64,000 nt of DNA from Mantamonas sphyraenae STR306 (Eukaryota > Protista > CRuMs). How positions within the stretch are numbered: position 1 is the stretch's first letter; each line of letters opens with the position of its first letter. The notes under the pieces were generated by a model. The model worked only from the letters and a program-made list of their open reading frames with translations, did no database searches and had not been told where the DNA came from. The position numbers and the translations under genes were made by a program. Shown piece after piece: positions 1 to 64,000 of this stretch. The DNA lies in contig JAPMXV010000024.1 of NCBI GenBank assembly GCA_026936335.1, forward strand, positions 68,303-132,302, written 5' to 3'.

Positions 1-1289
1 GGATGTACGTGTGCGGTGGGCGAGGCGGCAGTGGGGGCGTCGGAGAGGCGGGCGCGTGCGTCTGCGGGAAGATCCTGAGAACGGACGAAAAACAAGTCAG
101 GAATGACGGTTCCGAGCGAACCAAAGGGAATGGGCAGCCCCAGCAGGAGGGAGAGGGTGGGCACGAGGTCGACCTGTGGGATGGTGGTTTGGTGGTGTGG
201 GGCATCGGAGACGGCGTGGGAACCGGTGTACTGCACGGTGTCCAGCCTGTCATGCAGATGCTGACGGTAGTGGCGTCGCAAGTCAAAGTTGAACGGTGTT
301 TTGGCGTACAAAAACAGCGCCGCGTTGACTTCCTCATCACTGGCGCCGCCATGGTTGCCGCCTGGGGTCATGCCATGGTCACCCATGACGACGAGGAGGG
401 TGTCGTCGTCGAGGGCATCGACCACATCGGTGATGACACGGTCCATCTGGCGCAGTTTGTCGGCAATGATGGGGTGGTAGGGCCCGTAGCGGTGGCCGAC
501 GTGGTCGACGCCGAGAAAGTGAGCGATGAGCAGGTTCCAGTCGCTGGAGGTGTTGCGCATCTCTGGCAGGAGGTGGTCGATGCAGCCGTTGTCCACAGTG
601 TGCAGGTCCTTGACATTGAACGACGGATACGGGTAGGCAAGGTCGAAATGGGTTGGAAACAGGGCCGTCCAGGTGTCGTCGCCCATGAACACCGTGGTGC
701 GTGCGTTGAGCTTGGCCTGTTGCACCAAACTGTCCTCCGCAATGGTTTCCGAGGCAAAGTTGGCGGAAATGTCGATGAACGTGGGCAACCCTCCCGTGGT
801 GAGTCCCTTGAGACGTTGCATGGTCACGGTGGGGGCATCCGCCGCAAAGCGATACAGCACTGCGTTGTGTGGTTGACGATTGATGAGTCGACGCAGGATG
901 GGAAGTCGGTTGACATACGGTGGCACCTCGTCCGTGGTGGCCGTGGCCAACGAGTCGTCCCAGCGGGCAAAGTCGTACCGCAGCGCGTCGATCACAAGCA
1001 ACACAGCGCGGGAGAACCGTCGTTCAGGCAACCAACACGATTGGGTGTGGGAGGAAGAGGAGGAGGAGGAGGAGGAGGAGGACGGCGGGTCGGCATGGCT
1101 GTCGTTATCCTTTGCCCCTGCTTGTGTTGCAGTTCCTGTGGTGGTGTTGTACGAACCGGGGATGCGCACCGGCGGATCGTCGCAGCGAGACAACTCGGTC
1201 AGCTCGTAGCGGGTGAGCAGGAAGCCATGGAGGTAGAGATAGACGCCCGATGCAAACAGGAGGGCAATCCACAGGAGGGTGGTGCGCAT
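1..1289 (-). CDS. PIGO: GPI ethanolamine phosphate transferase 3 (PIG-O/Gpi13), N-terminal part; runs off the window edge
   Basis: Manual minus-strand translation from ATG 1289: MRTTLLW...HGFLLTR...VIDALRYDF...ADAPTVTMQRLKGLTTGGLPTFIDIS...FMGDDTW...HFLGVDHVGHRYGP...GDHGMT..GNHGG, all characteristic PIG-O motifs. Not in the ORF track; the 3..1457 + ORF is its antisense shadow. Confidence 0.93.
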   Translation of the reverse strand, partial: MRTTLLWIALLFASGVYLYLHGFLLTRYELTELSRCDDPPVRIPGSYNTTTGTATQAGAKDNDSHADPPSSSSSSSSSSSHTQSCWLPERRFSRAVLLVIDALRYDFARWDDSLATATTDEVPPYVNRLPILRRLINRQPHNAVLYRFAADAPTVTMQRLKGLTTGGLPTFIDISANFASETIAEDSLVQQAKLNARTTVFMGDDTWTALFPTHFDLAYPYPSFNVKDLHTVDNGCIDHLLPEMRNTSSDWNLLIAHFLGVDHVGHRYGPYHPIIADKLRQMDRVITDVVDALDDDTLLVVMGDHGMTPGGNHGGASDEEVNAALFLYAKTPFNFDLRRHYRQHLHDRLDTVQYTGSHAVSDAPHHQTTIPQVDLVPTLSLLLGLPIPFGSLGTVIPDLFFVRSQDLPADARARLSDAPTAASPTAHVH

Positions 1290-1405
1290 GGTTGTGTTTG
1301 GGCAATGGAACCTGCTGGGGTGTTGTCTTGTGTCTCGCCGCGCGAATGGAGCCAACACACACCTTGTGAAACCCCCAAACTTACCCCCTTTTCACACTAC
1401 AAAAA

Positions 1406-1883
1406 ATGGCAATGGTTGGCGCTGTGGGCGATGCCCAGGACATTGACGAGACGGTGACTGCTCTGTGTGAGACGCACCGCGCAGACATTGGCGAGTACGA
1501 GACGTTTGAGCCCGTGTCGTATGCCTCGCAGGTAGGTGTGGATGGGTGTGCAATGCCATAGGTGGCATGCGGGGATGTGCGACGGTGTGACACATGTTCT
1601 GTGCGACTCGTGTGCATGTGAGGGCGTGGAGAGCGGCAAGAGGGTTTTGCTGGGAAACGTCAAGAGGCCACGTTTTTTGGGCCGGAGGTGCTGACACGCG
1701 TGACACGCACACACAAACACATGGGCATGCAAACAGGTCGTGGCAGGAATCAACTACTTTGTCAAGATCAACGTGGGCGACGAGCACGTGCACGTGCGCA
1801 TCTACAAGCCCCTGAGCGGCGATTCCGAGTTTGTGTCGAAGGAGACGGGTCACACCGCCGACGATGAGATCACTCATTTTTGA
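1406..1883 (+). CDS. Type 1 cystatin (stefin), 90 aa; exons 1406-1531 and 1737-1883
   Basis: Spliced product MAMVGAVG...YASQ|VVAGINYFVKINVGDEHVHVRIYKPL...ITHF*. Has the N-terminal Gly and the QVVAG motif. Phase-0 intron GTAGGT...GCTGAC...AAACAG. Confidence 0.92.
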
Positions 1884-1910
1884 AGGGGAAGAATGTGAAA
1901 ACCCTTTTCA

Positions 1911-2218
1911 TCAATAGAACACTCGGATCTCCACCACTTCACCCGACATGCCATGTTCCATGGCCTCCTGCAGTTCCAGCTGGTTGGTCATGTTGCACCA
2001 GTCGCCGTCTTCGTCCGGGTACTTCATGGAAAAGTCGTCGTGGTCCAGCTGCAATGCCGTCTGCACTGCCAGCCGGAACGTGTCCATGTGTGTGTTGACA
2101 GGCACCTGCACCCGTTTGGTGGATCCGTTGTAATTCAACACCAGCTTGTACGTCACCACAGGTCCCACACTTGTATCCGGCTGCTCCTGCTGCTCTTTCT
2201 GTTGTTGTTGTTGATCCT

Positions 2219-2266
<48 letters not shown>

Positions 2267-2795
2267 CCTGTGCTTTCGTGTTGGGTCTTCGTCGGAAGCC
2301 GTCGTCTGCCGTCTTGCCGTGCAGCAGAAGGCTCTCGCTAGCAAGATCGTCCTCCATCAGACTCCATTCGCCAAACTTTGCCCTGCTTGGCCGTGCGCTG
2401 TTGTTGTTGTTGTTGTTGTTTGTACCCGTGTGTGCATGCCCGTCTTTCTGTGTGGTTGTTGTCGTTGTCTCGTGCCCTTGTTCCCCCGGCTGTGTTTGTT
2501 GTTGCGGCACTGTAAACGTCACAACGGCGCTCCCATGCTCGCCGTTTGCGTCCAATGTGTCCCTGTAGTCAATCTTTTCCCAATCGTCGTCCTCTCCATC
2601 GTTGTGTGGCCCTCCCTTGTTTGCCCTGGCTCCCGTGGACGACGGCGTTCCGTCCTCACCGTCCGAATCGACCTCGGAAATGGCAATGGTCCCACCGCCG
2701 TTCTCGTTGCCGTTTGCGCTGTTGTTGGACGTCCCATCCGTCCCGTCTTGTCCCTCGGGCGTCGTTCCAGCCAGCCAGTTCCACACACTGCTCAT
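1911..2795 (-). CDS. Disordered protein with LIR-like motif and C-terminal PB1 domain (294 aa)
   Basis: ATG 2795 (MSSVWNW). C-terminus YKLVLNYNGSTKRV...MKYPDEDGDWCNMTNQLEL has the PB1 OPCA motif. EDDDWEKI at 2571-2594 fits the acidic WxxI LIR/AIM consensus. Confidence 0.82.
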
Positions 2796-2971
2796 GGCTG
2801 TGGATGTGTCCTCCGTCTGCTTTGCGGCACCCAGCGCAAGTGAAGTCGCGTGCCCCCCAACACAGAGACGCACACAAACACAGACTCCACACAGCCAACC
2901 CAGCCGCACGTACACATACACACACACACACAGTCAACCCATCCATTCATTTTAAGAAAACAACCACAACC

Positions 2972-5900
2972 ATGGAACACGACTGGGAAATCCTCGAGCT
3001 GGACGGCGGCACGGACGCACTGAGTGAAGACGACGGCGACGTGCCCATTGTCACCTTTCATGGCGACTGGGAGAGTGTGGCACAATCTGTGTCGGAAGAG
3101 GTGGGTGTCATGTGGGGGTGGCAGAGGAGGGGAAAGGCGGGCGGGGACGGTGAAGAAGAATCGAGGCCCCAAACCCAAGAACAACCAAAAAGCTCACACC
3201 AGACGCACTGACGCTTGCGTACACACTGGGACTGGACTCGCACAGATCACTGTGGACCGGCTGACGGTGGAGCAGCATGGCGACGAGACGTACATCTCGC
3301 TGGGGGCGTCGAGTCTGCTGCAGAGCGTCTCGGGAATTCAAGCGGAAACGCAAACGTTGCCGCCGGCGACCAGTTCGGCGTCCACATCGACGGACGAGAC
3401 GCAGACGGCCGAGGCAGGCGTCGGGGCAGTGCAGGAAACCACCGAGATGGGTGTGGGTGGCTCTGCAAGTGATGCCGATGAGAATGAGGACGAGGAGACG
3501 GCGGAAAACGGCCAGGAGGTGAGCGATGAGTTGCTTCGCTTCAAATTCGACTACCAGGGCGACAAGCGACGCATTGCGGTGAGTTTGCAGGAGCTTGTGT
3601 TTGGCGAGGTGTGTGCACGCGTGGCTGCGTTGTATCGGCTGAACAACGTGCAGGCGTCTCGCATGCACTTTGAGTATGCGGACGAGGACGGGGATGTGTG
3701 CAAGATCACCTCGGATGCCGAGCTGGTGGAGAGTGTGCGTCACCAACGCGAACTGGGCCAATCTCCACTGCGCTTCTCCGTGTGTGTGGGCACAGGCAGC
3801 ATCACGGTGTGCATTGGCAGCAGCGCAGGGACGCAAACCACAGGGGTGGAGGTGGAGGTGGTGGAACAAGTGGCCATGGAGGACAGTGCCACCAACACAG
3901 AGGCAGAAGAGGTGGCAACAGCAGCAGCAGGCGACGATGCAAGCACACAGACGGAAGAGGAGGAGGGCAAGCAGACAGAGGAGACAGGGGTGGGCACTGG
4001 GTTGGCCCTGTGTGTGGAGTTGGACCAGGGGGCACAGACAGACGACACAAACGGCAACGAGGAGAGTGAGGCCCAACGAAAGGCAGCAGCAACCAAATTG
4101 GCTCGCAATGGGACGGTGGTGCGCCACGGAAGCAACGTGGTGATGGCAAAAACCAACAAGTCGGTGGTCATCCGTTGTGGCTCCACCGTTGTCATCACCG
4201 GTGGCTGCCAGGTCAGGGTGTCGTCGCCAAAGACGAGCAATGGCAGTGCAGCAGCAGCAGCAGCAGCAGCAGTGGTGGCACAAAGGCAAAGGCAGGGGTG
4301 CAAATCAAGCGCACTCACCAGGGTCAAAGCGTGGTCATTCCCAAGCGACTCTGATGGGCTTGCTTTGTGTTGTGAGAGCATGAGCATGGCGTGGATGATC
4401 CAACCCACCCATGGCTTCCCACTTTGGAAAATGAAAGGAAGATGTTTGTGTGAGCACGCCCTTGGCATCCAACCCAGCCCCAAGAGAATGAGTGCGAAGG
4501 AAGCCGGCGAGTCGAAGCAGCCGCCACAATGGCATGAGGAAGACGACCGCACGTGGGCCAAGGAGACGCTGGGGCTGAGTGACGAAGCGTTGGAGGACCG
4601 GGAGGCTGTGTTTGCGGCGGTGTTGGAGCAGCTGTGGTCGCATCGCAAAGAGTCGAGCGACAGCCGGAAAGAGGACGACAGCAAGGAGGCAGACGGCGAC
4701 AAAGAGGCAGACACGGGCAGCAAGACACGCAAAGACGACCCAAAGGGCACGAAAAAGGGCAAAAGCGCACAAGGCAAGGCAAAGGGCGGGGCCAAGGGCG
4801 AGAGGGACGCTTCAAGTCAGGAGGAAAAGGAGCCCGCGAGCAACAGCGGCGAGGACGGAGACGCAGATGATGAGGGCAAGGATGGGAAGGAGGGGGAGGG
4901 TGGGCAGGGGAAGGAGGAGGAGGAGGAGGAGGAGGAGACAAAGAGCAGTTCGAATCGAGGTGGAGGAGGGAGGAAGAAGCGTGGGTGGCGCACGAAGAAG
5001 CTGGAAGCGGAGCTTGCAGCTCAGCCGCCGCTTCCGACAGCATTGCTACCGACGCGGGACGTGCATGCGATGGTGGAAGGGATGGCAGAGGTGGAATTGG
5101 GCAAGGGGGAGAACCGGGTGCAATTGCACGAGCATCAGGTGCAAGGGTTGCACTTTCTGTGCCGTGCGCTGTTTGCTCGAAGTCGCAGCTGTGCGGCGGC
5201 AGCGATGCTTCACCACGAAATGGGTTTGGGCAAGACGCTGACGGCACTGATGATGGTACTGCGTGTGTTGCCAGCGGTGACGGGCGACCGGCGTCCAGTG
5301 CTGTGGATTACACGCGGTCAATTGGTGGACCAGCTTGCCAAGGAGGTGCGCAAGTTCTTTGGCACCTCCGTGGCACCCGTGCTCAGCGTCACCTCGGCCA
5401 ACCTCAACTCATTGAGGCGACACCATGTGCAGGAGGCCTCCATTGTGGTGGTGGCCAACACGGCCATGCTGGTGGCGTACAAACGCGTGTTTGGTGACAA
5501 GCCCAAGAGCAAGGATGGCTGGCGATTCCCAAGCAATTGTCAGGATTTGGACAGGAGCACAGCCAACAGCAAACGCGGGTCGGCATTGATTCTGAACCCG
5601 GGCAGGCTGTACTCGGCCATTGTCATGGATGAGGTGGGCGAGTATGCACGCAACGCAAACAGCCAGATCACGCAGGCGCTGTCGTACGTGTCGACCACCC
5701 CGGGTCACTGGGGTTGCTTTGGCCTGTCGGGAACACCCATTCACAACGGAAACGCCGACGTGGTGGTCGAACAGAAGGCCATGGGCTACTTTGAACGCAA
5801 CGACCCTCTCTTCTACACCGAGTGGATGACCTCCAAGGAGAGCGAAGAATACTCGTTTGGCACGTTTATGCACACGTGCTTTGTCCACGACGTGGCTGTG

Positions 5901-7889
5901 TTTGTGGACAAAAACGATGCCAACAGCAAAGCCATGGTGGTGGAGACAAACATGGATGGCCTGGCTGCCACACGCAAGGCAGAAGGCGAGGCTGGCAATG
6001 GCGACGACGATGAGGATGACGATGACGAGGAGGAGGAGGAGGAGGAGGAAGAAGAGGACGATATGGAGCTTTTGGCGGCGGCAATGCAGGACAAGAAGGA
6101 TCGGCTTGCCGCCAAGCGCAGGATGCACGGTGCGCGGGATGGGAACGACAGCGACTCGTCGGGGTACATGTCATCGGACAGCGACGACAACCAGCATGTG
6201 GATCGGAAACGAAAGAGGGAAAGCAGTGAGGAGGAGGAGGAGGACAGCAGCAGCGAGGAGGAGGTGGAAATTGAGATGGAGCTGACGATGCCAGAAGGGA
6301 TAGAGAACCTGAGCGCAGAGGAGCAACAGGCCGTGATGCACGCGCAAGTGGCACAACAATTGCAAGCGATGAACAACATGGGCAGTGGGCAGGATGGGAA
6401 GGAGGGCAGTGACAGCGACAGCGACAGTGATGGCAGTTCGGACAGCGATAGTTGGTTTGATTCGGACGACAGTTCGTTGGAGGGGTCGGACGATGAAGGA
6501 GCAGGAGCAGGGGCAGGGAAAGAGGCAACAAGCAGCAGCAGCAGCAGCAGCAGTAGTGGTGGTCGTGGTGTGGAGGATGGGATGGTCACGGAAAAGGCTG
6601 AGCAACAGGAGGGGCAGGAGGAAGGGAAGGTGGAGAAGAAGGAGGAGCAGGACGAGGAGCAGGAAGGCAGTAGCAAGCAGCCAGCAGCCAAGAGGCAGAA
6701 GCGAATGCTGCGTATGGCGCATGTGCAGTTCAAGGCTGTGGTGCACTCGTGTTCAGACGCAGAAATGGAGGCGTTGAAGGTGCTGTTGAAGGAGACAGAC
6801 ACTCTGTTCAGCAAGGTGGAGGAACGCAAGGAGGAACGTGCGGCACGCGAGGCAGAGGAGAAAAAGGCAAAGGCAGCAGCAAGGAAAGCCGGCAAGGGGG
6901 CAAGCAAGGGGGCCAAAGGGGCCAAGGGCAAGGGCAAGGGCAAGGCGTTGCAAGGACCGAGTGTGGATGTGAACAGTCTGGATGTGGAAGACCTGGACGA
7001 GGACGTAGATGCGTCGTTGGGTGCGGCGGGAGGGGATGTGAGCGCCATTGAAGCGGCAGACGGGGTGGACGAGGAGGAGAAGTTGCTTGCCATTCGAGGG
7101 ATGGCATTGCGGATGGCAATGCGAGCTCAACAGACGTCGTCATGCATCCTGCAATTGCAAGGGAACACGGACCTGCCCGAAGGATTGCGCGAGGGACTGA
7201 GCTGGGCGGACTGTTCAAAGATGCGCATTGCCAAGGGTCTAATCGCCAAGTGGGCGAGTGGAGAGGAGGAGAAAGTGGTGATTGGCACACGGTTCACCAA
7301 GGAGATTCCTCTGATTGCGGAGGAGTTGGAACGGTGGATGCAGGGGCGAGGGTGGAGCAGCACGGGTGTGGTGCAGTACCACGGAAGCATGTCAGAGAAG
7401 GAGAGGCAGGCGTCGTTGGATGCGTTCAAAGGCTCGCGTGCTGTCAAGGTGATGGTGTTGAACATGAAGTCGGGAGGCATCGGGTTGAATCTCACCGAAG
7501 CACACACGATGATCATCTGGTCGCCGTTTCACACGAGTGCACTCACGAAACAGACGATGAAGCGAGTGCACAGGATCAACAGCACACACAACGTGCGCAT
7601 TTGGTTCCTGATCAACCGGTACGTGGAGTGGTACATGGAAATCTGGTCGCGGTTGAAGGTGAAGGACGCCCTTTGGCAGCAGCTGGAAGACGATCCGCGA
7701 CTGGAGGAGGTGGTGGACATGCTCAACGATCGCAAGTACGGCGTGGCACGGGAGTGTACGTTGACACGGCTGGCAAAGTCTCGTCTGCTGTTGGAGATGG
7801 AGCAGAAGGAGTTGTACGGGAAGGAGCCACCCAGAGCCATTGAACACGTCATCATGGACACGGCACAGGGTGGCAAGTTGGCAGAGTGA
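2972..7889 (+). CDS. LIR-like motifs + PB1 domain, continuous in frame with a SNF2-family helicase/ATPase; exons 2972-3100 and 3246-7889 (could be two genes)
   Basis: Exon 1 MEHDWEIL...GDWESV joins by a phase-0 GTGGGT...CACTGAC...CACAG intron to ORF 3024..7889. PB1: RFKFDYQGDKRR...YADEDGD. SNF2 motifs: LHEHQVQG, EMGLGKT, MDEVG, LSGTPIHN, GGIGLNLTEA, QTMKRVHRI. Confidence 0.75.
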
Positions 7890-8001
7890 GGCGCATGGAC
7901 TGTGGTTAATGTAATTTTTTGGAGTTTGAATCGAGTGCGCCAGTGGGGGCAGGTGGGTGGAGAGAGGGAGAGAGCAAGAGAGAGAGAGAGCGAGAGAGAA
8001 G

Positions 8002-8562
8002 ATGCGACACACACAAGACGACGACCACGAGGCGTACAGAGACCAGTGCATGCTGTTGCCACTGGTGGACACACAAGGACGTCAAACACCGGGGTCCAAG
8101 CTGGTTTGGTGGACCTCAAGTGTGTGTGCACCGGCTATGACCCTTGTGAGCGGCGTGGGTTTGGCGCTGCTTGGCAGTGACACACAAACGACGCCGCAGG
8201 AGGCTTGTACAGCGCAATTGGTGAGCATGGCCGTGCTCCTGGCAATAAGTGTGCTTGTTCTGCTGTTCCATCTGGCGCTGGTTTATGTGCGCATGCAGGT
8301 GCCCTCGCAGAGGGAGGTTGATGCAGGGATCTACGCCGCCGACTGGGTGCCTTCCGCCCTGCGCTTTCTGCTGGCCATGCGACGGTTTTGTGTGCTGCTT
8401 CCTGTGGCTTGTGTCACATTGTTGCTGGTCCACACTCTGGTGTGGTCACCCGTCTGTGTCTTGTCTGCGTGGAACACCACCACGGCAGTGGTGAGTGCGC
8501 TGGGGTCAGCCGCCGCAGCTGCGCTTGCCGTGGCCGGCGTTGTGTGGACGCTGTGTGGATGA
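8002..8562 (+). CDS. Hypothetical small membrane protein (~4 hydrophobic segments, 186 aa)
   Basis: ATG after a (GA)n tract; four long hydrophobic stretches; no family recognised. Confidence 0.5.
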   Translation: MRHTQDDDHEAYRDQCMLLPLVDTQGRQTPGSKLVWWTSSVCAPAMTLVSGVGLALLGSDTQTTPQEACTAQLVSMAVLLAISVLVLLFHLALVYVRMQVPSQREVDAGIYAADWVPSALRFLLAMRRFCVLLPVACVTLLLVHTLVWSPVCVLSAWNTTTAVVSALGSAAAAALAVAGVVWTLCG

Positions 8563-8618
8563 ATGCACAGAGAGAGATAGAGGAAGAGAGAATGGGGAAT
8601 GGATGAAAGAGAGTCGTT

Positions 8619-11600
8619 TTATCCTCGTTGAGACACCTGATCCAGAGTGGCAACCTGTTTGCTGAGTGAGGTTGCCAAACGTGCTCCGTTCGCACCCAAT
8701 CGACTGTGGTCATCGATGTACGAGTCCAACAGTTCGTTCTCCCTCTGTTCCTTCTCCTTGGCTTCCTTTCGTGCACGCGCCGCCTCTGCACGTCGCTGCG
8801 CCGCCTCCTTGGCCCTTCGCGTGCTTGTCACGCGTGCACTGTACGGTCGTTTCTTCTCCGACCCACTTCCGTGTGACGACGATGCACCTGTGGAATGCGA
8901 CATGGAATCCCTGCCATCTCTCGTCACGCGTGGCTGTGCTGTTTCCGGCCGTCGCCGTTGCCCCACAGAGTTTCCTGTTGCTCCTGCTTCACCCCCCTTG
9001 CCTCGGTTGCCTTGGATCCCTCCTCTGCTGCTGGCTGCCGTCTGTGGTCGTCTCTTGTTGCTGTTGTTGTTGTTGTTGCGCTTTGAGGCACTGCTCTCTG
9101 CCCCATCCGTGCTCACCATGCGCCCCCGACCATACATCATGGCCGTAAAGTCTTCACGCACACCCACACTCGACTGGCCGTCCATCATCATCAGCACACT
9201 GTCCGACATGTCCGATCCCACCGCTGACACAGACCCTCCATCTCGTCCACCGCCACCTGGTGCACTCCCCATCCCACCCACCCCACCGCCGCCACCACCG
9301 TGTTGTCCACCGTGTTGTCCACCACGTCCACCACGCCCACCACCACCGCGGCTGCCAAAGTTGGTCAGTTCGCCCGGTGCAAACATGTGTCTGTCGCCAG
9401 AGGAGCTGGCCGAGGCAGCGTCGTCGTCGTCGTAGCCGTGATCCAGGAAATCGTCATCCCCGTGGGTGTCATCTGCCCACCGACCACCACCACCACCACC
9501 ACCACCAGCAGCAGCTGTGTTGTGTGTGCTGCGTGCGTATGCACTCTGTGGGCGGTACTTGTTGGTGTGTGAAATCTCCCATTTGGTTTCCAGCTGGCGA
9601 TTGCGACGCGATTCCTTCTGCAGGGCCTTTTCGCTCTCGCGGATGCGTTGCAGCTGCTGGTGCATCACACGTCCCTGCTCCTCAATCTTTCGCGTTTGCT
9701 CCTTGACCAGTGCGGCAATCTCCTTGAAGATTTCGTAGGGCTTGCTCTTGAGGGACTCCTCGTGGTTGAGATAGCGAATCCACAGTGCGTTTGCAAGGCC
9801 GTGCATCTCTCGCAACTTGGCCCCACTTGCACTCGGGTGGTGGATGGTAAACATGTTGTCCAACCCAGCCACAATGTGCAGGGGATCGGTGGAATCCACC
9901 ACCTTGGCATCGTCGTGCTCGTCCACCCGCTCGCTCTTCAACGCATGCTGCTTCCACTTCTCCCACAGGTCCACAATGGCAAAGTTCAACGTCAAATACT
10001 TGTCCTTGATGCGATGCGCCAGGCTCAGTTCGTTGTTGGTGGCCCGCAACTCTTCCGTGAGCTCCTGGATTTGCCGTTCCAACTTCTGCATGGCTCCCTC
10101 GTACTCCACCGCCAGCGACTGCCTCAAATTCTCCTTTTCCTGCTTCAGGGCCTGCATCTTGCGTTCCATGGCCGTGCTCTGTTCCTGGGCCTCGAGCAGC
10201 TGGGTGTACGAGTCCATTTGGGTGCGCTCCAGGTTTTCCAGGCGTTCGATGACCTCTGCGGGTGACTGGAAGTGGAAACTCTGGGAGAGCTGGTTGAACA
10301 CGGGATCCAGCCTGGAAAACACCTTCAGTTTGCGCTCCTGTTCCATCTGTCGTTCGCTCATCTTGTGCAACTTTTTCCGTTGCAACTCCACGATGCGTTT
10401 CAACGAATCGTGCTCGCTCTCCACCTCGCCAAACTTGTCCCTGACCCGCTCGTAGTTCCACATGTACTGGTCCCTCTCTCTCGACAGCGTGGCCAGCTTG
10501 CTTTCGTACTCCCTTCGCACCGCCTCAATGTCCTCCCTGGCAATCTGTCTCACCTCCTCCAGCGTCTGCTGCTCCGCCTCGTCGCGGATGTTCCTGCGTC
10601 CCGCCTGCTTCACCAAATCCACGTACTGCGACACCGTCTTTTCCGACGCCGCGTGTGGGTTGTTGCGCAACACGTCCGACACCACGTCGTTCAACGTCTT
10701 GGGTCGGTTGTGTCCGCGGAAGTGTTCGTTGTTCGTCCCCGACGCCGCACGCAACAACTTTTCATCCGTCACCACATTGCTGTTGGCCACTGTCACAATG
10801 TCGTCGTCATACTCTTCCAACTGGTCATGTTCTGCTGCCTTGGTGGCTGCCCGTTGCAGCTTGGAACGCAACCCACCGCCACCTTCACCCCCCTCCTCAT
10901 CATCAACATCACCCGCCCCCTGTTTGGCCCCACGTGCAGTTTCACTCGTGGGTCGCAATCGCTCCTTGGCCTGCGTCAGTCGCTTGTGTGCTTGGCTGTT
11001 GCGTGCCTCCAGCTTGCGAAGGTACGCCAACGTCTGCGATCGGCTCTCAAACGCAGAAATGGGTCGCGGACGCGATGCATCCTTGGGAAATGGGTTGTCA
11101 AAGGGTTCGTCGTCCAGTCCGTCGTTGTCCACGTCCCAGTGGTGGCCCGGATTGCGCTTTGCGGCGGAGCGGCTGACCGCGGATTTCGAGCGAAGTGAGG
11201 TGTGGAAACGGGCCTTGCGACTGGCACTCTGGGGCCTTCTCACATCCAAAGTGGAGGCACGAGAGGTTCCAGCAGAGGCAATACGAGTCATGTTGCGTGT
11301 GTGTGAGCCTCCCGAGGGTGGACGTCTGCTTGAGGCGGCGGTTTGTGGGCGAGCGCGCGTTCCCGCCGAACGGGTTCCCGTTGCCGTTCCTGACTCGTGT
11401 GTTGCGGCGGGTGCGGCATAGGCCACGCGAACGTCGCGAGCCCCATACGAGTTGTCGTCGTCGCCACTTGTTCTGCGTGATGAAAACGGAGATTTGGAGG
11501 GTGGGGAGGAGGTGGAGTGGCGACCGTTGGCGCCACCGCTGTGCGATGACTCGTCGTCGCCCACGGCAAGGTCGGCCTGGTCAAAGCCAAAGTCATACGA

Positions 11601-11846
11601 GGAGGAATTGGCCAGGGGAGTGTCTGGGACGAGGACAGCCAGATTGGAGGCACTTGCAGATGGGGAAAGGGTGCCCGTGCTACCGATGCTGCTGCTGCTG
11701 GTGAGCGTGCTTGCCCACGCCACTGTGTTGCCACCCCGTGGTGAGGCTGGTGTGCTACTGCCTCGTGACGACCCTCCACTGTCGTCTCTGCTCAGATCCA
11801 CACTGCGTAGGGAGCCTGTGGAGCCACTCGAGCTGGAGGAGTGCAT
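8619..11846 (-). CDS. Coiled-coil protein with long disordered Ser/Gly-rich termini, possibly ciliary; start uncertain (11846, 11921 or 11948)
   Basis: Long ORF with a central E/K/Q/R/L heptad-rich region (EEVRQIAREDIEAVRREYESKL...) and repeated RPQTA/RPQSA/RPETA motifs. Confidence 0.72.
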   Translation of the reverse strand: MHSSSSSGSTGSLRSVDLSRDDSGGSSRGSSTPASPRGGNTVAWASTLTSSSSIGSTGTLSPSASASNLAVLVPDTPLANSSSYDFGFDQADLAVGDDESSHSGGANGRHSTSSPPSKSPFSSRRTSGDDDNSYGARDVRVAYAAPAATHESGTATGTRSAGTRARPQTAASSRRPPSGGSHTRNMTRIASAGTSRASTLDVRRPQSASRKARFHTSLRSKSAVSRSAAKRNPGHHWDVDNDGLDDEPFDNPFPKDASRPRPISAFESRSQTLAYLRKLEARNSQAHKRLTQAKERLRPTSETARGAKQGAGDVDDEEGGEGGGGLRSKLQRAATKAAEHDQLEEYDDDIVTVANSNVVTDEKLLRAASGTNNEHFRGHNRPKTLNDVVSDVLRNNPHAASEKTVSQYVDLVKQAGRRNIRDEAEQQTLEEVRQIAREDIEAVRREYESKLATLSRERDQYMWNYERVRDKFGEVESEHDSLKRIVELQRKKLHKMSERQMEQERKLKVFSRLDPVFNQLSQSFHFQSPAEVIERLENLERTQMDSYTQLLEAQEQSTAMERKMQALKQEKENLRQSLAVEYEGAMQKLERQIQELTEELRATNNELSLAHRIKDKYLTLNFAIVDLWEKWKQHALKSERVDEHDDAKVVDSTDPLHIVAGLDNMFTIHHPSASGAKLREMHGLANALWIRYLNHEESLKSKPYEIFKEIAALVKEQTRKIEEQGRVMHQQLQRIRESEKALQKESRRNRQLETKWEISHTNKYRPQSAYARSTHNTAAAGGGGGGGGRWADDTHGDDDFLDHGYDDDDAASASSSGDRHMFAPGELTNFGSRGGGGRGGRGGQHGGQHGGGGGGVGGMGSAPGGGGRDGGSVSAVGSDMSDSVLMMMDGQSSVGVREDFTAMMYGRGRMVSTDGAESSASKRNNNNNSNKRRPQTAASSRGGIQGNRGKGGEAGATGNSVGQRRRPETAQPRVTRDGRDSMSHSTGASSSHGSGSEKKRPYSARVTSTRRAKEAAQRRAEAARARKEAKEKEQRENELLDSYIDDHSRLGANGARLATSLSKQVATLDQVSQRG

Positions 11847-11919
11847 TGCGGGTGGGCGTTTGGGCGTTTGGTTCGGCTGGCGCTGGCGGACACAAGGAGA
11901 GGACCTCTCACAGTGTGCC

Positions 11920-14900
11920 ATGGTGGGTAGTTGGAGTGTGTAGGACATGGAGTGCCCGCGGGGGAGGACGAGGATGGTGTCATGTTTGGGACTGACATTG
12001 TGGGGACAGAGTGGGAAGGCGACGTCGCGCAAGAGCCAGAGGTGAGTAGCCGTTGCGGCGGAGTGTTTGAAGCGACCACACGGCTGACACAGCAGACGGC
12101 TGGGATTGGAATGTGTGCGTATGGCTCGATTGGAAACGTTTACACATGCGAATGTGTGTGTGTGGGCTGGGGTATGAGTGTAGAAAGCGCAAGGACGTGT
12201 CGACGGACTTGACGGTGAATCAAGGCCGGCGACGAGGCAAAAGGGGCTCTGAACGGGGAGGGAGCAGCAGCGAAGCAGCCGCAGACAAAGCATTGGAAGA
12301 CCAGGTTGCATTGGAGGCCCAACGTATTCTGCGAGTGCACATTGCAGGGGTGCTCCAGCCTGTCGAGGTGGTCGTGGGTGAGTGATGATGCGCGCTGGAG
12401 GGGTGGGGAAGCGTGGAGAAGAGAGAGAGAAAGAGAGATGAAGGGAGGCACTGACACACAAAATGGGATGAATGGGTGGCGGATGGATGTGTGCTTGCAG
12501 AGGAAACCATCCAGGTTGCCGTGGAAGAAGAGAAGAAGGAGACACAGGTGAAAACGGCAGCCATGATGCAACTGGCGGGCGAGGGGAGTACGAGCAACAG
12601 TGGGGCAGGGAAGGACAGGCGAAGGAGCAACGTGGCAACGGCACGGGGAAGGACGAAACGAGGCACACGGACAGGCAAAGATGGCAGCAACAGCAACAAG
12701 GGAAGGAAGGAGAAGGAAAAGGAGAAGGAAAGGGAGAAGGAGAAGGAGAAGGAAGCGGGTGTGAAGATGGTGGACAAGGTGGTGAGTGTGCGCAAGCAGG
12801 TGTTGAAGCGTACCATGATGCATGCGCGTCTGTTCAACCAAAGCGAAACGAAACGGCTGGGGGGCGAGGAGGGAAGTGCGGAGGAGGCGTTTGAGGACGA
12901 GTTTGAGGTGAGGGTGGAGCGTGTGGACGACGCCTGGGTGCGACGGTGCTACGCGTGGCCGTATCTGGAGTTGGAGGTGTACGAGGTGTTGGAGGATGAG
13001 CATGGGAACGCAAGCGGGATGGAAAAGCGAGGCGTGTTGCCCGTGGACATTTCCCCTCTGCTCGGGTGGGACACCACAGTCACCGCCAGCTTCAGCAACC
13101 TCAACACAGAGTATCCCCCCGCACCCAACACAGTGGGTCACGTGCAGGTGACCGTGTCTGTGGACAAGCCGCTGCTGAGTGCAGAACAGCTGGACACCCT
13201 GCATCCGGTGGTGTTCCATCTGCGCGGCTGTGAGGACATGCCGGGCAATCCCGACGGGTTTGAGGCCCTGCGCAGCGAGTGTCAACCCGTGTGGGCCACC
13301 TACCGCTTCTTTGACCAGCCGCCCGTGTATGTGCCCGGGGTGCCGCAGCAGACACACATCAGCTGGGAACATCGCCATCTGGTCTTTCTGGGTGGGTTGC
13401 CAAAGGCTCAGCTGCATGAATATCTGCTGGCACAGCCCATGACGGTGGAAATCCACGACAGGGAACGCAAGCACAGCCGTGCATTCCCCATGCCTTGGCC
13501 TCTGGGTGAGCGCGATCCCAGCGAACCGGAATTCCTGCAATACCTGCCTGCAGACGGGGATGAGGATGGGAATGGCGGTGGCAGTGGCAGTGGCGAAGAA
13601 GGCAGCATGTCGCGCAGTGGCAGCCGTGGCGACGGCGCAGGGGACGGACGCAAGTCGTCGCGTGCACGATCGCGTAGGTCGCGCACAGTGTCTTCTCGAG
13701 CGACGTCTCGAACGACATCGCGAAGGAGCAAGCGGAATGGAGCGGGTGCGTCATCGTCACAACCGGGGCCAACCGACGGAATGGAGGACGGGGTAGAGGG
13801 AGACGGAGGAGGAAGCAATGGGTTGGAGGACGGGGAGGAAGAGGTGAATGTGGTGAGGCGTGCTTGGATGGCAGACGAGTGCATGGATCCGTATGCAGAG
13901 GTGCCGATCTGGTTGAGCAACATGACGACGAACCAGAAGGACTTTGTGTGCGAAGGGACACTGGTGCCGTCGAGAAGGGCAGGTGCAGCGGGGGATATCA
14001 ACCAAAGCATCCCGGGAGGGTATCTGGAGGCATGCAGCAGTCTGACGATGCGTGTGGAGATGCACAAGCCTGTGGAATTGCCCAAGGCGGACCAGCTGGG
14101 CCCGCTGACACGATGCATCTACATTGTGGCGACGGAGGATCGTGCGACACAGTACCGTCTGCTGGATGCGATCTATGCGGTGAACGGGGCAGCATTGGAG
14201 ATTGCAGACGCGGATCCTGCGCTGTTGGCAGCGTACGAACTGGACGACGGGCAACGTGAGGACAGCAGCCTGGATGTGATCACAGGGGTGCAGGTGGCAG
14301 ACGACACACAAACCATGTTTCTTCTGGAAGGGTTGGCAGACGCAGGGATTGCGGCGGTGCAGGCGGCGGTGCCACGTGAAGTGCGTGGGAATCACGCCGG
14401 GTTGACCTTGCTTGCCAACTCACAGTTGCGATTCAATCGCAGGCTGTATGCAGACATGAACGTGGAGCTGCACAAGATCAAACTGGAACAGAGTGCGTCT
14501 GAGATGCTTGCGTCGTCGCGTGAGGTGTACCTGCGTCACAAGATGCCATCGTCTGTGTTTGACTGCCTGGTGGCACTGACGGAAATCCCCAAGCTGCGAC
14601 GCATGGACCAAGTGGTGCGTCGTCGTCTGTTGCCCACCTGTGACATGCTGGTGGACTTTGAGAAACGCTTCGGGATGCCGTTGGATGCGGAGGACGAATT
14701 CGCCACCATGAAGCACCCGTTGGCACGACCACGCACGGCTCGCTTCAGTGTGACCGACCACAAGCGACTGGACACCGCGGGGGGAGTGAGCAAGGAGGAG
14801 GAGGCAAGGATGAGGGAGGAGCGGGAGCGGGAGGCAGCGGAGCGGGGCAAGGGAGAGCTGCAGCAAGGCAGAGGTGGTGGTGGTGGTGGTGGTAGGAGCA

Positions 14901-16024
14901 AACAGCGCAAGAAGCAGGCGTTGGATCAGGAAGGGATCGATCTGAGCAAGACAGTGCGTGAGGAGAGGGATTACGTGGGGGAGAACATGACGATGGTGGC
15001 AGAGGCAAGCAAGGCCAACACACGACGCAGACAGAGGGAGGAGGAAGAGGGGACACAGGGAGGACGGGTGCGACGAGTGCGTGCAAGCGAGTTGGAGGAG
15101 ATGACGGGGTTGCGTCAGGTGGCATACTACAGCGGTCAGCGATTGAACGGGGTGCACCAACAGCAGGAGGTGCTGCGGAAGCGGATCGAGTCTGATCACA
15201 GTCATCATTACACATACGGGGCACTGTTGTCGAACAGCGTGGCACGTGGGGACATGGATGAATTGGAACGGATCGAGGAGATTGAGCGTCGGGATCGATG
15301 GCTGACGGCAGACGGGTTCCAGACGGCCAAGGCGAGGAGTGCGGCACAGGACAGGAAGCATGCCAAGGAGTTGGATGAGATGGTGAAGGAGGAACTGAGG
15401 CATCCGTGGCAGGAGGCACCGTCGTTGCATTCGACGTTCCGAGGGGAAGAGGGGAAGGGGGAGAAGGGGGAGAAGGGGATGATGCATGAGAAGGCGTGGA
15501 GCAACGCAACGATGCATTCGAGCAGCCACGGGTTCTCGGATGCCGAGTATTGGAAGAGTGTGCATGTGAACAGCGAGGAGATGGCCGAGATCATGGAGGC
15601 GGAGAAGCGGAAGGCAAAGGAGGAGTGGGAACGCAAGGTGGTGGTGAAGGACACCACGTTCCGTGTGCATTGGACGTCGCAGAACCGCAAAACAGCAATG
15701 GTGGATCGGAATGCCAACATCCTGCGTGGGGGACCCAGGTTGCCGTACTCGATGTTTGTGAACGAGGAGGCGCAGGAGAAGAGGGTGGAACGTACGGTGG
15801 ACAAGAGCCGGTTCATCACCCCGGATGGGTTCAAGACGTATGTCAAGGCGGAACGGACGTTGCCCCAGGACAAGGTGGTCACCAGGGTGCCCAAGAAGAT
15901 GTCGCAGGTGGAGTACGACAAGAACGATCTCTTTGTCATCAAAACACGGGCAGCTGGCCTCAGTGAGGTCAGCAGTGGTACCGACGTGCGCAAGAGCACG
16001 TGGGGAGGGTTTGTGGACGGGTGA
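11920..16024 (+). CDS. CFAP92/KIAA1257-like cilia-associated protein; main exon 12501-16024, small 5' exons inferred
   Basis: Motifs recalled from the CFAP92 family: VWATYRFFD, HLVFLG, VEIHDRE, DPY, PGGYLEA, LDVITG. Phase-compatible upstream exons: ATG 11920-11922, 12010-12041, 12184-12377. Family call from memory only. Confidence 0.62.
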
Positions 16025-16180
16025 ATGTGTGGGGGGACGGGAGAGGGAATGAATGAGAGGATGAGAAGATGATTGCTGTTGTTGGAAATGGAGGGAGGAT
16101 GATGAGTGGGAGGGGAAGGGGAAGGGTGGTGGTGGTGGTGGTGGTGGTGGTGGTGGAGGAGGAGGAGGAAGAGAAGGCGA

Positions 16181-17685
16181 TCAGCTGTGTTTGCCCAGCT
16201 CGATCTTCTTCTTCATGGTGCGCATGGTGGCATAGGTGGCGGAGTCGATCATTTGGGCAACGGTGTAGACGCCGCCAATGATGGCACAGACGCCGGTGAG
16301 GAAATGGCCGAGACTCTGGCTCTTTTCCTGGTAGGCAACCATGATGGGAGAGAGATCAAACATGAAGAAGACGCCTGGGAGGCCATGGCCGGACTGGCGA
16401 TTGAGGGGACGGAAGTGTTCGGTGACACTGAACTGGTTGGTGTTGATGGTGCGTCCGGAGAGACGTCGGTAGGTGGTGGGCACGATCTTGATGAAGTACT
16501 GGAACATGCCACCCTCACCCTCCTGGGGCTTGACGGTGCCGTCCAGAGGGTTCACCACGCCGGGAAAGTCCTCGCCAAAGGACAGCTTGTTGATGATGTG
16601 TGTCAAGTTGAACGACTTGACTTGGAAGGGAAGCAGGTCGTGGACGTGCATGTGATGCTGCTGGAAACTCTTGCCGGGGGCGAAATGGAAGTTGCCGGCC
16701 ACCTTGTTCACCTCCAGGTACCCGTAGATGTTGCATCCCTCTCCCTGCTGCTTCTTGATCTTTTCCGAAAAGCCCTCCTCCACACACTGCGTGGTGGGGA
16801 GTGGTGGGTGGGGTGTGCGGGAGGGGGGAGAGGGGGAGGGGGGGGCAGGAGTGAGCAAAGGGGGAAAAGCCGGAAAAGGTGCGTTGTGTGAGTGACGTGG
16901 CACAAACGGGGGCACAGGACGGTGGGATGGGGTTCATGGCAAGTGGGAGATGGTGGGAAATGTGCATGGGAGGGAGTGGATGGGTGGGGTTGCAATGGGT
17001 TGGGTGTGCGGCATGTGTGTGTCCTCCTACCTGCTGCATATTGGCGTGGTTTTCAAACGACCAGCCCTTCTTGCGGTACTGCTCCCGCACGCTGTCGCAG
17101 GTGTTGCAGCACTGGCCCTCGTGGTCCTCTGCACCGTAGCAGCTTCCACAGTAGTTGGCTGCACGTGTCTCACCAGTGACAGTGGGACCACCGAGCTCTG
17201 TGGAGGGAGGCGGGGGGGGAGGCGGGGGCTGGGGTGAGCGGAATGCGTTGCAGGAAACAAGAGGGGCCAAACAACCATGCCAAGAGAATGGATGGACACA
17301 GTGGCAACATACTGGTTTCCTTCTCCACCTCGTCGGGGATGGGTTCAAGGGTATTTTGGTCCACGCGTTTCTTGTAGATGTTGTGTACGACGTCGAGTTG
17401 GTGGCTGCCGGAGATGTCCATGGCGTCCAGGGAAAGGAAGGCACAGGCCATGTGGGGGAAGGTGACGTCGACGTTGATGCGCAGCTTTTGGTTGCGGCTG
17501 ACATCGACAGACAGTTTGTGGTCCACGCCTGTGGTGAGGTAGGCGGAGAGTTCGCTGAAGAAGAGAAAGAGGATGATGGTCGAGGCCAGGATGGAGATCA
17601 GGGCCCCCGACTTTGTCTGCACCACATAGTCCTCTGCCGTCTTGGGGAACACATCCCACTTGCGCATGGATTTCAGGAGGGACAT
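16181..17685 (-). CDS. ERGIC3: ER-Golgi intermediate compartment protein 3 (Erv46); exons 17685-17313, 17197-17031, 16786-16181
   Basis: WDVFPKT...QTKSG, INVDVTFPHMAC...LDAMDISG, YCGSCYGA...CCNTC, EGCNIYGYLEVNKVAGNFHFAPG, LPGVFFMFDLSPI, C-terminal GKHS. Phase-compatible GT-AG introns. Confidence 0.95.
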
Positions 17686-17855
17686 TGGGGGATAAGCAAC
17701 AAGGGGATTGTATGTGCTGGTGGCATCGGCGCATGCGTGCTCCGAGAGAGAGAGAGAGAGAGAGAAGAGAGAAAAAAGGGAACGGTTTGCCGTTCTTGGG
17801 TTGATGGTGATGATGATGGTGATGATGGTGATGGTGATGGTGATGGTGTGCATCA

Positions 17856-19892
17856 TCATGCTGTGGTGTGGCTACGATGGGAGCGGAAACGCAGGCCTGC
17901 GGGGCTGGAAGCACTGGCGGGGCCCGAGGCATCGTCGTGGGCCTTTCCCGAGAGTGAAGGGAATGGGGTGTTGGAGTTGGAGGAGGAGGAGGAGGAGGAG
18001 GAGGAGTCACCCTCATTGCGTGGTAACCCACGAGGGTTGAACACAGAGCGGGTGAGGTGAGCAGAGTCGTGAAGGAGGGATGATGATGATGATGATGATG
18101 ATGGTGTGGTGGTGTGCATGCCCATGGAACGGAGTAGCTTGTTGGCAAACAGCTTCTGTTGGGCCTGGACATACTTCTGGGAGGGACGCACATGCTTCAT
18201 GTAGCCGTCAAACTCGGTGACCTTGAGGCGGGCCTTGTCGGCAATGGCATGACGCACACGGTCGGCAAACTGTACAGCCGACTCTTCGGGCTCACGGTCC
18301 ATGGGGGACAGGTAGTAGACGTCACAGACAACCGCCCATCCTGTCATCAGGTGGAAGAGGTGGTCCAGGAAACTCTGCTCGCGGCTGTTCCAGAAGGCAT
18401 CCGCAAAGATCTTGTTGTACTTGATGGCAATCGGGTACACGCGGGCACCCAGGTCAAAGGCACCCTTTTTGAATTGGACCACGTATTCGTTGTTGACACA
18501 CGTGCCCTCAGGGAAGATCAGCAGCGGGTTGTTTGTTTCATCCCCAATGTGCGTGGTGATGGCAGTGTGCACCGCCTTCCTGTCCCTGCGTGCATACCGG
18601 TCGAACCACAGGCAACCCAGGCACTTGAGAATGTGGTTTTGGAAGAATCCTATGGGGTGGGGGTGGGAGGAGGGGGGGAGGGGGAGGGGAGGGTTGGTGT
18701 TGGGGAAAGTGGGTGCGGGGGGGAGATGGGGGAAGGAGAGGGGGGTAGGGGCTTACCGACGAGACCAACATGCTCCTGACCCACAACAGCAAAGGTGTTG
18801 ACAGAAAAGAGGACAATGACGTCGATGAGAGAGGTGTGGTTGGCAACAAAGACCTGGTTGGGGCGGCGACGAGGACGCGCTCCGTGGTACTTGATCACCC
18901 CTGACCAGGAGACCACAAACGAGGTGGCCAGCATCTGGATGCAGAAGCGTTGGTAGGATTCACGAACCTTGACATCACGGATAAAGGTGGTGACCAGGAG
19001 GAAGGCAAAGAGGGAGAGGAAGGCGCCCAGAATGAGGGCAACCAAGCTGGAGGGGAAAGGGGCGGAAGGGAAGGGTGAGAGAGGAGGACAAGGGGAGGTG
19101 GGGGGGGGGGTTGGGAATGGGGGATGGGGATGGGGATGGAGGCACACATACACACACACACACATGTTGGTTGTGTGGGCATGTGGGGTGGGTGGACGTA
19201 CCGAAGGGGAAAGAGAATGAAGTAGCGGGTGATGACGCCCATGAACCACGCTGGCATCAGGTAGGCGTTGAAGTTCCAGCGGTCACGCTTGTGGCTCTCA
19301 AAGCATTTGGAAAAGTCGTCCTGGTGAGGGTGGGAACAGGGCATGCGGGAGAGAGGGAGAGAGAGGGGGGAGAGAGGGGGGGAGAGTGAGGGTGATGAAG
19401 ATGGAGGTGTCCAGGAAAAAGAGGGAAACTCAAGGGTTGGTGGAGGGGCACCGGTGGCGGAGAACAGAGTGGGCACGGTGGGCAGCAATCAAAACCATGT
19501 GGTGCTTACCTGGGCAATCTTGGAGATGGCTTCGCGCATGAGGTAGAGGCCGTCGCTGGAGAGGTCAAAGCTGAAAGGGGCGAGGATGTGGGAATGAGCC
19601 AAACCAGGAACTTGCTTGCGTTTTGGGAAGGGGAGGCGATGGACACGGCACAGACTTACACGTCGGTGGACGAGGTCTCGCGTACGAGTTTGCTGAGCCG
19701 ATGCTTCTCGTAGTGGCGTTGGATGGCGTCGAGGTCGGCTTCGCTGGCATGGCCAATTTGGAAGTCGCCCAGATCGTGTTCGTGGTTGCTATCGCCACCA
19801 CTGGAGACAGAGGAGCCACGGGAACGGGCTCGTTGCCTTGGTTCGTCCTCACTGGAGGCAGGGGTGCCCAGGGGGGAGGTGTCGTCCGACAT
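17856..19892 (-). CDS. Glycerol-3-phosphate acyltransferase, GPAT3/4 (plant GPAT9) type, multi-exon
   Basis: DDFSKCF...WNFNAYL, VANHTSLID, LIFPEGTCVNN, FKKGAF, YPIAIKY, DAFWNS motifs spread over exons separated by C-rich introns. Confidence 0.92.
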
Positions 19893-20196
19893 TAGGGCAG
19901 GTTTGGCTTGGGTGAGACGGTGGAGGGATGAGAGAGACCAGGAGACTTTGGGTGAGGGTCGGGGGGGGGGGGGGTTGGTTGGGTTGGGTTGGGGGGAGGG
20001 GCTTGGGTGGGTCGGGTGGATATGCGGGGGTTGGGTTGGGGTAGGGTGGGGTGCGGTGGGGTGGGTTGGGTGGAGGAGAGATGTGAAGTGGGAGTTGGGC
20101 TAGGAATTTTGATTCATACGGAAATCACGGAATGACGACTGTGGATGGCATTTCAGCGTGAATCAAAATTTGAGAACGGAAATTCTCCGGATGCAC

Positions 20197-20240
20197 TGGG
20201 CGGCGATATCACATGCGAACAGCAGGGTCAGAGCAAGCAT
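20197..20240 (-). pseudogene. 5' stub (signal-peptide codons) of the EGF membrane protein gene
   Basis: MLALTLLFACDIAAQ versus MLALTLLFACDVAAQ in the full copies, then unrelated sequence and an early stop. Confidence 0.8.
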
Positions 20241-20249
20241 TGTGATGCA

Positions 20250-20704
20250 AAGGTTGGTGGACGTGTGCCTCTCCAGGATCGGGGGCGTGATGTGGTTCCA
20301 GCGCGGCATGTGTGCTTGCCTGCAATTTCGGTGGCGCACGTGGTGGACAGATCGGTGGTGGTGGTGGCGATGGGGAGATGGGTGGGAATGCGTGTGTTGG
20401 TGGATGGCTGATGTGTGGTATTTTCGCGGAAGAGTGGTGGGGGGAAACTCGGAACGGTGTCGGGTGCAGAACTCGGAACTCGGAACACAGGGCAGTTGGG
20501 GTTCAAAAGGCGCACTCACGCGCACTCACCCAACTTGTCATCACAAAAACACACACACTCGGATAACCCAAGAGGACGAGTAACGATACAACACAACGAC
20601 TGCGAATACAGACAGCAGCAAGTGAAAGTGAGAAACAAGTGAAAGCGAAAGCGAGCAAACGAAACGAAATCAAGCAAACCCAAAACAACCAAAAACGCAA
20701 CTCG
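20250..20704. promoter_or_regulatory. Probable bidirectional promoter between EGF-membrane and NBR1-like genes (recurs at ~26270-26730 and ~32310-32762)
   Basis: Short spacer between divergent ATGs with four ACTCGGA motifs. Confidence 0.5.
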
Positions 20705-21129
20705 ATGACGATGAGCAAGAGTGGAAACAACACCAACGAGACGACGATGACAAAGAACAGCAGCAGCAGCAGCAACAGCGACGTGAAGACCATGGTGTCT
20801 GTAAAGGCAACTGTGGGAGCGGAGACACGGCGCTTCGGGGTGTGGAGCGAGAGGCTGTGCGAGGAAGGAGGACTGGATGGACTGGTGCAGCAGATTGCAG
20901 AAGTGTTTGGGAAGAAGGAGGAGAGGATGAGCCGAATGGTGATGTCGTACGCAGACGAAGACGGAGACTGGGTGCGTATGAGCAGCGAGAAGGAGCTGGG
21001 ACACGCGGTGGAACTGTGTGTGATGCAGAGCAAGCAGAGCGGGCGTGAGCCTGGGGTTCTGCGGGTGAAGCTGATGACACGAGTTGCAGCACGACGAGCA
21101 GCCAAGGCAGCCGAGGAGTCGATGATGCC

Positions 21130-21165
<36 letters not shown>

Positions 21166-22243
21166 GAAGAGTGGCAAGAAGAGTGGCAAGACCACAAAGA
21201 AGCAGAAGACGACGAGCAAGACAGGGACAAAGAAGGGCGGTGTGAAGAGCAAGAAGATGGGAAAGGAAGTGGAGGAGGAAGTGGAGGAGGAAGCGGCTGT
21301 GGTTGGAGCAGGAGACCTTTCAGAGAGCGTGCAGGAACGGCTGGGAAAGCTGGAAGCTGTGGATGTGGAGCGTGTGCTTGGACACATGCCACGACGCAAA
21401 GTGCCTGGACATGTGCTGGACAAGATTGCCATGGCTCGGATGGACAAGTTGGAGGCTGGAGAACTGCTGACGTATGAAGCGAAGCAGCAGGAGCAGGAAC
21501 AGGAGGAGGAGGAGCAGCATGAATGTCATGGCCATGGACGTCGTGGTGGTGGTCATCGCGGTGGTCATCGTGGTGGTCATCGAGGTTGCCATCTGCATCG
21601 CCATCACGGACATCATCACGGACATCATCACGGTGGACGACATGGGGAACGAGGACAGAGTCGACACAAGGCTCGGTTTGTGAGCCATGTGAGCTATGGG
21701 ACGGATGCTCGGGTGCAGTGTGGACGCAAGTTTACAAAGACGTGGCGTCTGCGGAACGAGAGCGAAGAAGCATGGCCTGCGGGAGCGCAGGTGGTGTTTG
21801 TGAGCAAGAAGAACGGAGACGCAATGGGAGCAAGCGAGGCTGTGCCTGTGGATGTGGTGGCTGAGGCAGGAGAAGAGGTGGACGTGAGTGTGGAGATGGA
21901 AGCACCTGAGGCAGCTGGAAGCTACAGCGGGTTCTGGAGGATGGCAGATGGGGAAGGGAAGAAGTTTGGACAACGATTCCGATGCCAGATTGTGGCAGTG
22001 GAGGAAGAGGTGGAGGAAGAGGTGGAGGATGAGGATGAGGAAGAGGAGGATGAGAGCAGCGGAAGCAGCAGCTCTTCTTCGTCTGAGAGCGAGTCTGAGT
22101 CTGAGATGGACTCTGAGAAGGAGTGGGAGAGCGAGCTGGCGACACTTGCGCTGGTGGGTCTGACGGATCGAAAGGCATGTGTGGACGCACTGGAAGCATG
22201 TGAGGGAGATCTGCAGGCAGTGATCCAGTCGCTGCGTGGATAG
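20705..22243 (+). CDS. NBR1-like selective autophagy receptor, copy 1 (PB1 - His/Gly-rich - FW domain - acidic - UBA)
   Basis: PB1: VSVKATVG..RRF...YADEDGDW. FW/NBR1 domain: ARFVSHV...FTKTWRLRN..AWP...VSVEMEAP..GSYSGFWRM...KFGQR. UBA-like: LATLALVGL.DRKACVDALEACEGDLQAVIQSL. Confidence 0.88.
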
Positions 22244-22451
22244 GCTGAAGAGAGAGTGTACAGGGATTGAGAATGAATCGCAAAGGACGAACCCGGGGAG
22301 GTTGAGACTCCTCCCCACACAACCAACAACAACAAACAACAACAACAACACAACAAGGTTGATTGCATTTGAGAGCGTCTTGAACAGAGTGGAGAGTGGG
22401 AAGTGGAGGAGGAGGAGAGGAAGTAGAGCTGAGTGTGTTGGCCAGGTCGTT

Positions 22452-25400
22452 TCATTGCAGATCCGAGACGGTGTCCACAAAGAAGGCTGGGATGAGTGCG
22501 ACAAAGGCAAGGACCAGAGTGAACAGGGAAAAGTCAAACACAAAGGCCACCGTGAAAATCATGTTGAAGAGGTTGGAGAAGAACTTGACGGCACGTGCAC
22601 CGCGGCCTGTCTTGAGTTCAAGCATAGCATGGCCCTGGGCGTCTTGTGCCAGGTCCAGGACGGGTGGGTTGTTGAGCACCTCGACAAACTTGCCTGCGAT
22701 AAGTGTGGGACCGGGGGCAATCATAAAGATGAGCGCACTGCTACGCCCAACATTGGCAATGACGGCCTCCTGTTGGGAATCGACATCCCACTTGTCGTCG
22801 TCGTACTTGCGGGATCGAGGCAGGATGCTAAACGCCTTGACCATGTACGAGTTCCACAGGCCCACAGCAAGCATGAGCAGGCGGAACACACCAAAGAGCA
22901 CTTTGACCACGATGACGTGAGGGATGAGCTGGATGAGTGCACGACCCAGTCGCACGGCAGCAGATGGGTTCTTCTGCGCCTGCTCCTCGGTTTGTTCACA
23001 GGTGATGGTTCCCATGGCCTTGTGCACCAGCGGATCATAGCCCGTAAACATCTCCCAGTGGGCGTAGATAAAGAGGGACAGCACCACGAGGGTAAACACA
23101 AAGCCAAAGTTGCGTGCCTCCAAGTCGGTGGCCCCACAGTTGCGTCCGCCTCCGAGACCCAGGCTCAAGTCGCCAATGGTGACAATGATGACCTGGGAGA
23201 CGTAAAACACGGCAGCAGTGGCCAGATTGGCCACCAGAGTTGCAAAGGCCTTGCCCTTGGCTGTGGTCTGGCGCTTCTTCAGGCTCTTGAAGTACATGGA
23301 GAGCAGGAGGAGGAACTCGCGCTTGAGCATGAGACGCAGGAACAGGGCACCCATGAGGACCAGGATGGGGGCAATGAGAGTGGCAAATCCGTTGCAGTTC
23401 CACTCTGTGGACACCAGCGTAAAGTCGATGGAACGCAGAAAGGTGATGAACAGCCGCACGAGTTCGCCAAACCCACCCAGGGCCAGCTCGATGGAGGGGT
23501 ACACCAGCTCAAAGTCATAATCAGGCAGAAACTTGCTCAAGGAGGTTGCCATCAGCGATACGTTGAAGATGGTCTTGACGACACCCGCAAAGAGGGTGAT
23601 CAGGTTGATGATCACGATGAAAATGACACTGCCGATGCTCAGGTGATGGCAGGATCCGTCGTCCTGCCCCGTGTGTGCATACGGTGAGGATGATGACGAT
23701 GATGACGAGGTTGGCAGTTGGGTTTGGATCTGACTCATTTCGACGGAATCCCCGCCCGCGGAGGCCATCTCGGCAGCAGCAGCCTTGGCAGCCTCGTGTT
23801 GCTGCTTGGCCATGGCAGCCTCTTCGCGAGCCTGCTTCTCCAGGGCCAGGTTGTGCATGTTGACACCAGAGACCTGCATGTCACGCAGGATGTGGTATTC
23901 CACGAATCGGAAGCCCGAGTCGAAAAAGTGCTCGATGGCATGGTAGTGGCGCACGGGGTCCATCTTGCCACCAATCGCCGCTCCAATAAACACATAGGCC
24001 ACAAAGACACATGCCACAATGATAAACACAGTGGGCACGGTGGATTCGTTGGGGTCGGCAATCTCCACCCGGACCTGGAAGCGACGCTGTTGAGTCGACG
24101 TGGTGACCCGTCCGCTGTTGCCATACCTTCCCGTGATGCCCACGGATACGTAGAGGCGCATGTTGTCTGAAGAGGCAGGCATGCTCTTGGGGTCGACCTT
24201 GAGGGTGGTGTTGCCCACCAGAGGGCCTCGCACGGTGGCCACGCAATCGGTGCAGTTGAAGCCCTCGACCCACACCCATGGCATCAACAGGGGTCTGTGG
24301 TCCGGTTGAATCCGGGGAGGACTTCCCCACTTGGCCATCAGGACCACGTCACCCGCGAATGCACTTGGGCTCCGCGAGGAGCTCTCTGTGATGGCAGCCA
24401 GTTTGTCCTCTGCGTCGTAGGTCCAAAAGGCGGCCGCTGGGGCAGTGTGCACCCACAGACGCGAGTTGGAACGGGATCCCTGGATCCAAAAGGTGACGAG
24501 CTCGCTCTCGTTTGTGTGGAGGCCAAGGAAGGAGAAGCTGTTGTACAGCTCGCGCATGTCTTGTGTGCGATTGGCGTAGTGGCAGTTGATGCCACTGGTG
24601 CCTGGGTTGCAGACACAGACGCCAAGGTCGGAACACGTGCCCTTGCACTTGTCCATGCAGTTTGGAGAGCGTGTGACCTTGACCTCGACGGGACAGGACA
24701 TGTCCAAACCCGACGATGGGGTGCTGATCTTCAGAAGCTCGGTGACCTGATTGCGTCGGTACAGGTACAGGCATTCTTCCACGTACCGCGGCCTGCGGAA
24801 TGCGTTGTAGAGTTGGTTGAGGGTAACGGTGCGTGGCACACCGGGGACCACATCGTCGAAAGTGTAGCTGTCACGCCGTTTCATGTCGTTGCCACACATC
24901 ATCTCGTACTGGACGTCGATGGAATCGCGGCATTCGTACTGGGAGAGACGATTGAGTTGCACAGTCAGATAGTTGGTGGTGGCTGGCCCAGGGTGCTGAA
25001 TGTACACCGTTCGATTGACGTGTCCGACGGCATAGGTACGAGACACGCCCGAGAAGGGTTGCTCCTGATTCCGATGTTCACACACGGTGCCCAAGTAGCC
25101 GGGGTTGCAAGTGCACACGTAGTTGTAGGATGTGTCGTTGTGGATGACCAGTCCACGTCCGAAGCATGCAGGTCTGAGGCTGACAGAGAGTGTGGCGTTG
25201 CACGGGGTGTCGGGCGAGGTGTTGACCAAGGAGAAATCGACAGTGAGATCCGAGGCCGCGTCCTCAGCCAACACGTAAGAGCGACAACCACACGAGAAGG
25301 GTCTGTCCAGAAGCCAGTAGGAATACTCGTTGAACCCGGTGTAGCTGTGGGGCCATCGGTTGGCGCAGTAGCCCGCCTGGGTGTCGTTGTACGAGGTGCC

Positions 25401-26266
25401 ACAAAACCCAGTCACCCCCATGCGGCAGGATGGGTTTGAAAACGACGTCGAGTACGAATAGTAGAATGGTTGGCCACCGGGTAGGAAGCGTGGCTTGTAG
25501 GAAAAGTAGGTGGCATTGCCTGGGGCCAACTCGACCGTGGTGGAAAAGGACGAGGTCAACGTGACGTTGGCTGTGACGTCCACAGGGGCAGGGGAGGCAC
25601 ATGTGGGGCCAGCCCAGCCTGGGAAACAGCGACAGTAGGCGTAGGTCTGGGCATCCACCTCACCGTGACCTGGGGTGCACACAGGCTGGGTGTCGGCGGT
25701 GATGGAGAACGCGCAGGACGCCGTGTTTTGTGTGGAGGCATACACGTTGGCTTGGATCAGGTAGGTGATGGTGGTGGCACATGTGTAGCCATTGCACCCT
25801 GACCTTGCCTTTGGGTAGAAGTTGTAGGTGAACGGGGAGGTGCCGACGCTGCGGGTGGCCTCGCTGCAGCGGCGGTCGCTGTTCATGTCTGCCACGGATC
25901 CTGGGTAGCATGAAGAGAACACAAGGACCGATGGCGTGTATTGACTGAGTGTGGGGAATGGCATGTGGGTCAGTGAAGTGAATGTAAGAGTGGGGAGGGG
26001 AGGCGGATCCCGGACCAGATGTCAAGCGGAGGATGGAGTTTGCGGCCCACCTACCATCCGGTGCGGTTGAAGATTGTGAGCGACAGCCGGACGTCTTGGT
26101 TCCTGTCGATGGTAATGGCCCATGTCTGGTTGGAACGGCCGTTGGAGTCCGTGTACGTTGGATAGGTGGCGTCGATGGTGACGGTTGACGGAAAAGGCGC
26201 CGGAATTTCAGTGATGGTCGCTTGGGCGGCGACATCGCATGCGAACAGCAGGGTCAAAGCAAGCAT
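22452..26266 (-). CDS. Signal peptide + EGF-like ectodomain + multi-pass membrane protein, copy 1; exons 26266-26055 and 25944-22452
   Basis: Signal peptide MLALTLLFAC. Phase-2 intron GTAGGT...CACTGAC...CTCAG restores NRTGCQYTP. EGF-like motifs CRCFPGWAGPTC, CTCNPGYLGTVC, CVCNPGTSGINC; many NxS/T sequons; about 7-8 hydrophobic helices. Confidence 0.85.
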
Positions 26267-26730
26267 TGTGATCCCAAGGTTGGTGGCGGTGTGCCTCCCC
26301 AGGATCGGGGGTGTGATGTGGTTCCAGCGCGGCATGTGTGCTTGCTTGCAATTTCGGTGGCGCACGTGGTGGACAGATCGGTGGTGGTGGTGGCGATGGG
26401 GAGATGGGTGGGAATGCGTGTGTTGGTGGATGGCTGATGTGTGGTATTTTCGCGGAAGAGTGGTGGGGGGAAACTCGGAACGGTGTCGGGTGCAGAACTC
26501 GGAACTCGGAACACAGGGCAGTTGGGGTTCAAAAGGCGCACTCACGCGCACTCACCCAACTTGTCATCACAAAAACACACACACTCGGATAACCCAAGAG
26601 GACGAGTAACGATACAACACAACGACTGCGAATACAGACAGCAGCAAGTGAAAGTGAGAAACAAGTGAAAGCGAAAGCGAGCAAACGAAACGAAATCAAG
26701 CAAACCCAAAACAACCAAAAACGCAACTCG

Positions 26731-27155
26731 ATGACGATGAGCAAGAGTGGAAACAACACCAACGAGACGACGATGACAAAGAACAGCAGCAGCAGCAGCA
26801 ACAGCGACGTGAAGACCATGGTGTCTGTAAAGGCAACTGTGGGAGCGGAGACACGGCGCTTCGGGGTGTGGAGCGAGAGGCTGTGCGAGGAAGGAGGACT
26901 GGATGGACTGGTGCAGCAGATTGCAGAAGTGTTTGGGAAGAAGGAGGAGAGGATGAGCCGAATGGTGATGTCGTACGCAGACGAAGACGGAGACTGGGTG
27001 CGTATGAGCAGCGAGAAGGAGCTGGGACACGCGGTGGAACTGTGTGTGATGCAGAGCAAGCAGAGCGGGCGTGAGCCTGGGGTTCTGCGGGTGAAGCTGA
27101 TGACACGAGTTGCAGCACGACGAGCAGCCAAGGCAGCCGAGGAGTCGATGATGCC

Positions 27156-27200
<45 letters not shown>

Positions 27201-28279
27201 GAAGAGTGGCAAGAAGAGTGGCAAGACCACAAAGAAGCAGAAGACGACGAGCAAGACAGGGACAAAGAAGGGCGGTGTGAAGAGCAAGAAGATGGGAAAG
27301 GAAGTGGAGGAGGAAGTGGAGGAGGAAGCGGCTGTGGTTGGAGCAGGAGACCTTTCAGAGAGCGTGCAGGAACGGCTGGGAAAGCTGGAAGCTGTGGATG
27401 TGGAGCGTGTGCTTGGACACATGCCACGACGCAAAGTGCCTGGACATGTGCTGGACAAGATTGCCATGGCTCGGATGGACAAGTTGGAGGCTGGAGAACT
27501 GCTGACGTATGAAGCGAAGCAGCAGGAGCAGGAACAGGAGGAGGAGGAGCAGCATGAATGTCATGGCCATGGACGTCGTGGTGGTGGTCATCGCGGTGGT
27601 CATCGTGGTGGTCATCGAGGTTGCCATCTGCATCGCCATCACGGACATCATCACGGACATCATCACGGTGGACGACATGGGGAACGAGGACAGAGTCGAC
27701 ACAAGGCTCGGTTTGTGAGCCATGTGAGCTATGGGACGGATGCCGGGGGTGCAGTGTGGACGCAAGTTTACAAAGACGTGGCGTCTGCGGAACGAGAGCG
27801 AAGAAGCATGGCCTGCGGGAGCGCAGGTGGTGTTTGTGAGCAAGAAGAACGGAGACGCAATGGGAGCAAGCGAGGCTGTGCCTGTGGATGTGGTGGCTGA
27901 GGCAGGAGAAGAGGTGGACGTGAGTGTGGAGATGGAAGCACCTGAGGCAGCTGGAAGCTACAGCGGGTTCTGGAGGATGGCAGATGGGGAAGGGAAGAAG
28001 TTTGGACAACGATTCCGATGCCAGATTGTGGCAGTGGAGGAAGAGGTGGAGGAAGAGGTGGAGGATGAGGATGAGGAAGAGGAGGATGAGAGCAGCGGAA
28101 GCAGCAGCTCTTCTTCGTCTGAGAGCGAGTCTGAGTCTGAGATGGACTCTGAGAAGGAGTGGGAGAGCGAGCTGGCGACACTTGCGCTGGTGGGTCTGAC
28201 GGATCGAAAGGCATGTGTGGACGCACTGGAAGCATGTGAGGGAGATCTGCAGGCAGTGATCCAGTCGCTGCGTGGATAG
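26731..28279 (+). pseudogene. NBR1-like copy 2, frameshifted at ~27745 (or consensus error)
   Basis: gatgccgggggtgcag versus gatgctcgggtgcag in copies 1 and 3: +1 nt splits the ORF at the start of the FW domain. Confidence 0.72.
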
Positions 28280-28489
28280 GCTGAAGAGAGAGTGTACAGG
28301 GATTGAGAATGAATCGCAAAGGACGAACCCGGGGAGGTTGAGACTCCCTCCCACACACAACCAACAACAACAAACAACAACAACAACACAACAAGGTTGA
28401 TTGCATTTGAGAGCGTCTTGAACAGAGTGGAGAGTGGGAAGTGGAGGAGGAGGAGAGGAAGTAGAGCTGAGTGTGTTGGCCAGGTCGTT

Positions 28490-31400
28490 TCATTGCAGAT
28501 CCGAGACGGTGTCCACAAAGAAGGCTGGGATGAGTGCGACAAAGGCAAGGACCAGAGTGAACAGGGAAAAGTCAAACACAAAGGCCACCGTGAAAATCAT
28601 GTTGAAGAGGTTGGAGAAGAACTTGACGGCACGTGCACCGCGGCCTGTCTTGAGTTCAAGCATAGCATGGCCCTGGGCGTCTTGTGCCAGGTCCAGGACG
28701 GGTGGGTTGTTGAGCACCTCGACAAACTTGCCTGCGATAAGTGTGGGACCGGGGGCAATCATAAAGATGAGCGCACTGCTACGCCCAACATTGGCAATGA
28801 CGGCCTCCTGTTGGGAATCGACATCCCACTTGTCGTCGTCGTACTTGCGGGATCGAGGCAGGATGCTAAACGCCTTGACCATGTACGAGTTCCACAGGCC
28901 CACAGCAAGCATGAGCAGGCGGAACACACCAAAGAGCACTTTGACCACGATGACGTGAGGGATGAGCTGGATGAGTGCACGACCCAGTCGCACGGCAGCA
29001 GATGGGTTCTTCTGCGCCTGCTCCTCGGTTTGTTCACAGGTGATGGTTCCCATGGCCTTGTGCACCAGCGGATCATAGCCCGTAAACATCTCCCAGTGGG
29101 CGTAGATAAAGAGGGACAGCACCACGAGGGTAAACACAAAGCCAAAGTTGCGTGCCTCCAAGTCGGTGGCCCCACAGTTGCGTCCGCCTCCGAGACCCAG
29201 GCTCAAGTCGCCAATGGTGACAATGATGACCTGGGAGACGTAAAACACGGCAGCAGTGGCCAGATTGGCCACCAGAGTTGCAAAGGCCTTGCCCTTGGCT
29301 GTGGTCTGGCGCTTCTTCAGGCTCTTGAAGTACATGGAGAGCAGGAGGAGGAACTCGCGCTTGAGCATGAGACGCAGGAACAGGGCACCCATGAGGACCA
29401 GGATGGGGGCAATGAGAGTGGCAAATCCGTTGCAGTTCCACTCTGTGGACACCAGCGTAAAGTCGATGGAACGCAGAAAGGTGATGAACAGCCGCACGAG
29501 TTCGCCAAACCCACCCAGGGCCAGCTCGATGGAGGGGTACACCAGCTCAAAGTCATAATCAGGCAGAAACTTGCTCAAGGAGGTTGCCATCAGCGATACG
29601 TTGAAGATGGTCTTGACGACACCCGCAAAGAGGGTGATCAGGTTGATGATCACGATGAAAATGACACTGCCGATGCTCAGGTGATGGCAGGATCCGTCGT
29701 CCTGCCCCGTGTGTGCATACGGTGAGGATGATGACGATGATGACGAGGTTGGCAGTTGGGTTTGGATCTGACTCATTTCGACGGAATCCCCGCCCGCGGA
29801 GGCCATCTCGGCAGCAGCAGCCTTGGCAGCCTCGTGTTGCTGCTTGGCCATGGCAGCCTCTTCGCGAGCCTGCTTCTCCAGGGCCAGGTTGTGCATGTTG
29901 ACACCAGAGACCTGCATGTCACGCAGGATGTGGTATTCCACGAATCGGAAGCCCGAGTCGAAAAAGTGCTCGATGGCATGGTAGTGGCGCACGGGGTCCA
30001 TCTTGCCACCAATCGCCGCTCCAATAAACACATAGGCCACAAAGACACATGCCACAATGATAAACACAGTGGGCACGGTGGATTCGTTGGGGTCGGCAAT
30101 CTCCACCCGGACCTGGAAGCGACGCTGTTGAGTCGACGTGGTGACCCGTCCGCTGTTGCCATACCTTCCCGTGATGCCCACGGATACGTAGAGGCGCATG
30201 TTGTCTGAAGAGGCAGGCATGCTCTTGGGGTCGACCTTGAGGGTGGTGTTGCCCACCAGAGGGCCTCGCACGGTGGCCACGCAATCGGTGCAGTTGAAGC
30301 CCTCGACCCACACCCATGGCATCAACAGGGGTCTGTGGTCCGGTTGAATCCGGGGAGGACTTCCCCACTTGGCCATCAGGACCACGTCACCCGCGAATGC
30401 ACTTGGGCTCCGCGAGGAGCTCTCTGTGATGGCAGCCAGTTTGTCCTCTGCGTCGTAGGTCCAAAAGGCGGCCGCTGGGGCAGTGTGCACCCACAGACGC
30501 GAGTTGGAACGGGATCCCTGGATCCAAAAGGTGACGAGCTCGCTCTCGTTTGTGTGGAGGCCAAGGAAGGAGAAGCTGTTGTACAGCTCGCGCATGTCTT
30601 GTGTGCGATTGGCGTAGTGGCAGTTGATGCCACTGGTGCCTGGGTTGCAGACACAGACGCCAAGGTCGGAACACGTGCCCTTGCACTTGTCCATGCAGTT
30701 TGGAGAGCGTGTGACCTTGACCTCGACGGGACAGGACATGTCCAAACCCGACGATGGGGTGCTGATCTTCAGAAGCTCGGTGACCTGATTGCGTCGGTAC
30801 AGGTACAGGCATTCTTCCACGTACCGCGGCCTGCGGAATGCGTTGTAGAGTTGGTTGAGGGTAACGGTGCGTGGCACACCGGGGACCACATCGTCGAAAG
30901 TGTAGCTGTCACGCCGTTTCATGTCGTTGCCACACATCATCTCGTACTGGACGTCGATGGAATCGCGGCATTCGTACTGGGAGAGACGATTGAGTTGCAC
31001 AGTCAGATAGTTGGTGGTGGCTGGCCCAGGGTGCTGAATGTACACCGTTCGATTGACGTGTCCGACGGCATAGGTACGAGACACGCCCGAGAAGGGTTGC
31101 TCCTGATTCCGATGTTCACACACGGTGCCCAAGTAGCCGGGGTTGCAAGTGCACACGTAGTTGTAGGATGTGTCGTTGTGGATGACCAGTCCACGTCCGA
31201 AGCATGCAGGTCTGAGGCTGACAGAGAGTGTGGCGTTGCACGGGGTGTCGGGCGAGGTGTTGACCAAGGAGAAATCGACAGTGAGATCCGAGGCCGCGTC
31301 CTCAGCCAACACGTAAGAGCGACAACCACACGAGAAGGGTCTGTCCAGAAGCCAGTAGGAATACTCGTTGAACCCGGTGTAGCTGTGGGGCCATCGGTTG

Positions 31401-32304
31401 GCGCAGTAGCCCGCCTGGGTGTCGTTGTACGAGGTGCCACAAAACCCAGTCACCCCCATGCGGCAGGATGGGTTTGAAAACGACGTCGAGTACGAATAGT
31501 AGAATGGTTGGCCACCGGGTAGGAAGCGTGGCTTGTAGGAAAAGTAGGTGGCATTGCCTGGGGCCAACTCGACCGTGGTGGAAAAGGACGAGGTCAACGT
31601 GACGTTGGCTGTGACGTCCACAGGGGCAGGGGAGGCACATGTGGGGCCAGCCCAGCCTGGGAAACAGCGACAGTAGGCGTAGGTCTGGGCATCCACCTCA
31701 CCGTGACCTGGGGTGCACACAGGCTGGGTGTCGGCGGTGATGGAGAACGCGCAGGACGCCGTGTTTTGTGTGGAGGCATACACGTTGGCTTGGATCAGGT
31801 AGGTGATGGTGGTGGCACATGTGTAGCCATTGCACCCTGACCTTGCCTTTGGGTAGAAGTTGTAGGTGAACGGGGAGGTGCCGACGCTGCGGGTGGCCTC
31901 GCTGCAGCGGCGGTCGCTGTTCATGTCTGCCACGGATCCTGGGTAGCATGAAGAGAACACAAGGACCGATGGCGTGTATTGACTGAGTGTGGGGAATGGC
32001 ATGTGGGTCAGTGAAGTGAATGTAAGAGTGGGGAGGGGAGGCGGATCCCGGACCAGATGTCAAGCGGAGGATGGAGTTTGCGGCCCACCTACCATCCGGT
32101 GCGGTTGAAGATTGTGAGCGACAGCCGGACGTCTTGGTTCCTGTCGATGGTAATGGCCCATGTCTGGTTGGAACGGCCGTTGGAGTCCGTGTACGTTGGA
32201 TAGGTGGCGTCGATGGTGACGGTTGACGGAAAAGGCGCCGGAATTTCAGTGATGGTCGCTTGGGCGGCGACATCGCATGCGAACAGCAGGGTCAAAGCAA
32301 GCAT
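28490..32304 (-). CDS. EGF-like multi-pass membrane protein, copy 2; exons 32304-32093 and 31982-28490
   Basis: ORF translation appears identical to copy 1 at offset 6038. Confidence 0.85.
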
Positions 32305-32762
32305 TGTGATCCCAAGGTTGGTGGCGGTGTGCCTCCCCAGGATCGGGGGTGTGATGTGGTTCCAGCGCGGCATGTGTGCTTGCTTGCAATTTCGGTGGTG
32401 CACGTGGTGGACAGATCGGTGGTGGTGGTGGCGATGGGGAGATGGGTGGGAATGTGTGTGTTGGTGGATGGCTGATGTGTGGTATTTTCGCGGAAGAGTG
32501 GTGGGGGGAAACTCGGAACGGTGTCGGGTGCAGAACTCGGAACTCGGAACACAGGGCAGTTGGGGTTCAAAAGGCGCACTCACGCGCACTCACCCAACTT
32601 GTCATCACAAAAACACACACACTCGGATAACCCAAGAGGACGAGTAACGATACAACACAACGACTGCGAATACAGACAGCAGCGCAAGTGAAACAAGTGA
32701 TAGCGAAAGCGAGCAAACGAAACGAAATCAAGCAAACCCAAAACAACCAAAAACGCAACTCG

Positions 32763-34298
32763 ATGACGATGAGCAAGAGTGGAAACAACACCAACGAGAC
32801 GACGATGACAAAGAACAGCACCACCAGCAACAACAGCGACGTGAAGACCATGGTGTCTGTAAAGGCAACTGTGGGAGCGGAGACACGGCGCTTCGGGGTG
32901 TGGAGCGAGAGGCTGTGCGAGGAAGGAGGACTGGATGGACTGGTGCAGCAGATTGCAGAAGTGTTTGGGAAGAAGGAGGAGAGGATGAGCCGAATGGTGA
33001 TGTCGTACGCAGACGAAGACGGAGACTGGGTGCGTATGAGCAGCGAGAAGGAGCTGGGACACGCGGTGGAACTGTGTGTGATGCAGAGCAAGCAGAGCGG
33101 GCGTGAGCCTGGGGTTCTGCGGGTGAAGCTGATGACACGAGTTGCAGCACGACGAGCAGCCAAGGCAGCCGAGGAGTCGATGATGCCAAGCAGCAGCAGC
33201 AGCAGCAAGAAGAGTGGCAAGAAGAGTGGCAAGACCACAAAGAAGCAGAAGACGACGAGCAAGACAGGGACAAAGAAGGGCGGTGTGAAGAGCAAGAAGA
33301 TGGGAAAGGAAGTGGAGGAGGAAGTGGAGGAGGAAGCGGCTGTGGTTGGAGCAGGAGACCTTTCAGAGAGCGTGCAGGAACGGCTGGGAAAGCTGGAAGC
33401 TGTGGATGTGGAGCGTGTGCTTGGACACATGCCACGACGCAAAGTGCCTGGACATGTGCTGGACAAGATTGCCATGGCTCGGATGGACAAGGTGGAGGCT
33501 GGAGAACTGCTGACGTATGAAGCGAAGCAGCAGGAGCAGGAGCAGGAACAGGAGGAGGAGCAGCATGAATGTCATGGCCATGGACGCCGTGGTGGTGGTC
33601 ATCGCGGTGGTCATCGTGGTGGTCATCGTGGTGGTCATCGAGGTTGCCATCTGCATCGCCATCACGGACATCATCACGGACATCATCACGGTGGACGACA
33701 TGGGGAACGAGGACAGAGTCGACACAAGGCTCGGTTTGTGAGCCATGTGAGCTATGGGACGGATGCTCGGGTGCAGTGTGGACGCAAGTTTACAAAGACG
33801 TGGCGTCTGCGGAACGAGAGCGAAGAAGCATGGCCTGCGGGAGCGCAGGTGGTGTTTGTGAGCAAGAAGAACGGAGACGCAATGGGAGCAAGCGAGGCTG
33901 TGCCTGTGGATGTGGTGGCTGAGGCAGGGGAAGAGGTGGACGTGAGTGTGGAGATGGAAGCACCTGAGGCAGCTGGAAGCTACAGCGGGTTCTGGAGGAT
34001 GGCAGATGGGGAAGGGAAGAAGTTTGGACAACGATTCCGATGCCAGATTGTGGCAGTGGAGGAAGAGGTGGAGGAAGAGGAGGATGAGGAAGAGGAAGAG
34101 GAGGATGAGAGCAGCGGAAGCAGCAGCTCTTCTTCGTCTGAGAGCGAATCTGAGTCTGAGATGGACTCTGAGAAGGAGTGGGAGAGCGAGCTGGCGACAC
34201 TTGCGCTGGTGGGTCTGACGGATCGAAAGGCATGTGTGGACGCACTGGAAGCATGTGAGGGAGATCTGCAGGCAGTGATCCAGTCGCTGCGTGGATGA
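32763..34298 (+). CDS. NBR1-like selective autophagy receptor, copy 3 (slightly diverged)
   Basis: Same architecture; shorter poly-Ser, one extra GGHR unit, several SNPs, TGA stop instead of TAG. Confidence 0.88.
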   Translation: MTMSKSGNNTNETTMTKNSTTSNNSDVKTMVSVKATVGAETRRFGVWSERLCEEGGLDGLVQQIAEVFGKKEERMSRMVMSYADEDGDWVRMSSEKELGHAVELCVMQSKQSGREPGVLRVKLMTRVAARRAAKAAEESMMPSSSSSSKKSGKKSGKTTKKQKTTSKTGTKKGGVKSKKMGKEVEEEVEEEAAVVGAGDLSESVQERLGKLEAVDVERVLGHMPRRKVPGHVLDKIAMARMDKVEAGELLTYEAKQQEQEQEQEEEQHECHGHGRRGGGHRGGHRGGHRGGHRGCHLHRHHGHHHGHHHGGRHGERGQSRHKARFVSHVSYGTDARVQCGRKFTKTWRLRNESEEAWPAGAQVVFVSKKNGDAMGASEAVPVDVVAEAGEEVDVSVEMEAPEAAGSYSGFWRMADGEGKKFGQRFRCQIVAVEEEVEEEEDEEEEEEDESSGSSSSSSSESESESEMDSEKEWESELATLALVGLTDRKACVDALEACEGDLQAVIQSLRG

Positions 34299-34508
34299 GG
34301 CTGAAGAGAGAGTGTACAGGGATTGAGAATGAATCGCAAAGGACGAACCCGGGGAGGTTGAGACTCCTCCCCACACAACCAACAACAACAAACAACAACA
34401 ACGACGACAACAAGGTTGATTGCATTTGAGAGCGTCTTGAACAGAGTGGAGAGTGGGAAGTGGAGGAGGAGGAGAGGAAGTAGAGCTGAGTGTGTTGGCC
34501 AGGTCGTT

Positions 34509-34701
34509 TCATTGCAGATCCGAGACGGTGTCCACAAAGAAGGCTGGGATGAGTGCGACAAAGGCAAGGACCAGAGTGAACAGAGAAAAGTCAAACACAA
34601 AGGCCACCGTGAAAATCATGTTGAAGAGGTTGGAGAAAAACTTGACGGCACGTGCACCGCGGCCTGTCTTGAGTTCAAGCATAGCATGGCCCTGGGCGTC
34701 T
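34509..34701 (-). pseudogene. 3' stub of a third EGF membrane protein gene
   Basis: Matches the last ~190 nt of the full copies and is cut at ~34701, where the LRR gene's stop abuts. Confidence 0.85.
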
Positions 34702-34704
34702 CTC

Positions 34705-36931
34705 TCACCCAGCCACTACGACCCACCCAATCACCCTCTCCATCACCTCATCCGGCAGTGTCACCCACCCTTCCCACCCTCTCTCCTCCACATACTCCTC
34801 CATCCCACCACACTCAAACATCACCTCTCTCTCTTCACCATTCATCACCAACGCCACCTCTATCGCCTCATCCACCTGCTCACCCCATCCAATCCAATGC
34901 CACGCCTTCCTCCAGCCCTCCTTCCTCACCATCTTCACCGTTTCGATCCTCGGCGTCGCACCCCACGCCCGCAACACCTCCACAATTCTCTCATCCCCTC
35001 GCTTCACAGCCCTCTCCAGCGCCGTCTTCTTCCCCTGCTCCCCTGCACATGTGTTCACAGGCACACCCCACTCCCTCAACGCAGCCATCTGTTCCACAAT
35101 CCCACACTCCACAAACTCGGCATGTTTCTCCTTGTTTCTCTCCATCAGTGACTGCATCGCGTCCTCGTTAACACCCTGGAGCTTCCAGCACGACCGATTC
35201 CCTACCATTGCCTTTGTCAGCGCTGCTTCACCTTCCGCACCGATGATGTTGCCATCTAGGTCCAGTTTCTGCAAGCTGCTGTTCCGACTCAGCGCCTGCC
35301 CCAGTGCTGTGGCTCCTTCTGCCCCGATACTGTTGCGGGTGAGATTCAGTATCTGCAAGCTGCTGTTCCGACTCAGCGCCTGCCCCAGTGCTGTGGCTCC
35401 TTCTGCCCCGATACTGTTGCTTGTGAGATTCAACATCTGCAAGCTGCTGTTCCGACTCAGTGCCTGCCCCAGTGCTGTGGCTCCTTCTGCACCGATCGCA
35501 TTGTTTTCGAGGTTCAGTGTCTCCAAGCTGCTGCTCGCACTGAGTGCCTGTGCCAGTGCTGCTGTTCCTTCATCCCCGATGGTGTTGCTGTGGAGGTACA
35601 GTGCCTGCAAGCTACTGTTCTCCCTCAGTACCTGCGCGAGTGCTGCTGCACCTTCTGCACCGATGCTGTTGTTCTCGAGGTCCAGTCTCTGCAAGCTCTT
35701 GTTCGCACTGAGTGCCTGCGCGAGTGCTGCTGCTCCTTCTGCCCCGATGGTGTTTCTGTCGAGGTACAGTGACTGCAAGCTGCTGTTCTCACTGAGTGCC
35801 TGCGCCAGTGCTGCTGCTCCTTCGTCCCCGATGCCGGTGCTACAAAGGTTCAGACTCTGCAAGCTGCTGTTCTCAGCCAGGGCCTGTGCTATTGCTGCTG
35901 CTCCTTCTGCCCCGATTCTGTTGCGGCTGAGGTCCAGTCTCTGCAAGCATCTGTTCCCACTCAGTGCACGCCCCAGTGTTTCTGCTCCTTCTGCACCGAT
36001 ACTGATGCTCTGCAAGTACAGTGTCTGCAAGCTGCTGTTCCCACTCAGTGCCTGCCCAAGTGCCGCTGCTCCTTCTGCCCCGATGCTGTTGCTACTCAGG
36101 CTCAGTGTCTGCAAGCTGCTGTTCTCACTCAGTGCCTGCGCCACTGCTGCTGCCCCTGCTGCCTCGATTCTGTTGAGGCTGAGCAACAGTGTCTGCAAGC
36201 TGTTGTTCGCTTTCAGTGCCTGCGCGAATACTGCTGCTCCTTCATCCCCAAGGCTGTTGAGGCTGACGTGCAGTCCCTGCAAACCACTGTTCTCATGCAA
36301 TGCCTGCGCAAGTGCTGCGGCTCCTTCAGCCCCGAAGAAATTGCCGCCGAGGTTCAGTGTCCGCAAGCTGCTGTTCTTACACAATGCCTGTGCCATTGCT
36401 ACTGCTCCTTTTGCCCCGATGTTGTTGCTCTCGAGGTCCAGTTTGTGCAAGGTGCTGTTCTCACTCAGCGCCTGCGCCACAGCGGCTGCTCCTTCTGCCC
36501 TGATGCTGTTGTCCCAGAGAATCAGTGTCTGCAAGCTACTGTTCTCACTCAGTGCACGTGCCAGTGCTGCTGCTCCTTCTGTTCCAATGCTGTTCCTGCT
36601 GAGGTGCAGTGTCTGCAACGTGCGGTTCACAACCAGCGCCTTGGCCAGGGCGGCTACTCTTTTGTCACCAAGCCCGATAAAACGGACATCCAATTCCTGT
36701 GTGTGGCATGTTGATGTCAACATACGTCCCATCCTTCCTATGTATGTGTACTGTACGCCCCACAACCTCCCTCTATCCATCCCCACTTCCCCTTGTGCGA
36801 TCACCAAACCCTCTCTCAATTTCTTTCCACACCGGCTTACTTACCCTTCCCTGATCCTTCACAGCATCGATAATCCGCTCATTGTCCTCGCTATGCAACA
36901 ATTTCACCCATTCATTTCTTCCCAAGCCCAT
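34705..36931 (-). CDS. RNI/NLRC3-type LRR protein (~17 x 28 aa) + one ankyrin-like repeat + C-terminal F-box-like motif; exons 36931-36845 and 36696-34705
   Basis: 84-nt repeats NSSLQxLxLxxNxIGAEGAAALAQAL; KTALERAVKRGDERIVEVLRAWGA (ankyrin-like); WVTLPDEVMERVIGWV (F-box-like). 87-nt first coding exon homologous to that of the paralog; GTAAGT...CACAG intron. Confidence 0.88.
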
Positions 36932-37598
36932 ATTTCCTGCGAGAAGTTTGAAGTCAGCAACTTGAATTCCGCACTCTTTCTCGAGCCTCCTACCCAGCCA
37001 CACACCCATGCGCACAAGACAAGCAACTCCTCGACGTCTCCGCCCTTCCATACCTGATGTGTACAGTGTGTATGCGCTGGATGCACTCGCGCACGAAGGA
37101 CGAATGACGCTCCACCCACTTTCATTCGATCCAAGACCCCACATTCAAAGCCAAGGGGAAAGATGAATGGGAAGTGGCACCAAAACCTCCAACGGATGGG
37201 TAGCCACCAGTCGACCACCATCACCACTGGCATGATATGTTCGCAGGAAGCCCAGAAAATCAACGTCCTGATCACCGAAACGAGCCCAAAGTGCCGGCGC
37301 AGTGTCGGACACAGTCCCCAGAAGAGTCAAGGCGACCAGCCCCGACGCAGGAACCACTGCGATTGGGAACAAGGCGGCGTTCAATGGTCGCTGGCAAGCC
37401 ATGCGGTTCCACTTGGCGACGGTGCTGGATGATCATGGGATGACGCTTTCTTGCGCGCCATCATCGTTCAGAGGAGGGGGGGAGGGGGGAATCCCAATGC
37501 AATGCTTGTGTTGTGTGTATATACCTGTGTGTGTGCTGTGATATTTCGTGTGCTCAGTTCGTAGTCCAGGCAACAGCGGTGCGGAGCACTGTCTGAAG

Positions 37599-37994
37599 CT
37601 ACCCCTTGGCTTCGTCGAACGAAAGCTCAACAGGGAGGTGCTGGACCGAGACCGAGCTAGGCACCATCGCTGCAATGAACCGCTGTGCTTGTGGGCAGTC
37701 GACCAACTTCTCTGCAGCAGAGAGAGCGTCGGCCAGGGAATCCCACTCCAGGATGTCCAAGTAGGCGCCAGAGGTGTCCATGGACCGCGTAAAGCGCCGC
37801 CAACGGTAGCCAGGAAATGATTCAAGGATGGGTTGCACTTCCTGCGCTAGGCGAATCATTGTGGACGAGGAAACGTTTGCCAAGGCCGTAAAGGTTGCAT
37901 GTTCGAGAACTGGCCCGCCTTTGACGCTCTTGGAGGCGTGAGCGAGGATGATCATGGATGCCAGCACACACAGGACCACCAGGTGAGCTTTCAT
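37599..37994 (-). CDS. Small secreted protein, dimeric alpha/beta barrel (ABM-like), 131 aa, intronless
   Basis: Signal peptide MKAHLVVLCVLASMIILAHA, then LESFPGYRWRRF...YLDILEWDSLADALSAAEKL...AQRFIAAM, the pattern of bacterial ABM-fold proteins. Confidence 0.68.
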   Translation of the reverse strand: MKAHLVVLCVLASMIILAHASKSVKGGPVLEHATFTALANVSSSTMIRLAQEVQPILESFPGYRWRRFTRSMDTSGAYLDILEWDSLADALSAAEKLVDCPQAQRFIAAMVPSSVSVQHLPVELSFDEAKG

Positions 37995-38487
37995 TGGGGA
38001 AGTGAGGACACCAGGTAGCTCGAGATGGTGTGGCGACGCTTGCGTGCCACATCTTGCACACGCAGCTGGGATCGTTGTCATCGAATCCATTTGCGCACGT
38101 GTGGATTGGATGGAGAGACGCAAGCGAGGGTGCTTGGCTGCACGTGTCTTCATGTGTGCCAGCAGCGTCTGGAACTCCAGCGGCCACGATCGTTGTTGGG
38201 CTGGTCTCAAAACGAAAAATCTGCGCGCCATCTCGCCCATACGAACAGATGATGACCAGGTGCGCTTTCTCCCCCTTCCCCGCTACCCCCCCCCCCCCCC
38301 CCCCTCCAAACCCCCCACCCCATGACCGCCTGGACAACACTGGGTTGCATTCCTTTCGCCGTGAGCGCGAGGGAAAGTATCCTTGCACACACCTCCCGTA
38401 TGCCACTTCCCATCCCACCACCTTGTACCCATATATATGACCAGTGCAAGGATTGTATGGGCGACACACCAGCCCCCACTGAACACC

Positions 38488-41400
38488 ATGCTGGGTGTCG
38501 GGAGTTTTGGATTGCCCTGCAAACAAAATTTTCTAGTGCGCTTTTTTTCCTTCGTCGTCCTCTCGACCCTTCTCACTCTCCACATACACAGATCCATTGC
38601 AGTTGTTCTTCTCACTCTCTGCGTGCTGGTCTCTGCGGCGGTCGCCCTTCCCGAAACCGTTCTCGAACAAGTCACCGACGCCTCAGACGAGGTCATCCAA
38701 GTGCCCGCAAGCGTGAGCAAAGCCCAATTTTTCGACGAGGCTTCTTTCGTCGAGCCGCACGAGCTGGGCAATACCAACCAAGAGCTGAACGAAAGCGACT
38801 TTGAGCCATTGCAAGGCCTGCTTGGTGACATTGAGGCGCTCAAGACCCCAAAGGCCGTCCGTACCTTTGTGCGTGGGCCGGTGGTTGTGCACCCCGACTA
38901 CCTGGCGATTCGCGAGTCACACCGCTCCCACCTGCAGATGCTGGTCAAGCCGGTCAACGAGCTCGACAACCAGATGTCGCTCAAGGCTCTGCGCCGGCAA
39001 GCGCACCATGCGGTCCGGGAAGCCACCGGGCAAAAGCCTGATTTGCGCGACGAAGTGCTCAACGACTTTGACGACGAAACCATCCGTCTGCACGCAAAGA
39101 GCATGGCCCAACTGGCCCAACAGGGGCTCATCCCCTCTGGATTTGCCACAGACGGCGCCTTTACGGCCACCTGCGAGTTTATGCGTGCTCACAACGCGAT
39201 TCATGTGGGTTCGCGCTTCAGCTCGCCAAGCGGCATCTTCAAGGTGACGAACATCCAGGCCCCGCTCGGATCACCAGCGTGGACAAAGGGTAGCAACCTC
39301 ACGTGCACCCAGCACTCGCTGCCATACCATCTGTTGTGCGCCAATGCAGAGCTGGAGGACGTCGTTCAGGACGCCATGGTGCAGGCTGAGCTGACGCAGC
39401 TGCCCGGAAACGTGTACGACGAACTCCAGGGCAAGGTGGTCGACCAGTCGGTGGCCGCTCAAGTGCAGCGTGACCTCAAGCGCACCATTGTCATGCAGCG
39501 CGAGTCTGCTCGCGCTGCCATGGCCGCAAACTACGACGAGCACACGCAATCGTCCCTGAAGGACATGGCCGATGCCGTGTGGCGACTTGCCAGCAATCGC
39601 ATGTCCAACCTTGGCCTGGGCCAGCACCGAGAGGTGCACGAAGCCACCAAGGACCTGCGGGACAACATTGTGCAGGACACGGCGGAGCTGTTTGACAATC
39701 TCAAAGACACCCTGCTGGACGACGTGCACGAGTTGCATGACGACATTGCGGACAACCCGGACAACGTGGACAGCGAGGATGCCCAGGTGCACCCTGAGCT
39801 CCAGGCCCTCGTAGATCTCCACGACGACGAGTCGGCGACTGGCGACGTCGTGGACGACGATGACATGTATGCCAACTCTCTACCGCAGTCGGGGGACGAC
39901 TACGACGATGAGGAGCAGGATGATGATGAGGAGGAGGAGGAGGAGGAGGAGGCAGACGAGGAAGAAGAAGACGTCACCAGCTCGGGCGAAGAACTCCAGG
40001 ACCAGAACCGGGACACGTGGGGCAGAGCCAGACGCTGGGTCAGAAGGGCCGTCCGCACAGTCCAGCGAGGGCTCAACAGGGTCGCTCGTGCCATGCAAAA
40101 GGCGTGGAGCGCCATCAAACGGTTTGCCCGTCGCGCAGTCAACACAATCCGCCGCGCAGTCTCCAACATGGTCAACGCCATCAAGCGTGTCGCCAATCGC
40201 GCATGGAGCGCCATCAGGCGCGTGGCCAACAAAGTGGCCAAGGATTTCAAGCGCTTCGGCAAGCAGATTGCCAAGAGCGTGAAGAAGTTTGCTGGTGCTG
40301 TGGCCAAGGTTGCCAAGAAGGTTGGCAAGGCCGTCGTGGCAACCGTGAAGAAGATCGGCAAGGCCGTGGTCGCCGTAGGCAAGCAGATCTACAAGGTAGG
40401 CAAGATGCTGTACAAGCTGGGCAAGTTCTTGGTCGCCATGAGCACTGGCACGGCCAAGTACAACGAGTCGTTCTCGTTCGGCTTCAAGAAGAAGCTGACC
40501 GACGTGGACATCATCAACACGGCCGAGGATCCACTGGATGCACTCAAGGCAAAGGCCATGGAGAAGTTTGAGGACAAGCGCACGGGCACCACAAAGGCCC
40601 AGCGAGAAAAGATGGCCGAGGACAAGAAGAAGGAAGCTGCCAGGAAGAAGAAGGAAAAGGAGATTGCCAAGAAGAAAGCACAAGCGGAAAAGGACCGCAA
40701 GGCCGGCAAGAAACCGAAGCGACTCACAAAGGCGCAGAAGCGTGCTGCCAAGAAGAAAAAGGCTGCTGCAGCCAAGAAGAAAAAGGCAGATGCGGCCAAG
40801 AAGAAGAAGAAGAAGAAGATCGATATCAAGCTGAACGTGCTGGTCCGTGCGCTGACGTTTGAGATCATTGTGATGCCCAAGCTGGTGGTGGGCATCCACA
40901 TCCGCAAGTACGTTCCTCAGTCTGTCAAAATGGAGCTGCGAGCCCATTTCAAGATTGACGCCAAGCTGTTGGTACAGCTCACTGCCGAGTGGACCAAGGA
41001 AAAGGACAAGAAAGTGTGGGAGAAGACGGTGAAGCGATTCAAGTTCTCTTTGGGGCCGATTCCGATCTGGATTGCCGTCAAGGCACAGGTGTATCTGGGT
41101 GTGAGCATCACCATCCGCGCCGGCATGCAATTCAACATCGGTGGACTGTACGAGCTCAAGATGACGCTTGGAGCGCACTGCGCCAAGACGCCCGACCCAA
41201 AGACGGGCAAGAAGAAGTTCAAGTGCAGGATGAAAAAGAGCACCAAGGAGAATCAGAAGTTCATCAAACCCAGTGGGTTCCGTCCATGTGGCTCCATCGA
41301 AGTGGAGGTGTTCTTCCGCCCACAACTGGCGCTGCATGTGTACGACGTCTCAGGCCCGGCATTTGGCATCGAACCGTACCTGAAACTGGTGTTCCAGCCC

Positions 41401-44031
41401 CAGGGTGCCACGGAGTGTGTTGCGCCCAATCCATCCAACGAGATCTTGACGCGCTCGACCGAGACGCCCGCCGCAGCAAACGAAAAGGCAGGAGGCAACA
41501 AGTTGACCCTCTTTCTCGGACTACGTCTGAAGTTGACTTTTCAGGTGACCATTGCGGGAAAGGAGCTGGTGGACGAGGCATTCCCCTTGTGGGAGATGCC
41601 GGAGATCAAGCTGTTTTCGTTCGAGCTGAAGATTCCCTCGCTGTCCAAGCTGAAATCGATGGCCAAGAAGATGGGCAAAGCGATCAAGAAGGCCAGTGTG
41701 CAGGACGACGACAACCTGGAGAGGCTGATTGTGCGCCCTGCACACACGATGACACTCGCCGAACTGGCGGCGCTGCCAGAGACGCGCAACCCACGGCTCA
41801 TCGTCAACTGGTGGCCAGGACAGCGCACGGACCTGCGTGAGCGCACTGTGCAACAGATGCGTGACGAGGCGGATTTGGAGCATCAGGACGACGAGCTGGC
41901 GGACAAAATGGCCTCGGAGATCACGGGCAACAAGCGCACAGTGGACGTGGCCGACTCGGACGCGGACGCCGCGTGGCGCAAAACGCTGGACTGGCATGCG
42001 TACCAGCACCGCAAGTTGACCATGGAGCTTCAGGCTGAGCACCGCAAGCATGGGCACCAGATGCGCGAGTGGCATCGGTACTGGAACAGGATGTACCGCG
42101 TGTGGAAACCAAAGTACGAGGACTACAAACGGCGGATCCACTCGACGGAGCACCGTTACAACCAGCTGCATCGGCACCTCCGCCACTTGCACCACCGGGT
42201 GCACCACCTGAACGGCAAACTTCATCAGCTGCGACACGCAAGGCACATGTACCAAATGTTGGTTGCCCGAGGACATCATCAATTTGTGGGAGTTCTGCAC
42301 CATGCGCATCGTTTGCTGAACTCTGTGCACCACCAGCTGCACGCAGTGCGCCGGGACATTGCGCACACTCGCCACAGGATCAACCAGGCACAGCGTCACC
42401 TGCACAGCCTCAGGACCCTGCGCAACCACATGCGACATCTGCTGCAGAGGCGCCACAACATGGCCACGTATCTGTTTCACCGCTACAAGCACATTGTGGC
42501 CCGACTTGTTCACCGTCGCCGCCATGAGCTGCACCGCCTGAACCTGGCCCGTCTGAGATGGGACAATGCGCACCTCGTCGCATCCAACACGAAGCTGGAG
42601 CGCTACGAGCAGCACGTGGTCAAGCGCCGCCGACGCGAATTGTCCCAGGCGAAACACAAACTGCGTGTGGCATGGTCGCACTACAACCATATCAACCACC
42701 AGGTACGCGTGTACTATCAGCGTGCAGAACACGCACATCGCGTGATGATGCACTACCGCCACCGCTACAACAGCACGAGGCATCGTTTGCACCAGATGTA
42801 CGGGTTGCGCCACCATGCGCATCAGATGATCCGCTTGGGCCACCGTCTGGGACACCGTGGGGGCCATTTCGTACATCATGGAAGGGCGTTGCTACGCCGT
42901 GTCAACCCCCAGATTGCACACCTGGAGAGGCATCAGCGCCACATGCATCACAAAATGCAACACTACAGGCGTCTCAAGCACCAGCTGTGGCGTGGCTTCC
43001 ACCACCGTTTGCACCTCCGAAAACCGCGTCGGCGCGCTCTGGAACATTGGAAGCGCCGTGTGAGCTGGTTCGAAGAGTCGATCCGCTACCACCAACGCCG
43101 GGTGCGCCATGCGCGTATGGAGGCGCGCTTTGCACGCGCTCGCATCCAGATGGAGAAGCACCATGCGCATCTGCGACGAACCCTGCGGACCCGTGCACAC
43201 GCCCTGCGTCTGGCCCGCTTCCAGTACTTCCGATGGAAGAATCGCCACAACGAGCACCGCGTCAACGTAGCTCTGGACCGGTTCCGCTTGGCGCAGGCCA
43301 GGACCATGGGCCGCGAGGAAGTGCTGTACCGCATTGCTTCTGTGACGGCGCGCTACCGAACGCAGAACGCAAAGATGGTTGCCACACAACACCGCATCAG
43401 GCGTTTGCGATCGAACGCGGCAGCAGAAACGCGTGCTGCACAGCATTGCCTGCGGGAAATGGATCGGCACCAGCACCATAGGCATGCAAAGCAGATCATC
43501 GCGTTCTGGCGGCCTCGGTACAGGAACCATTCGAACAGGGCACTGCACATGAACAACCAACTCAACGACGAGATCAACAGGCTCGGCCGTGAAGAGCGCG
43601 CGCTGGACGGATACAGGCATACGCTCAACATCCTCAACTCTGCCGGACGTGTCGCCATTCAGGACGCGGAGAAGGTCAAGGTGAAGAAGCAGCTGTTGGC
43701 CATGCTGGCGCAACCCGCGGTGCGCAAGCTGCGCCACGAGGCCCGCAAAGCGCGCATCATGCGCAAATCGGCTCTGCGCAACCTGCATCGTGTGATCCGT
43801 GCCGAGACCATGCCCCGTGCCTACCGCGCGATCATCCTGAAGGAGATCCGGGAGGTTCTCGTCACCACCAGGCATGCCCTGGATCAGGACTTTCTCCTGA
43901 ACCAAAGAATCATCGAGATTGCACGTCAGGGTGGTGTGCACGCGAACAGCTTCCTGTCTGCGTCGCGCACGCATCCAGAGGCAATGCGACGAATGGATGA
44001 TCGGGAGCTGCGCAGGGCTGCGAGGCGTTGA
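38488..44031 (+). CDS. Large secreted orphan: acidic pro-region, cationic amphipathic helices, beta-rich domain, His/Arg-rich helical region; exact start uncertain
   Basis: 5.6-kb uninterrupted ORF with strong GC3 bias; signal-like SIAVVLLTLCVLVSAAVA; clear compositional blocks. Confidence 0.85.
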   Translation: MLGVGSFGLPCKQNFLVRFFSFVVLSTLLTLHIHRSIAVVLLTLCVLVSAAVALPETVLEQVTDASDEVIQVPASVSKAQFFDEASFVEPHELGNTNQELNESDFEPLQGLLGDIEALKTPKAVRTFVRGPVVVHPDYLAIRESHRSHLQMLVKPVNELDNQMSLKALRRQAHHAVREATGQKPDLRDEVLNDFDDETIRLHAKSMAQLAQQGLIPSGFATDGAFTATCEFMRAHNAIHVGSRFSSPSGIFKVTNIQAPLGSPAWTKGSNLTCTQHSLPYHLLCANAELEDVVQDAMVQAELTQLPGNVYDELQGKVVDQSVAAQVQRDLKRTIVMQRESARAAMAANYDEHTQSSLKDMADAVWRLASNRMSNLGLGQHREVHEATKDLRDNIVQDTAELFDNLKDTLLDDVHELHDDIADNPDNVDSEDAQVHPELQALVDLHDDESATGDVVDDDDMYANSLPQSGDDYDDEEQDDDEEEEEEEEADEEEEDVTSSGEELQDQNRDTWGRARRWVRRAVRTVQRGLNRVARAMQKAWSAIKRFARRAVNTIRRAVSNMVNAIKRVANRAWSAIRRVANKVAKDFKRFGKQIAKSVKKFAGAVAKVAKKVGKAVVATVKKIGKAVVAVGKQIYKVGKMLYKLGKFLVAMSTGTAKYNESFSFGFKKKLTDVDIINTAEDPLDALKAKAMEKFEDKRTGTTKAQREKMAEDKKKEAARKKKEKEIAKKKAQAEKDRKAGKKPKRLTKAQKRAAKKKKAAAAKKKKADAAKKKKKKKIDIKLNVLVRALTFEIIVMPKLVVGIHIRKYVPQSVKMELRAHFKIDAKLLVQLTAEWTKEKDKKVWEKTVKRFKFSLGPIPIWIAVKAQVYLGVSITIRAGMQFNIGGLYELKMTLGAHCAKTPDPKTGKKKFKCRMKKSTKENQKFIKPSGFRPCGSIEVEVFFRPQLALHVYDVSGPAFGIEPYLKLVFQPQGATECVAPNPSNEILTRSTETPAAANEKAGGNKLTLFLGLRLKLTFQVTIAGKELVDEAFPLWEMPEIKLFSFELKIPSLSKLKSMAKKMGKAIKKASVQDDDNLERLIVRPAHTMTLAELAALPETRNPRLIVNWWPGQRTDLRERTVQQMRDEADLEHQDDELADKMASEITGNKRTVDVADSDADAAWRKTLDWHAYQHRKLTMELQAEHRKHGHQMREWHRYWNRMYRVWKPKYEDYKRRIHSTEHRYNQLHRHLRHLHHRVHHLNGKLHQLRHARHMYQMLVARGHHQFVGVLHHAHRLLNSVHHQLHAVRRDIAHTRHRINQAQRHLHSLRTLRNHMRHLLQRRHNMATYLFHRYKHIVARLVHRRRHELHRLNLARLRWDNAHLVASNTKLERYEQHVVKRRRRELSQAKHKLRVAWSHYNHINHQVRVYYQRAEHAHRVMMHYRHRYNSTRHRLHQMYGLRHHAHQMIRLGHRLGHRGGHFVHHGRALLRRVNPQIAHLERHQRHMHHKMQHYRRLKHQLWRGFHHRLHLRKPRRRALEHWKRRVSWFEESIRYHQRRVRHARMEARFARARIQMEKHHAHLRRTLRTRAHALRLARFQYFRWKNRHNEHRVNVALDRFRLAQARTMGREEVLYRIASVTARYRTQNAKMVATQHRIRRLRSNAAAETRAAQHCLREMDRHQHHRHAKQIIAFWRPRYRNHSNRALHMNNQLNDEINRLGREERALDGYRHTLNILNSAGRVAIQDAEKVKVKKQLLAMLAQPAVRKLRHEARKARIMRKSALRNLHRVIRAETMPRAYRAIILKEIREVLVTTRHALDQDFLLNQRIIEIARQGGVHANSFLSASRTHPEAMRRMDDRELRRAARR

Positions 44032-44375
44032 GAGTGCCTGCGCAGAGGTTCACGTACTTTGCAGGTGAGCTTCATTATTGGCTGCACCCGTATTTGTTGT
44101 TGTGGTCAGCGTGGCTGCCTGTGTGCACAGACCGCTGCCAGGCGTCGCTTGCGTGCTTGATTGCCACCAGCTGGCTGCGATGACTGGTCCTCAGGCAGCC
44201 GTACCCAGCCAGAACATGACCCTCGCCAACACCTCGTCAGGTAGGTGGGACTCAGAGCATGCTGAGCGGTCGCGTGGAGGAGGGCCGATGACGGGGTGTG
44301 GCAGGCATGGATCTGGTGCCATGGCGGGATTGTGCGTGGTTCATCATCAGGAACACAGTGAATCCGTTGACTGGT

Positions 44376-46427
44376 CTATGGTGTGGGCACAATGGTCATC
44401 TTGGAAGTGTGGCAGCTGAAAGCAGGGTACCACGTGTCGTCGCCAATGTTGTCGATGGTGACGTCGACATTCCCATTGCGGGAGAAGGTCAGTGTGTGGG
44501 CTGTGGTGTCCACCTCCACCGTCACAATGTCGCCTTGGTTGTAGTGCGTGTTGACGCTCGTGTAGCTTCCATTTCTCCGCGTCTGTCCACTTGAGGCGCA
44601 CGAATACCAGCTGTAGCTTCCCCGCATGCCTCCTGTGGGCCATGTGGTGTCAGTACTCGGTGTATGGTGTCTCTGGGATGTGGTGACTTACCAACTGCTT
44701 TGCTTCTGAGATCACAGGAGCTGTTGCAGATTCCGATCGCGCTGAAGTTCAATCGGTCCACTCGCACGCTCCATCGCTGTCCCGAGCGCAGCTGCTTCTT
44801 GCCAACCCATGTTGTATAACTCCCTCCAGTCACATCCAGGCTGTTCTCCGTGAATGTTCCTCGGCTTTTGTCGACCCGGTCCCAGTCCAGACTCGGGATG
44901 ATCTCTCCTCCAAATTCTCGTTTCTTGCTATTGACTGGTTCCTGACCTCTCGTGCATCGCAGGGCATCTAGCAGACCATCCACCAACACCTCCAAGTCCA
45001 CATACCGCGTGTCCCACTCTCCATCCACCTTCATCCTTTCCAGACGTTCCGGACTCAGCAAACCAAACCGCACACAACCATACATCCGCCGTTCCCACCC
45101 TCCCTCCTCCCCCTCCCCATCATGATCCTCCACATATCTCTCCACAATCTCCAGCACATCGTCCTCACTCCTCACATCGATCCCATCGGCACTCAGAATC
45201 AGCTCGGCCACCCACACCGGCAGCCCGCTCAGGTTCACACGCCCATCCTCCCGAATGTCATCCAGCTTCCCTGCAATTGTCACACACAATCCTCTCACCA
45301 CATCCTCACTCGCACCTTTCGTCAGTGCCACCTTCAGCAAACCCATGTCCTCGTGATGCTTCACGCCGTCCAACAATCCACTCAAGTACTCCACCTCCTC
45401 CGCCTCCACCATCTCCTCCACATCCACACTGTCCAAATACCCACCCACCACCCGTGCCAGCTTCCTCTTGTCCACTCTCTTCTCCCCATGCTGCTCCAAC
45501 GCCACCTTGACCATTGCCACAAACACACAGCCCCGCATAAACGCAAACGCCCCACGTGCCACCTTGCCACCACTCACCGCATCTGCCACCTTGCTCCACT
45601 CCATTGCCACCCGCAACACACTTGCATGGTACACATTGGAGTGCACCACCTCGGCGACGCCCATGGCCCCCACGCGACTGCCCCCACGACACATCCTCAC
45701 CAGTGTCTCTGCATCATGCTCCTGTCCCACCCACTGCATCACATGCTCCGTCAGCATGGGCATCAGCCAGAACTGTGCCACGGCCAACAGACTGTAACAC
45801 AGCTCCACGTTGGTCACAGGCAGGGTACCGCCGTAGCACCACCCTACCGCCACTTCCATTGCACGCAACACACCCACACTCTGTGTGCCCCGCTTCACCA
45901 CCATTCGAAACATCCCTCCTCCCTGTCCATCCTCCCCGCTGTGTTCCAACACCGCTGCCCCCGACGACGCTGCTGCCCCGTCCTCAACCTCCAGCAGATA
46001 CCGCCACATTCCGCTGTGCAGACACAGAAACGAACGGTGTGCACGAAGCACCACATCCTTTCCTCCCAGATCGTCTCCATCTGGTGTCCCGTCATTGTCC
46101 ATTCGCTGGTGTGAGCGTGGTTCAATCTCTTCCTTCCGCCACTGCCAACCACTCACCCGCTCCATCCAGTCCTTCCAGCACAATCTCCACATCGGCACAC
46201 AGGCCACTCTTGTACATGTCATGATACAGCGTGCGCACTGCCGGCGATGTGTCGGGTCCTGCCTTGCCCTGCAGCGGCGAAAGAGGGCCGTACGCCTTTG
46301 TGCGCTCCGACTGCAGGTAATGGTCAGGTCCATCGGTGGACAGACCATGCGCACTGCCCATCCCATGGTTGGTGTTGCTGCTGCTGCCTGCCTTGCCCTT
46401 GCCCTTGCCCCGTGCGATTGTGCTCAT
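44376..46427 (-). CDS. BTB/POZ - BACK - SPRY domain protein, three exons (introns ~46156-46081 and ~44690-44633)
   Basis: LYHDMYKSGLCADVEIVL and LRAHRSFLCLHSGMW (BTB); LILSADGIDVRSEDDVLEIVERY and CVRFGLLS (BACK); WSVRVDR..SAIGIC and GDIVTVEVD..TLTFSRNG...WYPAFS (SPRY). Phase-compatible GTGAGT and GTAAGT donors. Confidence 0.82.
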
Positions 46428-47075
46428 TGGTCCCCCACTCTGTGTGTGTGTTTCGTGTTGTTGTGTCACACCCGTCGCATGGCACACCCCATCCATCAAC
46501 CACCACCAAGAACGCAGATCTGGCATGGGCAGTGGCGGTGGAATTGCCTTTGTTCACTCGATTGACAATGTGCAAGCAAAGGGGGTCGACACCACACCTT
46601 TCTTCCTCGGACGCAGCAAGAGAGTATGAAGTGGCCGTGCCATGCTTGTAATATGTTGTTCTGGTGGTGCACATGCTCCAACCTGTGTCGGACAACGTGA
46701 GGGAAACGGCATGAGGCGGGTTCAATCAAACAAAGATCCGAAGGGCCGGGCCATGGCCGAGCGTTGGGGTTCGGACTTTGCAGGGAAACAGCGATTGGAT
46801 TAGATTCCATGCTGTTGCGATGGTTCCCCACTTTTGTTGAATCGCTGGCTTTGGTAGTCTTCATGTGTTGGAGTGATTCAGAACGGAGCCATCCAGCGCA
46901 AACAAGGTGCTCCCTGAGATGCTGAGAAGCAGCAGCGAATGCATGTGTGAGCTTGATTGTGGATCCTATGTGGATTCAGTGCTGGGATCGATCGTTGTGG
47001 TGTTGGGACGTGGTGCCAGCTCGGGCTTTGCCAAAGCAAACCCACGTTCAAGGCCACCACTGTGGACACACATTC

Positions 47076-50000
47076 ATGTCACGAAAGCGTCCCACGGTGG
47101 ATGGAGAGGAGGAGGATGTGGCTGATGAGGAAGAGAAGCCGTCTGTTGACACCCCTGCGCCCAAACGTCAGCGGGTAGCCAAGATGCGCGCGGTGGCAAA
47201 GCTCGCCAGCCACACAGACGACATGACGGTGGACGACACACAGACAAGCAGGTAGGAAGCCCTGTCGCCACCCATTCTTCCCCACTCCACCCTTTATCTG
47301 TGCTGACATGGCCATGGGTGTGCTGTGTGTTTCTGACAGGTCGGCATCCGGCGACCACCAGCAGCAGCTGGGTGACGCAGCACAGAGCACTACGTCACGC
47401 CGCCCCCTTCCCCAGAGAACACCACCCTCTCGCATGGAGACACTGCTGTCACAGGTGCCAGTGGAGGTGTGGGAGCGTGTGGTGCCTCGGTTGGACGCGG
47501 GTGGTGCCCTTGCCCTCTTCTCCATCAACACACACATGGTGGACATGGGCGACCTGTACCAAGTGGACAACCAACCACTGAGGAGCACTCTTGTGTCCAC
47601 GCTGGGCAAGATTGGCGGTGTGGTGGTCAAGTTTGGCGACAAACGGCACCGGGTGCCGCGGCTGAACCGGCTCTACCTGAACCGGACCCTGTTTGAGCTG
47701 TTTGGGGAGAACAGTGTGCCTGAGCGCATGCATGCAAAGGAACTGCCATCTTTGTGTGGACGCTCACTGCCTGTGCTGTACTGTGTGCTGCGGCGAACAA
47801 CACTGAGCGAAAGTTGGGAGGACGACGGCGACCACTACTTCACCCTGCTGGGCGCTGTCGATAGATGCCTGCCTTTCCAAGAGGCAATAGTAGGTGTAAT
47901 GTCGGCAGCTGGTGCCCCGGAGTATGTCGTGGAAGACATTGACAGTGATTCCGATTCGGGTGAGTTCGGGAACACCGTGTGGGGCAATGTGTGCGTGGGT
48001 GAAGCGGACTCAAAGGGACGAACACTGGCAGACGTGCCACTTTCCAACATCGTTGCACACGTAAAGCGTGTCACGAAAGAAGGGGGTGGGCAGGTGTGGC
48101 ACACCGCTTCCGCATTGACGCAGGTGTTTGTGGGACACGGCCTTGCCGGTGTGAAGGAAGCAATGGCAGTGGGACTGAGCGGGTGTGAACGCATGCTTGC
48201 CTGCATTGCAGAAATGTTGCCAGAGGCCGAGTGGCCAAAGGCGTTGCAAGCAGTCTGTGAGTCGGAGAAGAACTTGACTCTGTTGCGGGAGTTGGCAAAT
48301 GTTCTGGACAACCGTGCACTTGTTTCATGTGTGCTTTCCACGCTACCCATGGACACTCTGGTCGTGAATGCACCAGCCGATGCACTGCACAACGCACTCG
48401 TCCTGGTGAAGGGTGAGGAGACGGCCATGGCCACACTTGTCGAACACGCCACGCTGCTCTTCGAGGCTGCACAGCAGTATCGGGCAACGGCACAGTGGAT
48501 TGCCAGCACACCTGAAATCGTGTCACAACTGGACAACGATGCTGTGGTACAGCTGTACCGAATGTATTATCTGCAGCAGCTTCTGGCTGTTCTGGTGGAA
48601 CGGGAGGCGTGGAAGGAAGTCATTGACATGGCCAGACCAGGGGATTTGACGGAAGTGCTTGACAAGAATGGCATGGTACTTCCGCACGAGCTTGTCCTGC
48701 CATTTCTCAAGTGTGCCACAGGAGTCGAAGCTACCACCACCGTGGAGTGGGTGCTGGTCCACCACGGGGAACAGCTGGATGATGACACTGTATCGGACGT
48801 GTACAAGGCATGCCCACACAAGGAACCCATTCGTGTGCTGGTGGAACGGAAGGCATGGGAGATGGTTGTTGACATAGCCAGACCTAGTGATCTGAGGGCG
48901 GCCCTTGACAGCAAGGGCATGGTCCTTCCGCAGGAGCATGTGCTGCCATTTCTCGAGCGTGCACGAGGAGGTTCTTCCAAGGAAGCAAGTGCCGCCGTGG
49001 AGTGGGTGCTGGTCCACCACGAGGAACAGCTGGATGACGACACTGTGGCGGAACTGTACAAGAAACATCGACACAAGGAAGCCATTCGTCTGCTGGTGGA
49101 ACGGAGGGCATGGGAGATGGTTATTGACATAGCCAGACCTAGTGATCTGAGGGCGGCCCTTGACAGCAAGGGCATGGTCCTTCCGCAAGAGCACGTGATG
49201 ACATTCATCAAGCGTGCCCGAAAGGATCCAACCATTCATCATCGTGAACGCATTGGTGCTGTGCGGTGGGCGGTGGAGCAACACACGGCGCAACTGGGGC
49301 TCGAGACCGTGCTCGAGTGCTACAGGTGTGACCATGACCAATGGCTGTTGCCAGTGTTGTTGTCCAAGGACAACTTCGAGGATGACGACAGGGCATTGTG
49401 GGTGCCATACGAGCTGAAGGAGAACACGTGGGCCGAAGCCATTCGCGTAAGCTTGCAAGAACGCTGGCAACAGCAGGTGCATCGATGTGTGAGCGTGTGC
49501 AGAGAGATTGGGGCTGAGGCGTTTGTGGAATACGTGCGGCAGTGGATGAGCAGAACAGTGGGGAAAGAACCCTGCAACGACTCGGAGGTGATGGCAGTGG
49601 CCATGGAGGGGCTGGAGAACGCGGATTTGGTGAAGGTGGGCAAGCTCGTGAACGCGGAAGAGCTGGAGACAGGACGGTGGTCGAAGGAACTGGCCACAGA
49701 GGCTTGGTGGATGCAACTGCTGGACGATGGGTTTCCTCTGAACGTACTGGGCATCATAATCCCTCGAATCGACGGCTCCTTTGATTACAGTGAAGAGCTG
49801 CAGTGGCGCATCGTCCGTGGGCTCATTGAGCAAGGAATGAGTCTCGTTTTGAGCTCGTTCTTGAAGAGAAGCAGCAAGCTGGACCTTGCGAAGGACGTTT
49901 ATCCGTATCTGTACGAGTTGGACAGCTCGACCGCACTCGAGAAGCTGCATGAAATCCGCATGTGCGTGGACAACGAGGTGTTGCTTGCGCTTCTGCAGCA

Positions 50001-50427
50001 GTACAAGGATCCGCAGGTCCTGGAGAGATTGATATCGCGCATCCCGTTTATGTTGGTGACAAAAGGGATGTACCAGGCCTTGGGAGGAGAGAACTTTGGT
50101 GTGCGGACGCAGAAGAGGTGGGACAAAGTGGAGAAAGTTCGCCAGGAGTGCCATGCACAACGGGGACACTGGGGCGAATGGGCTCTCGATGTTCTGTCAT
50201 GGGGTGGTTCTGTTGATACGCTCATCCCTTGTCAAGTGCTGTTGGAGTGTGGGTACGAGTTTGGGGAGCAGGACTGGACGGACGATGTAAGCGAGGAAGG
50301 AGCCAACTTTTTGGCGTCTCTGGGGATCAGAGTGTCTGGCAGAGCATATAGCAGCGCAGCACATCGTGATGAGCAGACAGAGGAACTGAAAAGGCTGAGG
50401 GAAGTGTACAGTGCGTTTGAAAAGTAG
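47076..50427 (+). CDS. Orphan helical-repeat protein with NLS-like N-terminus and F-box-like motif; exons 47076-47251 and 47340-50427
   Basis: MSRKRP...PKRQR in exon 1; phase-2 intron GTAGGA...GACAG; LLSQVPVEVWERVVPRL resembles an F-box start; three internal 82-85 aa repeats. Confidence 0.75.
48592..49220 (+). repeat. Intragenic tandem repeat, ~246-255 bp period
   Basis: ctggtggaacgg.. recurs at 48592, 48838 and 49093; protein LVERxAWxxVxDxARPxDLxxxLDxxGMVLP occurs three times. Confidence 0.9.
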
Positions 50428-53400
50428 CATGCAAGCAGAGCTCACAAGCCACACCGACAGCATGACGGTGGACGAAGCACGGCCCAGCATGTAAGAAGCC
50501 CTGCCGCAGGCAGCAAACGGGGTGGCCAATTGTGGCAGCCGCCTTTTCGCCACCCAGCCTGGCCCCCGTCACCGTGTTCCTCGGCACTCTGGCACACAGC
50601 ACACAGTACCATTTGCATCCACATCCTTCCTTACACACACGCCCTGCACCGTCGGTGGTTGTGCTGCGTTGTTCTCGCACAGTGGCTTCATGCAGCGTCC
50701 CCCACACACTCACTTTCTTCCAGATTCTGCCTCCGTTGCCTGGCGTCAAAACGTCGTCCCAGCAGCCCTTCCATCAGATTGGGGTACAAAGCCAGCAATA
50801 GAGGTGCATGGGTTCATGTGGATCCGCATGCACTGTCACTCTTGTGTTGTCCATCATCACCGATTGGGAAAGGGGAGAAAGCTGGCTGGGCCACTTTCGT
50901 TCATCCCAGCCTCCAGCCCTTCCCCTCCTCGTCCCCTCTTTTTGTTGTTTGTTCATTTCCATCGTTTGCCCATCGATGCCCCAGGTGGGTCCCTTTGGGG
51001 CACCTGATTCATCCCAGCAATACACTCGCCAGCAGTGCCACCACCACGCCGTGCAGGAGGCCCCACCAAAAGGCTCAGATCCTGACGACTTGTGTGCCGA
51101 TGCGTCACCACCATCCTTCCTACGCTTCTTTGCTTTCTTCAGTCTCAGTTCATGTCTCGTTGGTGATTGGCCAGGCGGTGCCTTGCGGTGGGTGCTCTGG
51201 TGTGGCGATGCTCTGCCTTGGCGGGCGCGTGAGGGGCGAGTGTGTTTCTCTTGCCACTGGATGGGGGGCAACAGAGACGATGGGCGACCTGTGGCCTTCA
51301 TCGATGTGAGCACGGAAGAGACAGAGACACGAAGGAGTGGTGGTGCTGATGCTGGATGGAAGATGCATCGGACGGCGGGTGCTTGTTGGATGGGAAGGAG
51401 GAATTTGCACGCGGCGATTTGATTGCCAACGTCTCTGTGGTGCTGTGGATAGGGAGAATGCAGACTTGAGGAATATGTCCGCAGGTCCACACGTGTGGTG
51501 GGGAGGCTGAGCAAGACTCAACTCGTTTCGTTTCTTGGCAACTCTTTTTTCTCAATCGTGCTCGTTCCCATCTCCACCACGCATGTTCATGCCCATCCTC
51601 CCATGCATTCACGTTGGCTTGCCACTCTTCAAACCCATGCTACCTTCTCCAACATTCTTCAAAATGGGAAAGGGAGGTGATGAGAACTCGTTTTCCGCTT
51701 TGCATGGTCGCTGTGGCTGGATGAGCCAGTGCCAGTGGAGTGCAGTCCAATGCACATCCATTGCAGTTGGTGGATCAGGTGTGGGGATGGGGGAGGTGAG
51801 GGTGGGGAGGATGAGCCTGCGTGTGGGCGGCCAAGACAACCTTGGACGACTGGCATGGCACGTGTGTGTGTATCGTTCACCCTGTCAGCCATGTGGCATG
51901 AATGGATTTGAGTTGTAGCTTGCTCTGGTGGTGTTCATGGGTTTGGTCGGCGGATTGGTGGCGAGGTGGCCTCAACGAGCCTCTGGACTCTCTGCTGGTT
52001 GCCTCTGTGTGTTGATGCTGTGAGCGGTGGATACTATGACGATCCATTGGCCCTTGGTGACACCGTGGTTGTATGAATGACACAGGCGCGAGTAGAAACC
52101 CCGCCTGTGAGGATCAACGCACACAAAACCTGCCCTGTGTCGGCACACAGCACCCGCTGGATCCTGCAACCGGATAGACGAGGGCATGGGAAACACACGC
52201 GCAGACTCAGTTTCGTATTTGGGCTGATTTTGGTGGAGAGCGGCTGGTTGTTCATCATGTCGACAATGGTCGAAAAGTGGCGAAAAGTGGAATGAGGGTC
52301 AGTGGGGTGTGGTTGATGTGTGGAGGGCGGAGACCGAGGCTGAGGGCATGGGGCGGCCTGTGGTGTGAGCAGGGGGGCGGCAAAGGTGCAGGTGCTCGGT
52401 CACCGCCTGAAACCAGCTGCGTGCGTTTCTGCGACACTGCTCACGAATGCACAGCCTGACTGTGGTAGAAGTGTGCATGGGAAGTGTGTGGGTGACTGCA
52501 CACAGGTTCAAGTGGTGTGCGTGCTGATCAAGGGGGTGTGTGATCCGTGGGAGGGCGGTTTGTGGTGCAGGAAGGCGACGAGGTGCGGCTGGGCTGGCAA
52601 GGCGACAAGCAAAAACGACGCCACGACCACCACCAGGCACATTTTTCATCGAATTTGGGGAACTTGGTGGAGAGGTGGGGTGGGTGGATGCGGGCCCAGA
52701 GAACGGAGGATGAGGGCGTGGAGGGACCTGTGGCGTGTGTGGGAGGCGGAGTTGATGGCGTCGGGATGGCCACCCTGCGACAAAATCACCCCAGGATGGC
52801 AAGGGAGGATGGGGGTGGGGATGGATGGTTGTGGGAGAGGGGTGGAGAGGGAAGGAGGGATGGTTGGGGTAGCATGTGTGTGCATGGGCACAGCCATCCG
52901 CACACGCGAGCCGAAGAGCAGGAAGATGGGCGGCGACTCAGACTCTGGAAGGGGAAGCAAGGTGGAGAGTCAACCATGTCGCAAGGATGAGATTGGTGGA
53001 CGCCATTGGCATTGGATGGGGCGCATGGGTGAACACAGTGGCAGGCAGGAGGAGGAGGCCAGCCGTTGTTCCATGCTGGTGGCACTGATGGACAAAGACA
53101 GAGTGACGTGTGGAACACTATGGGTAGTGGTAACACGGCATGGATGCACTGGGCAGTGCGAAAGAGGGCATGCATGGGCGGTGGAGGCAGACAAGGGCCA
53201 ACGGAAGGTGGCAAGTCGTGGCAGGCGCTGCTGGGAAGGACGAGGGAGGTGTGCGTGTGGAGGGTTGTATGGTGAAGAGGGGAGGTGTGGTTCATTCATG
53301 TGTGGTGGTGGGTGGTGGTGGATGGAGGAAGAGGGTCAGGAGTGGGCTGGAGGGATGGTGGGGCGCGCAAGCGTGATGGAACGCCACCGTTGGCGTAGTT

Positions 53401-53682
53401 GGGTTATATGTAGATGGGCAGTTTGTGAACAGTGATTGGGTGTGTGTGTTGTGAACGCGGGATGTGAAGGCGGGGAGGAAGGAGCAGAGTGCTCCTTGTC
53501 CCCTGTGCGGAGGCGCATCCAACGCAAATTGCATACACACACACACGTTCAGAGCAGTCATTGGGTAGGTAAGGGTGGGGGTGTCGGGGACTTGTGCGCT
53601 GTGTGGGTGGGATAGAGAGTGAGAGTCACGGAGGAAGTGAAGACTCATGTGGGGCTGATTCACATTGAATATCGCAGGAAAC

Positions 53683-56197
53683 ATGTTTTTGGGAACAGAT
53701 GAATGGGTGGAATTGTTGCAGAGTGGGGACCATGGGCGGATTGTGGAGGCTTTGGAGGCTGAGGAAGCGGTGAGTTGGCGAGAAAGCGGGAGGTTTTGGT
53801 GAGCGTGACGTTGCGACGTTTGGTCGTCGCACAAGGGGAAGGGAAGGAGGGATGGGGGTAGGGTGGGTGTGATGGTGTGTACGCAGCGTGGGAAGTGTGT
53901 TGACACGACACATACAGGAATTGAACCTTGCAAGGGAGGAGCTGGGAGACAAAGAAGCAATTGCACTTGCGCATGCACTGGGAAAGAACCGCAGCTTGCA
54001 GCAGGTGTACCTCGAGAACAACAGGATCGGGGACAAAGGAGCAGCTGCACTTGCGCGTTCCCTGGCTGAGAACGGCAACTTGCAGACACTGGTCCTCAGC
54101 AACAACGACATCGGGGATGAAGGAGCAGCAGCACTGGCGCAGGCACTGAGTGAGGTCAGCAGCTTGCAGACACTGGACCTCAAATACAACAGCATCGGGG
54201 TAGAAGGAGCAGCGACACTGGCGCAAGCACTGAGCGAGAACAGCAGCTTGCAGACACTGAACCTCGGGAGGAACAGCATCGGGGCAGAGGGAGCAGTGGC
54301 ACTGGGGCAGGCACTGAGGATTAACAGCAGCTTGCAGACACTGGACCTCGAGATGAACAGCATCGGGGCAGAGGGAGCAGTGGCACTGGGGCAGGCACTG
54401 AGGATTAACAGCAGCTTGCAGATACTGAACCTCTGGGGCGACAGCATCGGGGACGTAGGAGCAGCAGCGCTGGCACAGCCACTGAGTGAGAACAGCAGCT
54501 TGCGGACTCTGATTCTCAATCGCAACAGCATCGGGGCAGAAGGCGTAGCAGCACTGGCGCAGGGACTTGGTGAGAATTGCAGCTTGCAGACACTGAAACT
54601 CTGGTCCAACGATATCGGGGACGAGGGAGCAGCAGCAGTGGCGCAGGCACTGAGGATTAACAGCAGCTTGCAGACACTGATGCTCACAAACAACAGCATC
54701 GGGGACGAAGGAGCAGTAGCACTGGGGCAGGCACTGGGCGAGAACGTCAGCTTGCAGACACTGAAGCTCGACGACAACAGCATCGGGGCTGAAGGAGCAG
54801 CAGCACTGGCGCAGGGACTGAGTGAGAACCAGAGCTTGCAGGCACTGTACCTCGACGAGAACAGCGTCCGGGACAAAGGAGCAACAGCACTGGCCCAGTC
54901 GTTGAGTCAGAACAGCAGCTTGCAGACACTGATGCTCATAAGGAACAGCATCGGGGACGAAGGAGCAGTAGCACTGGGGCAGGGACTGAGTAAGAACAGC
55001 AGCATGCAGACACTGAACCTCGGAGACAACAGAATCGGGGACGAAGGAGCAGTAGCACTGGGGCAGGGACTGAGTAAGAACAGCAGCTTGCAGACACTGA
55101 TGCTCAGAAACAACAGAATCGGGGACGAAGGAGCAGTAGCACTGGGGCAGGGACTGGGCGAGAACAGCATCTTGCAGACACTGGGACTCGACAACAACAA
55201 CATCGGGGACAATGGTGCAGCAGCACTGGCGCGGGCACTGAGTGAGAATAGCAGCTTGCAGGCACTGCGCCTCTTCTGCAACAGAATCGGGGACCAAGGC
55301 GCAGCAGCACTGGGCCAGGCACTGAGTGAGAACAGCAGCTTGCAGACACTGAACCTCAACAGCAACAGCATCGGGGACGATGGAGCAACAGCAGTGGCCC
55401 AGTCGTTGAGTCAGAACAGCAGCTTGCAGACACTGAACCTCAACAGCAACAGCATCGGGGACGAAGGAGCAACAGCACTGGCGCAGGCACTGGGGGAGAA
55501 CAACACCTTGCAGACACTGAACCTCGAACAGAACCGCATCACAACAGAAGGAGGCGCAACACTTGCTCAGGCGATGAATGGCAATCGGTCCTGCTGGAGA
55601 ATCCACGGTGTTGGCAATGGCGCGTTACGGGCACTGTTGGAGAGAAACAAGAAGCAGCACGTGGTGTTTGTGGAGTGTGGGGATGTGGAGAAGATGAGAG
55701 AGTTGAAGGAGTGGGGGGTGCCAGTGGACACGTTTGCAGGGGAGAGGGGGAGGAAGAATGCGCTGGAGAGAGGAGTGTCGCGAGGGGATGAGAGGATTGT
55801 GGAGGTGTTGCGGGAGTGGGGTGCAAAGCCGAGGATGGAAACGGTGGAGATGGTGAGGGGGGAAGGGTGGAGGAAGGCGTGGCATTGGATTGGATGGGGT
55901 GGACAGGTGGATGAGGTGATGGAGGTGGCGTTGGTGATGAACGGGGAGGAGAGGGAGGTGATGTTTGAAGCAGGTGGGATGGAGGCGTATGAACCGACTG
56001 CACAGTGGATGACACTGCCGGATGAGGTGATGGAGAGGGTGATTAGGTGGGTGGGAAGGGGTGCTGCACCGGCAAGGGTCGCTGTGAGGAGGTCAGACGA
56101 GGCGAGGAAGCAACAGCGAGAGTTGAAAAGGAAGAAGAGGAGGGAGCGGAGGTTGAGAAGAGGCAACATATCGAGGAGGATGGAACGATTGGGGTGA
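53683..56197 (+). CDS. RNI/NLRC3-type LRR protein (~19 x 28 aa) + ankyrin-like repeat + C-terminal F-box-like motif; exons 53683-53769 and 53918-56197
   Basis: Paralog of 34705-36931: same 87-nt first exon (LGxxEWVxLLxS), same intron position; KNALERGVSRGDERIVEVLREWGAKP; WMTLPDEVMERVIRWV; extra basic tail. Confidence 0.88.
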
Positions 56198-56424
56198 TCA
56201 GCAGGATAAATGGAAGTCCTTTTGATGCGATAGGGGTCGGAGGCAGGGGAGGAGGAAAGGGTGGAGGTGACTTGGTGGATTCGGAGGAAGGGGAGGGTGA
56301 GGGGATGGCCAGAGAGCGAATGTCGCGTGTGCGGGCAAACAAGGCAACGATTGTGTCGATGCGAGATGTGGGGACGTGGCACAGGCGTAAGTGTGAAGAG
56401 GCAGAATAAGAGGAAGAACTCTCG

Positions 56425-56976
56425 CAACCACCATCCAAACCACCACCATCCCTTCGCCAGCACCCATTGCCACTGGAATTACACCAGCCAGCGTCACCTT
56501 CCCCCTCCACCCTCACCTCCGGCGCCTCCCAAACAGGCCCCGTGCGGCACTTTTGCGCACCCCAAGCCGCGTTTGTAAGGAGCGTCCTTCACCACAATCA
56601 CCATCCAAACCACCACCATCCCTTCGCCAGCACCCATTGCTACTGGAATTACACCAGCCGGCGTCACCTTCCCCCTCCACCCTCACCCCCGGTGTCTCCC
56701 AAACTGACCCCGTGCGGCACTTCTGCAGCCCCAAAACCGTTGTGTAACCGAGGTGCTTCAACCACAACCACCACCCAGACCACCTCCAATCCCTCACCGG
56801 CACCTATTGCTACTGGAATTACACCAGCCAGCGTCACCTTCCCCCTCCACTCTCACCTCCGGCGCCCTCCAAACTGAGCCCGTGCGGCACTCTCGCGCAC
56901 CCCAAAGTCCCTTAATCCTGCACTATCTGTCTTCACAACCCCCATCCAAACCTCCACCATCCCTCCGCCAGCACCC
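56425..56976. repeat. C-rich tandem repeat, 170-171 bp unit, ~3.2 copies
   Basis: ccatccaaac-like unit starts at 56431, 56601, 56771, 56942; core actggaattacaccagcc..gcgtcaccttccccctccac nearly invariant. Confidence 0.92.
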
Positions 56977-59900
56977 GAAGAAGACGTACAGCGACTTGAC
57001 GGACAAGACGGTGTACGCAGGCGTGAGTCTGTACTCGCCGAACGACAAGGTGACGTTCCAGCGCGTGGGCGGCGCCGGAGGCGGTGGCGAGTCTGGCAAC
57101 AAGACGTATGGCTCGCCCGAGCTTATCCGCAAGGCGCGTGTGAACAACCTGCGTGCGCTGGGCTTTGGCCAGGCGGCAGCGGAGAAGGCGCTGGACGAGG
57201 TGTGCCCCGACGTGGACGACGAGTTTGACGTGGAGGGCGTGATTGCGTGGATGATCGAAAGGAGCGCGGAGCTGGAGAATGTGGAGGACTCGACGGCGCA
57301 GGCGGAGGAGGAGGACGCGCAGGAGGACCTTGTGTTTGACCTGGGCAGCCTCGGATCGATGGGCGAGAACCAGGCGTTCGAGGTGCTGAACGCACCGGGC
57401 CAGAGCAAGAAGAAGAAAGAGAAGAAGGAGAAGAAGGAGGGCAAGGAGCGCCCGACGCTAACCAAGAGTTTCAACGCAGGCGGACCTCCGTGGAGGACTG
57501 TGCTGCTGTCGCAGTTTGCGAGCTCGACCGAGGCACTGTGCGTTGTGTTTGCGCGCCAGGCGTTCTTTTCGCTGATGAAGAACTGGCCGAGCGCACACAC
57601 GTTCAGCGTGGAGAAGCTGGGTGGCGTGAGCACGTTTACGCACCTGCTGAAGCTGAACGCGGCGGCCTACGAGGACGACCTGGAAATGGGCGACAAGGAG
57701 ATGGCGCAGTCGACATCGCCGATTGTGCTTCTGCGCAACAAGTTGGTGGAGGTTCTGCCGAGCGAAGACGCAGACGCGATGAAGGTGAAGCAGGCGATTG
57801 TGCTGGAGATTGTGAGCAGCCTGATGAAGCTGATCGAGGCGCAGAGCGGCGCCACGGAGACCCAGATCAACAACGACAAGGACGCGCTGGAGAAGCCGAA
57901 TGCCGCGCTTGCGTGCTGGCTCGCCGAGACGCTGTTCTCGAAGGAGTCCAACAAGGTGGCTCCGGAGGATGCACGCCGCGTGGTGAGCGTGCTGTTCACG
58001 TACCTTGCACACGGCAGCAACAATATGGGCACCCGCATCATGCGCCTGCTTGCAGTTGTGTTGCGCAGCGTGACGGGCGAGATCGATCTTCCCGCGATCA
58101 AGCAGCTGCGCAAGGCCATGTTTGAGCTGTACAAGGAGAAGGGCCCCAAGCCGGGCGCCAAGACGTTCACGCTGCCGCCTGCACACCTGCAGGTGCTGGT
58201 GGAACTGATGGTGAGCACTCGCCATTTGGCAACGGGCAGCAAGAAGGCGGCACCCGCAGATGTGAAGGGCAAGGGCAAGGCCAGCGAGAGCGAGGCCGAG
58301 GTGGAGGTTGTGGAAGTGGAGGTAGAAGGCGGTGAAGGCGCAAGCAGCGGCGGTGCAAGCAGCGAGAGCGAAGAGAAGCCGAGCAGCAGCAGCAGCGGCG
58401 ACGACGACGAGACGCAGACGTGGTTTGAGGACGTGGGCGAGGTGGCCGACTTTTTGCACGGGTCGCTGAACAACAAGCCGCTGTCGGAGACGGTGGTGGC
58501 CAAGGTGCTGATGAGGACGGACACGAGCAACAGCAAGACGTTTGAGAGCGCGCACCCGTACAAGAAGGCTCGCAAGGGCAAGAAGATTTCGATGGAGCAG
58601 GTGACGAGCGTGAGCGTGACGCTGGACGAGAAGTGCAAGGTCGCGGAGGGCGACTACATCTTCTTCACGCGCGACGAAGAGGGCAAGGACATGCTGGGCA
58701 TGTGGACGAACCCACCGGATGACCACGACGAGGAGAAGAAGAAGGCCGGTCGCACGTTTGAGTTTGACACGGGCAAGTTCTACTGGGTGTTCCCGTGCAA
58801 GCCGACGGTGCTGTTTGACAAGAGCACGGCACACAACGCACTGCGTGTGAGCGACGACCTGAAGACGCTGGAGGCAGACGAAAGCTACTGCACGTGGCGC
58901 TCGATCATGTGCAAGACACCTGCGCGTGGACGCTTCAGCTTCATTTGCGAGATTGAAAAGTGCCAGAGCGGCAACATCATGCTGGGCGTGAGCGAGCAGG
59001 GCCACGAGCCGAGCTACTGGATTGGCCAGACGTCGTCGACGCAGGCATGGTCGTACTATGGCTGCAGCTACAAGTACCACGACGGAAGCAGCTCGTCGTA
59101 CGGTGGCAGGATGAACAGCGGCGACACGATCACGGTGACGGTGGACGTGGACGAGGGCTGGATCTCGTTCAAGCACAACGACACGGACTACGGCAAGGCG
59201 TACGAGGATCTGCCCACGGACAAGGACCTGTTCCCTGCGATCTCTCTGTACGACGCCGGAGACAAGGTGATCTTCAAGCCAGCGAGCCTGGGCAAGGAGA
59301 ACAAGAGGGAGAGCGGCAGCGCCAAGGAGTGGGGCGTGAGCTTCACGGTGAACCCGACTGGCTACACGAAGGAGGGCGTGTTGGAGGGCCATGGAGAACA
59401 TGAAGGGCGAGTTTGACGCGTTTCAGGAGCGCCACAGCGCGTTTGGCAAGACGGAGGACCAGCAGCTGGTGGAGGTGGCGACGAACTTTGTGCGCAAGAG
59501 CAAGCCCGACAGTGACCCGAGCGACATCAAGGACGTGACGTCGTTTGCACCGAGCAAGGAGGAGCTGCTTGGCTACCGCGCTCTGTCGGACATGGACACG
59601 TCGTTGCTGCAGGAGCGCCTTGTGGTGCTGCAGCAGATCAACGGCTCGATGAACGTGTTCCTGCCGCTTGTGGACCTGACGCAGATCGACACGCGCTTCA
59701 GCTTGGCAAACGACTTTTCGCGTGCGCGCGGCCTTGTGTTTACGGCACCAAAGTTGCAGCTGTGGCAGCAGGGTATGGACGGCACGTACTGCAGCGACTA
59801 TCGCCCGGACATCACGATCAACCGCCAGAAGACGGTGGATCTGTGGGACCAGGAGCCGAGCGAGGAGACGCTGACGGGCAGTGTGTTTGGCCAGATTGCG

Positions 59901-60930
59901 GCAGCTCTCAAGACGCACGTGAAGAACCTGCGCCAGAGGCCGAGCAGCCAGGCGTGGCACGTGGACTTTACGGGCGAGTCGTCGATCGATGCAGGCGGAC
60001 CGTACCGTGAGACGTTCTCGCAGATGATCCGCGAGATCCAGTCGCCGCACATCGACCTGCTTGTGCATGTGGGCAACGTTAAGAGCGACAACGGTATGCA
60101 CCGTGACACGTTTGTGCCGAACCGGAGCGGCAAGGGCCAGGTGTACAAGGACCAGTACCAGTTCCTGGGCAAGCTGATGGGCGTGTGTCTGCGCCAGAAC
60201 ATGACGATGGAGCTTGCGATGTCGCCTGTGTTCTGGAAGAAGCTGGTGCAGTTTCCGGTGACGCGTGCGGATCTGGTGGCCATGGACACGATGTGCGTGC
60301 AGTGCGACGACGCCATCGTGGACAATTACAAGAAGGGCGGTGACGTCGGAGATGTTCACGACGCATCTGACGGATGGCACAGAGGTGGAGCTTGTGGAGG
60401 GTGGCAAGCACAAGAAGGTGACGTTTGAGAACCGCCACGAGTACGTGCGCCTTGTGGAGCAGGCTCGTCTGAACGAGTTTGACACGCAGGTGGGCTGGAT
60501 CCGCGAGGGTCTGGCGTGCATGGTGCCGGTGCGCCTGTTTTCGCTGTTTACGTGGCAGGACATCCAGCTGCGCATGTGCGGTGTTGCCGACGTGCCGGTG
60601 GAGCTGCTGAAGAAGCACACGTACTACAGCGGGTACACGAAGGACAGCGAGACGGTGAAGAAGTTCTGGGATCGCATGGAGAACTACATGCCGGAGGAGA
60701 GGCAGCTGTTCCTGCGCTTTGTGTGGTGCCGATCGCGTCTGCCGTTGGGCGAGGACGCGAGCTACACGTTTACGCTGAGCACGGCGTACCTCAACACCGA
60801 TACTGCTCTGCCCGAGTCACACACGTGCTCGTTCCAGCTGGATCTGCCGAGCTCGTACGGCACCACCGAGGTGATTTCGCAGCGTCTGGCGTACGCGTTT
60901 TACAACTGCGCGGATGTGGACAACGACTAA
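56977..60930 (+). pseudogene. 5'-truncated SPRY(end)-UBA-SPRY-HECT E3 ubiquitin ligase with two frameshifts (~59387, ~60340)
   Basis: Begins in a SPRY tail (VYAGVSLYSPNDKV); UBA LRALGFGQAAAEKAL; FESAHPY; full SPRY; HECT motifs FTGESSIDAGGPYRE, FLGKLMG, RQLFLRFVW, LPESHTCSFQLDLP (catalytic Cys present). Split over three frames. Confidence 0.82.
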
Positions 60931-61171
60931 AGCAGTCGTGTTGTCGAGTGACGTGATGGCAATGGGTTCAAAGTGCTTGCTTTGTGACTTGCATGCCGAC
61001 ATGCTGCGGGCGCGGTTTGTGGGGAGCGAATGCCGGGTCGGGTGTGTCGGGTTTTGGTTTGCATGGGAGTGTGTGCGAGGGGGATGTGAATGGAAGGACC
61101 GTTTTGCCGACGAGGGGGATGGTTGGGGAGTTGGTGAGGAGGGGAGGAGTGGTTGAGTGGGGAGAAATGGT

Positions 61172-63609
61172 TCATTCGAGGCGCTGGCGTTTGGAGGAGG
61201 AGGAGGAGGAGGAGGAGGAAGGGTCTTTGCGCTTGGGGAGGGTGAAGGAGGGGATGCGGCAGGCGTTAACGAGTGCGATGGTGGTGGGGCGGGTGGTGAT
61301 GTGGGGTGTGATGCGGTCGAGGAGGGTGTGGAGGAGGGTGTGCAGTGTGGCGTCGCTGGGTTTGGATTTGTCGAGCCAGGCGATCTTGAGGGAGAGGGAG
61401 GTAACGCCGCGGGTGAGGGTGTTGCTGATGGCAACTTGAACCTGCAGGCTGGTGAGTCGTGGTCTGAGGAGGCGGACAAAGAAGGCCAGGTCGACAGGCG
61501 GCACGGCAACGTTGCCCAGCGCCAGGATGATGTGTCGCAGCAAGGAGAGCTGGCTACCGGTGTTGATCAACTCACGCAGTGCCTGGTTCTCATTTGCGTG
61601 CTGATGGCGAAGGTGCTTGGCTGCGCGTGCTTTCATGTGTGCCAGCAGCGTCTGGAACTCCCGCGCCGTGCAGCTGCCACGCTCGTCGTTCGGACCAGTG
61701 CTCCAACCACTCCGCACAGACTCAGGATGCCACTTGTCCACGTTGGTGGTGGTAAGGTGGTGGTCGTAGTCGCATTGTGTCCAGTGTGGGTCGCTGTCGT
61801 TGTCAGCAGGGCGTCGTGCTTTCTGCAGCACCAGCTTGGTCTGCGTGTGCTCCTTCCAGGTGGTGGGATGGGGCCTGTTGCCGAGAGTGTCCATCTCTGT
61901 CATGAGCAGGTGGAGGAGGGCGTAGTTGGGGTCGCCGTGGTCGTGTGGCTCCTCCAGCCAGCACACCTTCAACCCAGCCTTTGTCACACCCATGGCCAGA
62001 CCAGCGTGGTCAATGGCAAGGCTGCACGTGCGTTGATCCACATCACGGCCGAGAAGGGTGAGGCAGAAGGTCATGTCTCCCTGGGAGAGGGGAATATTGC
62101 CGAGTGCAAGCTGAATCTGTCGGACCAGCGTCAGCAGGGTGCCATGGCAGACCACAACACGCGCCTGCAGGGTCATCAGGTCGGGGATGTCGTAGATAGG
62201 ATGCTCATTGGCCAGAGTGTGCATGTGGTTCAGCAGTGCCGTGTGCTCCTTCTTGTTCCTGTGGCTGCGCTCGTCACAGTATCCAATTGTCCACCCTTTG
62301 CGCACAACACCACCTGGCAACTTGATCTTCTTGTTCACGCCTGTGTTCTTCCGTGCGCCGGTGTCTCCGTTCTTGGCCCTCCTTGCTCGTGTGCTAGACG
62401 TTCCTGTCTCTGTGCCACTGCCAGCCGTGACCCTGATCCTGCGCCGTCCGCTGCCTTTTTTCTGTTGGGGACCAGTACGTCGGCTGTTGTGGCCTCTGCG
62501 GCGTCGTGTGCGGCTGCTGCTTGTGCGTCTCGGCTGCCACTCGTCCAAGTCCTCCTGCTCCATGTCGTCTGTGTCGTCGTCGCTGTCGTCTGGCGGCATG
62601 TACTCCTCATTCATGGCATCACCAGAGTCTGCAAAGCTGAGTGATCCCTGAATTTCCACCTCGTCGTCCACGTGCTGCTGGGTTGCGTCGTTTGCCTCGC
62701 CTTCTTCGTACGCCTCCATCCCTGAGCTGGTCATCCACTCTGAGTTGCTGGAGATTGACCGTGGTTCACGGTGGCCAAAGTTCAGGAACATCAGGTCCTC
62801 CACGTCGCCGGTGTCATGTGTGTGCGTGTCCTGGTCTGCGTCGTCGTCGTCGCTGTCTCCAGTCTGCCGTGTGGACTGGTGGGAGGAGGACGACGATGTG
62901 GTGGTGGACGTGGTCCGTGTGATGCCGACAAAGGCAGGACTGATACGTTTGGGGACGCGGTTGTGGTTTCTGGTGGGTTGAGCAGGCGGACGGGGCAACG
63001 GAGTCTGAGCGAAATGCATCTGGGCGGTTTGACGCGGCTGAGGAGGCGGCGGAGGAGGGTAGGCGTAGTATGGATGGCCTTGATGAGCATATGCGGTGTG
63101 CTGCTGGGAGTGGGTGTTGACAGGGACCCAGATGATGGGTGGTGGTGGGTGCCGGTACGGGTTTTGTACGCCAGAGGCGGGCAGCATGTTCGGAAACGGC
63201 TGGGCAGCCATGGGAGGGACCATGTACGCATAGCTGTGGGGAAGACGAGAGGGGCGCGGTGTGAACGGTGAGCGGAAGGCGGGATGGACGCCGTCAGGGC
63301 AGAAGCGGGGTGAAGGGAGGCTGGAACGAGCAAAGAGGGAAAACGGACGAGATTGGCAGACGGGGAAACTGGCAACGGGGAGAGCAGTGACAGGGGACAG
63401 GGGATCGGAGAAGAGCGGTGAAGGCAGCAGCGGTGGTGATGGGGAAGGGGAGATGCTTGGGAGGAGTGTAGAGAAGCGACGGAGGCATGGAGGAGGCAAG
63501 CAAGCGGGAGAAGCGGGCAGTCAGAAAACGGGGTGGAAGGCAGAACGCACGCTGGGTAGGTGTTGGGTGTGTGTTGCTGCTTCGGAGTGCTTGAGTAGTC
63601 CTTGTCCAT
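61172..63609 (-). CDS. Telomere-proximal orphan protein: Pro-rich, acidic and basic N-half plus a duplicated C-terminal domain; exons 63609-63551 and 63233-61172
   Basis: Phase-2 intron GTGCGT...CCACAG gives MDKDYSS...YPA|YAYMVPP. Internal repeat GWTIGYCDER...LLNHM...LALGN...GVT..LKVCWL versus GWSTGPNDER...LLAHM...LALGN...GVT..LKIAWL. Confidence 0.72.
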
Positions 63610-63873
63610 GGTGGTGGTGGTACTTAAGTGTATGTGGGTTGTGTTGGACTGTTGGAGGGTGTTGTGGGTGTTGGTGATACTTTCGTTGAAGGCGGATGGG
63701 CAGTGCTGACTGCGCGGCGTTGCAGGACGACGGCCACTCACAAGTGACATTTCCACTCCCACCCATTGCCCACAGCCCCATGTCACCACCCAACTCAGCC
63801 ACCCCACCAGCAGACACAAGCACAACTCAATCGACATAGACCGGACTCCTCATCACCAATATCTACAAACATG

Positions 63874-64000
63874 TTAGAGTTAGGGTTAGGGTTAGGGTTA
63901 GGGTTAGGGTTAGGGTTAGGGTTAGGGTTAGGGTTAGGGTTAGGGTTAGGGTTAGGGTTAGGGTTAGGGTTAGGGTTAGGGTTAGGGTTAGGTTAGGGTT
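63874..64000 (+). repeat. Telomere repeat (TTAGGG)n, G-strand toward the window end
   Basis: One TTAGAG variant, then a TTAGGG run with one TTAGG variant near 63988. Confidence 0.98.

What the first reader, a model, noticed from the sequence alone, without database searches (positions are those of the whole stretch)
53683..56197. LRR - ankyrin - C-terminal F-box-like architecture (PRANC-style) in two paralogs
Seen: after the LRR solenoid both paralogs keep one ankyrin-like repeat (~55754-55830; ~34955-35030) and W-x-x-LPDEVMERVI-x-WV (~56006-56053; ~34720-34770), conserved more strongly than the LRRs. Known: cellular F-box/LRR proteins carry the F-box N-terminally, whereas a C-terminal truncated W..LP.E(I/V)...I motif typifies poxvirus and Orientia ANK-PRANC/F-box proteins. 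Inference: an inverted SCF adaptor with a variable LRR substrate-binding face.
Basis: partly seen in the sequence, partly recalled or inferred. Interest (0 to 1): 0.8.

Follow-up and report, generated by a model that had tools for sequence, protein, structure and literature searches.

The report
Subtelomeric variable-LRR family, F-box-like end helix
The two genes belong to a family of at least 150 mostly chromosome-end genes in the protist Mantamonas sphyraenae that join a variable leucine-rich-repeat binding surface to a constant tail whose last helix looks like the first helix of an F-box, but the link to the cell's protein-degradation machinery is still unproven.

Summary
Both paralogs have 17-20 RI-type LRRs, two degenerate ankyrin repeats and a constant 66-aa tail ending in W-x-T-LPDEVMERVI-x-W-V. 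The tail is under stronger purifying selection than the LRRs (dN/dS 0.34 against 0.62).

These are not two genes but a family of at least 150 copies (388 candidates) in Mantamonas sphyraenae. Many lie in arrays, and many sit about 4 kb from a telomere. Paralog 1 is 7.8 kb from one.

The F-box reading is neither established nor excluded.
- **For:** the last 25 columns align in register with helix 1 of the genome's own F-box profile. The score is 22.4; 300 shuffles gave a maximum of 16.3.
- **Against:** true helix-1-only F-box profiles score 40-43. No Pfam F-box, PRANC or SOCS-box match appears. A genome-wide F-box scan finds 73 canonical boxes and none in the family. The protein ends 3-8 residues after the helix, so helices 2 and 3 are absent.
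- **Unresolved:** AlphaFold2 leaves the tail unfolded. SKP1 binding could not be tested.

Best reading: interchangeable cytosolic LRR binders that dock through one constant tail to a common partner, with SKP1 the leading candidate (about 0.27).

The scan met this family four times before on other DNA of this genome.

The parts
53683..53769 (+). Paralog 1, exon 1: 29 codons from the ATG, a constant N-terminal peptide with no hydrophobic signal-like stretch
   Evidence: It is conserved in paralog 2 and in other copies, with the donor at codon 29.
53770..53917 (+). Paralog 1, predicted intron (GTGAGT ... ACAG). The acceptor is chosen by reading phase and by its conservation in both paralogs. There is no RNA evidence.
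   Evidence: This is an inference. An alternative donor/acceptor pair at 53799/53886 is also phase-compatible.
53918..55591 (+). Paralog 1, RI-type LRR array of 20 repeats of exactly 28 aa
   Evidence: Pfam LRR_6 E 1.6e-97 with 18 stretches. Repeat chain. Entropy peaks at repeat positions 5, 7 and 8.
55592..55651 (+). Paralog 1, LRR C-terminal cap and linker helix
   Evidence: AlphaFold2 pLDDT about 90 or higher. N32 and C35 are conserved.
55652..55858 (+). Paralog 1, two degenerate ankyrin repeats
   Evidence: The family profile matches ankyrin-1 and DARPins over positions 20-88. Helix pairs are confident. Pfam Ank_4 is below its cut-off. Foldseek top hits are DARPins but with E above 0.4.
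55865..56062 (+). Paralog 1, constant 66-aa tail, the most conserved part of the family
   Evidence: Alignment A4 has mean column identity of 78%. dN/dS is 0.26-0.34. There is no PDB or Pfam relative. AlphaFold2 pLDDT is below 60.
56006..56053 (+). Paralog 1, terminal amphipathic helix W-x-T-LPDEVMERVI-x-W-V, resembling F-box helix 1
56063..56197 (+). Paralog 1, non-conserved basic extension and stop codon. Most paralogs stop 3-8 residues after the helix. The homologous DNA is read in another frame in other copies.
36845..36931 (-). Paralog 2, exon 1 (29 codons), followed by a GTAAGT donor
36697..36844 (-). Paralog 2, predicted intron. An alternative in-frame acceptor lies at 36751. There is no RNA evidence.
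   Evidence: This is an inference.
35191..36696 (-). Paralog 2, RI-type LRR array: 17 perfect 28-aa repeats plus degenerate ones upstream
34924..35130 (-). Paralog 2, two degenerate ankyrin repeats, placed by alignment with paralog 1
   Evidence: (Ank_4 E 0.011).
34711..34908 (-). Paralog 2, constant 66-aa tail
34720..34767 (-). Paralog 2, terminal W-x-T-LPDEVMERVI-x-W-V helix. The stop at 34705-34707 lies inside a GGGTGAG.

Best explanation
The two genes are members of a Mantamonas sphyraenae-specific family of at least 150 copies, largely subtelomeric and arranged in tandem arrays. The proteins look cytosolic. Each has a constant 29-aa first exon, 17-20 RI-type 28-aa LRRs whose beta-strand (concave-face) positions are hypervariable, two degenerate ankyrin repeats, and a constant 66-aa tail.

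Most likely mechanism: the LRR face is an interchangeable binding surface, diversified by duplication and recombination near telomeres. The constant tail plugs every copy into the same cellular partner. Its last helix (W-x-T-LPDEVMERVI-x-W-V) is probably unfolded alone and folds on docking.

Shown here: the architecture, the copy number, the telomere linkage, the variable face, and purifying selection on the tail.

Inferred: that the tail is a docking module. The partner is not identified. SKP1 is the leading named candidate; see the first rival.
For: - **Family size and location:** 150 scored hits of 388 candidates at 52-100% identity. At least 39 of the 150 lie within 25 kb of a contig start, and at least 13 lie at 4.0-4.6 kb with the 3' end facing the end of the contig.
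- **Telomeres:** telomere repeats are at the starts of C5, C19 and C29 and at the end of the window.
- **Organism:** the assembly statistics match the published M. sphyraenae genome.
- **LRRs:** LRR_6 at E 1.6e-97, with perfect 28-aa repeats and entropy peaks at positions 5, 7 and 8.
- **Ankyrin pair:**
- **Tail under selection:** 23 invariant columns. dN/dS is 0.26 in the tail against 0.49 in the LRRs. In the window pair, dS is equal across regions (0.32-0.42) while dN halves in the tail. Most copies keep open frames of 400-900 aa.
- **Tail conserved but not self-folding:** pLDDT is 41-63 in context and 52 alone, as expected for a segment that folds on a partner.
- **No relatives:** none in PDB, Pfam or the word-indexed protein database.
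Against: - No partner has been identified, and no binding test gave a verdict.
- No RNA evidence could be obtained, so expression and the exact 3' end rest on ORFs alone.
- Family-wide dS is lower in the tail (0.36) than in the LRRs (1.1). Part of the tail's uniformity could therefore come from gene conversion, or from misaligned LRRs inflating the LRR figures.
- Low AlphaFold2 confidence may simply reflect a shallow, paralog-only alignment.
- Some copies are short (open frames of 126-300 aa) and are probably pseudogenes.
Confidence: 0.6

Rival explanations
1. One reading: the terminal helix is a minimal one-helix C-terminal F-box of the PRANC/CP77 style. It would dock into SKP1, making each copy a substrate receptor of an SCF (CUL1) ubiquitin ligase whose LRR face selects the target.
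For: - The motif fits the helix-1 signature, including the W at -3 and the S/T at -1.
- It aligns in exact register with the first 25 columns of a profile built from 30 of this genome's own canonical F-boxes. hhalign gives score 22.4, P 1.2e-4 and probability 55% (85% for the last 25 columns alone). All 300 column shuffles score lower (mean 8.2, sd 1.7, maximum 16.3).
- Canonical Mantamonas F-boxes such as L067 and L072 have a very similar helix 1 (LPTEVVDRIGGFL).
- The protein language-model search puts F-box clusters nearest, though at a sub-threshold 0.76.
- The placement after ankyrin repeats at the C-terminus is as in PRANC proteins.
- Cowpox CP77 binds Skp1 with only the first helix, and most Skp1 contacts come from helix 1 and the loop before it (PMC4353913).
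- The genome has SKP1 and a second SKP1-like gene.
Against: - All the support rests on the same roughly 15 residues.
- True helix-1-only F-box profiles score 39.5-43.3, about twice the tail's score.
- Pfam F-box matches 1 of 41 tails, at E 0.27. PRANC and F-box-like match none. The unrelated RHH_5 matches 15 of 41 through the same LPDE stretch, so the motif is not specific.
- The PF12937 genome scan finds 73 canonical boxes and no family tail.
- Helices 2 and 3 are absent.
- The invariant 40 residues before the helix have no counterpart in F-boxes.
Confidence: 0.27
2. The tail is not a docking site for a shared partner. Instead it acts within the family: as a self-association (oligomerisation) element, or as an intramolecular lid that folds back on the LRR or ankyrin surface to regulate binding or stability.
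For: - The tail is amphipathic, Trp-rich and strongly conserved together with the ankyrin pair.
- It is not predicted to fold on its own.
- In three copies the module is internal and followed by further ankyrin repeats, so a free C-terminus is not strictly required.
Against: AlphaFold2 did not pack the helix onto the ankyrin/LRR cap in the 191-aa model. No test of self-association was possible.
Confidence: 0.1
3. The family is mostly non-functional subtelomeric duplication. The tail's uniformity then reflects recent copying and gene conversion rather than function.
For: - The copies lie in subtelomeric arrays.
- Some copies are truncated.
- dS is lower in the tail than in the LRRs family-wide.
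- The DNA after the helix is read in different frames in different copies.
Against: - dN/dS is 0.26 in the tail over 698 pairs, with dS of 0.36.
- More than 100 copies keep long open frames.
- Variation concentrates at the concave-face positions rather than being spread uniformly.
Confidence: 0.05

Closest known systems
Poxvirus and Orientia ankyrin-repeat proteins with a C-terminal truncated F-box (PRANC, PF09372), including cowpox CP77 with a one-helix box
   Same: A repeat scaffold is followed by a short C-terminal LP-x-E helix. The families are multi-copy and lie near genome ends. CP77 shows that one helix can be enough for Skp1 binding (PMC4353913).
   Different: This family is encoded by a free-living eukaryote. 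The scaffold is RI-type LRRs plus only two ankyrin repeats. There is no PRANC profile match. Only one helix is present. SKP1 binding is untested.
Cellular F-box/LRR proteins (FBXL family, e.g. Skp2)
   Same: An LRR binding domain is combined with a W-x-S/T-LPDE-type helix resembling Skp2 helix 1.
   Different: The FBXL F-box is N-terminal and has three helices. It passes Pfam thresholds, as do 73 F-boxes in this genome. From my own knowledge, FBXL repeats are of the cysteine-containing type rather than the 28-aa RI type.
Ribonuclease-inhibitor / NLRC3-type LRR proteins (Pfam LRR_6)
   Same: A 28-aa repeat with the N-x-I-G-x-x-G-A signature and a strong LRR_6 match.
   Different: There is no NACHT or other signalling domain. 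Instead there is an ankyrin pair and an orphan tail.
ASB proteins (ankyrin repeats plus C-terminal SOCS box)
   Same: Ankyrin repeats are followed by a C-terminal adaptor-docking box. The motif T-L-x3-V-x3-V loosely recalls a BC box.
   Different: There is no SOCS-box profile match. The BC-box Cys/Ser/Ala position is Val. There is no Cul5 box.
Subtelomeric variant gene families of protists, e.g. the Trypanosoma brucei ESAG8/LRRP leucine-rich-repeat genes (from my own knowledge, not tested here)
   Same: Telomere-linked arrays of a diversifying repeat-protein family.
   Different: A different lineage and domain set, with no sequence relationship shown.

Membership tests
F-box (PF00646 / PF12937) | Significant match to the family profile | tested here: not met
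   No hit at E up to 10 on either full protein or on the tails. One of 41 tails matches at E 0.27. The six-frame PF12937 genome scan finds 73 boxes over the cut-off, none at a family tail.
F-box (PF00646 / PF12937) | Three-helix domain of about 40-50 residues (H1-H3) | tested here: not met
   ORFs end 3-8 residues after the single helix in most of 44 copies. The longer extensions are not conserved and are read in different frames.
F-box (PF00646 / PF12937) | Helix-1 signature L-P-x-E-h-h-x-x-h-h-x-x-h | tested here: met
   The signature is invariant in 41 tails. It aligns in register with the genome's own F-box profile at score 22.4, against a shuffle maximum of 16.3 and 40-43 for true helix-1 profiles.
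F-box (PF00646 / PF12937) | Binds SKP1 | tested here: inconclusive
   The one complex prediction allowed, with a proxy SKP1, returned 'no answer' and counts neither way.
PRANC (PF09372) | Match to the PRANC profile | tested here: not met
   No hit at E up to 10.
PRANC (PF09372) | C-terminal position directly after ankyrin repeats | tested here: met
   The ankyrin pair lies at 55652-55858 and the helix at 56006-56053, close to the end of the protein.
PRANC (PF09372) | Truncated F-box with two helices (H1-H2) | tested here: not met
   Only one helix follows the LP. CP77 is a one-helix exception in the literature.
SOCS box / BC box | Profile match, and a BC box followed by a Cul box | tested here: not met
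   There is no SOCS_box hit among the four families that any tail matches. Nothing follows the helix.
RI-type leucine-rich repeats (LRR_6, PF13516) | Repeated 28-29-aa units matching the profile | tested here: met
   E 1.6e-97 with 18 stretches and E 2e-80 with 16 stretches. There are 20 and 17 perfect 28-aa units.
Ankyrin repeat | 33-aa helix-turn-helix units matching ankyrin profiles | tested here: met
   The family profile matches two consecutive repeats of many solved ankyrin proteins, with best single stretches at i-E 0.003-0.005. Helix pairs are confident. Single-sequence Pfam is below its cut-off (Ank_4 E 0.011) and Foldseek E is above 0.4, so the repeats are degenerate.

The most novel reading that the evidence does not exclude
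A free-living, deep-branching eukaryote encodes its own PRANC-style system. At least 150 rapidly diversifying cytosolic LRR receptors each end in a one-helix C-terminal F-box that plugs into SKP1 (or the SKP1-like paralog). That would form a large 'recognise-and-degrade' repertoire against prey, viral or selfish-element proteins. It would also be a cellular counterpart, or a possible source, of the C-terminal F-boxes known so far mainly from poxviruses and intracellular bacteria.
Probability: 0.25. Interest if true: 0.8.

Novelty: new variant of a known kind. Interest (0 to 1): 0.55.

Why it matters
If the copies are expressed, this family accounts for a few per cent of the genes of a 25-Mb genome. 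That genome belongs to a lineage (CRuMs) near the base of Amorphea.

A telomere-linked, diversifying set of intracellular LRR binders with one constant output module has the design of an innate recognition repertoire. Finding its partner would show what such a system is wired to in an early-branching protist.

If the partner is SKP1, the C-terminal truncated F-box, so far treated as a hallmark of viral and bacterial mimicry, would have a cellular example. The minimal requirement for SKP1 docking (one helix) could then be studied in a natural family of more than 100 variants.

If the partner is something else, the 66-aa tail is a new interaction module.

Tried and rejected
1. **RNA evidence.** The gene model, the 3' end and expression are therefore unverified.

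2. **SKP1 complex.** The native SKP1 (C35, about 37.3-38.5 kb) is split by introns. As a proxy I used a full-length database SKP1, P0012, which is 87% identical over the C-terminal 75 residues. Complex prediction of that proxy with tail residues 112-191 returned 'no answer' (scores 0.24, 0.57, 0.26 against a mark of 0.34). This is no evidence either way.

3. **Big profile search.** I used the 156-aa ankyrin-plus-tail profile. Multi-repeat ankyrin proteins filled all 150 listed rows, so the search only shows that no close full-length relative ranks among them. A tail-only profile would have been the better query, and the cap is now used.

4. **Word-indexed searches of the tail.** One used a 769-aa query and one a 247-aa query. 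Neither found anything. Together they cover proteins of about 136-1345 aa only.

5. **Hidden downstream exon.** Many stop codons lie inside GGTGAG(T), which looks like a splice donor. However, the sequences after it diverge into unrelated classes, long-tailed copies lack the donor, and no conserved downstream coding stretch appeared. A hydrophobic reading frame after paralog 2 has no counterpart after paralog 1. I rejected this idea provisionally.

6. **Ancestral full F-box in the ankyrin-fused copies.** In the C5, C35 and C54 copies the residues after the helix do not match F-box helices 2-3. Only three such copies exist, so they are probably secondary fusions.

7. **Other readings of the motif.** I considered a BC box/SOCS box, a circularly permuted F-box and a Gly-end C-degron from the sequence alone. 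None has tool support.

8. **Folding the tail alone.** Mean pLDDT was 52, too low for a meaningful fold search, so I ran none on it. Foldseek on the 191-aa model gave only weak DARPin hits.

Full report
**What is at the coordinates**

The + strand ORF 53888-56197 and the - strand ORF 34705-36819 are 60% identical over about 670 residues.

Paralog 2 has the same exon at 36931-36845, with a GTAAGT donor. Both have a phase-compatible, conserved ACAG acceptor just before the first LRR. The same exon with its donor at codon 29 appears in other copies.

All protein work used the main exon by reference. The first exon has no hydrophobic stretch, so the proteins look cytosolic; this is an inference from the sequence.

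**Domains**

- **LRRs.** Pfam finds only LRR families, with LRR_6 at E 1.6e-97 and 2e-80. The arrays are 20 and 17 perfect 28-aa RI-type units. Across 36 units, entropy is near zero at the scaffold positions. It peaks at positions 5, 7 and 8 (3.0-3.5 bits), followed by positions 3, 10, 24 and 25. The variation therefore sits mainly around the beta-strand, on the concave face.
- **Ankyrin repeats.** After a capping helix come two degenerate ankyrin repeats. A profile of 41 family tails matches pairs of repeats in ankyrin-1, DARPins and RNase L over profile positions 20-88. AlphaFold2 models this part at pLDDT of roughly 86-96. Single-sequence Pfam (Ank_4 E 0.011) and Foldseek (E above 0.4, though the top hits are DARPins) stay below threshold.
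- **Tail.** The last 66 residues are the most conserved part, with 78% mean column identity and 17 invariant columns.

**It is a large telomere-linked family**

A six-frame search of the window's own genome with the 160-aa ankyrin-plus-tail segment gave 150 scored matches out of 388 candidates, at 52-100% identity. Most have open frames of 400-900 aa. Many lie in tandem arrays, for example on C29, C69, C73, C75 and C76.

- At least 39 of the 150 lie within 25 kb of a contig start.
- At least 13 lie 4.0-4.6 kb from the start on the minus strand.
- Mirror-image copies lie 4.6 kb from the ends of C35, C57 and C68.
- C5, C19 and C29 begin with CTAACC repeats.
- The window itself ends in TTAGGG repeats at 63880-64000. 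Paralog 1 is therefore 7.8 kb and paralog 2 about 29 kb from a telomere.
- The last 2.8-4 kb of the window are 89-92% identical to the ends of C5 and C19.

The assembly figures (25,061,354 bases, 78 contigs, longest 751,365, one contig of 375,077) equal those published for the Mantamonas sphyraenae FALCON assembly. That paper also reports TTAGGG at most contig ends. It does not mention this family, and no paper in the library pairs Mantamonas with leucine-rich repeats.

**Selection**

I computed Nei-Gojobori estimates on 38 copies.

| Region | Family median dN | Family median dS | Family median ratio | Window pair dN/dS |
|---|---|---|---|---|
| LRR | 0.467 | 1.115 | 0.49 | 0.264/0.424 |
| Cap + ankyrin | 0.219 | 0.616 | 0.41 | 0.201/0.320 |
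| Last 63 codons | 0.117 | 0.359 | 0.26 | 0.124/0.367 |

In the window pair, dS is alike in all three regions while dN halves in the tail. The tail is therefore under stronger purifying selection than the LRRs.

The family-wide dS gradient has two possible causes: misaligned repeats, or some gene conversion in the tail. It does not by itself show diversifying selection.

**Is the tail an F-box?**

Negative results:

- No F-box, F-box-like, PRANC or SOCS-box hit appears at E up to 10 on the full proteins, on the last 84 to 232 residues, or on the ankyrin-fused relative.
- Across 41 tails scanned one by one, F-box matches one at E 0.27. The unrelated RHH_5 model matches 15 through the same LPDE stretch.
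- A six-frame PF12937 scan of the genome, which serves as a positive control, finds 73 canonical F-boxes over the cut-off and none at a family tail.
- A tail profile has no relative among PDB sequences at E up to 10.
- In 44 copies the ORF stops 3-8 residues after the helix. The few longer extensions are charged, are not conserved, and are read in different frames in different copies. F-box helices 2 and 3 are therefore absent.

Positive results:

- I built a profile from 30 of this genome's own canonical F-boxes and compared it with the tail profile by hhalign.
- The last 25 tail columns align in exact register with the first 25 F-box columns. The score is 22.4, P 1.2e-4 and probability 55%. 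For the 25 columns alone the probability is 85% and P is 6e-6.
- 300 column shuffles of the tail give mean 8.2, sd 1.7 and maximum 16.3.
- As a calibration, true helix-1-only profiles made from half of the canonical boxes score 39.5-43.3 against the other half.

The tail helix is therefore much more F-box-like than chance, but only about half as F-box-like as a real member.

A language-model look-alike search puts F-box clusters nearest, but at 0.76, below the level that shuffled proteins often reach. All of these pointers rest on the same roughly 15 residues.

The literature adds that poxviral F-boxes lack helix 3, and that CP77 binds Skp1 with helix 1 alone. Most Skp1 contacts come from helix 1 and the loop before it (PMC4353913). 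The missing helices therefore lower the claim 'it is an F-box' more than the claim 'it works like one'.

**Structure**

With the 41-sequence alignment, AlphaFold2 models residues 1-140 of the 191-aa C-terminal segment confidently. Confidence drops to pLDDT 41-63 over the most conserved 50 residues, where the terminal helix is predicted but not packed. The tail alone gives mean pLDDT 52.

A strongly conserved segment that is not predicted to fold alone fits a segment that folds on a partner. The alignment is shallow and paralog-only, so this is weak evidence.

**SKP1**

The genome has one canonical SKP1, split by introns, and a divergent SKP1-like gene 4.5 kb upstream of it. I left the exons unjoined and used a database SKP1 as a proxy. 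The single complex job returned no verdict and is listed only under what was tried.

**Relatives elsewhere**

Two word-indexed searches of the tail found nothing. The exhaustive profile search was swamped by ankyrin proteins because of my choice of query. I can say that no close relative surfaced, not that none exists.

**Variants**

In three subtelomeric copies (C5:6282-7949, a 96% identical copy on C35, and one on C54) the same module is internal. It is followed by about 30 unrelated residues and then canonical ankyrin repeats. The residues after the helix do not match F-box helices 2-3. These copies look like secondary fusions.

**Conclusion**

The best-supported reading is a lineage-specific family of interchangeable cytosolic LRR binders that share one constant docking tail. 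I put SKP1 as the partner at about 0.27.

The scan followed up this same family four times on other pieces of this genome, with the same negative profile results. New here are the calibrated profile-profile comparison with the genome's own F-boxes, the two-exon gene model, the region-wise dN/dS figures, and the identification of the assembly.

Noticed in passing
window 63880-64000 and 61200-63880: The window ends in TTAGGG telomere repeats. The preceding 2.8-4 kb are 89-92% identical to the ends of contigs C5 and C19. This stretch includes a 775-aa ORF on the minus strand (61172-63499) with no Pfam match. It is a shared subtelomeric element.
   Followed up: partly
window 56753-60930 (+): Directly after paralog 1 lies a SPRY-plus-HECT ubiquitin-ligase gene. 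SPRY matches at E 2e-13 and HECT at E 4.6e-43. The gene is spread over three reading frames, so it has either introns or frameshifts.
   Followed up: partly
window about 56420-56800: Two to three tandem copies of a unit of about 150 bp, rich in CCA and CAC, lie between paralog 1 and the SPRY-HECT gene.
   Followed up: no
G000:C35:33786-33926 (L043) and C35:37348-38504 (L042, L074): The canonical SKP1 gene is split by introns. A divergent SKP1-like paralog (PF01466, 53.5 bits) lies 4.5 kb upstream of it.
   Followed up: partly
L031:6282-7949 (+) (G000:C5), plus G000:C35 about 6983-7483 and C54 about 31700-33343: These are family members in which the constant tail is internal and followed by canonical ankyrin repeats (Ank_2 E 2.9e-25). 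They are probably read-through fusions.
   Followed up: partly
L041:4723-5775 (-) and window 37145-37402 (-): A canonical F-box protein with a hydrophobic, membrane-like body lies tail-to-tail with a family member on C68. A fragment with the same hydrophobic motif lies just upstream of paralog 2 in the window.
   Followed up: no
3' ends of many paralogs (L003, L005, L007, L011, L018, L019, L021, L023, L029; window 34705-34711): The stop codon is the TGA inside GGTGAG(T), a sequence that looks like a splice donor. No conserved downstream exon was found, and RNA data are needed.
   Followed up: partly
window 20000-34000: Base composition and skew repeat with a period of about 6 kb. This suggests a tandem duplication of a gene block upstream of paralog 2.
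   Followed up: no
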